39,162 nucleotides of DNA from Gemmatimonadota bacterium. Lineage in GTDB: Bacteria; Gemmatimonadota; Gemmatimonadetes; Palauibacterales; KS3-K002. Below are positions 1 to 39,162 of the stretch, one piece after another. Location of the stretch: assembly GCA_039589375.1 (NCBI GenBank), contig JBDHHL010000001.1, forward strand, positions 1-39,162. The letters run 5' to 3'. The notes under the pieces are model-generated. The model made no database searches, had not been told where the DNA came from, and worked only from the letters and a program-made list of their open reading frames with translations. The position numbers and the translations under genes are program-made. Position 1 is the first letter of the stretch; every line of letters starts with the position of its first letter.

Positions 1-345
1 GAGTTGTTGAAGTTCCAGCTCGAGCAGCGCCGCCTTCTCCTCTATCGCACGGTCCGGCATCTCCAGCCAGTTGAACGCCACGTTGGCGCCGCACCGCGCG
101 AACTCGATAGCCGTCTGCCGGCCGATCCCGGTCGCGCCGCCTGTGACCAAGGCCGTGCGCCCCCGCAATCCGCCGAAATGAACGGCGGGCTGCGGTTGCG
201 TCTCCTCGCCAACTTCCTCCAGCAGAGCCGCGACGACCCCGCCGGCGTCGGGTGCCTCTGGCACGTCTGTGAAGTTTGAGCTCCCGCTGCGATCTTCGGT
301 GTTCACCGACCCACTGCCTGTCGATGGGAAGAGTCTTGCGGACAT
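1..345 (-). CDS. SDR-family oxidoreductase, N-terminal part (runs off the window edge)
   Basis: Not in the ORF track. Manual translation of the minus strand gives ...GLRGRTALVTGGATGIGRQTAIEFARCGANVAFNW..., the TGxxxGIG Rossmann motif. ATG at 345; GTG at 306 is an alternative start. Confidence 0.85.
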   Translation of the reverse strand, partial: MSARLFPSTGSGSVNTEDRSGSSNFTDVPEAPDAGGVVAALLEEVGEETQPQPAVHFGGLRGRTALVTGGATGIGRQTAIEFARCGANVAFNWLEMPDRAIEEKAALLELELQQL

Positions 346-474
346 CTTCGATGTCCGCGAGCCCTAGAGGCCCGCCACTCGTCGTTGCCGAATTGAATCC
401 ATGATAGCGCGACACGTAGCGCCGTAGCAACCAACAGTGCGCGCCAGCAAAACTCAGCGACGGAGGCCCACCGA

Positions 475-1059
475 TCAGGAACCCGAACCGAGAAGTCGGA
501 AACCGAGCCGCGCCTCGTGGAAAGGGATTTCAGAGATTGCAGTGTACCGGTATTCCGCCAGAAGCCAGATCGCACCGGTCGCGCTCAACCGAAACGCGAA
601 GCCGAGGAAGCCACTGGCGCCGAATCGCACGCCCCGCAGCCTCTCGGCCTCCAGCAACTGACCGTCCTGAAAGGAAGAACTCTCGGCGCGAGAGACATCG
701 ATCGAGTGTAGGGAGACGCCGGCGCCGAGATACGGCCGGACGCCACCGCCGCGAAGGATATCACTCCAGAATTCCAGCCCGGCCAGCGCGTCTCGGACGG
801 CCAGGTCCGAATTCTTCCGGTCCGCCGACCACCAGTCGAGCTCGATTCCCATGTGCAGCACGGGCCCGAATAGGTCCGCGAACCCGAGTCGCCCACCAAA
901 AGCCACCCCGACCTCCGACTCGTCCGGCCACACGCTGCCCCCGAACATGTCGATGGCGACGAAGCGAATATCTACGAACTGCGCATCCAGGCGTCCGGGC
1001 AGCACGATCAACGCTGCCAGGCCGCAAATAGCCAGGCCACGACGCAGCCACCCGTTCAC
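475..1059 (-). CDS. Outer-membrane beta-barrel (OmpA/OmpW-like) protein
   Basis: N-terminal signal peptide ending LDAQ; amphipathic beta-strands (RPYLGAGVSLH, LLAEYRY, RLGFRL) typical of small 8-stranded barrels. Confidence 0.6.
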   Translation of the reverse strand: MNGWLRRGLAICGLAALIVLPGRLDAQFVDIRFVAIDMFGGSVWPDESEVGVAFGGRLGFADLFGPVLHMGIELDWWSADRKNSDLAVRDALAGLEFWSDILRGGGVRPYLGAGVSLHSIDVSRAESSSFQDGQLLEAERLRGVRFGASGFLGFAFRLSATGAIWLLAEYRYTAISEIPFHEARLGFRLLGSGS

Positions 1060-1077
1060 ATCTCGTCCGTTCGTGGT

Positions 1078-2724
1078 TCAGCGGAAGTTGATGAACACGT
1101 ACGAGACCACAACGATCACACCCAGGTACGCCAGACCGACGCTCGGTAGCTGGAAGACCACCATCAGGGCGCCGACTACAGCGCCCAAGAAGCCGCCGAG
1201 GTATACGATCAACCTCAACTCGCGGCGCGTGACGGTCCAGATGAGTCTCTCCAGCTCATCGATGGGATAGGCCCTGATCCTATGCTCGACCATGTCCGCT
1301 ATCGGCAGCTCGGCGACCACCGCTGGGACACGCGACTGCAGGAACTCCCACAGCGGATCGAACAGCAGTTGCTCGGCCCTGTCCAACGCGTCCGCCGGCA
1401 GATAGTCTCGGACCCGCCCTATCGGCACCGTCAGCAGCCATTCCGTCTGCCGCACAAGGGTCGCTTCCAGCAGAGTATGGATCCGCTCTCCGCGAGCGAT
1501 CTCCAGCACCCAATCCGCCATGCGATCCGTGATGCGGCCAGCGGCCTCCGGCCCCAGGTACTCCACTACGTCGCCCAGCTTCTTTCCCTCGGAGGCCTTG
1601 AGAAAACGGTCCATTCTGCCGAAGACGAAGTCTTCGGTCGTGTCGTGCCTAACGAAGTCGACGATTCGGTCAGTCAGGACGTCGCCCACGCGACCAAGCT
1701 CCTTGTCATCCATATCGCCGAAGATCGCTCTGACCGGACGCGCCAGCATATCATCGATGGCATCGTTGACCGCGGCAGCCGCACGGTCCTGAATCAGCGG
1801 TTCACGCAGCAGAGCCGCGATTTCTTCAGCTCCCCCGCGCTCCAGCGCCTGAACCGTCTGGCTTAGCGTCCGCTCTGTGATGATCAGCCTTCCGACGATC
1901 TGCTGGAACATACCCTGCTGGCTCAGGTAGCCGTCGATGAAGTTACGCAGAGCCCGGCGCACACGTTCCTGTGCAGCCGGCGACTCGAGCACCTGGCCGA
2001 AACGATCCAGAACCAACGGCAAGTAGTTGCGGACGACCGCCTCGCCGAAGTTGATCGCGCCGGTCGGGACGAAGCGGCCCAGCGGTTCTTCCGACGTGAT
2101 GAAATCTCGCAAGTTCCTCTGGAAGAATTCCCTGATCGCGTTGCGAAACCCCGAGCCCATCACGACGCCTTCGCCCACGTCGTGCAACACGGTCATCAGC
2201 TGCCCGCGCGCCTCGGGTGTGAGCACCTTCTCCAACGGCTCGCCGCCGAACTCGCGGTTCAGCCGATCCACGAATTCGCGCACCCGCCGCTCGAAGGCCG
2301 CCCCGTGCAGGTACTCGACCAGCCCTTCCAGCAAGCGCTCCCCAAAGTCGGCCACAGTGTCCGTGACGTCATCCAGGCGGCTCGGCGGGATCGCCGATTC
2401 CAGGTTGCCGAGCTCTTTGTCGAGCAGGCTCTCGAGCGCGTTGCGAAGTGTGGTGTCGAATCGCTCGCGGAACTCGGGCTGAGCAAGCGTCTGGACGATG
2501 TCTTCGGTTCGCAGCAGGTGTGTCCCGACCGTCAGACCGATTCGGTGCGCGATCCGGTCGATCTCCTTGGGAATGGCGCCCTGTGGAAACAGCCTGAGCC
2601 GCCCTGCCCGAAGCGGCTTGTGCGGGTGGAATAGCATCCAGATCGCCACCGCATTCGTGAGCAAACCGGCTGTGATACCGATGCCCACGAACGCCACGTG
2701 GTCAATGCTCAGGAATTCCGACAA
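1078..2724 (-). CDS. DUF445-family membrane-anchored protein
   Basis: N-terminal GLLTNAVAIWMLFHP...QGAIPK and C-terminal ELRLIVYLGGFLGAVVG match the DUF445 pattern. TTG at 2724 with GAGG upstream avoids overlap with the divergent gene. Confidence 0.8.
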   Translation of the reverse strand: MSEFLSIDHVAFVGIGITAGLLTNAVAIWMLFHPHKPLRAGRLRLFPQGAIPKEIDRIAHRIGLTVGTHLLRTEDIVQTLAQPEFRERFDTTLRNALESLLDKELGNLESAIPPSRLDDVTDTVADFGERLLEGLVEYLHGAAFERRVREFVDRLNREFGGEPLEKVLTPEARGQLMTVLHDVGEGVVMGSGFRNAIREFFQRNLRDFITSEEPLGRFVPTGAINFGEAVVRNYLPLVLDRFGQVLESPAAQERVRRALRNFIDGYLSQQGMFQQIVGRLIITERTLSQTVQALERGGAEEIAALLREPLIQDRAAAAVNDAIDDMLARPVRAIFGDMDDKELGRVGDVLTDRIVDFVRHDTTEDFVFGRMDRFLKASEGKKLGDVVEYLGPEAAGRITDRMADWVLEIARGERIHTLLEATLVRQTEWLLTVPIGRVRDYLPADALDRAEQLLFDPLWEFLQSRVPAVVAELPIADMVEHRIRAYPIDELERLIWTVTRRELRLIVYLGGFLGAVVGALMVVFQLPSVGLAYLGVIVVVSYVFINFR

Positions 2725-2778
2725 TTCGACCTCAGTCCCGCGTTGACAGTCTTTCCAGCTCCGTCCAAGTTTCGCGTC

Positions 2779-3978
2779 ATGCGCACAAACATGGGACACC
2801 GCTCGCCATCCACAACCGAGCGACTCGTCACAGCCCGCGCCTGGCTCGCGGGGCAGGGCGAGTCCACCCTCAGCGAGCAAATCGAGCTAGCGCGCGTTCC
2901 GGCCCCGCCCTTTCAGGAGCGGGGGCGCTCGGAGACCGTAGCCGCCAAGCTCGGGATGCTGGGCGTCGACTCCGAGTTCGACAAAGTCGGAAACCTCCTA
3001 GCCTGGTTCCCGGACAAACCCGAGGACGCCGCCCCACCGCCCGTCATCGTTGCCACCCACGTTGACACCGTTTTCGGTCCCGATACGCCAATCGAGATCC
3101 GACGCCAAGGCTCCCGCTGGCTCGGTCCCGGCATCACCGACAACGCGCGCGGGTTGGCCGTCGGGCTCGTCGTTCTTCGAGCCCTCGTCCACGCCGCCAT
3201 CCGACCCCAGCACCCCATTCTCTTCGCCTTCACCGTGGGCGAAGAAGGACACGGCGATCTGAGGGGCGTGAAGCACCTATTCGCCGAGGGCAGTCCGCTT
3301 CGGGACGCTGCTGCCTTCATAGCCGTCGATGGAAGCGGCCTCCGCCGCATCATCCACCACGCTCTCGGCAGCCGTCGCTTCCGCATCACGACGCGCGGTG
3401 CCGGCGGCCATTCCTGGACCGACTGGGGCCGCTCGAACCCAGCCAACGCCATCGGCGAGTTCATCCACGGGCTCGCGACGATGGACCTGCCGGAACAGCC
3501 ACGGACCGTGCTCACCGCTGCCAGACACGGTGGCGGAACCAGCATCAACGCTATCCCCGCCGACAGCTGGGTCGAACTCGACCTGCGCTCCGAGGACGAG
3601 GCGTTGTTGCACGCCACCGAAGCGCGAATCCGCGACCTGCTCGAGTCCAGCGTCGCCTCCGAGCGGGCGCGGGGCGATGGGCGTCTCGACGTCGAGATCG
3701 AGCTCATCGGCGAGCGTCCAGCCGGAATTCTCGAAAGCTCGCACCCCCTCGTGCAAGCCACGGAAGAAGCCACCCGAGCCTTGGGCGTCGAACCGAAGAA
3801 TGCCGTCTCTTCTACCGACGCCAACGTGCCTCTGGCCCTCCACATCCCCAGCATCGCCATCGGCGGCGGCGGCGAATCGGGCGAAACTCACACCGTTAAT
3901 GAGTGGTTCGAGGATACAGACGGCTCGGCCGGCCCCCTCCGTCTTCTTTCCGTACTCGCCTTCGTCGCTCACTTCTAA
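2779..3978 (+). CDS. M20/M25/M40-family metallopeptidase
   Basis: Motifs HVDTV, PGITDN, GEEG, GGHSW, STDAN, HT..E. Start ATG at 2779 or 2791. Confidence 0.85.
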   Translation: MRTNMGHRSPSTTERLVTARAWLAGQGESTLSEQIELARVPAPPFQERGRSETVAAKLGMLGVDSEFDKVGNLLAWFPDKPEDAAPPPVIVATHVDTVFGPDTPIEIRRQGSRWLGPGITDNARGLAVGLVVLRALVHAAIRPQHPILFAFTVGEEGHGDLRGVKHLFAEGSPLRDAAAFIAVDGSGLRRIIHHALGSRRFRITTRGAGGHSWTDWGRSNPANAIGEFIHGLATMDLPEQPRTVLTAARHGGGTSINAIPADSWVELDLRSEDEALLHATEARIRDLLESSVASERARGDGRLDVEIELIGERPAGILESSHPLVQATEEATRALGVEPKNAVSSTDANVPLALHIPSIAIGGGGESGETHTVNEWFEDTDGSAGPLRLLSVLAFVAHF

Positions 3979-4010
3979 GCCGGACGCCCGATTCTAAGCC
4001 GGATGCCCGA
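3973..4010. repeat. 19-bp tandem direct duplication spanning the peptidase stop codon
   Basis: TTCTAAGCCGGACGCCCGA followed directly by TTCTAAGCCGGATGCCCGA (1 mismatch). Confidence 0.9.
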
Positions 4011-4031
4011 TCGGGTCAGTCGATGGCATCT

Positions 4032-5033
4032 CTATTCCGACGACTCCGGGGCGCCAAAAGCCGCGCTGTGATCGCCGAGGAGCACCGTTCCGCGTAGCCC
4101 ACGTATCTGAACGTTCGAGCCGATCAGCGATTCGCTCAACTCGCAGTCCTCGATGACGGCTCCCTCTCCGACGATACAATTACTCAGCCTCGACCCGTGT
4201 ATTCGACTGCCGCGCCCCAAGCTGACGTTCGGTCCGATGACGGACCCTGACAGCTCGACTCCGCTCTCGATCCGTACCGGTCCCGATACCGTGCTATCGC
4301 CCGTATCGCTGGGCCTTAGCGCCCGGCCAGTCTCCAGCAAATGCAGATTGGTGGCCAGCAGTGTCTCCGGCTTACCGCAGTCGTACCAGCCCTCGACTTC
4401 CAGGACGCGAATCCTAGAACCGTTATCCACCATGTACTGAAGTGCATCCGTTAGAAAGTATTCGCCAAGATACGGGTCGGCGGCCAAAGTGTGGTCTATG
4501 CCTTCAAACAGCAGCCGGTGATCGCGAAGGAAGTAGAGACCTATGTTCGCCAACCGCGAGATCGGTTCCTTCGGCTTCTCGACGATCCGCGTCATCATCC
4601 CTTCCTCGTCCGTCACGATCACACCAAACCGCTGGTAGTCCTCTACTTCCTTGGCCCAAATGAAGCCGTCTACGTCAGGATGCGCGTCGATCACTGACAG
4701 ATCGGCATCGAACACGGTGTCAACAAAGATGATCAGAACCGGGCCATCGACATGAGGCTGCGCCAGCTTGATCGCGCCGGCCGTGCCGTTCTGTACCTCC
4801 TGCTCGATGAAGACCGATGAGACCGAATAGTGCGCCTCTACATGTGCCTCGACTTGTTCTTTCAGATGGCCCGTTATGAAGACCAGTTGCTCTACCCCGA
4901 GCCGTTCTACCACGTCCTCGACCACATAGTCGAGAACCGCCTTACCGGCAACCTCCAGCAGCGGTTTTGGCACCGTGTGCGTGTGAGGCCGCAGCCTCGT
5001 TCCTTTCCCAGCCAAGGGAATGACGACTTTCAC
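4032..5033 (-). CDS. Sugar-phosphate nucleotidyltransferase (glucose-1-phosphate thymidylyltransferase-like) with C-terminal left-handed beta-helix
   Basis: IPLAGKGTRLRPHT..PKPL, VEKP, WYDCGKPE and hexapeptide repeats. GTG start at 5033 is likely. Confidence 0.88.
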   Translation of the reverse strand: MKVVIPLAGKGTRLRPHTHTVPKPLLEVAGKAVLDYVVEDVVERLGVEQLVFITGHLKEQVEAHVEAHYSVSSVFIEQEVQNGTAGAIKLAQPHVDGPVLIIFVDTVFDADLSVIDAHPDVDGFIWAKEVEDYQRFGVIVTDEEGMMTRIVEKPKEPISRLANIGLYFLRDHRLLFEGIDHTLAADPYLGEYFLTDALQYMVDNGSRIRVLEVEGWYDCGKPETLLATNLHLLETGRALRPSDTGDSTVSGPVRIESGVELSGSVIGPNVSLGRGSRIHGSRLSNCIVGEGAVIEDCELSESLIGSNVQIRGLRGTVLLGDHSAAFGAPESSE

Positions 5034-5196
5034 CCCGCCTTCTCCTTTCCCGCCGACTATTAACCTGGTTCTGCGCCGCCACAAAACTAAGCGATTCTCC
5101 GACCCCGCAAAGTATACGGTTCCCAACCACCTTGCAGAACACGGCGCCCGTCCACATGATCAGGAGTCATCTGACCAATGAGAACTCCGATTCGCG

Positions 5197-5583
5197 ATGA
5201 TAACCCAAGCTATTGTAAGAGCGTTGACTGAGAACTCGGCCCAGACCAGCGAAGAGGCTGAGGACCCCAGATTGAACGGTCGCACTTATATGATCCCTTT
5301 CGCCAAGGTGTGGGACGAAATCATCGACATGATAGAGTCGAAACGGCGCTGGACGCTCGTGCGCGCCGATGAAGGCAGTGGCCTCATACACGCGGAAGCC
5401 ACGACCCGAGTACTCCGCTTCGTGGACGACGTTCGCTTCAAGCTGAAGCTCGACCAGAACGCTCTCACCCGGGTTGACATGTGGTCTACCTCGCGCGTCG
5501 GGAAGGGAGATCTGGGCACTAACACACGTCGCATCGGGCGGTTCTATCGCGAACTGGATCGCAGGCTAGGACTGACCGCCTGA
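5197..5583 (+). CDS. DUF1499-domain protein
   Basis: IHAEATTRVLRFVDDV...RVDMWSTSRVGKGDLGTNTRRI matches the DUF1499 signature (F.DD, S.SR.G..D.G.N..RI). Confidence 0.8.
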   Translation: MITQAIVRALTENSAQTSEEAEDPRLNGRTYMIPFAKVWDEIIDMIESKRRWTLVRADEGSGLIHAEATTRVLRFVDDVRFKLKLDQNALTRVDMWSTSRVGKGDLGTNTRRIGRFYRELDRRLGLTA

Positions 5584-5616
5584 CGGGTCACCCCGCCGCA
5601 CGCCGCGCGCACAACC

Positions 5617-6930
5617 CTACGACGTTGCGGCGACTCGTGCGCCTTCCACGGGGACATCTAGTTCACCTTCGGTCTTCGCCACCCAGATTGCGCAAACGGT
5701 ATCGCCCGTGACGTTCACCGCGGTGCGAGACATGTCGAGAATGCGCTCGACGCCCACGACCAGAGCGATCCCTTCCAGTGGGATGCCAAGCTGGGTCAGC
5801 ACGATGGTCAGGGTGACCATGCCAATCCCGGGGACACCGGCGGCACCGATCGATGCCAGTGTGGCCGTCAGCACGATGGTCAAGAGGTCGGTCAATCCCA
5901 AGGTGATGCCAAAGACCTGAGCGATGAACACCGCGCTTACGCCCTGGTAGATCGCCGTACCGTTCATGTTCACGGTCGCTCCCAGCGGAAGCACGAAGGA
6001 CGCCACCTGGTTCGATACGCCCAGATCCTCCTCGGTCACCTGCAGGTTCAGCGGCAGAGTCGCGTTGCTGGACGAAGTGGAAAACGCGAACACAAACACT
6101 TCGTAGTACTTCTTCAGGAAGAACCACGGAGACATCCCGGAGAGACGCAGCGAGACCGGATAGACGGTGATAGTGAAGACAATCATCGTTCCGATCGTAA
6201 TCAGCACGTATTTCAGCAGCGTTACCAGCACGCCGTATCCAAACTGCGCCGCCACAGCAACGATCAATGCGAAGACGCCGATGGGCGCCACCTTCATCAC
6301 GATCTTCACGAGGACGATCATCGCATCGTTGACGCCGTTCAGAAAATCCAGTACCGGCTTCCTGCGCTCCTCCGTAAGGATCGTCAGGGATATTCCGAAC
6401 AGGATGGCGAAGAAGATGATCTGCAGAAAATTGGTCTCCACCATAGCGCGGAAAGGATTCCTCGGAATGATGCGCACGAGAAGATCCGCGATCGAAGGCT
6501 TTTCGCTCAGCCGCTCGAGTTGCTCGGCGGTGACCCCCGCGAAGTCCGTGAGCACTCTCGCTTTGACCTCTTCATCCAACCCTATTCCGGGGTTCAGCGT
6601 CTTGGCCGCGATCAGACCCAAGGCGACAGCCAACGCGGTCGCCACGAGGTAGAACGCAACCGTCTTCAAGCCTATCCGGCCCAGCTTGCGCAAGTCGCCC
6701 AAGCTCGCCGTTCCCACGATCAGCGAAGCCATGACCAGCGGTACCACGATCATCACCAGCAGATTGATGAACGCGTCGCCCAACGGCTTGATCGCCGCGC
6801 CGAAGCCGCCAAGGATTGGTCCAAGCAAGGCGCCGAGGATAAGAGCGATCAGTATCTGGGTGTGCAGCTTGATGTTGCGGATTCTGTTGAAGATGCTCAT
6901 TGCCAACGGTCTTCTCTCCGAGGTCGTCAT
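5617..6930 (-). CDS. Dicarboxylate/amino acid:cation symporter (GltP/DAACS family)
   Basis: FSTSSSNATLP, PLGATVNMNGTA, ERILDMSRTAVNVTGD and many transmembrane segments. Confidence 0.92.
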   Translation of the reverse strand: MTTSERRPLAMSIFNRIRNIKLHTQILIALILGALLGPILGGFGAAIKPLGDAFINLLVMIVVPLVMASLIVGTASLGDLRKLGRIGLKTVAFYLVATALAVALGLIAAKTLNPGIGLDEEVKARVLTDFAGVTAEQLERLSEKPSIADLLVRIIPRNPFRAMVETNFLQIIFFAILFGISLTILTEERRKPVLDFLNGVNDAMIVLVKIVMKVAPIGVFALIVAVAAQFGYGVLVTLLKYVLITIGTMIVFTITVYPVSLRLSGMSPWFFLKKYYEVFVFAFSTSSSNATLPLNLQVTEEDLGVSNQVASFVLPLGATVNMNGTAIYQGVSAVFIAQVFGITLGLTDLLTIVLTATLASIGAAGVPGIGMVTLTIVLTQLGIPLEGIALVVGVERILDMSRTAVNVTGDTVCAIWVAKTEGELDVPVEGARVAATS

Positions 6931-7044
6931 GGATCGTCGGACGTCAACCGAACGAGTCTAGGATCGCCGCAAGATAGGGTTGGGCCCGAGGGCGCGACAG
7001 ACCACCTAGTACTGGACCACACCGGTACGGACAGGTTGGCCCCC

Positions 7045-7133
7045 TTGAATATCGAACACCGAATATCGAATGGCGAATAACGAAGAACTGTCCTTGGAAA
7101 GTCGACATCCGATGTTCAGTATTGGCAATTCAA
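7045..7133. repeat. Imperfect inverted repeat built of 7-bp units
   Basis: Left arm AATATCG AACACCG AATATCG AATGGCG AATAACG; the right arm 7101-7133 reverse-complements to TTG AATTGCC AATACTG AACATCG GATGTCG AC. Confidence 0.75.
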
Positions 7134-7223
7134 AGCCTGCCCCACGTCGTCCCTGCTCACACGTCACTACCGCTGTGGCCGGCCACCTAGCCGTGCCGGT
7201 GACCCCCAGATAGCTTTCGCGAC

Positions 7224-8186
7224 ATGATTAGAAGAGCGCTGATGTGGTTCTTCTGCCTCGCAGCTCTGCAGGCGTGTGGCCCGGATAGAACGGGCACCGT
7301 GTCCTCCGGCGAGGGTTCGGACTCAGCCCCCGATCCAGGCGCCGCACGACCGGTAACCGTGACCGAGTACACCACGAGCCTGCTATTCCTGCCGTTCGAG
7401 CCCGCCACCACGCGGGCTTTGATCTTGGACTTCGCCAACGTGGCAACATCCGATGCCGTTGACCATCGCTACCTCGGCTGGCAGCTGACTGGCTCGGGCT
7501 GGCGTACCATCCTCGACATCGAAGCTCGGGATGCCCCCCTGCGCGAGCCGTGGCGATTGTTTCCCGTGGACTCTCTGCGCCTGATGGTCACGGCCGACGG
7601 AGACGCCGACGCCGTTGTGCTGAGCACGGCATCGGGCGACAACACCCTCGACCTAGGCGAATACTTCGACCGCTGGGAGGACGGCGCGGGGACCCGGCAC
7701 GAGATCCGCGAAGCGCGGTGGATCCAGCGCGGCCAGCGGATAACCGGCGTCGCTGTCCAGCATCGGTTCGCCATACCGGAGCCCGACCAACCTTCCCGGT
7801 TCGGCCCCTACGATAGGGCCATACTCAGATCGGCGGACGGGGCTGTCGTCGTTCTGTTCAGCAGCCGCAGTCCCGAGACGTACGGCAGCTCCTACGCCTG
7901 GATGTACGCCGACGGTCTGTCGAGGCGCTGGACCGCCGTAGAATCGCGCACCGTGGAAGTGGCCAACGCTCCAGAGTTGCGTCGAAACGTGCCCGTTCGG
8001 ATCTGGTTCAGGATTCCGGAACCCGACATAAGAGCCGAGATCACGGTGGCCGAGCGTCAACTCAATGAATACCCGACTGCGCAGGGGCCGAAGCCGTACA
8101 ACGCCCTGTACCGGGTTAGAGGATGGATCGAGTTCGCGGGTGAGCGCCGCGATGTAGAAGGCTTGCTGGAGCGCGGAGAGACCTGA
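7224..8186 (+). CDS. Hypothetical lipoprotein
   Basis: Signal peptide with lipobox-like LQAC (Cys18); fills the gap between neighbouring genes; no family recognised. Confidence 0.7.
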   Translation: MIRRALMWFFCLAALQACGPDRTGTVSSGEGSDSAPDPGAARPVTVTEYTTSLLFLPFEPATTRALILDFANVATSDAVDHRYLGWQLTGSGWRTILDIEARDAPLREPWRLFPVDSLRLMVTADGDADAVVLSTASGDNTLDLGEYFDRWEDGAGTRHEIREARWIQRGQRITGVAVQHRFAIPEPDQPSRFGPYDRAILRSADGAVVVLFSSRSPETYGSSYAWMYADGLSRRWTAVESRTVEVANAPELRRNVPVRIWFRIPEPDIRAEITVAERQLNEYPTAQGPKPYNALYRVRGWIEFAGERRDVEGLLERGET

Positions 8187-8191
8187 CCTGC

Positions 8192-9886
8192 CTACGCTTC
8201 AAACTGCTCAATCCGTCGCAGCGCCAACCTCAACGGTAGCAAGGTAGCCGCTACGCAGATTCCCACGGCCGCTACTCCGCTGCCCGCAGCCATCAGCCAC
8301 ACGTCGCCTGAAGGGCTCGTCCCCATTAGCCTGTGGCGGAAGATGCTGAGGACCGGCCACGACTCAAGCACCAAAACGACGCCCAGGAGCGCGATGGCCG
8401 ACATCATGAAGAGAAGTCCGCCCATGCTCGTTGGGATCTGCGCGGTGTTCTCGGTCTCGAACTGTGGAAAGATCGTTCCAAACGCCAGCGCCAGAGCCGC
8501 CAGCGCGAAAGTCACGGCGGTGATGGTGGCCAGCGACAGCACCATCATGATAGGGTTCACTTTGAGGAGCAGATTCGTACCGAGCGTCAGCACGAAAGCC
8601 ATCAACAGCAGTGGAGCCGTCCCGACCCAGTATTTGCTGTAGAGGAGGTCCCGTGCCCGTAGCGGACTGGAACGCAGTAGCCAAAGCGTCGGGCCCTCCA
8701 GGCTCACACCCGGAAGCACGAAACGCGCGGCGACGGCTGACAAGACGAATCCCGCAAGCCCGACGTTGACGAAGGAAATGATGTGTGCGAAGAAGAAGCT
8801 GACGCCCTCGGAGTACAGCGGCAGCGCGCGGATGTTGTAGATATACACGACTACCAGGACGCCCAGAAGAATGAGCTGTGACCATTGCGTGGTGTCACGG
8901 AAGAAGACACGGATGTCCTTCAGCATCAACTCCGTGCGACTACTGCCAAAGCCGCGGAACAGCTTCCGAATCGAGACACCGAACCGCCGCCCCGCTGTGT
9001 GCTTCTGGGCTCCCTCCTGTGACCGCGTGAAGGCGGCCGGATAGTAGCGATGGTGAAACAGCGCGCCCAGGACCACTACCGCTGCCGCGCTGCTCCACAG
9101 CAAGAGCAGCATGAAGGGATCAAAGCCGCCCTGTAACACACCCACGATGGAATCGGAGGCCCATTCGCTCGGCAGCCACGGCGACGTCGGGCCCCGTAGC
9201 ACCGCCATGAAGTCACCGAGGTTACGAAAGCCCTCGGGCCTGGCTAGGCTCTCCGGGCGCAACAGGCGAATCAACAGCACCACCCCGCCGGCAGCGGCGA
9301 CCGTGATGACGCCGAAGATGTCCTTCGCACGGCGCGCCGGAAAGACACTCACCAGCAGAAGCGTCAACGCCGACCCGACTACCGCCGTGATGACGAAGAA
9401 CGGCAGCAGCGCGGCCAAGGACACCCCCAGTAGGCCGAACCAGTGTCCGTACACCGTCCCGTACGCGACCAAGATCGGCACGCACATCAGAGCTACCATC
9501 CAACTGGAGTTTACTACCGTCTCCGTAAGCTTCGTGAGGTATATTTGCTCGCCAGAAGACGGAGCGGAAATGAGCAACTCCAGGTCCTTCGACAGAAAGA
9601 ACGTCGATAGCGCGGTGATGACATTCGAGAGCAGCAAGATGCCAAGGAACGTAAGCAGGATCAGGCCCATCAGCTTGGCCGCCAGCAGGTCCCCGATATC
9701 CTCAACTCCCTGGAAGTAGCGCAAGACCCGGTAGAGGATGCCGTAGGCCGCCAGCCAAAAGACGACCCCTACCGTCGCGACCGTGATCGTCTTGCCGCTG
9801 CCCGAGCCCTGACGACTGACCCTCCTACGCGCCGTGATCCGCTTCGGGCGCAGCATGTCCCAGAAGCTCGCGCTGGGAGTACTCAC
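8192..9886 (-). CDS. Putative ABC transporter permease
   Basis: About 12 hydrophobic segments with an internal two-fold repeat (DLELLISAP / LWLLRSSP); overlaps the ABC ATPase stop by 4 bp. Confidence 0.8.
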   Translation of the reverse strand: MSTPSASFWDMLRPKRITARRRVSRQGSGSGKTITVATVGVVFWLAAYGILYRVLRYFQGVEDIGDLLAAKLMGLILLTFLGILLLSNVITALSTFFLSKDLELLISAPSSGEQIYLTKLTETVVNSSWMVALMCVPILVAYGTVYGHWFGLLGVSLAALLPFFVITAVVGSALTLLLVSVFPARRAKDIFGVITVAAAGGVVLLIRLLRPESLARPEGFRNLGDFMAVLRGPTSPWLPSEWASDSIVGVLQGGFDPFMLLLLWSSAAAVVVLGALFHHRYYPAAFTRSQEGAQKHTAGRRFGVSIRKLFRGFGSSRTELMLKDIRVFFRDTTQWSQLILLGVLVVVYIYNIRALPLYSEGVSFFFAHIISFVNVGLAGFVLSAVAARFVLPGVSLEGPTLWLLRSSPLRARDLLYSKYWVGTAPLLLMAFVLTLGTNLLLKVNPIMMVLSLATITAVTFALAALALAFGTIFPQFETENTAQIPTSMGGLLFMMSAIALLGVVLVLESWPVLSIFRHRLMGTSPSGDVWLMAAGSGVAAVGICVAATLLPLRLALRRIEQFEA

Positions 9887-10641
9887 GAGCCCAGCACCTC
9901 CAGCAACTCCCTCACTTCGTGTCCACCGGTCAGCTTGAGGAAGATCTCCTCCAGATCCGCGCCCCCGCTCTCCACCTGGCGGCGCAGGTCATCCATACTC
10001 CCCTCAGCTCGGATTTCCCCGCCCTGGATGATCGCGATGCGATCGCAGAGCGCCTCCGCAACCTCCAGTGTGTGAGTGGACATCAGGAGTGTGCCACCCT
10101 TGCCGACGAAGCCGCGGAAGATGTCCTTCAGCATCCGCGCTGCTTTCGGATCGAGGCCGACAAGTGGCTCATCGACCACGATCACTTCCGGCCGGTGGAT
10201 GAGGGCTGATGATATGATCAGCTTCTGCTTCATCCCGTGGCTGTAGGCCTCCAACAACTCGTCGCGCCACGCCGAAAGCTCCCACACACTCAGCAATTCA
10301 TCGATTCGCCTGTCGATTTCATTGCCGTTCTGGCCGTAGAGACCGGCGACGAACCTCAGGAACTCTGCGCCGGTCAACTTCTCGTAGACGAACGGCCGGT
10401 CGGGTATGAAGCCAAGCCGGCTCTTCGCCCGCTCGGGGTCTTTCTGAACGTCGAATCCGCCGAGCGTCACGGTACCTGAGGTCGGCTGCAAGATGCCCGC
10501 GATGATGCGCAGCGCCGTCGTCTTCCCCGCGCCATTCGGCCCCAGCAGGCCGTACAGCATGCCCCGGGGCACTGTCAGGCTGAGATCCTTCAACGCGGTG
10601 AAGTTGCCGTAGTTCTTCGTCAGGTTACTGAGTTGAATCAC
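9883..10641 (-). CDS. ABC transporter ATP-binding protein
   Basis: Walker A GPNGAGKT, signature YSHGMKQK, Walker B VVDEP, H-loop STH. GTG start at 10641 after GGAGG. Confidence 0.95.
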   Translation of the reverse strand: MIQLSNLTKNYGNFTALKDLSLTVPRGMLYGLLGPNGAGKTTALRIIAGILQPTSGTVTLGGFDVQKDPERAKSRLGFIPDRPFVYEKLTGAEFLRFVAGLYGQNGNEIDRRIDELLSVWELSAWRDELLEAYSHGMKQKLIISSALIHRPEVIVVDEPLVGLDPKAARMLKDIFRGFVGKGGTLLMSTHTLEVAEALCDRIAIIQGGEIRAEGSMDDLRRQVESGGADLEEIFLKLTGGHEVRELLEVLGS

Positions 10642-12194
10642 CTTTCCTCCACCTCTACGACGTCCAATCGGAGCTGTCCGATCAGGCGGACGAGTTCCAC
10701 CTGTCGGGCCAACCCTCCCACGACAAAGCGAAGGTGCGACGCGTCGGCCGGGAACTGATCCAGCGTCGGGTCCACCGGTACCCAGCCGCCGAGCCATACC
10801 TCTGGCCAGGCGTGGTAGTAGAAGCTGCCGTGCACGTAGACGAGACCCGCAACCGTTCGAGCTGGCAGTCCGACGGCTCGAGCCATGGCCACATAGAGCA
10901 CCGTGTGCTCGTTGCAGTCGCCCCGACGTGAATCCAGCACCTGCCGAGCGCTGGGCACGCTCAGCGTGATCTGTTTGTCCAGGCTCTCGTGGAGCCAGGC
11001 GGTCAGGCGGGCTGCCGCGACTGTGGGGTCCGACGTGCCACCAATCACCTCTGACGCCGCCCTCCCGATCTCCGGGTCATCCGCTTGAATCAGCGGCGTC
11101 GATTTGAGGACGTCGGGCCAGTCGTCCGCGTCAGCCGGAAGCTCGTAGCCTGCCGACTGCGGCGCGGGGTCTCCTGCTACGAAGAGAGTATTCCCGTCGA
11201 GCCGCTGGCGCTCGCCATCCAGATCGAAGCCTGTCAGGTCAACGTCGAGCAGCCGGACGGCCAATCCCGCCAGACGCTCGCCGCGCGGCAGCTGCACACC
11301 CACCGAGATCGCGGATCGCTCGATGATGTCGGGCACACCCAACTCGGTGGACGTGCCCGCACTCTCCAAGGCTCGGTACTCGTTCCAGGCGATCTCGAAG
11401 GCAGTCCGCTCGATGGTGTACCCGAGTGCGCTCGTCGCTCGCACCACCATACCATCCGGGTCCAGCCAGGACTCCAGCTCCACGCCGCTGAAGCTCTGCT
11501 TGACGCGCCACGTCTCCACGGTGTCGTAACGCGCCGGCACCCACTTCTCGATCTGCTCGTCGAAATCGGCGCTGTCGGGAAAGACAAGTGTCTCTTTCGA
11601 CAGCACCTCCATGGTCACGCGCTGCTTCTCCATGATGCTGGGGTCGAAAACCTCGAAGCTGTACACCTCGCCGGGCTGCGGCTCGCCGCCGAGCGCGAAG
11701 TGTACGGGCATGACCTGAGGCAGAAGGATCGGGCCTTCGGTCGGCAAGGCGAGGGTTTGCTGATCGTCTCCCGCCTCGATCTGCAGATCCAGAAGCGAGT
11801 CGCCCTGCATCACACCCTCAACCCTGAAACTCCCGATATCCGAGCGCAAGGCGAAACGGAAGTCGCGCAGTTCGAGGCTCTCCCCCAAGCGAACCTCCGT
11901 TCGGGCCGTCGCCGGCAATTCACTGCCGAATGCCCTGATATGTAGCCGCATGTCGTCATCGAGTACGAAGCCCTCCGGCACGGTGTCGATTCGCGACGCG
12001 GCATACCCGATCGGCGCGCCCCCAAGCTTGATCGAATAGAAAGATGCGCTGGGAATGAGGTTCGCGGATGCCTCGGCCAGACGGACGGTCACCGGCCTGT
12101 AGTACTCTCGGCGCAGATGCCAGGCCAGCACAGCGACCCAGACCGCAAGTACCGCGACGCCGGCCAGGCGCCATCTGCGTCGCAGGCTCACCAC
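10638..12194 (-). CDS. Transglutaminase-like domain protein with N-terminal membrane anchor
   Basis: Catalytic triad motifs GDCNEH, YHAWPEV and VDPT; N-terminal hydrophobic helix. Confidence 0.88.
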   Translation of the reverse strand: MVSLRRRWRLAGVAVLAVWVAVLAWHLRREYYRPVTVRLAEASANLIPSASFYSIKLGGAPIGYAASRIDTVPEGFVLDDDMRLHIRAFGSELPATARTEVRLGESLELRDFRFALRSDIGSFRVEGVMQGDSLLDLQIEAGDDQQTLALPTEGPILLPQVMPVHFALGGEPQPGEVYSFEVFDPSIMEKQRVTMEVLSKETLVFPDSADFDEQIEKWVPARYDTVETWRVKQSFSGVELESWLDPDGMVVRATSALGYTIERTAFEIAWNEYRALESAGTSTELGVPDIIERSAISVGVQLPRGERLAGLAVRLLDVDLTGFDLDGERQRLDGNTLFVAGDPAPQSAGYELPADADDWPDVLKSTPLIQADDPEIGRAASEVIGGTSDPTVAAARLTAWLHESLDKQITLSVPSARQVLDSRRGDCNEHTVLYVAMARAVGLPARTVAGLVYVHGSFYYHAWPEVWLGGWVPVDPTLDQFPADASHLRFVVGGLARQVELVRLIGQLRLDVVEVEER

Positions 12195-12898
12195 CTACCC
12201 AGCTCTTTCGCCTTCCGATACATGACCTCGGCCATGTCCGGCTGCTTCTTGCGGTCGCACAGGATTCCCATGGTGTAGAACGTGCGCGGGCTGGGCCTCA
12301 ACTCGGCGGAGCGTTCCAGCGCCTCCATGGCTGCCTCGATCTCGTCCAGGTGATTCAGCGCCTCGCCCAGATAGTGGTAGGCGTTGGCACGCGACGGGTC
12401 GAGCTCGGTAGCCCGCCTCAGCTCCACAGCCGCCTCCGCGTAGAGCCCTTTCTTGAAGTAGACAAGCCCGAGGTTCTCACGGGCATCGGCGTTTTGCGGA
12501 TCGGCGTGCAAAGCCTGGCCCAGCCGCTCCTCGGCATCGCGATAGCGGCCCAGCGACGCCTGCACTGCCGCGATGTTGCACTGGAGTCGAACGTCGTCCG
12601 GATCGAGTTCTTCAGCGGCTAGATACTCTGCCAATGCCGCCTCGTAGTTGCCCAGTTGATCGTACAGGACGCCCAGGTTATTGCGGGCCCGCAAGTGACT
12701 CGGGTCGATGGCAAGAAGGTCGCCGTATACGCGAGCCGCATCGTGCAGAGACCCTTCGTCGCTGAGCTTTCTGGCACGCCGGTAAAGTTCCTCGACCGCG
12801 GGTTCCGTTTGCGCCCGGTCCAGCTCGCTGGACTTTTCCGCGTCGACGGAGTTCATCGGCTCCTGCCGCGGGTCATTCTCTTTTTCAGCAGTCGGCAT
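12188..12898 (-). CDS. Tetratricopeptide repeat protein
   Basis: Repeated 34-aa units (ARNNLGVLY, ARENLGLVY, AYHYLGEAL). ATG at 12898 overlaps the cutA stop. Confidence 0.85.
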   Translation of the reverse strand: MPTAEKENDPRQEPMNSVDAEKSSELDRAQTEPAVEELYRRARKLSDEGSLHDAARVYGDLLAIDPSHLRARNNLGVLYDQLGNYEAALAEYLAAEELDPDDVRLQCNIAAVQASLGRYRDAEERLGQALHADPQNADARENLGLVYFKKGLYAEAAVELRRATELDPSRANAYHYLGEALNHLDEIEAAMEALERSAELRPSPRTFYTMGILCDRKKQPDMAEVMYRKAKELGRW

Positions 12899-13230
12899 CA
12901 CCCGCGCTCCGTTTCGGCCCGTACCCAATCGAGATAGGGCTCGAACCCAGCCACGATCTCGGTTGCGATCACCTCGGGAACTTCGTAGGGGTGGAGGCTG
13001 CGGACTTTCTCCGCCAGAGTCCCTACATCTTCTCCTCGCGCCTTCAGCAGCATCAGGACTTCGTCAGATTCCTCGATCTCGCCCTGCCACCAATACAGCG
13101 ACCGGAGGCCCGGTACTATGTTGACACACGCTACGAGCCGGTCCGCCAGAAGCTGCCGCGCGATTTCGGCAGCAGCCTTCCCGTCCGGTGCTGTTACAAG
13201 GACGACGACAGTGTTGTTCCGTTTCGACAT
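12898..13230 (-). CDS. cutA: Divalent-cation tolerance protein CutA
   Basis: LVACVNI, SLYWWQG, HPYEVPE motifs; 110 aa. Confidence 0.95.
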   Translation of the reverse strand: MSKRNNTVVVLVTAPDGKAAAEIARQLLADRLVACVNIVPGLRSLYWWQGEIEESDEVLMLLKARGEDVGTLAEKVRSLHPYEVPEVIATEIVAGFEPYLDWVRAETERG

Positions 13231-13364
13231 ATTCTATCAGCGGTGATGAAATCGCTGCCGGATGGTGGTAGGAAAAGCGGGGACGATCGGACACCTGAAA
13301 GGTTAATCTACTCCACCCCGATTTGCTTGTCCACTTCCACGTCGGGAAGTCGACAGGCAACCGG

Positions 13365-15218
13365 CTATCTTCCCTCGTACAGCCGCTCGATGACGTCCCT
13401 GTAGTTCGACTCGACGACGCGACGCTTGACCTTGAGGGTCGGCGTGATCTCACCGCGCTCGAGGGAAAGCTCACGCCGTAGGAGCGCCACCCTCTTCGGC
13501 CGCTCGAAAAGGGCCACGCCGGACAGTGTCCCGAGGACTTCCTTCTCGACGAACGCGGCGACCCGAACGTCCCCGGCCAGTTCCTCCTGGGACCCAAAAT
13601 CGATCCGCTGAGACTTCGCCCAATTCACCAGCGCGTCGAAGTCCGGAACGACTAGTAGAACCGGGAATTTGCGGCGATCACCGATCATGACCACCTGATT
13701 CACGTACAGGCTGTTCTTGACACGGTTCTCGATCGGTTGCGGTGCGATGTTCTTTCCGCCGGTGGTGACGATGAGGTCCTTCTTCCGGTCTGTGATCGAG
13801 AGTCGGCCATCTTCGCCGATTTCCCCAACATCTCCCGTGTGGAACCAGCCGTCGGGTTCGATGGCGGCGGCCGTCTCCTCCGGCATCTTGTAGTAGCCCT
13901 TCATGACGTGCGGCCCGCGCGTCAAGATCTCTCCGTCCTCGGCAATCGCTATCTCCACTCCCGGGAGCGGTCGCCCGACGGTCCCCAGTCCGATGTCAGC
14001 GAAGTTGTTCAGCGCGATTACCGGTGATGTCTCCGTCAGCCCGTACCCCTCCAGCATCGTCAGACCGGCCGAGAGAAAGAAACGGCCGGTTTCCGGGCTC
14101 AAGGGCGCGCCGCCGGAGACAAACAGCCGCATGCGCCCCCCGAGTGATTGGCGCAGCTTCGAGAAGACCAAGCGGTCGGCGATTCGCGATTGGAGCCCTA
14201 GCAGTGGACCGACTCGCCTTCCCGCCAGGACCCGGTCTACGCGCTTGCCTCCCACACCGAGTGCCCAATGCAGAATCCGCTTCTTCGCCGCACCACCCGC
14301 CCGCGCCGTCTGTTCGACTTGCGCCACGAGCTTCTCGTAGACACGCGGAACGAGCGTCATTGCGGTGGGCTGTACCTCCCTGAAGTTGGAGCCGAGCCTG
14401 GCGAAGGACTCGGCATAGCAGATCGTGGCCCCGGCGCTGAACATGACGTAGTGACCGGCCATCCGCTCGAAGATGTGGCTTAGCGGAAGCGCCGAGAGCG
14501 ATATGTCTTCCGGCGTGATCTTGAGCACCTCCAGAGCGGCGCGGACGTTCGAGGCCAAGTTCTGATGGGTTAGCATGACACCCTTTGGCTGGCCCGTCGT
14601 GCCCGACGTGTACAGGATCGTCAACAGATCGTGGGGATCCGTAGCCAGCGCCCGCGCTCGGTACTCCTCGTCATCGGTTTCCGGCAGCCTCGTATCCCCA
14701 AGCTCGAGCAGATCTCGAAACTGCATTACCCCTGGTTCGGTCGCCGACAGGTCATCGTATGTGATGACGTGCTCTACCGAAGTGATCTGCGTTCTCAGTT
14801 CGCGCACTTTGGCCAATTGATCGGCGCTGGAGACGAAGACAGCCTTCGCCTGACTGTCCCGAAACATGTACGCGAGCTGGTCCGCAGGTAGAGAGGGATA
14901 GAGCGGTACGCTTATCGTGCCGCTCATTACGCAGGCGAAATCGGAAAGTAGCCACTCCGGACGATTCTCGGACAGTATCGCCACCCGCTCTCCCCGGGCG
15001 ATACCGAGCGCCTCAATCCCGAGAGCCGCTCGTTTGACATCCCGATACAGCCGCTCGTGCGAGAGGGCGCGCCAGTCACCATCGCGCTTGTACATCACGG
15101 CCTCGGGCCTGTTGTGCCTGTCAATCGCTCCCAAGAACAGTCCGGCCATGTTCCCGTCCGGGATGCGGCCAGGTGTACTTGCGGTGCGCGTTATCCGTAC
15201 GTTTCGCTCGGGTGACAC
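13365..15218 (-). CDS. Long-chain fatty-acid-CoA ligase (AMP-binding)
   Basis: YTSGTTGQPKG, EGYGLTE, WFHTGD, RKKD, TPTLKVKR. Confidence 0.92.
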   Translation of the reverse strand: MSPERNVRITRTASTPGRIPDGNMAGLFLGAIDRHNRPEAVMYKRDGDWRALSHERLYRDVKRAALGIEALGIARGERVAILSENRPEWLLSDFACVMSGTISVPLYPSLPADQLAYMFRDSQAKAVFVSSADQLAKVRELRTQITSVEHVITYDDLSATEPGVMQFRDLLELGDTRLPETDDEEYRARALATDPHDLLTILYTSGTTGQPKGVMLTHQNLASNVRAALEVLKITPEDISLSALPLSHIFERMAGHYVMFSAGATICYAESFARLGSNFREVQPTAMTLVPRVYEKLVAQVEQTARAGGAAKKRILHWALGVGGKRVDRVLAGRRVGPLLGLQSRIADRLVFSKLRQSLGGRMRLFVSGGAPLSPETGRFFLSAGLTMLEGYGLTETSPVIALNNFADIGLGTVGRPLPGVEIAIAEDGEILTRGPHVMKGYYKMPEETAAAIEPDGWFHTGDVGEIGEDGRLSITDRKKDLIVTTGGKNIAPQPIENRVKNSLYVNQVVMIGDRRKFPVLLVVPDFDALVNWAKSQRIDFGSQEELAGDVRVAAFVEKEVLGTLSGVALFERPKRVALLRRELSLERGEITPTLKVKRRVVESNYRDVIERLYEGR

Positions 15219-15220
15219 GG

Positions 15221-15673
15221 CTATTCTCCTGACGCGGCCCCGGGTTCTTCGTCAAACGCCTCACCGGCCTCGAGCTGTTCCAGAGTCCGCCGCGCGTGCT
15301 CGATGTGCGCCGTGGCCTCCTCGCCGCTCGGCGGCCGCCTGAGAAACGCCTCCAGATGCGCGTGGGCTCTCTCGGGCTCGCCTCCCCGAAGGAAGAGAAA
15401 CGCCAGCCCGTAGTGAGCGGCTGCCGAATCTTCTCCGATCTTGATCGCCTCCTCGTAGTACTTGACCGCCTCGTCCAGCATCCCGATGCGGGTGTAGATC
15501 ACGGCCATCTGCTGCAGGATCTCGGGATCTTCGGGCTGTCGCCTCAGTGCCAGACGAAACGAAGTCAGCGCCTCGTGATACTTCTCCTCGCTCGCCAGCC
15601 TGTGCCCTTCCCGGCAGTAATCAGGAGGCTCACCGAGCCACTTTTGACGCTTCGAGAACGGCCACCATTTCAT
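15221..15673 (-). CDS. Tetratricopeptide repeat protein
   Basis: TPR-like helices (ILQQMAVIY, AHYGLAFLF). ATG at 15673 (MKWWPF) avoids overlap with the upstream gene. Confidence 0.8.
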   Translation of the reverse strand: MKWWPFSKRQKWLGEPPDYCREGHRLASEEKYHEALTSFRLALRRQPEDPEILQQMAVIYTRIGMLDEAVKYYEEAIKIGEDSAAAHYGLAFLFLRGGEPERAHAHLEAFLRRPPSGEEATAHIEHARRTLEQLEAGEAFDEEPGAASGE

Positions 15674-15701
15674 GCGACCACCATTCCTGCCGGTCGTTGT
15701 T

Positions 15702-16343
15702 TCACCCGACCACCGGGAGAGAGCCGGTCTTCCGTTTGGCGACTGCGGTGTTGCTTTCGGCCGCCAGAACACTGAAGCCCGAACGCTTCGCCTCTTCGAT
15801 ATCGTCCTCCGTCGCATCGAACAGCAGCAGCCTTCCGTCCGCGCTGACCCGCCTGGCTGCATCAGCTACCAGCCCGCCGTCGCCACCGGGAGCGATAGCC
15901 ACGCAACCCACCTGGCGTTCTGCCACCGGGAATCCCGCATCACACAGGACCGCACTCACACCGGAGCGCCCGACGAGGCCCTGGATCGCTCCAGCCACGA
16001 CTATGACCTCTAGTTCCGGTGCAATATTGGCGATCGCCGACGCCGCGTGGGCCAGCCTCTCTCCGAGCAGCAAGTATCCGCGCTCCTCCGCCAGACCCGA
16101 AAGCGCGAGGATCTTCAAGGGAAGCTCTTCATCGGCGAATGCGGGACGGGTTGCGTTCTCCGCTTCCGTACCTACCCGCAGGTCCGCGATGCAGTCCACC
16201 ACCGGGTAATCGTGCCGGCAATTCGGGCAACCCAGCCAACCGTTGCGAACCCTGCGCTCCTCGACCTCTTTCACCAGCAAAACCAAGCCGTGCCCCGGCC
16301 CGCAGCGAGGACAGGTGAGCAGGTCTGTCAGCTCAAAGAACAC
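15702..16343 (-). CDS. Trm112-like zinc-ribbon protein with a degenerate methyltransferase-like C-terminal domain
   Basis: LLTCPRC...GWLGCPNCRHDYPVVDCIADL is Trm112-like. The C-terminus (FPV....V.CV, AARRVSADGRLLL) resembles class I methyltransferase motifs II/III but lacks GxGxG. Confidence 0.6.
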   Translation of the reverse strand: MFFELTDLLTCPRCGPGHGLVLLVKEVEERRVRNGWLGCPNCRHDYPVVDCIADLRVGTEAENATRPAFADEELPLKILALSGLAEERGYLLLGERLAHAASAIANIAPELEVIVVAGAIQGLVGRSGVSAVLCDAGFPVAERQVGCVAIAPGGDGGLVADAARRVSADGRLLLFDATEDDIEEAKRSGFSVLAAESNTAVAKRKTGSLPVVG

Positions 16344-17574
16344 GATCCACTTCGGAAAGGGCCCAGCGGTAGAGCATGTCCCCAGCCAGTTTTATGTCTT
16401 CCTTCCGCGAATCTTCATCCGGTCGATGGCTCACACCTTTGAGACTCGGAATGAAGAAGAGGCCGGCGGGCGCTACGCGAGCCACCGACATGGCATCGTG
16501 ACCCGCCATCGAGACCAGACGCATGGACTCGACGCTGTGCTTTTGGCAAAGCTCTTCCAACCGCCCGGTTATCTGCTCCGACATCGCGGTCGGACGTATG
16601 GACGAGATCGAGGCCATCTCCAATCCCACGCCGGGAGCGCGCGGCCCCGTTGTGGCCACCAGTTCCTTCAGCCGGCGGGCGATCTCGTCTTGCTCGCGCT
16701 CGCTCTGGGCTCGATGCTCGATGATGGCCCAGGCCCGATCCGGGATCACGTTGGCAACGCCGGGCGTCACACCCATGGCACCGCACGTGATCACGCCGCC
16801 TTCGACTCCGCGCACGAGTTGAGGCAGTCGTCCCACCATTCCCGCGATCGGCACCAGCGCATCGCGCCGCTCGCGCATCGGCGTAGTGCCGGCGTGGTTC
16901 AACTCGCCCATGCTGTCCAGCCGCCACCGTCTGATTCCCGCGATATGGGTAACGAGACCGATCCGCTTACCGGCCTCGATCAGCCGTGAGCCTTGCTCGA
17001 TGTGCGCCTCGAGGTAGGCCCCAACCTCGATCGGCGGCTTGTACCGGAACCTCGCCACGTACTCACCCGTCTCGCGGCTGCGGCGCGGCTTCTTCTGCAG
17101 TCCCCGTTCCGCAAGGAAATCACCCAGCATCATGCCGTCCCGGTCTCGGATCGTCGTCAGCTCCTCATCGCTGACCTGGCCCGCGAATGCTCTCGAACCG
17201 AAGAGCCCGTTGCCAAACCGATGACCTTCCTCATCGGCCCAGATGGCGACCGCTATCCTCGCCTCGCGGCGCTTGCTCAAGACTCGTTGCATCGCGAAGA
17301 GGGCGCCGGCGACGCCCAGTGCGCCATCGAGCCAGCCGCCATTAGGCACCGTATCCAGGTGAGAGCCCAATAGCACGTAGGCTCCCTTGTGTTCCCCGTT
17401 CACCAGGAACGTGTTACCGGCCTGGTCACGGATCTTCCTTACGCGCCGGCTACGCGAGAAGGCGGCGCACGCGGCCGCGTGCGCCTTGTCCTCCCAGTCG
17501 CTGTGCCCAAGGCGAGTCACACCCTCCTTGGTGGCGCTTATCTTTTGGAACTTCTTGAGATGGCTAAGTATCAT
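16333..17574 (-). CDS. Zn-dependent amidohydrolase (N-carbamoyl-amino-acid / allantoate amidohydrolase family, M20)
   Basis: GSHLDTVPNGG.LDG, DEEG.RF, EAHIEQG, HAGTTPM, AGHDA, SH.PDE. Confidence 0.9.
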   Translation of the reverse strand: MILSHLKKFQKISATKEGVTRLGHSDWEDKAHAAACAAFSRSRRVRKIRDQAGNTFLVNGEHKGAYVLLGSHLDTVPNGGWLDGALGVAGALFAMQRVLSKRREARIAVAIWADEEGHRFGNGLFGSRAFAGQVSDEELTTIRDRDGMMLGDFLAERGLQKKPRRSRETGEYVARFRYKPPIEVGAYLEAHIEQGSRLIEAGKRIGLVTHIAGIRRWRLDSMGELNHAGTTPMRERRDALVPIAGMVGRLPQLVRGVEGGVITCGAMGVTPGVANVIPDRAWAIIEHRAQSEREQDEIARRLKELVATTGPRAPGVGLEMASISSIRPTAMSEQITGRLEELCQKHSVESMRLVSMAGHDAMSVARVAPAGLFFIPSLKGVSHRPDEDSRKEDIKLAGDMLYRWALSEVDRVL

Positions 17575-17625
17575 GGTCCGCTTACCCAGTCAGTAGTTGC
17601 CGGCCCCCACATCTTGACTTTCGAT

Positions 17626-18378
17626 TCAACCGTCGATCCGCTCTCGGCGCGACACGTTCGACCTGATCACAATCTCCTCCACCGCTACAGAACTCGGCTG
17701 TGCGATTGCGAAGGACACCGCATCCGCGACCGCCTCGGGTGGAAGCATGTCCGCCCGCGACGGAAGATCCTCGCGCGCGTCGGGATCGATGGCATCCCAC
17801 AATGGCGTGTTCACGGCCGACGGCTCGATCCACGTCGACCGCACACCCGTGCCGCGCAGTTCCTCAACCAGCACTTCGTGCAACCCGCGTAACCCGTACT
17901 TGGAAGCCGAATACGCCGCATTGCCCGGAAACGCCTTGCGCCCGGCGATCGAGCCGACGTTCACGATGTGGCCCGACCCGCGCGATAGCATCCCCGGCAG
18001 ACACAGACGCGTTAGCTCGAACGGGCCTCGTAGGTTGACCGCTATTAGACGCTCGAATACAGCAGGGTCGGTCTCGCCGAATGCAGCCAGCGCGAAGGCC
18101 CCCGCGTTATTGATCAGGACATCCGGAGCTTCGCTCCACTCCTCTTCGATTACCGCCGCAAGCCGCTCTTGAAAGGCGGCGTCCGTCAGATCGCCAGCCA
18201 CCGCCGTACCGCCCAGCCTTCCCGCCGCTTCCGCCAGCGGGTCCGCCCGACGCGCGACTAGGATCAGCTTTGCGCCGACGCGAGCCAGGCGATCGGCCAC
18301 TGCCCGCCCGATCCCGCTCGTAGCTCCCGTAATGACAATTCTCTGCCCGGACAGCGGCTCCCGCTCCGTCCTAGTCAC
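17626..18378 (-). CDS. SDR oxidoreductase, sepiapterin-reductase-like
   Basis: [20 protein letters not shown] start overlaps the folE stop (GTGA). The SDR call is firm; the sepiapterin reductase role is inferred from context and recalled similarity. Confidence 0.8.
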
Positions 18379-18950
18379 GAGTGGAGGGCTTGAGAGGCTA
18401 CGAGCCGCAAGAACTCTTCCCGGGTTCGCAGATCCTCCTTGAAGACGCCCCGGACCGCGCTGGTGATCGTCTTCGAGCTCTGCTTCTCGACCCCGCGCAT
18501 CATCATGCACAAGTGCATCGCTTCGATGACCACACCGACGCCTTTCGGCTCGAGAACGTCTTGGATCGCACACGCCACCTGGTCCGTCAGACGCTCCTGA
18601 ACCTGGAGACGGCGCGCGAACACCTCCACGATTCGCGGCAGTTTACTGAATCCGACGATCCGGCCGTCCGGGATATAAGCGATATGTGCCTTTCCGAAGA
18701 ACGGAAGCAGATGGTGCTCGCACATCGAGTAGATCTCGATGTCCTTCACGATCACCATCTCGTCGTGTTCAGCTTCGAAAACCCCGTTGCCGATGACACC
18801 CTCGACGGTCATTCCGTAGCCGCGTGTGAGCCAGCGCAGAGACTGCCCGACACGCTTAGGAGTATCCGCCAAACCCGAGCGCTCGGGATCCTCGCCCAAC
18901 AGCCGCAGCTGTTCACGGATGTGATACTCGAGACCCGACTTCCCTGTCAT
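18375..18950 (-). CDS. folE: GTP cyclohydrolase I
   Basis: [38 protein letters not shown]. Confidence 0.96.
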
Positions 18951-19012
18951 CTCAGAGACGCTCCGTGATAATCGTTGCACTGCCCCGCCGGCCGGCACCG
19001 TCTTCGTTCAGA

Positions 19013-19426
19013 TCACTCCCCGTAGTACTCGACGAAGTTGCGTTCCGACTCGGAGACCATCACACGCTGTAACATCCCTTCCGGCAGTGCCGCCTCGAGA
19101 CGGCGCCAAACCTCCACCGCAATATTCTCCGCCGTTGGAACGACTCCCTGCATCCACGGGACATCGACGTTCAGATTCGCGTGGTCCACATCCTCGAGGA
19201 CAACCTCCTCGACCAGCCGCTTCAACCGCTTCAAATCGAACACGTAACCCGACTTCGGGTCCACTTCACCTCTCAGCGTCACCTCGAGCCCGTAATTGTG
19301 ACCGTGGCCGCTCGGGTTGTTACACAACCCAAAGACCTCCCGGTTCTCCGCGTCCGAAAGCTCCGGGTTATGTAACCGGTGACCGGCGCTGAAGTGGAGC
19401 CGCCGCGTGACTCTGACGATAGGCAT
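19013..19426 (-). CDS. 6-pyruvoyl-tetrahydropterin synthase family protein (COG0720), PTPS-II-type motif
   Basis: FSAGHRL, CNNPSGHGHNY (Cx5HGH), DH..LN, TAENIA, SE..N. Confidence 0.9.
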   Translation of the reverse strand: MPIVRVTRRLHFSAGHRLHNPELSDAENREVFGLCNNPSGHGHNYGLEVTLRGEVDPKSGYVFDLKRLKRLVEEVVLEDVDHANLNVDVPWMQGVVPTAENIAVEVWRRLEAALPEGMLQRVMVSESERNFVEYYGE

Positions 19427-19569
19427 TGGTTAAGCAGGCCACATAAAATCTGTGCCGTCGCCGACCAATTCTCCGACTCGGGCTGATAACCGTAGGATTT
19501 TGCCCGTAACTTAGGCCATTCGGGGGGTCGATGCCAGTTGTCGGCAGGAATCCGCCACCCTCACCGGCA

Positions 19570-19604
19570 ATAAAACGCCGACCCCCGATGACTCGGGGGC
19601 CGGC
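19570..19604 (-). terminator. Rho-independent terminator downstream of the 6S-like RNA
   Basis: Minus strand GCCGGCCCCCGA-GTCA-TCGGGGGTCGGC followed by GTTTTATT. Confidence 0.85.
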
Positions 19605-19775
19605 TCTGCGAAGGTTGGGCTGCAGGGCATTCAATGAAGCCCTCATGCAACCTTTGGTACCCTCTCCACGACGTTCCGTCTTCCCTGTAGGGGGCATGAC
19701 GTTTGTCGAAGAAGCTCGGGCCCAAACATTCCTGTGTTGGCTCAAGAACGGGTCGCTGCAGCCTTCGCTTCGACT
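19605..19775 (-). ncRNA. ssrS: Probable 6S RNA
   Basis: About 170-nt non-coding unit between a promoter and a terminator. The ends pair (GCGAAGG-CTGCAG ... CTGCAG-CCCAA-CCTTCGC). CTTGAGCCAACA...TTTGGG and GAGGGTACCAAAGGTTGCA resemble the 6S central-bubble flanks as I recall them. Confidence 0.75.
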
Positions 19776-19781
19776 GTCTCA

Positions 19782-19810
19782 ATTCTAATAGTACCGCGCG
19801 CAAACGTCAA
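19782..19810 (-). promoter_or_regulatory. Sigma70-type promoter of the 6S-like RNA
   Basis: TTGACG (19810-19805), 17-nt spacer, TAGAAT (19787-19782). Confidence 0.8.
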
Positions 19811-19835
19811 TTGAACAAAGACCGAAATCAGGCCT

Positions 19836-20660
19836 TCAATGCGCCAGAAGCTTCACCGCAATCATGATGAATGCGCCGAAGAAGAACATGAAGGTGTTTG
19901 CGGGACGCCCCTTAGCCTGTCCTTCGGGCAGCAGGTCGGCCGCTCCGACGTACAGGAACGAACCTCCTGCCAAAGCCAGGAGGATGCCGAGCAGACTGTC
20001 CGAGACGTCTCTGAAGGTCAAGTAACTGACAACCACTGCCACCGGCGTAACCAACGCCAGCGCGGTGGTAACCCAGCCTGCCTTCCTGCCGGGCACGCCG
20101 GAGTGATACAACGCGGACATGGCAGCGATTCCCACAGGCATCTTGTGGACAACGACGAGGATAGCCGTGACCGAACCGAGCAGGGCTCCCGCGGCTAGCC
20201 CAGCACCCACCGAAACGCCGTCGACGACCGAGTGGATCCCAAGACCGAGCACGACCACAGGGCCCAGGTTGTGCGGATCATGATCGTGGTCGTGATCGTG
20301 GCCGTCTACGTCGATAGGAGACTCGCCCCGGGCGTGAACGTGAGGGATGAAATGCGCCTCGAGTAGATAGAACGCCAGGAAACTGACCAGCGTCCATGCG
20401 ACGCCGCTGTCGGTGCCGATCAGCTCGACAGAACTGGGAATAAGGTGAAGGAGCGCACCTGACACCAACAGTCCTGCCGCGAAAACGATCAACTCGGCGG
20501 TGTGCTTGATCGCCCACGACTCGAAGCGGCGGATCAACCACACCCCCGACAGCATGCCCAGCCCCGTCAAGGCGGCAAAGAACAAAGCGGTGCTGGGCGC
20601 GGCGGGTACCGCGTCGAGCTGTTGGAGTGCAGGGCTGGCAGACGCCAGAGTGACCGACAT
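19836..20660 (-). CDS. ZIP-family metal transporter
   Basis: FAAGLL....LHLIP, His-rich loop HVHA...HDHDHDHDPH, HSVVDG, HKMPVG, GSFLYVGAADLLPE. Confidence 0.9.
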   Translation of the reverse strand: MSVTLASASPALQQLDAVPAAPSTALFFAALTGLGMLSGVWLIRRFESWAIKHTAELIVFAAGLLVSGALLHLIPSSVELIGTDSGVAWTLVSFLAFYLLEAHFIPHVHARGESPIDVDGHDHDHDHDPHNLGPVVVLGLGIHSVVDGVSVGAGLAAGALLGSVTAILVVVHKMPVGIAAMSALYHSGVPGRKAGWVTTALALVTPVAVVVSYLTFRDVSDSLLGILLALAGGSFLYVGAADLLPEGQAKGRPANTFMFFFGAFIMIAVKLLAH

Positions 20661-20753
20661 GCCACGGAGTCGCTAGAAATGAATGTTACGGCTGGGCTAG
20701 CCTCATCGATGCGCGCAACATAGGCGACGCGACCAGTGGCAGCAACACGGCGC

Positions 20754-20783
20754 TTGACTGTTCCTGGGCGGCCGAGCTAACCT
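20754..20783 (+). promoter_or_regulatory. Putative sigma70 promoter for the RAPP-leader metal uptake operon
   Basis: TTGACT, 18-nt spacer, TAACCT; ends 10 nt before ATG 20794, implying a near-leaderless mRNA. Confidence 0.5.
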
Positions 20784-20793
20784 TCACGCCACC

Positions 20794-21126
20794 ATGCGGA
20801 TGCGAGTATTACTCAAGCGAGCGGTCGCATTTCTGCTGCTTGTCGCTCTCCCGGCGGTAGCCGGCGCTCGTCTGACACTCGACGTTCGCAATCCTCTCCA
20901 CAACATCGGAAGCATCGAAGTCGAGGACTCTGGCAGCGCGGGCCGAGCTCACGATCACAGGCTCTGCGTGCTGGTTTTGCTCACGCCGTGGTCGGCCCCG
21001 GCGCAGGCGCCGCAGGCCGCGGCAGCGGCACGCGCGGCAGAGACCGCTCTTCCCGCAGAAGGCGCCGCGCGAACCAGCGACAGGACCGGGCTCCAGTCGG
21101 CCCGCGCTCCTCCGGCCGTGCTCTAG
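20794..21126 (+). CDS. DUF2946-like leader protein with signal peptide, HDHxxC motif and C-terminal RAPP
   Basis: Basic-hydrophobic N-terminus, HDHRLC at residues 53-58, Ala/Pro-rich linker, ends QSARAPPAVL; first ORF upstream of metal uptake genes. Confidence 0.75.
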   Translation: MRMRVLLKRAVAFLLLVALPAVAGARLTLDVRNPLHNIGSIEVEDSGSAGRAHDHRLCVLVLLTPWSAPAQAPQAAAAARAAETALPAEGAARTSDRTGLQSARAPPAVL

Positions 21127-21211
21127 GCCGGCCCAAGCGGCCGGTTCGTACTCGACTCGCCACTTCCGGGTTGCAGGCACGGACCCGAAGGTCCGATGCC
21201 CTAAGGTGTGC

Positions 21212-22531
21212 ATGATTACTCTATCCGATGTCGGAGCGAGCAAGTTGGCAAAGCGTCTGCTTATCTCCTTGAGCCTTGTGGCGGTGGTGTTTGCCACGAC
21301 ACCAATCGTGGTATCTGCCCAAGAAACGAAGGCGGACTCCTTGGAGGCGCGAATCAGAGAGCTCGAGGCCCGGCTTGACAGTCTGCTGGCCGAATTGGCT
21401 CTCGGGCGCGCCGACAGCGCCGCCAAGGCAGCCGCCGCCGAGCTCGAAGCTCTGCGCGAGGCGGCACGTGCCGCAGCCGGTGAACAAGCGCAAGACACCG
21501 CCGCTACGAGCCGCACCAGCAACATGAATATCCTCAATCCCGAGATCAGCGTAACCGGCGACATACTGGGCACTTACGTCGCTCCCGCCGAGGGTGGCAA
21601 CTACCTGACGGCCGTGCCGAGGGAGTTCGAGTTCGCGTTCCAGGCGGCGCTCGATCCCTACACTCGGACCAAGATATTCGTTGCATACGAAGAGGACTTC
21701 GAGATAGCGGGACTCGGCGCGGGAGAAGGAGAGGAAGAGGACGCGCACCCGGCGGTGGAGATCGAGGAAGGCTACATATACTGGGTCGGGCTGCCGGGCT
21801 TCGGCCTCAAGGCAGGGAAGTTCCGGCATCAAATCGGTCTCTACAACCGCTGGCATACGCACGCACTGCTCGAGGTGGACCGGCCACTGGCGACGGTGGC
21901 GTTTCTAGGCGGAGACGGGCTGATCCAGACAGGCGTCTCGATCGACTTGCCCGTCCTGATGCTCGGTCCCAGCACACAGAGCTTCACCGTCGAGCTCACG
22001 CGCGGCAGCAACCATGCTCTGTTCGAGGGAGGAAAGGAACCGAGCTTCCTGGCCAGTTTCTCCAGCTTCTGGGATCTCAGCGCCGCTAGCTATCTACAGA
22101 TCGGCGTCACCGGAGTATTTGGAGAGAATGACGATCAGGCCCTGAAGTCGCGCTTGTTGGAGATCGATGCCTCGTTCCGCTGGCGGCCGCCGGGAAGAGG
22201 CCTATACAGGGACTTCACGCTCAAGGGCGAATGGTACATCGCGAACAAGGATTTCGGTGACGAGAAGCACACCGGTGACGGGGGTTATCTCCAGGCGAAC
22301 TACCGGCTGAACCGCCGCTGGGTTCTCGGAGCCAGGGCCGACTTTCTCGATGACTACGGGGAGGGGCCGGACATCCTTCAGCTCGTACCCGCCGTCACCT
22401 GGTGGCAGAGCGAGTGGGTACGGCTGAGGTTGCAGTACAACTACGTGAAGCCGGAAGACGGTGGCAGCAACCACACGGTGATCGCCCAGGTCGTGTGGGC
22501 TGTAGGTCCCCACAAGCATGAAACGTACTGA
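21212..22531 (+). CDS. Outer-membrane beta-barrel (porin-like) protein, probable metal uptake
   Basis: Signal peptide (VSAQ), coiled-coil segment, NPEISV.GD, E.E..F...LDPY, LYNRWHTH, alternating beta-strands, C-terminal GPHKHETY. Confidence 0.75.
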   Translation: MITLSDVGASKLAKRLLISLSLVAVVFATTPIVVSAQETKADSLEARIRELEARLDSLLAELALGRADSAAKAAAAELEALREAARAAAGEQAQDTAATSRTSNMNILNPEISVTGDILGTYVAPAEGGNYLTAVPREFEFAFQAALDPYTRTKIFVAYEEDFEIAGLGAGEGEEEDAHPAVEIEEGYIYWVGLPGFGLKAGKFRHQIGLYNRWHTHALLEVDRPLATVAFLGGDGLIQTGVSIDLPVLMLGPSTQSFTVELTRGSNHALFEGGKEPSFLASFSSFWDLSAASYLQIGVTGVFGENDDQALKSRLLEIDASFRWRPPGRGLYRDFTLKGEWYIANKDFGDEKHTGDGGYLQANYRLNRRWVLGARADFLDDYGEGPDILQLVPAVTWWQSEWVRLRLQYNYVKPEDGGSNHTVIAQVVWAVGPHKHETY

Positions 22532-22621
22532 TTGGAACATACCGACACACGCTGGGTGACAGACAGCAGCGAAATGGGGTTCGGGGCGCGGCCGTCGAGG
22601 CCGCGGCAGAAGGAGACGGCA

Positions 22622-23722
22622 ATGCAGTATGGCCCGGTGATTTCGACGCGCCTCCGCGAGGCGCTTCTCGCGGGAGTGGCATTGATTCTCGCGCTGACGC
22701 CGCTATCACCTCGAGCGCTCTCCGCCCAAGAGAAATTGCGCGTGGTGACGACGTTGCCTACGTACGCTGCCATCACCCGGGAACTGACAGCCGACATGGC
22801 GGAGGTAGAAGCCATCGCCCGCGGCGACGAGGATCCGCACTTCGTCAACCCGCGGCCCAGCTTCGCCGCCAAGGTTCAGAAGGCTGACATCTTCGTTGCG
22901 ACCGGGCTTGATCTGGAACTCTGGGTCCCGGCGATACTCGACCGGGCGAGAAACCCGAAGGTCATCGAAGGCGGCTCGGGGAACGTGGTCGCGTACTCGG
23001 GCATCACCTTGCTGGAGGTACCGGAGAACATCTCCCGCGCTGGTGGCGATGTGCACGTTTTCGGGAACCCCCACATCCACACGGATCCGGTCAATGCGGT
23101 CATCATCGCGAGGAACATCCTGGCGACATTGAGGCAGCTCGACCCAGCAAACGCCGCTGCCTATGAGGCGAGAGCCAGGGACTTCGAGGATCGGGTCATG
23201 CGCCGCCTGTTTGGCGATCAACTGGTGGATATGCTCGGATTCGATGCCATCTTCCAGCTCGCCCGCGAACACAAGTTTTGGGATTTCGCGCGAAGCCAGA
23301 ATTACCAGGGGCGACCGCTCACCGACTTCGTCGGCGGGTGGCTAGCCGATGCAGCCCCGTTTCGCGACCGGCGCATCACCTGTTATCACAAGAACTGGGC
23401 CTATTTCAGCTCTCGCTTTCGGGTCGAATGCGCCATCTACGTCGAGCCCCAGCCGGGCATCCCGCCCTCGCCGGGACACCTGCGCAGCGTCGTCGACCTG
23501 ATGCGCGACGAGTTGATCCCGGTCGTCTTCGCCGCGAACTACTTCAGCCACGCTCAAGTAGAGCGCGTCGCTTCGCGCACCAACGCAAAGGCGGTCATCG
23601 TGCCGGAGCACGTTGCCGGAGCCGAAGGTGTGGAAACATACTTTGACCTTGTCGACGCGTGGGTCTCCGGTCTATCAACGGCGTTCCTTGCCCTGGACAG
23701 GAGACGTGACCATCGCGAATAG
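22622..23722 (+). CDS. Metal ABC transporter substrate-binding protein (ZnuA/TroA cluster A-I)
   Basis: VVTT, EDPHF, GLDLE.W, GNPHIH.DP, YH..W.YF, EP.PGIPPSP.HL. AGGAG precedes ATG 22622. Confidence 0.9.
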   Translation: MQYGPVISTRLREALLAGVALILALTPLSPRALSAQEKLRVVTTLPTYAAITRELTADMAEVEAIARGDEDPHFVNPRPSFAAKVQKADIFVATGLDLELWVPAILDRARNPKVIEGGSGNVVAYSGITLLEVPENISRAGGDVHVFGNPHIHTDPVNAVIIARNILATLRQLDPANAAAYEARARDFEDRVMRRLFGDQLVDMLGFDAIFQLAREHKFWDFARSQNYQGRPLTDFVGGWLADAAPFRDRRITCYHKNWAYFSSRFRVECAIYVEPQPGIPPSPGHLRSVVDLMRDELIPVVFAANYFSHAQVERVASRTNAKAVIVPEHVAGAEGVETYFDLVDAWVSGLSTAFLALDRRRDHRE

Positions 23723-23767
23723 GCGCCCTGCTTGTGCCACAAAGCTATGTACCCATAGGCTGAAGCT

Positions 23768-24637
23768 ATGCTCGAATTGATGCTGCCAGCCCTCGTGGTC
23801 TCTCTGATCCTCGTCGGTATTCATGGCTACCTCGGGATTCATATCATCGCCCGCGGAGTCATTTTCGTCGATCTGGCCCTCGCACAGGTAGCGGCGCTGG
23901 GTTGGGCCGCGGCCGGTCTGGGGCTTGCCGATGGTATCGGCGAGCTATTCGGCATCCCGGCGGCCGAGTCGGGATATGCCATCGGATTGGCAGCCACCCT
24001 GGTCGCGGCGGCCCTGTTCAGCATCTCCCGAATCGAGCATAAGTACCTGCCTCAAGAGGCCATCATCGGCATCGTCTACGTAGTGGCCTCGGCGGGGACG
24101 ATCTTGCTGGCGGCTCAGGCGCCGCGTGGATCGGAGCACGTGGAGGAATTGCTTTCCGGAAGCCTGCTGTGGGTAACCTGGCCCGAGATCATCAAGACGG
24201 GAATCATCTACACCGTCATCGGAGTCGTGCACTGGTTCCTGCGTGGACGGTTCTTCACGATATCGATGAACCCGCAAGAGGCCAAACGGAGGGGTTGGTC
24301 GGTGGCAGGGTGGGATTTCTTGTTCTATGCGCTCTTCGGCGTCGTCGTGACTTCGTCCGTCGCGATAGCAGGCGTTCTGGTCGTTTTCAGCTTCCTGGTC
24401 ATTCCGGCCGTCATCGCGTTTCTCTTCACGGCACAGCCGGGGCGACTGCTGGCGATCGCATGGTCATCGGGTACGGCCGCGACGCTGCTGGGCCTCTACA
24501 CTTCCTACGTGACCGACTTCCCGACGGGCCCAACCGTGGTCTGTGCTTTCGCCCTGGCGCTGGCATTCGCCTTTCTGGTTCGACGCTTGGTCCCTCGCGG
24601 CGCATCCGCGGAGGCAGTTTCTGAAGCCACTGGCTGA
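23768..24637 (+). CDS. Metal ABC transporter permease (ZnuB/ABC-3 family)
   Basis: GIHII.RGVIFVDLALAQ, L.GS.LWV, GV.VVFSFLVIPA, D.PTG. Confidence 0.88.
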   Translation: MLELMLPALVVSLILVGIHGYLGIHIIARGVIFVDLALAQVAALGWAAAGLGLADGIGELFGIPAAESGYAIGLAATLVAAALFSISRIEHKYLPQEAIIGIVYVVASAGTILLAAQAPRGSEHVEELLSGSLLWVTWPEIIKTGIIYTVIGVVHWFLRGRFFTISMNPQEAKRRGWSVAGWDFLFYALFGVVVTSSVAIAGVLVVFSFLVIPAVIAFLFTAQPGRLLAIAWSSGTAATLLGLYTSYVTDFPTGPTVVCAFALALAFAFLVRRLVPRGASAEAVSEATG

Positions 24638-24639
24638 GG

Positions 24640-25248
24640 TCACGTTGTCTTGGCCCTTCTGCTGACCCAGGCGCTCGTGGAATCGAAGAACCGCCACTCG
24701 CGATCAGCCCCACGACTGATGCCCACCCTGGTCGCCCGCACGACCCGGTTGTCGGGCAGTCGCTCACCGGCGGCGAGATAGAGAGGCGGTTCCCTGAGGC
24801 GGTGCCGCTGAAGGTCGGGACCGATGCCCATAGCCTGCGTCAGTTTCCCTGGTCCCGATGTGAGATCTCGATCCGCTCTTCCCCGTCGCCGTACCCGCAT
24901 GGCGTCGAGCCCGTCGATCGGCTCCAACGCTCGGATCAATACGGCGGCCGGGTAGCCCTCCACGCCGACCACAGCGTTCAGGCACCAGTGAACTCCGAAG
25001 TTCAGGTGGATGTAAGCTGTCCCCGGTGGGCCGTACATCGGGTCGTTGCGAGGCGTACGCCCGATGGACTCCGCCGCATGAGAAGCCGGATCGTGCGGAC
25101 CCGGATAGGCCTCGGTTTCCACGATCCGGCCCACACAACGCGCGCCGCCAACCTCCGAAACCAGAAGAGCGCCCAGCAGTTGCCTGGCTACCGTTTCGGC
25201 CGCGCCCTCGAAAAAGCCGACCGGCAACGGCAGATTCCGGCGATTCAC
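24640..25248 (-). CDS. mpg: DNA-3-methyladenine glycosylase (MPG/AAG family)
   Basis: GRIVETEAY.G..DPASH, AVLIRALEP, GPGKL, RVGIS, WRF. Confidence 0.93.
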   Translation of the reverse strand: MNRRNLPLPVGFFEGAAETVARQLLGALLVSEVGGARCVGRIVETEAYPGPHDPASHAAESIGRTPRNDPMYGPPGTAYIHLNFGVHWCLNAVVGVEGYPAAVLIRALEPIDGLDAMRVRRRGRADRDLTSGPGKLTQAMGIGPDLQRHRLREPPLYLAAGERLPDNRVVRATRVGISRGADREWRFFDSTSAWVSRRAKTT

Positions 25249-27575
25249 TCTCCGCCGGGGTTCAGCTCCTTCTGACGTGCTTCCAGGACACGCTCCGCCC
25301 GGTGATCAGGAAGGATCTGCCGCACCCGCTCCGGTTCCTGGTCCAGCACGCGAAACACGTCCGCGCCAAATGCGTCTACCAGCGACTCGGCGGTTCTCCG
25401 ACCGACACCGGCGTAGGCCGTCAGCCGGCCAATGAGGGCCGCGTTCGGGCCGCTCTCCACCGGCGCCTCTCGCACCTCTTCCTGCTCTGTTTCGGATGCT
25501 GCCGGCCGTTCGGTGGCACCTTCGCGCGGAACTTTCTGACCATCAAAGATCGGCGGCGGCGCAGCGGCGGGGCGATAGCGCCCCCTCGCGCCCCAGCGTC
25601 CACGAATCGTCCCGCGCGGAGCGCCCGGCAACGGGGCCGGTGCGACCGCAGAGTCTTCCGTTTTGGCGGCAGCTTTCTCCTCCGCCGGCGTCGCTGGTTC
25701 ATCGGCGGGCCGCGCCTCCGGCACCGAGGATGGCGGTGCATCTGCTGCCGGGGTGCCGGCGCCGACCAGCCCCTTCACGGGCGCGAATTCGGCTGGAGGC
25801 GCAGCCGCTTCAGGCGTCCGCTCGCCAGCCGTGGGTGCGCGCTCGGCGGTCTCCGGCACAACCGTGACAGCATCCGGCACAACCTCGACCTTATCCGGCA
25901 CGCGTTCGGCAGCTTCGGGTCTTCGCTCGCGCCCCGGGGGCCTAGAAGCACGCTCGGTCGCTTCGCGCTCGACCGGCTTCCGTCTTTCCTCACGCGGCCG
26001 GCGCTCGCCTCGACGCCGGCCAGTGCCGGGCCGCTGCTCTCCACGGCGTCCCTTCTCTCCACGGGCCGCCGCTTCGCCTCGGGGCGCACGGCCCGCAGGA
26101 CGCTGCCCCTTCTGAGTTCTAGCGGGCGCCGTTTCGCCCTGGCTGCGGGGCGCGCGACCGCCCCTCCTGTCCCGGGGAGCAGAGCTCTCAGGACGACGGG
26201 CGCGCTCCGCAGGCCTAGCCTTCTCAACTTCCTGCTTCGGCGTCTCGGCTGGCTTCTTTTCTTCCGGCTCCGCCTCCGCTTCCCGATCGCCGAACAGGAA
26301 GCGAGCCAGCCGCCGCATCGTACCCGCCTCCTGCTCTGGCTGCTCCTGCTGCTCCTGCTGCCCCGGCTGCTCCGGTCGCTCGGGCTCCGGCACCGCCGCT
26401 GCCTTCCTGCCCCGCTTGGCTGGCCCTTTCGAGAGCGACACGTGAAAGTTGCCGTTTGGGCCTCTTGTGAGCGATATCGTGCCCTGCTCCTCTGCCGCCT
26501 GCAGGAACTTGCTGAACTTACTGAACCCGATCTCGCCCTCGTCAAAACTCGGATCCAACTCTAGCAGCTTGCGTTTCACGTCACTGTCGCGAACCGATTC
26601 AGCTTCGCCTGCGAGCAGCACGCCAAGCGCCTGTCGTAGCAGACCCAGCGCGGATTTCATTGTTAGCTTGGGCCTGGCTCTGTTGGTCTGGACTTCCTCG
26701 GCCACCGCCTTGGCTGGGCGGCTTTCCTTCGCGCGCCGCTCGGGACCCTTCCGCGTCCTGGCCTCTTTCTTCTCCGGCTTCTCTTCCCGCTCGGCTTTCG
26801 CGGCTTTTGCAGCCGGCGCAACCCCGTACTGGCCGTTCTCCATCTTCTGGATCGAGAGCAGACCGCGGGACGCCGCCTCCACCACGAATCGGTTGAACTT
26901 GTTGAAGCCCTGTTCCTTTTCGTTGAACGACGGATCGATCTCGATCATGACCTGCTTCAGCCGGTCGGAACGCATGGTATCGCCCCGCTCGACCATCCTC
27001 TCGGCGGCCTTCTGCACCAGCACCCACGGGTCGTGGCTCTCCAATTGCTGGTCGCCGGTCTTGCTCAGGCCCGTCAGCGCCGAATAGCTGTAGTATTCAT
27101 CGCAGTTCTGTACCAGCAGGTCCGAGCTCGACTCCTGGATCCCCACGCCGATTATGTACTTCCCGTATTCCTTCAGTTTCAGGACCAGGCTCGAGAAGTC
27201 GCTGTCGCCCGACATGAGGATGATCGTCCGGATCTCGGGCCGAATGAAGACCAGCTCGAGCGCATCGATCGCCAATCTGATGTCGGTCGCGTTCTTCTTG
27301 GACGAACCGTAGGCTGGCGCGAATATCAAGTCGATCGATGCCTCGGAGAGCGGCACGATGTACTGCGGGTACCTCCGCCAGTCCGCGTAGGCGCGCTGCA
27401 CCGCTACTTTGCCGCGTATCACCTCCGAGTTGAGGAGATTCCGCAGCTCCTGGCCGAGATTCGACCGGATTCCCATCGTCACGTTGTCGAAGTCGATCAG
27501 CAGCGCGGCTTGATGTGTCTCGTCGACGTCGGGTCTCAAACTCCGACGACCTGGCGAGTCCTGTAGTCTGTCCAT
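25245..27575 (-). CDS. NYN-domain ribonuclease with two LOTUS/OST-HTH domains, a low-complexity linker and a C-terminal HhH-like domain
   Basis: LIDFDN, KNATD..LAID and SGDSDF (NYN); two DPSF.E...GF.KF..F repeats (LOTUS); GVGRRTAESLVDAFG at the C-terminus. GGAGG precedes ATG 27575. Confidence 0.88.
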   Translation of the reverse strand: MDRLQDSPGRRSLRPDVDETHQAALLIDFDNVTMGIRSNLGQELRNLLNSEVIRGKVAVQRAYADWRRYPQYIVPLSEASIDLIFAPAYGSSKKNATDIRLAIDALELVFIRPEIRTIILMSGDSDFSSLVLKLKEYGKYIIGVGIQESSSDLLVQNCDEYYSYSALTGLSKTGDQQLESHDPWVLVQKAAERMVERGDTMRSDRLKQVMIEIDPSFNEKEQGFNKFNRFVVEAASRGLLSIQKMENGQYGVAPAAKAAKAEREEKPEKKEARTRKGPERRAKESRPAKAVAEEVQTNRARPKLTMKSALGLLRQALGVLLAGEAESVRDSDVKRKLLELDPSFDEGEIGFSKFSKFLQAAEEQGTISLTRGPNGNFHVSLSKGPAKRGRKAAAVPEPERPEQPGQQEQQEQPEQEAGTMRRLARFLFGDREAEAEPEEKKPAETPKQEVEKARPAERARRPESSAPRDRRGGRAPRSQGETAPARTQKGQRPAGRAPRGEAAARGEKGRRGEQRPGTGRRRGERRPREERRKPVEREATERASRPPGRERRPEAAERVPDKVEVVPDAVTVVPETAERAPTAGERTPEAAAPPAEFAPVKGLVGAGTPAADAPPSSVPEARPADEPATPAEEKAAAKTEDSAVAPAPLPGAPRGTIRGRWGARGRYRPAAAPPPIFDGQKVPREGATERPAASETEQEEVREAPVESGPNAALIGRLTAYAGVGRRTAESLVDAFGADVFRVLDQEPERVRQILPDHRAERVLEARQKELNPGGE

Positions 27576-27805
27576 GCCTCCCGTAACTCCTTTTACCACA
27601 AATTGTTAGAACACACGGAGAGGCAGGCCGGCGGCGTCGCGCAAGGGGCGTTGGTTGGATACCCACCGGAAGGACTTCTGCTCAGCACTGGCAACGGCGC
27701 CGATGACAGCTCGAATACGCTGTTGTCCCAGCAGCCGTGCCCAACAGGTGCTTCCGGTATGACCGCCGCTTGGGCGTTAGCGAGCCCGTCCTCTCAGTTC
27801 ACCTT

Positions 27806-29347
27806 TCAGATCCGACGCGCAGCCTGTTCGGCTCTGACCATTCTGGCCAGCTCGACGCGCCGGACTTTCCCGCTTCCCGTCATGGGAAACGCGTCTACGA
27901 AGCGTACAAGGTCGGGCACCTTGTACTGTGCGATTCGACCCCGGCAGAACTCCTTGATCTCGTCACCGGTCACGATCGCACCTTCTACAGGCAGGACGCA
28001 GGCGCAAGTGAGCTCACCCTGGACCTCATCCTCCAAACCGACCACCGCTGTCTCTTGCACGGCCGGATGGAGACGGAGCAGGTCCTCGAGCTCCCGAGGA
28101 TAGATCACATAGCCCCCGCGGTTGATCGTGTCCCGCTTGCGGCCGACGATGTGCAAGTAGCCATCCTCGTCCACCATCCCGATGTCGCCCGTTCGGAAGA
28201 ACCCGTCCTCTGTAAGGGAACGGTTCGTCTCGTCCGGCTGCCTGTAGTAACCCTTCATCACATTGAAGCCTCGGACCGCCAGCTCACCGATCGACTCCAC
28301 CGGCAGTACCGAGCAGTCATCGCCCAGAACCCTGACCTCGACTCCATCCAGCACTCGTCCCGCCGTAAAGCAACGTTTGTCCGAGGGATCGTCAGCCCGG
28401 GTCATCGACACCATCGGCGAGGTTTCCGTCATGCCGTACCCGATCTCGATCCCGGGCACGAGACGTTCGCGTATCTCCTGTGCCAGGCTGTCCAGGACCG
28501 GTGCGCCGGCCACCACTCCCGCCCGCAGGCTGGAGAGATCCAACCCGTCCAAGGCCTCGCTCCGCAATAGCATCGCGAACATCGTGGGCGCGCCTTGAAT
28601 CACCGAAGCGCGCGTCGCCTCCGCCATCTCGAGCGCAGCCGCGGCGTCGAACCGTCCCCGGACCGCGACGGCAGCACCGACGCTCAACGCCGCCATCAAC
28701 GTGCCGAGGCCGAAGATGTTGAACATCGGAACGGTCAACAGCGTCGTATCGTCCCGGGTCATCTTCAGTGCCTCGGCGACAGCGCCGTTCGCCTCCACCA
28801 GGTTGGCGTGCGTCAACATCACGCCCTTCGGCTTCCCCGTCGTGCCCGCCGTGTACAGTATCGCGAACACATCCTGCGCGGCGTCAAGATCGACCGGAGG
28901 GAAACTCCTCCCCTCCCCGCTCGACAGCAGGTCCTCGAACTGGAAGATCCTATCGTCGTACCAGAGATCCTCCTCCCCCACCGTCACCAGATACTGCAGG
29001 TCCGGCAGCGTGAACTGCATCCGCTCGAACAGCTCCAGATTGTCCTGCCCATCGTACTCTTCCGCCGCGATGACCACCGACGCTTCCGAATTCCGCAGCA
29101 TGAACTGCAGCTCGTGCGTCGAGTAGGCAGGGTTGAGCGGGACGATGCTCGCGCCCAGATTCGCCGCCGCCAGCACCGAAACGACGAACTCGGGGCCGTT
29201 GGGAAGGTCGATCGCGATTCGGTCCCCGGCGCCCACGCCCAGGTTGTAGAGCGCTGCTGCGAGGGCACATGACTGCTCCTGCGCACGCCCATAGGAAAGC
29301 GCCGCTCCCTCGTGCCTGACCAGCGGCCTGCCGGGTTCCTCGGCCAC
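27806..29347 (-). CDS. Acyl-CoA synthetase / class I adenylate-forming enzyme
   Basis: YTAGTTGKPKG, GYGMTE, FRTGD, YKVP, SGKV. The true start may lie upstream at 29404 (see findings). Confidence 0.9.
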   Translation of the reverse strand: MAEEPGRPLVRHEGAALSYGRAQEQSCALAAALYNLGVGAGDRIAIDLPNGPEFVVSVLAAANLGASIVPLNPAYSTHELQFMLRNSEASVVIAAEEYDGQDNLELFERMQFTLPDLQYLVTVGEEDLWYDDRIFQFEDLLSSGEGRSFPPVDLDAAQDVFAILYTAGTTGKPKGVMLTHANLVEANGAVAEALKMTRDDTTLLTVPMFNIFGLGTLMAALSVGAAVAVRGRFDAAAALEMAEATRASVIQGAPTMFAMLLRSEALDGLDLSSLRAGVVAGAPVLDSLAQEIRERLVPGIEIGYGMTETSPMVSMTRADDPSDKRCFTAGRVLDGVEVRVLGDDCSVLPVESIGELAVRGFNVMKGYYRQPDETNRSLTEDGFFRTGDIGMVDEDGYLHIVGRKRDTINRGGYVIYPRELEDLLRLHPAVQETAVVGLEDEVQGELTCACVLPVEGAIVTGDEIKEFCRGRIAQYKVPDLVRFVDAFPMTGSGKVRRVELARMVRAEQAARRI

Positions 29348-29482
29348 ACAACGGTCCAGCAGTTCCCGAACCGAAAGACCCGTGTAGCTCGCTCTATCGC
29401 GGATAGCTTCCCCCCAAGCGGAAGTTGCCGAATCGCAACAATTTGAACAGAAATCTACCGACCGTCAAACCCGACTCGATCC

Positions 29483-30610
29483 CTACCCGAACAGGGCAGC
29501 ACGAAGTGTCTCCTCGGTAACCTCGCGCGTCCACCCCATCTCGGCAGAACCCGCCACGGCTCCGATATCGTTGATCAGCGTGAAGCGGGTATGCCCCCCC
29601 TCACGCTTCTTGTCCAGTTCGAACGCCTTCATCAGATGATCGGGAACGACGTCTGCGTCCAACTCCACTGGCAGACGTGCCGAGACGAGCACATCCCGCA
29701 GCCGGTCCGTAACGCCCGGTCGCGTCACCCCGATCGCTTCCCCGATCGCGGCCTCCAAGACCATCCCCACCGCAACCGCCTCGCCGTGCAGCCAGCTGTA
29801 GCCAGAGACGGTCTCCTGGGCGTGAGCCACCGTATGCCCGAAGTTCAGGATCCGCCTGTACCCGGCCTCACGCTCGTCGCGACCCACCACCTCCGCCTTG
29901 ATCTCCACCGACCGGGCAACCAGTTGTGACAGCTTGTCCACTTCACGCGCAAACACGCCCGGCAGGCCTCCGGCCAGCCAGTCGAAATAAGCATCATCGA
30001 GGATCGCGCCGTGCTTGAATGCCTCTGCCAGGCCGGCGATGAACTGCGGCTCGGATAACGTGCTGAGCACCGTCGGGTCGATCAGAACCAGGCTCGGATG
30101 ATGGAACGCGCCCACCAGATTCTTGCCGGCCGAAGTGTCTACTCCGGTCTTGCCTCCTACGGAGCTGTCGACCATCGCCAGCAGCGTTGTCGGGATCTGC
30201 ACCACCGGCACTCCGCGCATGTACGTCGCCGCGACAAACCCCGCCAGGTCCCCTGCCACACCGCCGCCCACCGCGACGACGACGCTGTCACGACCGAAGC
30301 CGGCGCGCAGCAAACCGTCGCTCAGGTCCGACCATATCTCGCGCGTCTTGTTCCACTCACCTGCCGGAAACTTGAAGGGAACGCTCTCGAGGTTCTCACG
30401 CGCGAGCGCCGACTCCATTCGCTCGCCGTACAGCTCCGCAACGCGGCTGTCTGAGACTACCGCATAGCGATGAGCCGGGCAGGCCTCGGCGATCAGAGGC
30501 CCGCACTCGTCGAGAATACCGGCGCGAATCACGACATCGTAGGTGCTCGCCCTCTCGGCTCTCGCTGTATCGACGGCTACCCGGCGGTCTTCCAACTCTT
30601 CTTGTCCCAT
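29483..30610 (-). CDS. aroB: 3-dehydroquinate synthase
   Basis: GGGVAGDLAGF.AATYMRG, PTTLLAMVDSSVGGKTG, LNFGHT, HGEAV, DKK. Start uncertain. Confidence 0.95.
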   Translation of the reverse strand: MGQEELEDRRVAVDTARAERASTYDVVIRAGILDECGPLIAEACPAHRYAVVSDSRVAELYGERMESALARENLESVPFKFPAGEWNKTREIWSDLSDGLLRAGFGRDSVVVAVGGGVAGDLAGFVAATYMRGVPVVQIPTTLLAMVDSSVGGKTGVDTSAGKNLVGAFHHPSLVLIDPTVLSTLSEPQFIAGLAEAFKHGAILDDAYFDWLAGGLPGVFAREVDKLSQLVARSVEIKAEVVGRDEREAGYRRILNFGHTVAHAQETVSGYSWLHGEAVAVGMVLEAAIGEAIGVTRPGVTDRLRDVLVSARLPVELDADVVPDHLMKAFELDKKREGGHTRFTLINDIGAVAGSAEMGWTREVTEETLRAALFG

Positions 30611-30774
30611 CGAACGGTTCACATTCAGCATCAACGCACGCCAAACACGTGCAGCGTCTCGAGCCACCAAGCTAGCCACTCTGGATGGGACGATCAAATC
30701 GTCATTCGAGCTATCGCCTACCCGTCACGCACCCACATCGAGCCGATCTCGGTCGTCACGGCGGTACAAAAGTG

Positions 30775-30804
30775 TTTACAAAACTCTTTCCTTTTCATTA
30801 ATTT
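30775..30804 (+). promoter_or_regulatory. Putative promoter in the AT-rich divergent region upstream of the ATP-grasp/KamA operon
   Basis: TTTACA, 18-nt spacer, TAATTT within a markedly AT-rich stretch. Confidence 0.35.
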
Positions 30805-30953
30805 GTTTCTATCTTCGTTCGAGTTAAAAGCCGACAACTTCGTGCGAGCAGATGTGAGGTCGTTTCGTTCGGTCCTCGGACACTGCTTCGCTTTGCTGAA
30901 CTCCGACACGAGCGAGTACGATAGCACGCACAGCAGGTACAGCTCCCGACGCC

Positions 30954-32087
30954 GTGGAGGTTCGCCGCGGTTCGAACAATTTGCGCATCGGTTTCGCATT
31001 CAACGTGAAACCGTCGGCCGATGTATCACCATCGGCCGACGCCGACTCGCTCCAAAGCCAACCCTTTAACTTTAATTCTGACAACAAGATACAGCATCGG
31101 ATCGCGGCAGATGTTTCCGCGGATATTGCGGATACCTACGCCGAGTGGGATGACGAAACGACCATCGATGCGATCGAGAATTCACTCTCGTTTGCAGGCG
31201 AAGTCATCCGACTCGAAGCGACTGAAGATTTTCCGATCAACCTTCGCGAAGCGAGACCCGACATCGTTTTCAACTTCGCCGAGGGCCTGGGGGGGGTCAG
31301 TCGAGAGTCGCACGTACCCGCGTTCTGTGAGTTCTGGAATATCCCGTACACCGGCAGCGACCCTCTGACGCTGGGTCTCTGCCTCGACAAGGCGCGGACG
31401 AAGGAGGCGCTGATCCACCACGGGATACCCACGCCCGCTTACCAGGTGGTTGAGACCATCGAGGGGCTCGACCGCTCGATGGAGCTGCCGGTCATCGTGA
31501 AGCCGCTTCACGAAGGCTCGAGCATGGGCATCACAGCGCGATCACTGTGTGGTAGCTGGGAAGACGCCGAGCGCGAAATCGCCACGATCTTCGATCGCTA
31601 CCACGAGCCGGCGATCATCGAGAGGTTCCTTAGCGGACGCGAATTCACTGTTGCCGTCCTCGGCAACGACGGCGACGGACGCGTTCTTCCGATCGTCGAA
31701 CTGGATTTCGACGTTCTGCCAAGCGGCGCTCCACCTCTCTACGGCTTCGAGGCCAAGTGGATTTGGGACGGGCCCCATTCGCCGCTCGAGCTCTACGCGT
31801 GTCCCGCCAATTGCTCGCCGGCGTTGCAGAAGCGCATCGAAGGGATCGCGATGGCAGCGTTCAAGACTCTTCGCTGTCGAGATTGGGCCCGAATCGATAT
31901 TCGCTGCGACGAGTCGGACAACCCGTTCATCCTGGAGGTCAATCCCATACCCGGAGTTCTCCCGCAACTGGACAACAACTCGTGCTTCCCCAAGGCGGCA
32001 CGAGCGGCCGGACTGTCCTTCGACGACTTGATCCTGGCCGTTCTGAAAGCCGGCGCTGCTCGCTATGACCTTCGAGTCACCGTCTGA
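30954..32087 (+). CDS. D-Ala-D-Ala ligase-like ATP-grasp enzyme 1
   Basis: FNFAEG, PYTGS, DK, VKPLHEGSSMGI, GREFTV, RIDIR, LEVNPIPG; lacks the N-terminal GGxSxE of canonical Ddl. TTG at 30981 is an alternative start. Confidence 0.85.
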   Translation: MEVRRGSNNLRIGFAFNVKPSADVSPSADADSLQSQPFNFNSDNKIQHRIAADVSADIADTYAEWDDETTIDAIENSLSFAGEVIRLEATEDFPINLREARPDIVFNFAEGLGGVSRESHVPAFCEFWNIPYTGSDPLTLGLCLDKARTKEALIHHGIPTPAYQVVETIEGLDRSMELPVIVKPLHEGSSMGITARSLCGSWEDAEREIATIFDRYHEPAIIERFLSGREFTVAVLGNDGDGRVLPIVELDFDVLPSGAPPLYGFEAKWIWDGPHSPLELYACPANCSPALQKRIEGIAMAAFKTLRCRDWARIDIRCDESDNPFILEVNPIPGVLPQLDNNSCFPKAARAAGLSFDDLILAVLKAGAARYDLRVTV

Positions 32088-33189
32088 CCCGCGCGACGTG
32101 CAAGAGCGTCAGCTCTCGGTCGTACCCGGCCGTTCAGAATCGATGGAACGCGTCGCCGTGCTCGTCGACCAGGTGGCAGAACGCGCTTCCGGCGGTGATC
32201 TATTGGCTCCCGCCCAGGCGACCGTCCGGATCCTCTCCGTCCTCAGCGACCTCGGCTATCAACCGATCGAAGTATCGCTCGAGCCGGAGAAGACCGACGA
32301 GTGGCTCAAGGTCATCATGGACGGCGACTTCGATGTCGCGTTCAACCTCTGCGAGACGGTTGCGGGCATTGCCGCAGGCGAGTACCTGGCAGCCGCCGCC
32401 GTCGAGCTACTCGAACTGCCCATGACGGGCGCATCGGCCGCGACGCTGCTCCTCTGCCTCGACAAGGACCGCTGCTCGGCCATCCTGCGCACGAACGGGA
32501 TCAGCGTACCCGACTGGGCGGTCGTCGAAGAGGACGGCTCGCTACAGAAGGACTGGGAGCTTTTCCCCGTCATTGTGAAACCGGCGGCGGAGGACGCATC
32601 GAACGGAATCCACCCGAGCTCGATCGTGCGCTCGCACGGCGAGCTGCTCGAGGTCGTCAACCGCGTACAGGACAGTTGGGGGAGAGTCCTGATCCAGGAG
32701 TTCATCGAAGGGCGCGAGATCAACCTGGCCATAGTCGGAAAGCATCTGCTCCCGCCCGCGGAGATCGACTTCAGCACGCTGCCTGATGGATCGCCGCCTA
32801 TCGTCACGTTCGCGGCAAAGTGGCATCCCGACAGTCCAGAGTACGTCGGGACCGTCCCCATCTGTCCGGCACCGCTACCGCCTGGCAAAGCGGAACAGCT
32901 GCAGCGGCTGGCCGCGCGCACCTGGCAATTGATGGCCGGACGCGGTTACGCCCGGGTCGATATCAGACTCGCGGAGGACGGAACACCCTACGTCATCGAT
33001 ATCAACCCCAACCCCGACCTCTCCCTCGACGCAGGGTTGTTCCGCCAAGCTAGGGTCGCGGGCTGGTCGTACGAGGAGCTGATCGGGAGGATCGTCGAAG
33101 AAGCGCTACCTTCGGAGAACGGAGACGGCGTCGCGGACCACGGCTGGACCTTCGTTCAGCCACAGACTGAACGGATCGAAACGGTATGA
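32065..33189 (+). CDS. D-Ala-D-Ala ligase-like ATP-grasp enzyme 2
   Basis: FNLCE, DK, VKPAAEDASNGI, EFIEGRE, YARVDIR, DINPNPD. Confidence 0.85.
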   Translation: MTFESPSDPRDVQERQLSVVPGRSESMERVAVLVDQVAERASGGDLLAPAQATVRILSVLSDLGYQPIEVSLEPEKTDEWLKVIMDGDFDVAFNLCETVAGIAAGEYLAAAAVELLELPMTGASAATLLLCLDKDRCSAILRTNGISVPDWAVVEEDGSLQKDWELFPVIVKPAAEDASNGIHPSSIVRSHGELLEVVNRVQDSWGRVLIQEFIEGREINLAIVGKHLLPPAEIDFSTLPDGSPPIVTFAAKWHPDSPEYVGTVPICPAPLPPGKAEQLQRLAARTWQLMAGRGYARVDIRLAEDGTPYVIDINPNPDLSLDAGLFRQARVAGWSYEELIGRIVEEALPSENGDGVADHGWTFVQPQTERIETV

Positions 33190-33737
33190 GCTCACCGCTG
33201 GGGGCGCACTCGGAGCCGAGCGCGAAGACGTCGGTCGCGTCCGATCGTGCCGCGTCGTCAGCGATCGAGTGGAAACCGCCGCAAAGACCACATCGACCGA
33301 GGATCGCCGAGATCGTGGAAAGCGCCGGCGTCTTCAGGACCGACGAAGTCGACGTGGCGCTAGAAGTCTTTGATTGCTACTGCGATGCGCCCGGCAAGGA
33401 CTATTGGGCTATGGGCGCCTACTCGGAGCCGGATCAACTGGCCGGTTTCGCTTTCTACGGGCCGACACCCTGCACCGTAGACACCTGGGACCTCTATTGG
33501 ATCGTCGTGGGCACAGGGTTCCAGGGCCGCGGTGTCGGGCGCGGTCTGATCGAGCAGGTCGAGCAGCGGATACGCTCGGCCGGAGCTCGCATGTGCGTAA
33601 TCGAGACGTCGTCACGCGACGATTACTCCGCGACCCGCCGCTTCTACCTTAGCTGCGGTTATCGCGAGGTCGCGCGGATCGCTGACTTCTACGACGTCGG
33701 TGACGACAGGGTCACTTACGCAAAGCAGTTCGAGTAG
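33186..33737 (+). CDS. GNAT-family N-acetyltransferase
   Basis: DLYWIVV...QGRGVGRGL acetyl-CoA motif A and TRRFY..CGY; ATGA overlap with the upstream gene. Confidence 0.9.
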   Translation: MSSPLGAHSEPSAKTSVASDRAASSAIEWKPPQRPHRPRIAEIVESAGVFRTDEVDVALEVFDCYCDAPGKDYWAMGAYSEPDQLAGFAFYGPTPCTVDTWDLYWIVVGTGFQGRGVGRGLIEQVEQRIRSAGARMCVIETSSRDDYSATRRFYLSCGYREVARIADFYDVGDDRVTYAKQFE

Positions 33738-33830
33738 TCGCTGTCTCTCCGCGGTGGAGAGATACGGTGGGGTGGCCGGGCATCGTCCCTAGGCCTGCAT
33801 CTCTGGACCAGGATCGACGAGGTGTGCGAA

Positions 33831-34904
33831 ATGGGGAACTGGCAACAGGTACTCAAACAGAGTATTACTGACGTTGACCAGCTCATCGAACAGTTCGGCG
33901 AGGAGAACATCGACCGCCTGGCCGTTCAGGAAGCGATCGAGAGTTTCAACCTGAGGATCACACCTGCGGTGCTAGAGGCGATCAAGCAGACCGGTGACGC
34001 TTTCTGGCAGCAGTACGTGCCCTCGCCCGAGGAGAACGAAGTCCTCGACGGCAAGGCCGACTCACTCGGCGAGGACGATGATTCGCCGGTGCCGAACATC
34101 ACGCACCGGTACCCGGACCGCGTCCTCTTTCTCGTCAGCCCCGTCTGCGCCACTTATTGTCGCTTCTGCACGCGCAGGCGGAAGGTGGGCGATCCCGAGA
34201 AGATTCCCCTGAACCAGTTCAACTCGGCATTCAAGTACATCCGCGAGCACACAGAGATCCGTGACGTTATCCTCTCCGGCGGAGACCCGTTGATGCTATC
34301 GGATCGCCGCCTCGAACATATTCTGAAAAGGCTGCGCGACATTCCGCACGTCGAGATAATCCGGATCCATACGAGGATGCCGCACCACCTTCCCGAGCGC
34401 ATCACGCCGGAGCTGTGTGATACGATCGCCAACTATCACCCGGTATTCGTCAACGTGCACTTCAATCACCCGGCAGAGCTCACGCCCGAGGCGGAGGAGG
34501 CACTCTCCAGGCTCGCGAGCGCCGGCTGTCCGCTCGGCTCTCAGACCGTCGTGCTCAAGGATATCAACGACGACCCGGAGATCATGAAGCAGTTGATGCA
34601 AAAGCTGCTCAAGAACCGCGTACGGCCCTACTATCTCTACATGGCCGATCCTATTGCCGGGGCTGAGCATTTCCGCACCTCCATCGAGAAGGGCTTGGAG
34701 ATCATCAAGGCGCTGCGTGGCTGGACGTCGGGGCTCGCGGTGCCCCACTTCGTGATCGACGCGCCGGGCGGAGGAGGAAAGATCCCGCTGCTGCCGCAGT
34801 ATGTGGAGGAGATCAGCGACGACGAGGTGCTGATGCGCAATTATGCGGGCGATCTCTACAGCTATCCGTTGCCGAAGGAGTTGGTGCTGGCGTCTCTGCT
34901 GTGA
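33831..34904 (+). CDS. KamA-family radical SAM/PLP enzyme (lysine 2,3-aminomutase-like)
   Basis: HRYPDR, CATYCRFC, SGGDP, HFNHP.E, PYYLY, DAPGGGGKIP (PLP lysine). GAGG precedes ATG 33831. Confidence 0.92.
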   Translation: MGNWQQVLKQSITDVDQLIEQFGEENIDRLAVQEAIESFNLRITPAVLEAIKQTGDAFWQQYVPSPEENEVLDGKADSLGEDDDSPVPNITHRYPDRVLFLVSPVCATYCRFCTRRRKVGDPEKIPLNQFNSAFKYIREHTEIRDVILSGGDPLMLSDRRLEHILKRLRDIPHVEIIRIHTRMPHHLPERITPELCDTIANYHPVFVNVHFNHPAELTPEAEEALSRLASAGCPLGSQTVVLKDINDDPEIMKQLMQKLLKNRVRPYYLYMADPIAGAEHFRTSIEKGLEIIKALRGWTSGLAVPHFVIDAPGGGGKIPLLPQYVEEISDDEVLMRNYAGDLYSYPLPKELVLASLL

Positions 34905-34955
34905 AGTGAGAACTGCAGATCGCGAGGATGTCCGAAGGGGGGCGAGCGGAAACGC

Positions 34956-36227
34956 TCAGCCTCCCTTCGTGTCGAGATGGACCTCGGGCGGGTCGTCTAG
35001 CTCGACCCCTGTCCCCGTCTCCAAAACGCGCACGAAGGGCATGCCTTGCACCGTTAGCCGGTCAACGCGCGTCTGTCTGCCCTCTCCCACCAGGCGAGCC
35101 CCAGCGCCCTCGCCTCCGAAGCGCGCTATGAACGCCGTCCGGTAGGCGTCGGCGAACTCATCCGCGTCGGCCTCGGAATCCCATACGGTGTACCAGACGA
35201 GCCCCAGATCCGCCTCCCGGGACAGGACGGCGTACGCGTCACCGTCCCAGCCCGCGGAAGCTCTGGCCGCGAAGCTAGCGTCCCCGAGATGCTCCTCGAA
35301 GTAGATCCGCATCTCCAGTTCGCCCAGGTCGCCGGCGTACTTCACCTGCCAGCCTCCTGACGGCTCGGAGATCACCAGCGGGGTCGGCTCGTCGCGGCGC
35401 TCGAGCAGCTTCTCCGTATGCAGCAGTTGCTCCGTGGACTCGGGCAGCCAATCTCCTAGCGGCGGTGGCTTGTGCGACTGGGTGCGCCACAGCCTCTGCA
35501 CGTAGCGAGCGCCACCCAGGTAGGCGAACAGCAGCGGGTCCCTCACGATGGCCGGAGCTTCAGCCAGGCGAGGGAACGTCGCCGCGTTGACCACGGCGGC
35601 CGCCATCTCCGGTCCCAGGTCGGGAAGTTCCTCCGACGGCGCCCCGAGCTGATACGAGAACATGGCAACCGTGGCCTGGCCTTCCATGGCGGCCTGGATC
35701 GCCGAACGCGCGTCGTTTCGCGTCACCGAATGGACCAGCGAATCGAGATCGACCTGCTGGTCCTGAAGAGCGTGCACGAGCTCGTGTGCGACCACCGCGT
35801 CCAGCATCGCAGGGGGAGCGTCCTCGCGGATGAAGAGGACGTCGCGGGCCGGATCGTAGTAGCCCACCGCCTGCTCGAGCATCAGGTCGATCAGCAGTCG
35901 GCGAACGTCCACCGTATCCGGGATCAGGTCGAAGAGCTTGTACGCCAGCGCCAGGTTCTCCAGCGAGTCACCGGGGAACTCCGACTCGAGTTGTTCCAAG
36001 AGATAGGCCTCCAGCGTCTCGGCGCTGGCGCGTCGCACGGCGGGAACCCGCTTCGCCTCCAGGGCCGCGTATTCCTCAACCTGGGGCAGAAACTCCTCGA
36101 CCATGCGCTCCAGCTCGGGATCGCTAACGCTGGCCTGCTGGCCTTCAGAGTCCCGGCTGCAGGCGCCAGCGGCCCACGCGACGGCCACGGCCAGGACGAT
36201 CGAAGCAAGCGATGTCCGACGCCTCAT
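34956..36227 (-). CDS. Lipoprotein with zincin-like HExxH metallopeptidase motif
   Basis: Lipobox AGAC; GYYDP; AHELVHALQDQ followed by AMEGQA (third ligand); P.STEQ.LH; AGWDGD. Confidence 0.75.
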   Translation of the reverse strand: MRRRTSLASIVLAVAVAWAAGACSRDSEGQQASVSDPELERMVEEFLPQVEEYAALEAKRVPAVRRASAETLEAYLLEQLESEFPGDSLENLALAYKLFDLIPDTVDVRRLLIDLMLEQAVGYYDPARDVLFIREDAPPAMLDAVVAHELVHALQDQQVDLDSLVHSVTRNDARSAIQAAMEGQATVAMFSYQLGAPSEELPDLGPEMAAAVVNAATFPRLAEAPAIVRDPLLFAYLGGARYVQRLWRTQSHKPPPLGDWLPESTEQLLHTEKLLERRDEPTPLVISEPSGGWQVKYAGDLGELEMRIYFEEHLGDASFAARASAGWDGDAYAVLSREADLGLVWYTVWDSEADADEFADAYRTAFIARFGGEGAGARLVGEGRQTRVDRLTVQGMPFVRVLETGTGVELDDPPEVHLDTKGG

Positions 36228-36604
36228 GCCTCGTACTCCGCCCATGCCCCGGGTACCTGCGTCACCCTCACCTTCGCCAGTCGCACTCGCTCTCCGAACT
36301 CACGCTCGAACTCTCGGCTCAGGCGCTGGAAGAAGTACTCGGCCTGCCGCTCCGCGCTGGGGACGCAGTCAGCGAAGGGCTCGAGCTCGTTCAGCAGGCG
36401 GTGGTCGAGAACCGCGGCGACCTCGTCCAGCAGCGGCTGCGCCCTCTCGAAATCGACCACGAAGCCGGACTCGTCCAGGCCGTCGGCCTCGAGCACAGCT
36501 TCCACCGTATACCCGTGACCGTGAGTCCTGCCGGCCGGTCCCTTGTCTCCGGGGATGAAGAGGGCCGAATCGTAGGACGCCGTGACCGCCGCACGGTACA
36601 CCAT
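36224..36604 (-). CDS. Atypical 6-pyruvoyl-tetrahydropterin synthase family (COG0720) protein
   Basis: HGH.Y.VE, GFVVDF, LDHRLLN, PSAE; no Cys before HGH and the first His is replaced (DSALF). Confidence 0.8.
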   Translation of the reverse strand: MVYRAAVTASYDSALFIPGDKGPAGRTHGHGYTVEAVLEADGLDESGFVVDFERAQPLLDEVAAVLDHRLLNELEPFADCVPSAERQAEYFFQRLSREFEREFGERVRLAKVRVTQVPGAWAEYEA

Positions 36605-36618
36605 CGACGCCGGCTTTC

Positions 36619-37224
36619 CTATAGTATGGGTGCCGCCCCCTGTATGGGCGGCGGGTCAGAGTGCACGCGGACAAGCTCGGGGGTCGCCCCTGCCAGCAGC
36701 TCCTTCGCTGTCTTCCCTTCCACCGGATGCCGCCACTCCGGCGCGATCTCCGCCAACGGCTCGAGCACGAACGCGCGTTCGGCAAGCCGCGGGTGCGGGA
36801 TCTGCAGGTCAGGCTCATCGATGACCAGATCGTCGTGGGCCAGTATGTCGATGTCCACAGCCCGTGGGCTGTTGCGCTTGCGGCTACGCTCCCGGCCGAG
36901 CGCCTCTTCCACCTTCTGCAGGTAGGCCAGCAGTGCATCCGGTCTCAGCAGCGTGACGCCATAGCACACCATGTTCAGGTACCACGGCTGTTCCCGATCA
37001 CCCACCGGTTCCGTCTCGTAGACCGAGGAGAGCCGCTCCAGCCTGACCGCGTGCTTCAAGTGGTCCAGGGCTCGCTCGAGATTGCGCACTCGATCGCCCA
37101 GATTGGACCCGAGACCGAGGATCGCCGTGAATAGACGCGGTTCTTCCTCGTCCTCCTGACCAGCCGCCAGTTCAGCCAGCGCCTCCTCCATGCTCTGGGA
37201 CTCGAGTTCGTCATGCTCTTCCAT
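36619..37224 (-). CDS. folK: 2-amino-4-hydroxy-6-hydroxymethyldihydropteridine diphosphokinase
   Basis: LGLGSNLGD, SSVYETEP, PRAVDIDIL, PHPR...RAFVL.PL.E; acidic N-terminal extension. Confidence 0.94.
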   Translation of the reverse strand: MEEHDELESQSMEEALAELAAGQEDEEEPRLFTAILGLGSNLGDRVRNLERALDHLKHAVRLERLSSVYETEPVGDREQPWYLNMVCYGVTLLRPDALLAYLQKVEEALGRERSRKRNSPRAVDIDILAHDDLVIDEPDLQIPHPRLAERAFVLEPLAEIAPEWRHPVEGKTAKELLAGATPELVRVHSDPPPIQGAAPIL

Positions 37225-37564
37225 AACGGTCCTCTAGCCGGATCACATCGTCCAGTTCTGGCGTGGAAGCTTCGAGGAGGTCGCAGTCGGTGGCAGCCAC
37301 CATCCGGTGCCGCGTACCGGGAACGATTCGGAAGCTCATGCCTTCGTCCAATCGCTCCTCGCGAAGATCATCCTCGCTGTCACCCACCATGAACACCATC
37401 TGTCCGCGCAGAACGTGAATCGTCTCGTCCTTGCGCTCGTGATACTGAAGCGAAAGGGACTCTCCAGCCTTGATGTGGAGGATCTTGCCCACGTAGCGGT
37501 CCGTGTGGGCCCAGATCAACTCGTGACCCCACGGCTTGTCGACCTTAGTCACCCCGACCCGCAC
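37211..37564 (-). CDS. Cupin-domain protein (mannose-6-phosphate isomerase C-terminal-like)
   Basis: KPWG.E, LSLQYH..K.E, PG..HR, EASTPELDD..RLED.YGR. GTG at 37564 after GAGGAGG. Confidence 0.85.
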   Translation of the reverse strand: MRVGVTKVDKPWGHELIWAHTDRYVGKILHIKAGESLSLQYHERKDETIHVLRGQMVFMVGDSEDDLREERLDEGMSFRIVPGTRHRMVAATDCDLLEASTPELDDVIRLEDRYGRA

Positions 37565-37668
37565 TCTATATCCCTCCTCTTCCCAGCGCCGCGTCGTGCT
37601 CGACCACGCGGCCAACCTAGGAACGCCGCCGCCATCGAGCAACGGGCCGTACCGACCGGTTTCTTCGC

Positions 37669-38883
37669 CTAGCGGAAACGAACGCGGGCAAAGCGGCGCT
37701 TTCCGCGCTGAATCAGGACCGGCCCGCTGGTCTGCACCCGGCAATCCTTGTCCGCCACGGTCTCACCGTCCACGTGCACGGCGCCCTGTTTGATCAAACG
37801 CACGGCCTCGCTGCTCGACGACGACAGGCCCGCCTCGACCATCACCCTCGGAAGCCACATCTCATCGCCGTCGCGCTCGATCTCTACGTCCGGGATCTCT
37901 TCCGGTCGCTCGCGCCGCCGCACGACGCGATCGAAGTGGGCCTCCGCCTCCAGCGCCGCCGCCTCACCGCCGTACTGGCGCGTGATATCGCGCGCCAGAG
38001 CCCGTTTCGCCCCCATTGGGTCCCCTGGGATCACCTTCAGCGCCGTTTCCAGCTCAGACCCGCCAAACGACGACGCCAGCCGGTACCACTCCTCCAGCAG
38101 CTCGTCGGGGATCGACATCGTCTTGCCGTACATGTCCTCGGGCGGCTCGGTGATGCCGACGTAGTTGTCCAGAGACTTCGACATCTTCCGCATCCCGTCG
38201 GTCCCCCGCATCAACGGCAACGTGATGCAGACTTGCGGCTCCTGGCCGTACCGCTCCTGCAGCGTCCTTCCCACAAGTAGGTTGAACTTCTGGTCCGTAC
38301 CGCCAATCTCCACGTCGGCTTCCAGCGCGACGGAGTCGTAACCCTGCATGAGCGGATAGAGGAACTCCACCAGGCTGATGGGCCGGCCGCCCTCGTAGCG
38401 CGCGGCGAAGTCGTCCCGCTCCAATATGCGGGCAACCGTGTACCTGGAGGTGAGGGTCAGCACATCGGCCAGCTTCAGCTTCGCCAGCCAGCCGCTGTTC
38501 CTCGCCACCCTGGTCTTCTCCGGGTCCAGGATGTGGAAGACCTGCTCCTGATAGGTCTTCATGTTGGCGCGGATCTCTTCCTCGGACAATTGCGGCCGTG
38601 TCTGGTCCTGACCGCTTGGATCCCCTACCAGGCCGGTGAAGTCACCCACTACGAAGACGACCTGGTGCCCGAGGTCTTGGAACAGCTTCAACAACTGGAT
38701 GCTCACCGCGTGACCCAGGTGCAGGTCGGGGCGCGTCGGATCGAAGCCCTCCTTCACCACCAGGCCCACGCCGGTCTGCCGCGAGCGCTCCAGCTTGTCC
38801 GCCAGTCCCTCTTCGGGGATGATCTCCACCGCCTTCGCCCGAATCAGGTCGACTTGCTCAGCCACAGGTGGGAATGTCGCCAC
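37669..38883 (-). CDS. tyrS: Tyrosyl-tRNA synthetase
   Basis: [31 protein letters not shown] and a C-terminal S4 domain. Confidence 0.97.
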
Positions 38884-39162
38884 GCCTCTCTCCGTTCAGA
38901 ACTGTCCCGGCCGTCCGCTCCCGCGTACCGTTCACCAAGCTAGGACTCCGGGCCGGTTCGGCAAGTTTTGGTCGGGCACGACGGGGCCCCTCGCTTCATG
39001 TCGCGCCGGTTGGGCAGTGATCGCGCCCGGGCAGCGGCGCTCCAAATGTCCGCTCGTGGGCCCCGTCGCGACCTCCCTGTGTCCCGCAGAAAGGGTTCGA
39101 TGCTCGACGTTCGGCAACCATCCTCCGATATCGGCCACTTCTGCGTCGAGCCGTAGTACGTC

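Follow-up and report, generated by a model that had tools for sequence, protein, structure and literature searches.

What is the function of a short open reading frame (ORF) that stands as the first gene of an apparent metal-uptake operon in a Gemmatimonadota bacterium? Metal sensing by leader peptides that have not yet left the ribosome was discovered only in 2022-2023, in the case of copper, and we know of no zinc riboswitch or zinc leader. A sequence-only reading of the window, as we term the whole 39,162 nt stretch of DNA analysed (contig JBDHHL010000001.1 of assembly GCA_039589375.1), had described a 110-amino-acid ORF in which residues 53-58 read HDHRLC and residues 104-107 RAPP, and had proposed that it is a zinc-sensing ribosome-arrest leader. 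The ORF and both motifs are present in the sequence as described, and the following elements can be distinguished.

20794..21126, + strand: leader ORF of 110 aa, a candidate metal-sensing arrest peptide resembling CruR/CutF (motifs, conservation, profile comparison)
20794..20868, + strand: N-terminal export signal or membrane helix, aa 1-25 (read from the sequence; AF2 helix)
20911..20994, + strand: sensor region, aa 40-67, with HDHRLC inside (conservation)
20950-20967, + strand: HDHRLC, aa 53-58 (sequence)
20968..21102, + strand: spacer of 45 residues, aa 59-103, variable in sequence, fixed in length, C-rich and G-poor
21103..21114, + strand: putative RAPP arrest motif, aa 104-107 (R, P and P invariant; CruR analogy)
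21115..21126, + strand: three-residue tail AVL plus the TAG stop codon at 21124-21126 (sequence)

Read by eye, the N-terminus of the peptide carries a basic n-region, a hydrophobic core and an AGA site, and AF2 predicts a confident helix for aa 2-32 (pLDDT 93-98). The model has two helices and is otherwise unstructured (pTM 0.39), and no folded domain that would display a pre-formed metal site is seen in it. The sequence places 45 residues between C58 and R104. An antisense ORF at 20809..21573, which has no family match and overlaps two conserved genes, was rejected as a gene.

To judge from related loci, the leader is not a chance ORF, because it lies upstream of the same porin-like gene in all 26 related loci that include upstream sequence, and because its spacer keeps a fixed length despite 17% identity while the codons for its invariant residues vary synonymously. 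Among these 26 leaders the sensor is of the HxHxxC class in 25 and CxxC in one. The alignment of the 25 HxHxxC orthologues, every one of which begins with ATG, has H53, H55, C58, R104, P106 and P107 invariant, with all four Pro codons, CGC/CGT/CGG/AGA for Arg, CAC/CAT for His and TGC/TGT for Cys. Mean pairwise identity is 47% in the sensor region and 63% in the arrest region, and the spacer measures 45 residues in 21 orthologues, 44 in three and 46 in one. The C-terminal tail has three residues at 20 of the 25 loci, and the putative export signal is likewise conserved. A comparison of ORFs upstream of homologous barrel genes, the check proposed with the sequence-only reading, finds the His/Cys motif, the R, P and P of RAPP and their spacing (within one residue) retained in these 25.

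The genes around the leader are as follows.

21245..22531, + strand: porin-like outer-membrane barrel with an N-terminal signal, a coiled coil and the motifs WHTH and GPHKHETY (alignment, AF2, Foldseek)
22532..23722, + strand: ZnuA-family substrate-binding protein, SBP (PF01297, E 1.3e-43, above cut-off)
23768..24637, + strand: ABC-3 family metal permease (PF00950, E 6.7e-31, above cut-off)
19836..20660, - strand: divergent ZIP (ZupT-like) metal transporter with an HDHDHDHD loop (PF02535)

The barrel, SBP and permease genes reported downstream of the leader are those of a 441-aa ORF, a ZnuA-family protein and an ABC-3 permease. The barrel gene probably starts at TTG 21245 rather than at 21206, which gives an intergenic gap of 118 nt, and the true start of the SBP gene is probably ATG 22622. 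Neither a Pfam match nor a PDB sequence match was found for the 441-aa barrel ORF. Foldseek related its AF2 model (pLDDT 66.8) to OprP (2o4v, TM 0.51), DcaP (6eus, 0.50) and MOMP (5ldt), and both His motifs are conserved in the alignment. A neighbouring Atlas cluster of the porin bears the automatic name 'Zinc-regulated ... receptor'.

The SBP scores best among NCBIfam models with the zinc protein AztC (90 bits, below the cut-off of 350), and its closest solved relative in the PDB comparison is YfeA, an Mn/Fe/Zn protein. Alignment with 6ru4 places His at the third ligand position, which is Glu in Mn-specific proteins. The permease is AztB-like and ZnuB-like, both below the NCBIfam cut-offs. 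A ZIP gene accompanies the leader in 21 of the 26 related loci and in 24 of the 68 leader-bearing loci of a wider set. Neither the 80 porin loci nor the neighbourhood of the operon yielded an ABC ATPase (ZnuC) gene, and the best ZnuC-model score in the organism's own genome is 110 bits against a cut-off of 306. The cargo is shared with Zur-controlled znuABC/ZnuD systems, namely a ZnuA-type SBP, an ABC-3 permease, ZnuD-like receptors at sister loci and a nearby ZIP gene. Unlike in those systems, the operon lacks an ATPase gene and visual inspection of the promoter regions showed no conserved palindromic operator; control by a leader peptide would here replace or supplement a repressor.

A profile search of 1.84 billion representative proteins places the leader in a family of 279 clusters at 50% identity (E<=0.001). 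A related-locus search from the single protein P0092 found no relative. The arrest motif of the wider family (n=150) is RAPP in 115 members, RSPP in 29, RGPP in five and RDPP in one. The spacing (n=149) is 45 residues in 108 members, 46 in 24, 44 in 16 and 48 in one, so that 148 of 149 fall between 44 and 46. Of 154 family sequences, just three have a CxxC motif. In Gemmatimonadota, where the commonest operon behind a family leader consists of a porin, a ZnuA-type binding protein and an ABC-3 permease, an RxPP leader precedes 68 of the 78 porin loci with upstream sequence. All 68 leaders have a Cys 42-46 residues before the R of RxPP, with a sensor core of H-x-[H/E/D/C]-x-x-C; the residue three positions before this Cys is H, E, D or C, all of them metal ligands, and is Asp or Glu in 17. 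The sensor motif is CxxC in nine of the 68 and another His/Cys motif in 24, and CxxC leaders head the same operon also in loci L028, L065 and L067.

HxHxxC leaders also precede ZnuD-like receptors and a CusA/CzcA-family heavy-metal efflux pump. The receptors behind such leaders (n=4) score best with the ZnuD model, at 165-328 bits, with one tied with the heme-receptor model, and reach 44-105 bits on the copper-receptor model. All of the zinc-model scores, for SBP, permease and receptors alike, lie far below their cut-offs. The TM4 motif of the pump that follows an HxHxxC leader looks Cus-like by a rule that we presume to hold, and assigning metals to the RND pumps of sister leaders by the same presumed rule gave a mixed outcome.

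How is this family related to the arrest leaders already described? Comparison by hhalign with CxxC DUF2946-like leaders of the same phylum, represented by an alignment in which three of the sequences score above the Pfam DUF2946 cut-off, gave 95.7% probability (E 8.4e-9) over columns 4-61. The Pfam DUF2946 model (PF11162) itself does not match the window leader at E<=1, and none of 139 family members reaches its gathering threshold of 23.7 bits. DUF2946 is nonetheless the sole Pfam family matched repeatedly, by 16 of the 139 members at E<=1 (best 0.032), and these sub-threshold matches are colinear up to the end of the profile. The conserved CXXC of DUF2946 is absent from the window leader, where HDHRLC supplies HxxC instead. 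The comparison with DUF2946 that had been suggested for this ORF reveals profile homology to DUF2946-like CxxC leaders but not membership by the Pfam threshold. The only match to the DUF2946 model in the organism's own genome, at 21 bits, was rejected as spurious, as it is interrupted by a stop codon and runs antisense to a gene of 622 aa.

The closest resemblance is to CruR (Bp2923) of Bordetella pertussis, a DUF2946 protein whose gene likewise opens a metal-uptake operon (Roy et al. 2022, PMC9426467). CruR is described there as having CXXC at residues 90-93 and RAPP at 139-142, three residues from its end, its gene as being followed by an intergenic gap, and the cruR rut region as C>G-skewed. 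The window leader has a putative counterpart, read by eye, of the N-terminal export signal of CruR. Both peptides are predicted to be poorly structured and have a metal motif that ends in Cys exactly 45 residues before RAPP, which is itself followed by a three-residue tail. Both genes have a C-rich, G-poor 3′ part and a long intergenic region. Position as the first gene of metal operons, together with this intergenic region, is on sequence grounds a match to CruR-type leaders. CruR differs in its CXXC sensor, as against HDHxxC (core H-x-[H/E/D/C]-x-x-C) here, in its length of 145 rather than 110 aa, in its membership of Pfam DUF2946, for which the window leader falls below threshold, and in its cargo, a TonB-dependent copper transporter and a PepSY protein instead of a porin, a ZnuA-type SBP and an ABC-3 permease beside a ZIP gene. 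Unlike CruR, the window leader belongs to a Gemmatimonadota host, and its transcript is probably leaderless.

In CutF of Rhodobacter capsulatus, too, a signal peptide and a metal motif are followed by a proline stalling motif at the C-terminus, and metal genes lie downstream; its motifs are CxxxC and PPP in place of HDHxxC and RAPP (PMC9973294; 10.1101/2025.02.05.636593). The same reports describe CutF as EF-P-dependent and copper-induced and as unmasking the ribosome-binding site of a detoxifying oxidase; the metal strengthens its stall, and the signal sequence is required. CutF-like clusters have Cys, His or mixed Cys/His motifs and are considered not all copper-specific (Ozturk et al. 2023, PMC9973294), and their reported neighbours, including OEP, CusA/CzcA and TonB-like genes, match what we see in other genomes. 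Further likenesses are ApdA, ApdP, SecM (RAGP) and a Streptomyces set (PMC12992588), small proteins with a localization signal and a C-terminal R-[A/G/S]-P-P whose genes, like that of the window leader, precede another gene in the same orientation. Protein export (Sec/YidC) is what those peptides monitor; the window leader, unlike them, stands before genes for metal transport and has a conserved motif of metal ligands at a constant distance. The CruR toeprint, as quoted in PMC12992588, models the stall site with Pro-Pro in the P and A sites, and according to the same source arrest is supported, or partly permitted, when the second residue of RxPP is A, S, G or D, which is the set that occurs naturally in the present family. 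Because the 45-residue spacing and three-residue tail match those of CruR, and because the profiles are homologous, the comparison supports a leader architecture of the CruR/CutF (DUF2946-like) arrest type.

Three further features of the nucleic acid are relevant to how such a leader might act.

20754..20783, + strand: putative leader promoter, TTGACT (20754-20759), 18 nt and TAACCT (20778-20783) (conservation only)
21126..21146, + strand: HP1, a GC-rich hairpin beginning at the stop codon (computed -13.6 kcal/mol)
21180..21195, + strand: HP2, a second intergenic hairpin about 50 nt before the porin start (folding)

A strict consensus scan of 20600-21300 returned no promoter and no intrinsic terminator. 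In 21 of 26 loci, as against 1 of 2000 shuffles, 7-11 nt separate the end of a TTGAC-N16-18-TAnnnT pattern from the leader ATG; for the putative promoter of the window this distance is 10 nt, which implies that the mRNA is leaderless or almost so. The gap between leader and porin, 118 nt in the window, spans 88-134 nt across related loci, and C exceeds G from -165 to +30 nt around the leader stop. A hairpin starts between -7 and +12 nt of this stop in 20 of 25 loci, with dG <= -6 in 16; HP1 is not followed by a U-tract and was not called as a terminator. HP2 ends 31-54 nt upstream of the porin start in 19 of 25 loci, and masking of the porin Shine-Dalgarno sequence GGAG (21233-21236) by the intergenic hairpins was looked for and not seen. 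The segment 21100-21260 does not fold with significant stability (z -1.18; 23 of 200 shuffles fold as well), and across the family the mean z of the intergenic regions is -1.05, compared with -0.13 for coding controls.

Taken together, we consider it probable that the leader is a CruR/CutF-type regulatory peptide, a divergent relative of DUF2946 in which a His/Cys site replaces CxxC and for which the metal is most likely zinc. The sequences establish the ORF with its motifs at fixed distances, its conservation, its homology to CxxC leaders and its place at the head of metal operons; that a stall occurs, which metal is sensed, which way the switch works and whether Rho takes part are what we infer in this model. 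The leader would be transcribed from a promoter that leaves nearly no 5′ UTR, and the ribosome would stall at RAPP with CCT (Pro106, 21109-21111) in the P site and CCG (Pro107) in the A site, as expected because of the analogy with CruR. During the stall HDHRLC, 45 residues back, would lie just outside the exit tunnel, where a bound metal, most likely Zn(II), may alter the force on the nascent chain or its folding and thereby the duration of the stall. When the metal is scarce the stall would persist, by analogy with CruR, which likewise heads an uptake system; the stalled ribosome would shield the C-rich 3′ part of the leader, and transcription would run on into the porin, SBP and permease genes. 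Binding of the metal would release the stall, and premature termination, probably by Rho, would switch the operon off. In CutF the metal strengthens the stall instead of releasing it, so that the switch may also work the other way round.

The pointers to zinc as the most likely metal come from the predicted cargo: the ZnuA, ABC-3 and ZIP families, AztC as the best SBP model, the automatic name of the cluster that neighbours the porin, and the ZnuD-like receptors. Counting against it, ZnuA-family proteins also carry Mn or Fe, and a simple zinc version is opposed by the CxxC leaders on the same operon and by the HxHxxC leaders that precede receptors and a Cus-like pump. Of the original proposal of a zinc arrest leader, the conserved leader and its CruR/CutF architecture are supported by comparison; CxxC in 9/68 leaders and other His/Cys motifs in 24/68 speak against a simple zinc version. 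The same arrest device might instead respond to copper, or to Mn, Fe, Co or Ni imported by the ZnuA-type system, a possibility that deserves attention but that we find clearly less convincing than zinc. The family is homologous to copper-sensing CxxC leaders, which themselves head the porin-SBP operon in nine of the 68 loci, and in L028, L065 and L067; His and Cys bind copper as well, the pump behind an HxHxxC leader presumably is Cus-like, and the closest solved SBP, YfeA, handles Mn and Fe besides Zn. Ni or Co sensing has been proposed for CutF-like clusters with His-only motifs (PMC9973294). Against copper, there is no copper-specific gene at the locus, Asp or Glu three residues before the sensor Cys would be unusual for Cu(I), and the receptors that follow HxH-type leaders score far higher on the ZnuD than on the copper-receptor model; against Mn, the third SBP ligand is His and not Glu.

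Other readings concern the mode of action. In a device of the CutF/SecM type, metal or a failure of export would strengthen the stall, and the stalled ribosome would melt an RNA structure so that translation of the porin could initiate, with no part for transcription termination. CutF is reported to act in this way and to need its signal sequence, the putative export signal of the present leaders is conserved, the conserved hairpin at the stop codon lies just ahead of the predicted stalled ribosome, and intergenic structure is somewhat stronger than that of coding controls. We nevertheless regard this as unlikely, as the hairpins leave the porin Shine-Dalgarno sequence uncovered, induction of an importer by its metal makes little sense, and the 45-residue spacing, RAPP and three-residue tail follow the geometry of CruR and not the CxxxC/PPP of CutF. 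Much less probable still, the gene could simply encode a small exported protein that binds metal, for instance a periplasmic chaperone serving the porin/SBP system, with no regulatory role for RAPP. The putative export signal and His/Cys site would suit such a protein, and a chaperone was the first proposal for CutF (PMC9426467); however, only two helices are predicted in an otherwise unstructured chain, the spacer conserves its length and not its sequence, and the invariant R, P and P keep a constant distance to the sensor as well as to the stop. Proteomes are, moreover, described as strongly avoiding RAPP-like motifs, the exception being positions close to the C-terminus of small leader proteins (PMC12992588). 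The CruR-like, metal-sensing arrest leader thus remains the reading that we prefer.

The most far-reaching form of this preferred reading, which we advance with somewhat less than even confidence, is that we have here the first nascent-peptide switch to respond to zinc. The 110-aa peptide, encoded by a leaderless transcript, would bind Zn(II) with its H-x-[H/E/D/C]-x-x-C core at the tunnel exit and so tune a RAPP stall; such leaders would exert post-transcriptional control in Gemmatimonadota over the importer, ZnuD-like receptors and, at sister loci, efflux pumps, and ligand swaps would have retuned one ancestral copper sensor to different metals. The authors of the CruR study remark that Cu and Zn riboswitches are lacking (PMC9426467). 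The statement of the sequence-only reading that no zinc version has been described agrees with our literature search, which found no zinc-sensing arrest leader, but the idea of CutF-like proteins for metals other than copper is not new, having been proposed in 2023 (PMC9973294). The main text of that report, as far as it is drawn on here, makes no mention of ZnuA, ABC transporters, porins, zinc or Gemmatimonadota. A family of His-rich porins that has no name as yet, and whose members accompany ZnuA-type importers, is defined by this locus as well. If the leader family senses zinc, the principle of metal sensing on the ribosome would extend to a second, tightly buffered metal, and studies of specificity and force generation could draw on naturally occurring ligand exchanges, with H, E, D or C at one position and either CxxC or HxHxxC as the motif, at an unchanging distance of 45 residues. 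It would likewise reveal how zinc uptake is controlled in a poorly studied phylum.

The open reading frame that the sequence-only reading had put forward as a metal-sensing arrest leader is borne out exactly, as is its position ahead of barrel, substrate-binding protein (SBP) and permease genes. The features of the locus are as follows.

20794-21126 (+): leader ORF, 110 aa, beginning MRMRVLLKRAVAFLLLVALPAVAGA, with HDHRLC at residues 53-58, RAPP at 104-107, the tail AVL and a TAG stop
21206-22531 (+), probably starting at 21245: barrel (porin) gene downstream of the leader, at its longest a 441-aa ORF, with no family match
22532-23722 (+): binding protein downstream of the leader, ZnuA family, PF01297
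23768-24637 (+): permease downstream of the leader, ABC-3 family, PF00950
19836-20660 (-): ZIP transporter, upstream and divergent, PF02535
Within 20717-20783 (+): putative leader promoter, TTGACT-18-TAACCT, conserved
Within 20717-20783 (-): putative ZIP promoter, TTGCTG-17-TATGTT, conserved, back to back with the leader promoter

The leader itself has no Pfam or NCBIfam match at E<=1. We searched 41 related genomes with the 441-aa protein encoded downstream, which is present in 26. All 26 loci that have upstream sequence (the window counted) show, ahead of its gene, an ORF that ends with R[A/S/G]PP, and 25 of these ORFs carry the sensor H-[D/H/N]-H-x-x-C, the remaining one (L028) having CxxC. 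The conservation of motifs and spacing on which the earlier proposal depended is therefore found: the 25 HxHxxC leaders all start with ATG, 16 are exactly 110 aa long, and the distance from Cys to Arg is 45 intervening residues in 21 of them, as in the window (C58 to R104), 44 in three and 46 in one. The arrest motif is RAPP in 11, RSPP in eight and RGPP in six, and is followed by a three-residue tail in 20/25. H53, H55, C58, R104, P106 and P107 are invariant in the alignment of the 25, and because these residues are encoded by several synonymous codons, selection acts on the peptide. Identity is 47% in the sensor region and 63% around the arrest motif, and falls to 17% in the spacer, which, judged from the alignment, is a ruler whose length is fixed and whose sequence is free. 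An antisense ORF of 254 aa (20809-21573, -) that overlies the leader and the porin start has no family match; high G+C content, not a gene, is its likeliest explanation.

Several lines of evidence relate this peptide to the copper-sensing leaders CruR and CutF. CruR carries CXXC at residues 90-93 and RAPP at 139-142 (Roy et al. 2022, PMC9426467), so that the 45 residues from metal motif to RAPP are identical to those of the window leader. The natural second-position variants of RxPP (A, S, G and D) are those reported to arrest strongly (RAPP, RGPP) or to permit arrest in part (RSPP, RDPP) (PMC12992588). CruR is reported to be poorly structured (PMC9426467), and the AF2 model of the window leader (pTM 0.39) is likewise mostly coil outside two predicted helices, at residues 2-32 and 55-63. 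The Pfam cut-off of DUF2946, the family of CruR, is reached by 0/139 members of the leader family, and only 16 match at E<=1; DUF2946 is nevertheless the only Pfam family that recurs among the weak matches of the 139, and these are colinear with the profile up to its end. CxxC leaders also occur in the same phylum, three of them above the Pfam cut-off, and profile-profile comparison links the HxHxxC alignment to them (95.7% probability, E 8.4e-9); in this alignment the HD residues of the two coincide, and C58 falls on the first of the two CxxC cysteines. Hybrid sensors, HDHxxCxxC, exist in the family as well. Given the shared geometry, the DUF2946 links, the RxPP variants and the predicted structure, we concluded from sequence comparison that the window leader belongs to a divergent branch of CruR/CutF-like leaders lying beyond the current Pfam boundary.

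The genes under presumed control keep their order in relatives, with the divergent ZIP gene followed by leader, barrel, SBP and permease. The barrel probably starts at TTG 21245, which has GGAG ahead of it and yields a normal signal peptide, and whose equivalent is the one start that the closest relative allows; the longest-ORF start, GTG 21206, is probably too early. Its model (pLDDT 66.8) matches porins (OprP, TM 0.51; DcaP, 0.50; MOMP), and the protein has an N-terminal coiled coil and the invariant His motifs NRWHTHAL and GPHKHETY. This His-cluster porin could be a metal-selective channel. A neighbouring cluster in the Atlas protein collection bears the automatic name 'Zinc-regulated TonB-dependent outer membrane receptor family protein', which is a lead only. 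The unnamed porin family has 373 relatives in the genome collection, and the best 80 loci are all from Gemmatimonadota. An RxPP leader precedes the porin in 68 of the 78 of these loci with upstream sequence, 61 of the 68 having SBP and permease genes downstream; it is absent in ten, one with a masked upstream stretch. Two leaderless loci (L116 and L120) share an upstream inverted repeat of the ATCCGA..TCGGAT type, which may be an operator standing in for the leader. The longest-ORF start of the SBP, TTG 22532, is probably too early, as alignments of relatives begin near ATG 22622; its best model is the zinc protein AztC (90 bits, far below cut-off) and its closest solved relative YfeA. An ATPase gene beside SBP and permease is absent in all of the best 80 of 373 loci; the window's own genome (87% complete) has no match near the ZnuC cut-off (best 110 of 306 bits), and the sole ABC ATPase in the window is DrrA-like (9886-10797, -). 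Beyond the ZIP gene, at 18375-19426 (-), translations resemble by eye GTP cyclohydrolase I (CEHH motif) and a QueD/PTPS-like protein, both types being zinc enzymes.

The leader family extends well beyond these loci. A profile of the 25 leaders matched 279 clusters at E<=0.001 among 1.84 billion representative proteins. HxHxxC is present in 146 of 154 matched sequences inspected for motifs, with a spacing (n=149) of 45 in 108, 46 in 24, 44 in 16 and 48 in one, and an arrest motif (n=150) of RAPP in 115, RSPP in 29, RGPP in five and RDPP in one. Members are called 'hypothetical protein' at most in all sources, and none has a precomputed Pfam domain. Atlas also hints at clusters of this kind, likewise without names, in Deinococcota. 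Within Gemmatimonadota the profile matched in 69 of 401 sampled genomes, where the leader is mostly followed by the porin, at identities as low as 32%. Four TonB-dependent receptors also lie behind it, three scoring best on the ZnuD model and the fourth tying ZnuD with a heme-receptor model (ZnuD 165-328 bits versus 44-105 for the copper-receptor model, all under cut-offs). After the ZnuD-like receptors behind this leader type come small ORFs that match no family. In one genome the leader heads an OEP/CusB-type/CusA/CzcA-family efflux operon, where the switch would have to act in the opposite sense (receptor and efflux loci, L072-L076). Among the phylum's pure CxxC leaders, two stand ahead of receptors without ZnuD similarity, and another CxxC leader stands ahead of a CzcA-type pump.

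The 68 porin-associated leaders comprise 35 with HxHxxC, nine with CxxC and 24 with other His/Cys motifs. Their Cys lies 42-46 residues before the Arg in every case and 44-46 in 65, and their common core reads H-x-[H/E/D/C]-x-x-C, so that a metal ligand fills the variable position without exception. From this mixture around one core, the HDHxxC of the window is, as the alignments indicate, one clade's form of a more general sensor; sensor class does not map one-to-one onto cargo class.

The ribosome exit tunnel holds roughly 30-40 residues. Once Pro106 occupies the P site, the chain would be about 106 residues long, and HDHRLC would thus lie just outside the exit, as the sequence-only reading had argued. 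A sensor outside the tunnel during the stall is the logic proposed for CruR (PMC9426467), which is reported to arrest when the P and A sites are occupied by its two Pro codons (PMC12992588). Under CruR logic, a ribosome would stall when metal is scarce and shield the transcript from Rho, whereas bound metal would release the stall and permit termination. With CutF, metal strengthens the stall and the ribosome-binding site is unmasked. In 21/26 loci, versus 1/2000 shuffles, the leader ATG follows the end of a TTGAC-N16-18-TAnnnT element by 7-11 nt, which suggests a leaderless or nearly leaderless mRNA; a strict consensus promoter scan did not call it in the window. By eye, no conserved palindromic operator was seen between or within the two putative promoters (20717-20783 and relatives). 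The leader-porin intergenic region (88-134 nt) is mildly structured: across loci its mean folding z is -1.05 versus -0.13 for coding controls (Mann-Whitney p 0.002, with related sequences that are not independent), and the window by itself gives -1.18. A GC hairpin starts at -7 to +12 nt from the leader stop in 20/25 loci, and a second ends 31-54 nt ahead of the porin start in 19/25; neither is followed by a U-tract or covers the ribosome-binding site. In 60-96% of loci the leader has an excess of C over G in its last 165 nt, resembling the 'C>G bubble' in which the cruR rut site lies (PMC9426467), a skew that Pro/Ala-rich coding could also produce. Because the hairpins leave the ribosome-binding site uncovered and the skew is cruR-like, we tentatively favour CruR logic over the CutF arrangement.

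We give zinc about an even chance of being the metal sensed. In its favour are the families to which the cargo genes belong, the conserved neighbouring ZIP gene, best scores that are AztC-like and ZnuD-like, the sensor's ligands (His, Asp, Glu and Cys), and a His as third ligand of the SBP, a position at which Mn-specific SBPs have Glu. Against zinc, every zinc-model score is sub-threshold, members of the ZnuA family carry Mn and Fe as well, CxxC leaders head the same operon in some loci, and the pump behind one HxHxxC leader has a TM4 motif that looks Cus-like. Another divalent metal seems rather unlikely, and copper we consider somewhat more doubtful still.

The suggestion that no zinc version had been described holds in that literature on DUF2946/RAPP, CruR/CutF and zinc with arrest peptides yielded no zinc-sensing bacterial leader, and the word 'zinc' does not occur in the main text of PMC9426467, PMC9973294 or PMC12992588. 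It needs qualifying in that non-copper CutF-like clusters have already been proposed: Ozturk et al. (2023, PMC9973294) clustered 5,334 CutF-like proteins by Cys, His or mixed motifs, with OEP, CusA/CzcA and TonB-like neighbours, not all copper-specific, proposing Ni/Co for His-only clusters. Their main text contains no ZnuA, ABC transporters, porins or Gemmatimonadota, though a cluster of this kind may figure in the supplementary material of that paper or of Roy et al. The mechanism class is already established, and what is new here is the sensor motif, the cargo and the phylum.

Follow-up and report, generated by a model that had tools for sequence, protein, structure and literature searches.

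Introduction

The AblA/AblB pathway yields N-epsilon-acetyl-beta-lysine, a compatible solute of methanogens. The EpmB/EpmA system for beta-lysylation of EF-P, in which a KamA-family aminomutase makes beta-lysine that is then ligated to an amine in an ATP-driven reaction, resembles the proposed route of the locus described here in both of these steps. In pyrrolysine biosynthesis, PylB, which is not known to belong to the KamA family, makes 3-methylornithine, and PylC is a Ddl-like ATP-grasp enzyme; Ngg, from another pathway, contains an ATP-grasp-type domain. According to the accessible part of the source, the radical SAM enzyme PylB rearranges lysine, after which the ATP-dependent ligase PylC joins a second unit (PMC8225853), which is the same rearrange-then-ligate logic as that proposed for our locus. 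In the route to N-acetylglutaminylglutamine amide (NAGGN), as outlined in the available portion of the source, N-acetylation of an amino acid and peptide-bond formation are united in the single enzyme Ngg, and Ngg and AsnO together give a small acetyl-capped dipeptide osmolyte with no need of a ribosome or NRPS (PMC8070244).

The locus belongs to a Gemmatimonadota genome from marine sediment and was analysed within a window of 39,162 nucleotides (the whole stretch of DNA considered). With a probability of about 0.6, its four genes (Table 1) work together as a single biosynthetic cassette whose product is small, derived from beta-lysine, amide-linked and N-acetylated; lysine would be converted to beta-lysine, joined by two ATP-dependent amide ligations and then N-acetylated. 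A first-pass annotation had already proposed that beta-lysine is made, acetylated and ligated into a small peptide, and at the level of sequence this proposal is supported by conservation, gene fusions, the identity of KamA and the departure of the ligases from Ddl substrate positions. In our literature searches, no product or function assigned to such a cassette was found.

Table 1. Genes of the four-gene cassette, with positions in the window.
Gene	Description	Positions	Strand	Basis
Lig1	Ddl-like ATP-grasp ligase	30954-32087	+	ORF, 377 aa, GTG start
Lig2	second Ddl-like ATP-grasp ligase	32065-33189	+	ORF, 374 aa
GNAT	small acetyltransferase	33186-33737	+	ORF, 183 aa
KamA	KamA-family radical SAM/PLP aminomutase	33822-34904	+	ORF, 360 aa

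Gene Arrangement and Conservation

The ORF coordinates bear out the earlier description of four co-oriented genes between 30954 and 34904 with the first three overlapping, the overlaps being 23 nt (Lig1/Lig2) and 4 nt (Lig2/GNAT), and a gap of 84 nt separates GNAT and KamA. Pfam and NCBIfam profile searches likewise agreed with the initial statement that the window holds no efp, epmA or lysine-fermentation gene.

KamA, two ligases and GNAT occurred together in 23 of 56 loci in the KamA-seeded search, in 43 of 80 in the fusion-seeded search and in 49 of 80 in the GNAT-seeded search, and because of these counts across the seeded sets, the arrangement is far beyond chance. Of the distinct KamA rows, 109 of 176 were in a full cassette. 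KamA with two ligases and without GNAT was present in a further 12 and 4 loci; the 12, which lie within the KamA-seeded 56, are those of Rokubacteria/Methylomirabilota, and acetylation is therefore not obligatory. The GNAT-seeded set also contained GNAT alone (20/80) and ligases with GNAT but no nearby KamA (6/80). Carriers fall under at least 17 phylum labels of bacteria and archaea, and the labels of full cassettes include Gemmatimonadota, Ignavibacteriota, Bacteroidota, Acidobacteriota, Verrucomicrobiota, Planctomycetota, Thermodesulfobacteriota, Calditrichota, Spirochaetota, Hadarchaeota and Thermococci; two archaeal loci have a different GNAT type (Acetyltransf_3). Prolixibacter denitrificans (L137) is a carrier that is available in culture.

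Fusions link the same genes. KamA is fused to Lig1 in 74 of 120 long KamA homologues (a Lig1-like domain is present in 74 of the 76 that bear a ligase), and a ligase is fused to GNAT in 20 of the best 150 GNAT-family representatives, 15 of these ligases being nearer to Lig2; both fusions also occur in the archaeal loci L039 and L040. The doubt raised at the outset, that the four genes might not be conserved together, is answered by their conservation across many phyla and by these fusions. Unbiased clustering of the neighbouring genes turned up no further family that accompanies the cassette across phyla: no exporter, envelope gene, regulator, carrier or target protein, or depolymerase is conserved.

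The genomic context bears on the idea that the product is an antimetabolite or antibiotic containing beta-lysine, with GNAT (and a deacetylase, see below) as a self-protection and activation pair. Streptothricin-type antibiotics contain beta-lysine and are inactivated by GNATs that acetylate it, and phosphinothricin tripeptide biosynthesis uses acetylate-then-deacetylate protection. A negamycin-type cluster, which in the accessible part of the report combines beta-lysine formation with ATP-grasp enzymes, is a further precedent (10.1101/2025.05.27.656397). However, the cassette has no conserved exporter or resistance transporter beside it, it lies in a syntenic housekeeping context in Gemmatimonadota (aroB on one side, folK on the other), and the spread over very many phyla, including small-genome archaea, would be unusual for a specialised antibiotic; we hold this explanation to be highly improbable.

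KamA as a Lysine 2,3-Aminomutase-Type Enzyme

KamA matches the Pfam families LAM_C (3.2e-20) and Radical_SAM (1.9e-14) and scores 299.1 bits on TIGR00238, above the cut-off of 199.2. Its best-scoring NCBIfam model is AblA, with 444.8 bits against an equivalog cut-off of 525.4, followed by the Glu-aminomutase (385.7) and Arg-aminomutase (328.2) models. On the EpmB model it reaches 247.6 bits, below the cut-off of 369.3, while E. coli EpmB reaches 533.9.

Alignment to the solved lysine 2,3-aminomutase 2a5h (E = 8.8e-106) confirmed the earlier reading that KamA keeps CxxxCxxC (C109/C113/C116), the PLP lysine (K320, equivalent to K337) and both lysine-specifying aspartates (D276 of YMAD, equivalent to D293, and D313 of VIDAP, equivalent to D330; chain numbering as counted from this alignment). 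Of 109 cassette KamAs, 108 retain the Asp pair and the last has a gap in the alignment there, and two Glu-aminomutase-like controls have K/N at these positions. In a FastTree phylogeny, in which many branches are weakly supported, cassette KamA lies within the lysine 2,3-aminomutase clade and far from E. coli EpmB, and stand-alone Bacillota homologues above the AblA cut-off (569.8 and 578.4 bits) fall among the cassette KamAs. Grouping with EpmB, considered initially as a possibility, is contradicted by both the score and the tree distance. Since KamA scores below the AblA equivalog cut-off, it is the two Asp residues, together with its place in the tree, that speak for its probable lysine specificity. 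As a first step, sequence gives good support to a radical SAM/PLP reaction in which KamA turns L-lysine into beta-lysine.

The Two ATP-Grasp Ligases

Both ligases match Dala_Dala_lig_C (Lig1 3.4e-35, Lig2 2.5e-26), and neither has a Pfam match to Dala_Dala_lig_N, unlike the canonical Ddl encoded elsewhere in the host genome. They are about 33-35% identical to each other. The AF2 models (pLDDT 84.2 for Lig1, whose first strand covers residues 10-16, and 88.3 for Lig2) predict the full three-domain Ddl fold for both; Foldseek top matches were all Ddl structures for Lig1 (TMt 0.79-0.85) and Ddl for Lig2 (TMt up to 0.86). Residues 23-55 of Lig1 are a disordered low-complexity insert. PylC was absent from the ligase sequence matches at E<=1e-5 and from the Foldseek matches listed, and, in another difference from the pyrrolysine pathway, the cassette has no PylD-like gene.

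In E. coli DdlB numbering, Lig1 keeps K97, K144, S150, K215, R255, D257, E270, N272, G276 and S281, with Y216 changed to W and L282 to C. Lig2 keeps K97, K144, K215, R255, D257 and N272, and its family has W216 (124/124), A281 (93/124), G282 (120/124), D or C at 276 (120/124) and A or G at 150 (124/124). Across the 124 pairs, the ATP-grasp catalytic residues are common to both ligases and the substrate positions are family-specific, the roles of the latter being those that we take them to have in Ddl. Compared with the Ddl/Van ligases (D-Ala-D-Ala, D-Ala-D-Lac, D-Ala-D-Ser), the fold and the ATP, Mg and transition-state residues are therefore shared features, whereas both proteins stay under every Ddl/Van NCBIfam cut-off (best Ddl scores 178.4 bits for Lig1 and 128.4 for Lig2, cut-off 243), they cannot be aligned over the Glu15 motif, Trp (or Glu) takes the place of Tyr216, and Lig2 differs at Ser281/Leu282. 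The earlier claim that neither ligase has the Ddl GGxSxE motif fails as a literal string, as Lig1 contains GGVSRE (residues 113-118), but it is true in the homology sense, because this stretch aligns with the His63 loop of DdlB and not with the N-terminal Ddl motif, and because Dala_Dala_lig_N is unmatched. Synthesis of plain D-Ala-D-Ala, raised as a counter-possibility by the first-pass annotation, is unlikely in view of the separate canonical Ddl, the scores below cut-off and the changed substrate positions.

It could also be supposed that KamA and GNAT alone make N-epsilon-acetyl-beta-lysine and that the ligases are unrelated cell-wall Ddl paralogues, adjacent by chance. The rank of AblA as top model for KamA fits this, as do AblA-AblB-type KamA-GNAT fusions in Chloroflexota (by precomputed Pfam columns and source names). 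Yet the GNAT is not AblB (TIGR03827 is unmatched in the protein and in the host genome), many lineages have the ligases joined to KamA and to GNAT in fusion proteins, murein-less archaea carry the ligases too, the Ddl substrate residues are altered in them, and a canonical Ddl is present elsewhere in the host genome, which makes the supposition scarcely credible.

Acetyltransferase and Accessory Deacetylase

The GNAT (Acetyltransf_1, 4e-10) belongs to a distinct family of 868 representatives at E<=1e-30 with one solved structure, 2r7h, a "putative D-alanine N-acetyltransferase" (E = 2.1e-28). Invariant residues of the family include E54, E60, Y73, W105 and an ETSS block, and the acetyl-CoA loop is QGRGVGRG.

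In 19 related loci the cassette is accompanied by an acetylpolyamine-amidohydrolase (APAH)-like deacetylase, fused to GNAT in four of them; it was not found in the window or the host genome. In the PDB it matches acetylpolyamine amidohydrolases best (E 1e-70 to 6e-58), compared with 4e-31 for bacterial histone-deacetylase-like amidohydrolase (HDAH) entries, and unlike APAH it has an extra N-terminal domain of ~265 aa without a Pfam match. This partner indicates a small amine-bearing product, and its position beside GNAT or in fusion with it, as in the pairing of APAH with polyamine acetyltransferases, suggests that acetylation of an aliphatic amine would be reversible in the lineages that carry it.

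An unlikely alternative is that the ATP-grasp enzymes attach beta-lysine or a short beta-lysyl peptide to a protein or envelope polymer, for example to the EF-P lysine of the KPGKG loop by an EpmA-independent route. RimK and LysX are ATP-grasp enzymes that modify proteins, the host genome encodes EF-P with a KPGKGG loop and has no EpmA over the cut-off, and, its self-match aside, 2r7h most closely resembles RimI-type protein N-acetyltransferases. On the other hand, substrate sites of the Ddl fold are small, KamA is not EpmB-like, the cassette ligases are ATP-grasp enzymes and not LysRS paralogues, the cassette has no conserved neighbour that encodes a target or carrier protein, and the deacetylase is closest to small-molecule acetylpolyamine amidohydrolases. 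Archaea, which do not use bacterial EF-P, also carry the cassette (L039, L040, L123; fusions named Woesearchaeota and Thermoplasmatota). Regarding other uses of beta-lysine, no BKACE of lysine fermentation was found in the host genome.

The ligases might also act repeatedly to form a cyanophycin-like polymer or storage compound, with GNAT providing a primer or cap. Cyanophycin synthetase does combine two ligase activities, for backbone and branch, a division of labour that Lig1 and Lig2 could share, and one long homologue (P0117) fuses an S51 peptidase domain (cyanophycinase/PepE family, 1.8e-16) to ATP-grasp and KamA domains. P0117 is unique, however, as S51 is absent from 215 loci, the host genome and the other 119 long homologues; no depolymerase is conserved beside the cassette, and an acetylpolyamine-type deacetylase fits a small molecule, so that a polymer appears very unlikely.

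Proposed Pathway and Product

For the small-molecule cassette, the fusions suggest that Lig1 would receive beta-lysine directly and form the first ATP-dependent amide bond via an acyl phosphate. Lig1 keeps the second-site carboxylate-binding Ser281/Gly276 of Ddl and has lost the first-site Glu15/Tyr216 features; judging by only a few aligned positions, we guess that beta-lysine serves as acyl donor and that the nucleophile is an ordinary amino acid whose carboxylate is free, and the substrate order is a guess of the same kind. Lig2, with both substrate sites remodelled, may add a third unit or make a second linkage, and GNAT would acetylate a primary amine that is still free, most probably one at an aliphatic omega position, for instance the epsilon-amine on the beta-lysyl unit.

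Since the cassette is not accompanied by any conserved exporter, regulator or carrier protein, its product most likely stays in the cytoplasm as a solute, and its role most likely that of a compatible solute or polyamine-like metabolite. Among the roles named in the first-pass annotation (solute, storage compound or envelope modifier), a small soluble amine compound is favoured, and an envelope modifier is disfavoured, because of the APAH-like deacetylase and the lack of a conserved exporter or envelope gene.

A compatible solute could be related in logic to N-epsilon-acetyl-beta-lysine and NAGGN. As with AblA/AblB, the locus combines the gene of a lysine 2,3-aminomutase-type KamA with that of a GNAT, and the proposed product is a small cytoplasmic beta-lysine derivative; in contrast to that pathway, the two ligases are integral parts, as the fusions indicate, and the product must therefore exceed acetyl-beta-lysine in size. 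The Lig2-GNAT fusions parallel the union of acetylation and ligation in Ngg, as far as the available portion of its description goes, although Ngg uses glutamine without an aminomutase, and the amidotransferase AsnO has no counterpart in the cassette. Within Gemmatimonadota, the cassette is patchy (68 of 151 genomes), and the habitats of its carriers are not limited to saline ones.

Layout and conservation of the cassette

The four genes of the cassette were described in the first-pass annotation as co-oriented, with the first three overlapping, and this is borne out by the ORFs at 30954-34904 of the forward strand: Lig1 and Lig2 overlap by 23 nt, Lig2 and the GNAT gene by 4 nt, and a gap of 84 nt leads from the GNAT gene to KamA. 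Both flanks consist of housekeeping genes on the opposite strand: upstream lie aroB, an acyl-CoA ligase and an NYN-domain protein, and downstream folK and tyrS together with a surface/metallopeptidase-like protein. The remaining window content is ordinary. The closest relatives are Gemmatimonadota MAGs (KamA identity up to 95%). Coordinates of the cassette and of the other features discussed are collected in the following table.

Coordinates of the cassette genes and of further features in the window, in other contigs of the source genome (G000) and in related loci (L-numbers)
Feature	Sequence	Positions	Strand	Description
Lig1	window	30954-32087	+	377 aa; Pfam Dala_Dala_lig_C 3.4e-35
Lig1 insert	window	31020-31118	+	residues 23-55; low complexity, predicted disordered
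Lig2	window	32065-33189	+	374 aa; Pfam Dala_Dala_lig_C 2.5e-26
GNAT	window	33186-33737	+	183 aa; Pfam Acetyltransf_1 4e-10
KamA	window	33822-34904	+	360 aa; Pfam LAM_C and Radical_SAM
NYN/LOTUS protein	window	25245-27599	-	784 aa; N-terminal NYN ribonuclease-like domain, OST-HTH/LOTUS domain
Protein convergent to KamA	window	34956-36245	-	429 aa
ATP-grasp/M20 fusion	G000 C38 (L070)	5927-8080	+	717 aa
ATP-grasp/M20 fusion	G000 C438 (L069)	2325-4175	-	at least 616 aa
Ddl-like paralogue	G000 C439 (L071)	1796-3127	+	443 aa
Protein downstream of archaeal fused cassette	L039	11828-13030		400 aa
Protein downstream of archaeal fused cassette	L040	11955-13169		400 aa
CxxCxxCC protein	L229	1628-2149		PF03692
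Deacetylase	L206	4127-5926		
Deacetylase	L229	4183-6435		
KamA gene set without Ddl-like ligases	L020	3999-9080		Longimicrobium MAG

That the four genes are conserved together was seen in three locus searches from different seeds, with architectures assigned by tblastn. The KamA seed gave 56 loci, 23 of them with the full cassette (KamA, two ligases and GNAT), 12 without GNAT (all of Rokubacteria/Methylomirabilota type), 5 partial at contig ends and 16 with KamA alone; an alignment of KamA-ligase fusions gave 80 loci (full cassette 43, without GNAT 4, partial 4, KamA alone 29); and a GNAT alignment of 6 sequences also gave 80 (full cassette 49, two ligases and GNAT with no nearby KamA 6, one ligase and GNAT 4, KamA and GNAT 1, GNAT alone 20), the three sets sharing some contigs, which means that the counts are not additive. 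Among the loci with GNAT alone, several are short contigs or belong to Gemmatimonadaceae, and where ligases and GNAT occur without KamA (e.g., L177) the neighbours are unrelated. A full cassette surrounds 109 of the 176 distinct KamA sequences, in two gene orders (Lig1-Lig2-GNAT-KamA and KamA-Lig1-Lig2-GNAT) that match two groups of the KamA tree.

The cassette rows are labelled Gemmatimonadota, Ignavibacteriota, Bacteroidota, Kryptoniota, Calditrichota, Verrucomicrobiota, Acidobacteriota/Aminicenantes, Planctomycetota, Thermodesulfobacteriota, Myxococcota, Bdellovibrionota, Pseudomonadota, Spirochaetota, Bacillota, Hadarchaeota and Thermococci; one carrier, Prolixibacter denitrificans DSM 27267 (L137), is cultured. 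Within Gemmatimonadota the KamA orthologue is patchy, being found in 68 of 151 sampled genomes (E<=1e-60; the tally includes the source genome and one unpublished genome, G057) and in 40 of 83 genera. When 4294 ORFs from 136 loci were clustered, no further cross-phylum family emerged beside the cassette, and no transporter, regulator or carrier protein. The cassette is real, well delimited and strongly conserved. As to what such a gene set might make, we consider a storage polymer very unlikely, and an antimetabolite made together with self-protection no likelier than that.

Because aroB adjoins Lig1, a mycosporine-like pathway was also considered; it was rejected since AroB passes the true aroB equivalog (369.4 against 305), the window AroB as query finds no other aroB in the genome, and the aroB-Lig1 adjacency is confined to Gemmatimonadota. 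Two neighbouring proteins deserve mention in their own right. The NYN/LOTUS protein keeps synteny with the cassette region in Gemmatimonadota only, as does the position of the protein convergent to KamA, which gives two low-scoring matches, one to the Hvo_1808 surface-protein family (95 bits, below 200), the other to the putative metallopeptidase DUF6782.

Rfam gave no match over the whole window, nor over 30600-31150 at a relaxed threshold, and a scan of 30400-35300 was uninformative (0 promoter-like sites; 2 terminator-like sites against 3.0 expected). The DNA sequencing runs in which the region is best represented are labelled as metagenomes of marine sediment, and the source sample may be among them. 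The sole RNA-library run (X20) contains two 151-nt contigs with 0-1 differences within the GNAT gene (33241-33534), which does not count as evidence of transcription, as DNA is possible in such libraries.

KamA as a predicted lysine 2,3-aminomutase

KamA aligns to the Clostridium lysine 2,3-aminomutase structure 2a5h (E 8.8e-106), and residue equivalences counted along this alignment show that it keeps, as had been read from the sequence earlier, the CxxxCxxC radical SAM cysteines (C109, C113 and C116), the PLP lysine (K320 of GGGGK, equal to K337 of 2a5h) and both aspartates, D276 (YMAD) and D313 (VIDAP). The latter correspond to D293 and D330 of 2a5h, which we take to be the residues holding the side-chain (epsilon) ammonium of lysine. 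In an alignment of 176 distinct homologues from the fetched loci, the window included, with E. coli EpmB added, CxxxCxxC is unchanged in 176/176 rows and the PLP lysine is kept in 175, the remaining row being gapped. The first Asp is present in 109/109 cassette rows and the second in 108/109, the exception being an alignment gap in one frame-shifted locus. In L052 and L056 the two Asp are replaced by Lys and Asn, presumably the substitution typical of glutamate 2,3-aminomutase, and for L056, the one of the pair that was scanned, the highest score comes from the glutamate-aminomutase model (604.2 bits); the Asp columns therefore discriminate the substrate type.

The sole curated model that KamA passes is the TIGR00238 family model (299.1, cut-off 199.2). 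It ranks highest on AblA (TIGR03820 equivalog, 444.8, below the cut-off of 525.4), followed by glutamate 2,3-aminomutase (385.7), arginine 2,3-aminomutase (328.2), AblA_like_2 (322.8) and EpmB (TIGR03821, 247.6, below 369.3). A FastTree phylogeny rooted on E. coli EpmB, which forms a long outgroup branch, places the cassette KamAs in two large groups (39 and 85 rows), with stand-alone homologues of Bacillota, Nitrospirota, Poribacteria and Chloroflexota between them; the stand-alone Bacillota KamAs, with 569.8 and 578.4 bits, exceed the cut-off of the AblA equivalog. Since many inner branches have weak support, nothing finer than clade placement was drawn from the tree. By these sequence comparisons, the cassette KamAs belong to the lysine 2,3-aminomutase clade as ordinary members, and the grouping with EpmB that the first-pass annotation had raised against its own proposal is not seen, given the score below the EpmB cut-off and the distance in the tree. 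The predicted conversion of L-lysine to beta-lysine by KamA is well supported by sequence.

Beta-lysine could also serve for the modification of a macromolecule, as in EF-P beta-lysylation, and the genome does encode EF-P with a KPGKGG loop. Unlike in the EpmB/EpmA system, the window KamA lies below the EpmB cut-off and a partner EpmA over its cut-off was not found in the genome (best 248.1 against 286.9, in a 522-aa frame of LysRS size), the genome being 87% complete and genome-wide absences thus provisional; we regard macromolecule modification as unlikely. With the same proviso, the lysine-fermentation enzyme BKACE was not found in the genome. The 5,6-aminomutase model had no match there, nor in control genomes, so this search is void.

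Two ligases related to Ddl in fold

The AlphaFold models of Lig1 (pLDDT 84.2) and Lig2 (pLDDT 88.3) are confident and superpose on complete Ddl, sharing its ATP-grasp fold and three-domain architecture. All top Foldseek matches listed for both models are Ddl structures, the first at E 3.8e-25 and TMt 0.79 for Lig1 (TMt up to 0.85) and at E 4.8e-24 and TMt 0.86 for Lig2. Unlike Ddl, Lig1 and Lig2 stay under all curated Ddl/Van cut-offs (at best 178.4 and 128.4 bits, respectively, against 243), have no match to Pfam Dala_Dala_lig_N, which the genome's own Ddl matches at 1.1e-22, and differ at the substrate residues. The first strand of the Lig1 model (residues 10-16) supports the early GTG start; the insert lies between this strand and the rest of the N-domain, and in relatives outside Gemmatimonadota the alignment begins only at about residue 55.

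For the substrate positions, 124 Lig1 and 124 Lig2 sequences were aligned to E. coli DdlB numbering, where we take positions including Glu15, Ser150, Tyr216, Ser281 and Leu282 to be the Ddl substrate residues. The region of the Glu15 motif is mostly gapped in both families; the other positions are displayed in the table below.

Residues of the two ligase families at positions of E. coli DdlB (124 sequences each)
DdlB position	Lig1	Lig2
K97, K144, E187, K215, R255, D257	kept in all 124	kept in all 124
N272	N 123/124	N 123/124
150	S or T	A or G 124/124
216	W 85, E 30 of 124	W 124/124
276	G 123/124	D 82, C 38 of 124
281	S 123/124	A 93/124
282	C 74, D 38 of 124	G 120/124

With the residues in the first two rows kept, both ligases are predicted to be active. 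To judge from these columns, Lig1 and Lig2 should be distinct, separately conserved enzymes with different predicted ligations, neither of them the Ddl reaction. The earlier observation that the Ddl GGxSxE motif is missing from both ligases holds in part: Lig1 does contain a literal GGVSRE (residues 113-118), but the string aligns with the His63 loop of DdlB and sits within an invariant FN.AEG..G.SRE block of the Lig1 family. Plain D-Ala-D-Ala synthesis is unlikely, in view of the sub-cut-off scores, the changed substrate positions and the presence, on another contig (C41) of the genome, of a canonical Ddl that has both Pfam domains.

Further Ddl-like paralogues are encoded in the same genome. 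In two of them a Ddl-like ATP-grasp is fused to an M20 peptidase, and both fusions adjoin a gamma-glutamyltranspeptidase, the C38 copy also an N-formylglutamate amidohydrolase-family gene; these make up a separate ligase/peptidase cluster, apparently uncharacterised. The paralogue on C439 (39% and 37% identity to Lig1 and Lig2, respectively) adjoins an ABC-2 type transporter pair and an aldo/keto reductase.

Gene fusions, the acetyltransferase and an accessory deacetylase

A single ORF encodes KamA and Lig1 in the loci labelled Hadarchaeota and Thermococci (739 and 731 aa), where Lig2 is fused to a GNAT of another Pfam type (Acetyltransf_3). A Ddl-like domain is present in 76 of the 120 long KamA homologues listed (182 found), in 74 of these 76 being nearer Lig1 than Lig2, while the best 150 GNAT-family representatives include 20 ligase-GNAT fusions, 15 of them nearer Lig2, and one further representative that is a deacetylase-GNAT fusion. 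This pattern suggests that Lig1 acts next to KamA and Lig2 next to the acetyltransferase. A predicted complex of KamA and Lig1 scored 0.00, which is informative neither way.

The GNAT protein scores 40.4 bits on Acetyltransf_1 (above 20.7) and contains QGRGVGRG, presumably the acetyl-CoA loop. Its family is well defined, with 8847 representatives at E<=1e-3, 2639 at 1e-10 and 868 at 1e-30 among 1.84 billion in a profile search. The sole close solved relative is 2r7h (E 2.1e-28), deposited as a 'putative D-alanine N-acetyltransferase'; no functional study of it was found in the literature searched, and one paper appears to use it only for structural comparison. The locus tags that we assume to be at its source (Dde_3042-3046) were likewise not found mentioned in that literature.

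AblA/AblB is, in our view, among the closest analogies to the cassette, and a plain acetyl-beta-lysine pathway with unrelated ligases would need KamA and GNAT only. Unlike in AblA/AblB, the window GNAT does not match the AblB model (TIGR03827), which has no match in the 87%-complete genome either, and KamA lies below the AblA equivalog cut-off; such a pathway is hardly credible.

In 19 loci the cassette is accompanied by a Hist_deacetyl-domain protein (2.8e-73; about 580-600 aa) that is absent from the source genome. Its gene lies between Lig2 and GNAT, directly behind GNAT, behind KamA or, in divergent orientation, upstream; between phyla the protein keeps 48-61% identity, and in 4 loci it is fused to GNAT. 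Its best solved relatives are acetylpolyamine amidohydrolases (APAH; E 1.2e-70 to 6.1e-58), followed by HDAC6 (2.5e-55) and bacterial histone-deacetylase-like amidohydrolase (HDAH) entries (about 4e-31). An APAH-like partner suggests that the GNAT substrate is a small aliphatic amine, and that the acetylation may be reversible in some lineages. In all 19 loci, L206 and L229 among them, the deacetylase begins with a conserved stretch of about 265 aa that matches no Pfam family.

Proposed pathway and its significance

The best-supported reading of these sequence data is that the four genes form one pathway to a small beta-lysine pseudo-peptide. KamA would convert lysine to beta-lysine, two successive ATP-grasp amide ligations would follow, Lig1 before Lig2, and the GNAT would then N-acetylate a free amine, with a small cytoplasmic beta-lysine pseudo-peptide as the product. 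We infer the order of steps after KamA from fusions and gene order, while the ligase substrates and the acetylation site are guesses. As a role, a compatible solute or a polyamine-like metabolite is favoured. To hypothesize more broadly, the cassette could stand for a widespread unrecognised class of metabolite, an N-acetylated beta-lysine pseudo-tripeptide made without ribosome or NRPS that would serve as a compatible solute or in place of a polyamine and would be spread over at least 17 phyla (among the lineages named are Gemmatimonadota, Ignavibacteriota, Bacteroidota, Acidobacteriota, Planctomycetota, Thermodesulfobacteriota and several archaeal lineages), with APAH-like reversible deacetylation in some; we give this a probability of roughly 45%.

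The chemistry builds on known beta-lysine and ATP-grasp reactions, and the cassette is not a new type of system. To our knowledge, beta-lysine has only a few roles, namely in the osmolyte acetyl-beta-lysine, EF-P modification, lysine fermentation and some antibiotics, and the cassette, if the reading is true, adds another, very widespread pathway. PylB/PylC offers a close analogy to the proposed logic, lysine being rearranged and then ligated (PMC8225853). Ngg, which both acetylates and ligates to give the osmolyte NAGGN (PMC8070244), parallels the ligase and GNAT by analogy only; no Ngg model is among the best 25 of 33 NCBIfam matches listed for the Lig2-GNAT fusion of L039.

The first-pass annotation mentioned similar clusters in other bacteria with no assigned product. 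No description of the cassette was found in the literature searched on aminomutases, ATP-grasp enzymes and beta-lysine, which excludes most subscription papers. The carriers are sediment, soil and groundwater lineages, mostly uncultured, and the product might turn out to be a new compatible solute or polyamine analogue with a bearing on stress physiology in marine sediments. Its identity would assign a function to thousands of genes annotated as 'D-alanine--D-alanine ligase family protein' or 'KamA family radical SAM protein', would give structure 2r7h a function, and would put right the systematic misannotation by which Ddl paralogues are taken for cell-wall enzymes. The breadth and the missing product make the cassette a good experimental target.

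Other gene contexts of KamA

Several loci show additional partners. The 400-aa protein downstream of the archaeal fused cassette (66% identity between the two archaea) belongs to no Pfam family and has a hydrophobic N-terminus and C-terminus. In five loci (L229, L228, L210, L217 and L225) a small CxxCxxCC putative metal-binding protein lies between KamA and Lig1 and may assist the radical SAM enzyme. Unusual fusions among the long KamA homologues (P-numbers) include P0006, P0005 with a dCTP-deaminase-like domain (235.5 bits on PRK07559), P0117 with an S51 peptidase and ATP-grasp, the only occurrence of this peptidase found, and P0119 with GARS/PurD-type domains (precomputed Pfam assignment). 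In the Longimicrobium MAG, a KamA 68% identical to that of the window neighbours a PGM1-like ATP-grasp (PreAtp-grasp and PGM1_C), a branched-chain polyamine synthase C-terminal-domain protein and methyltransferases, a gene set that may be a different beta-lysine pathway.
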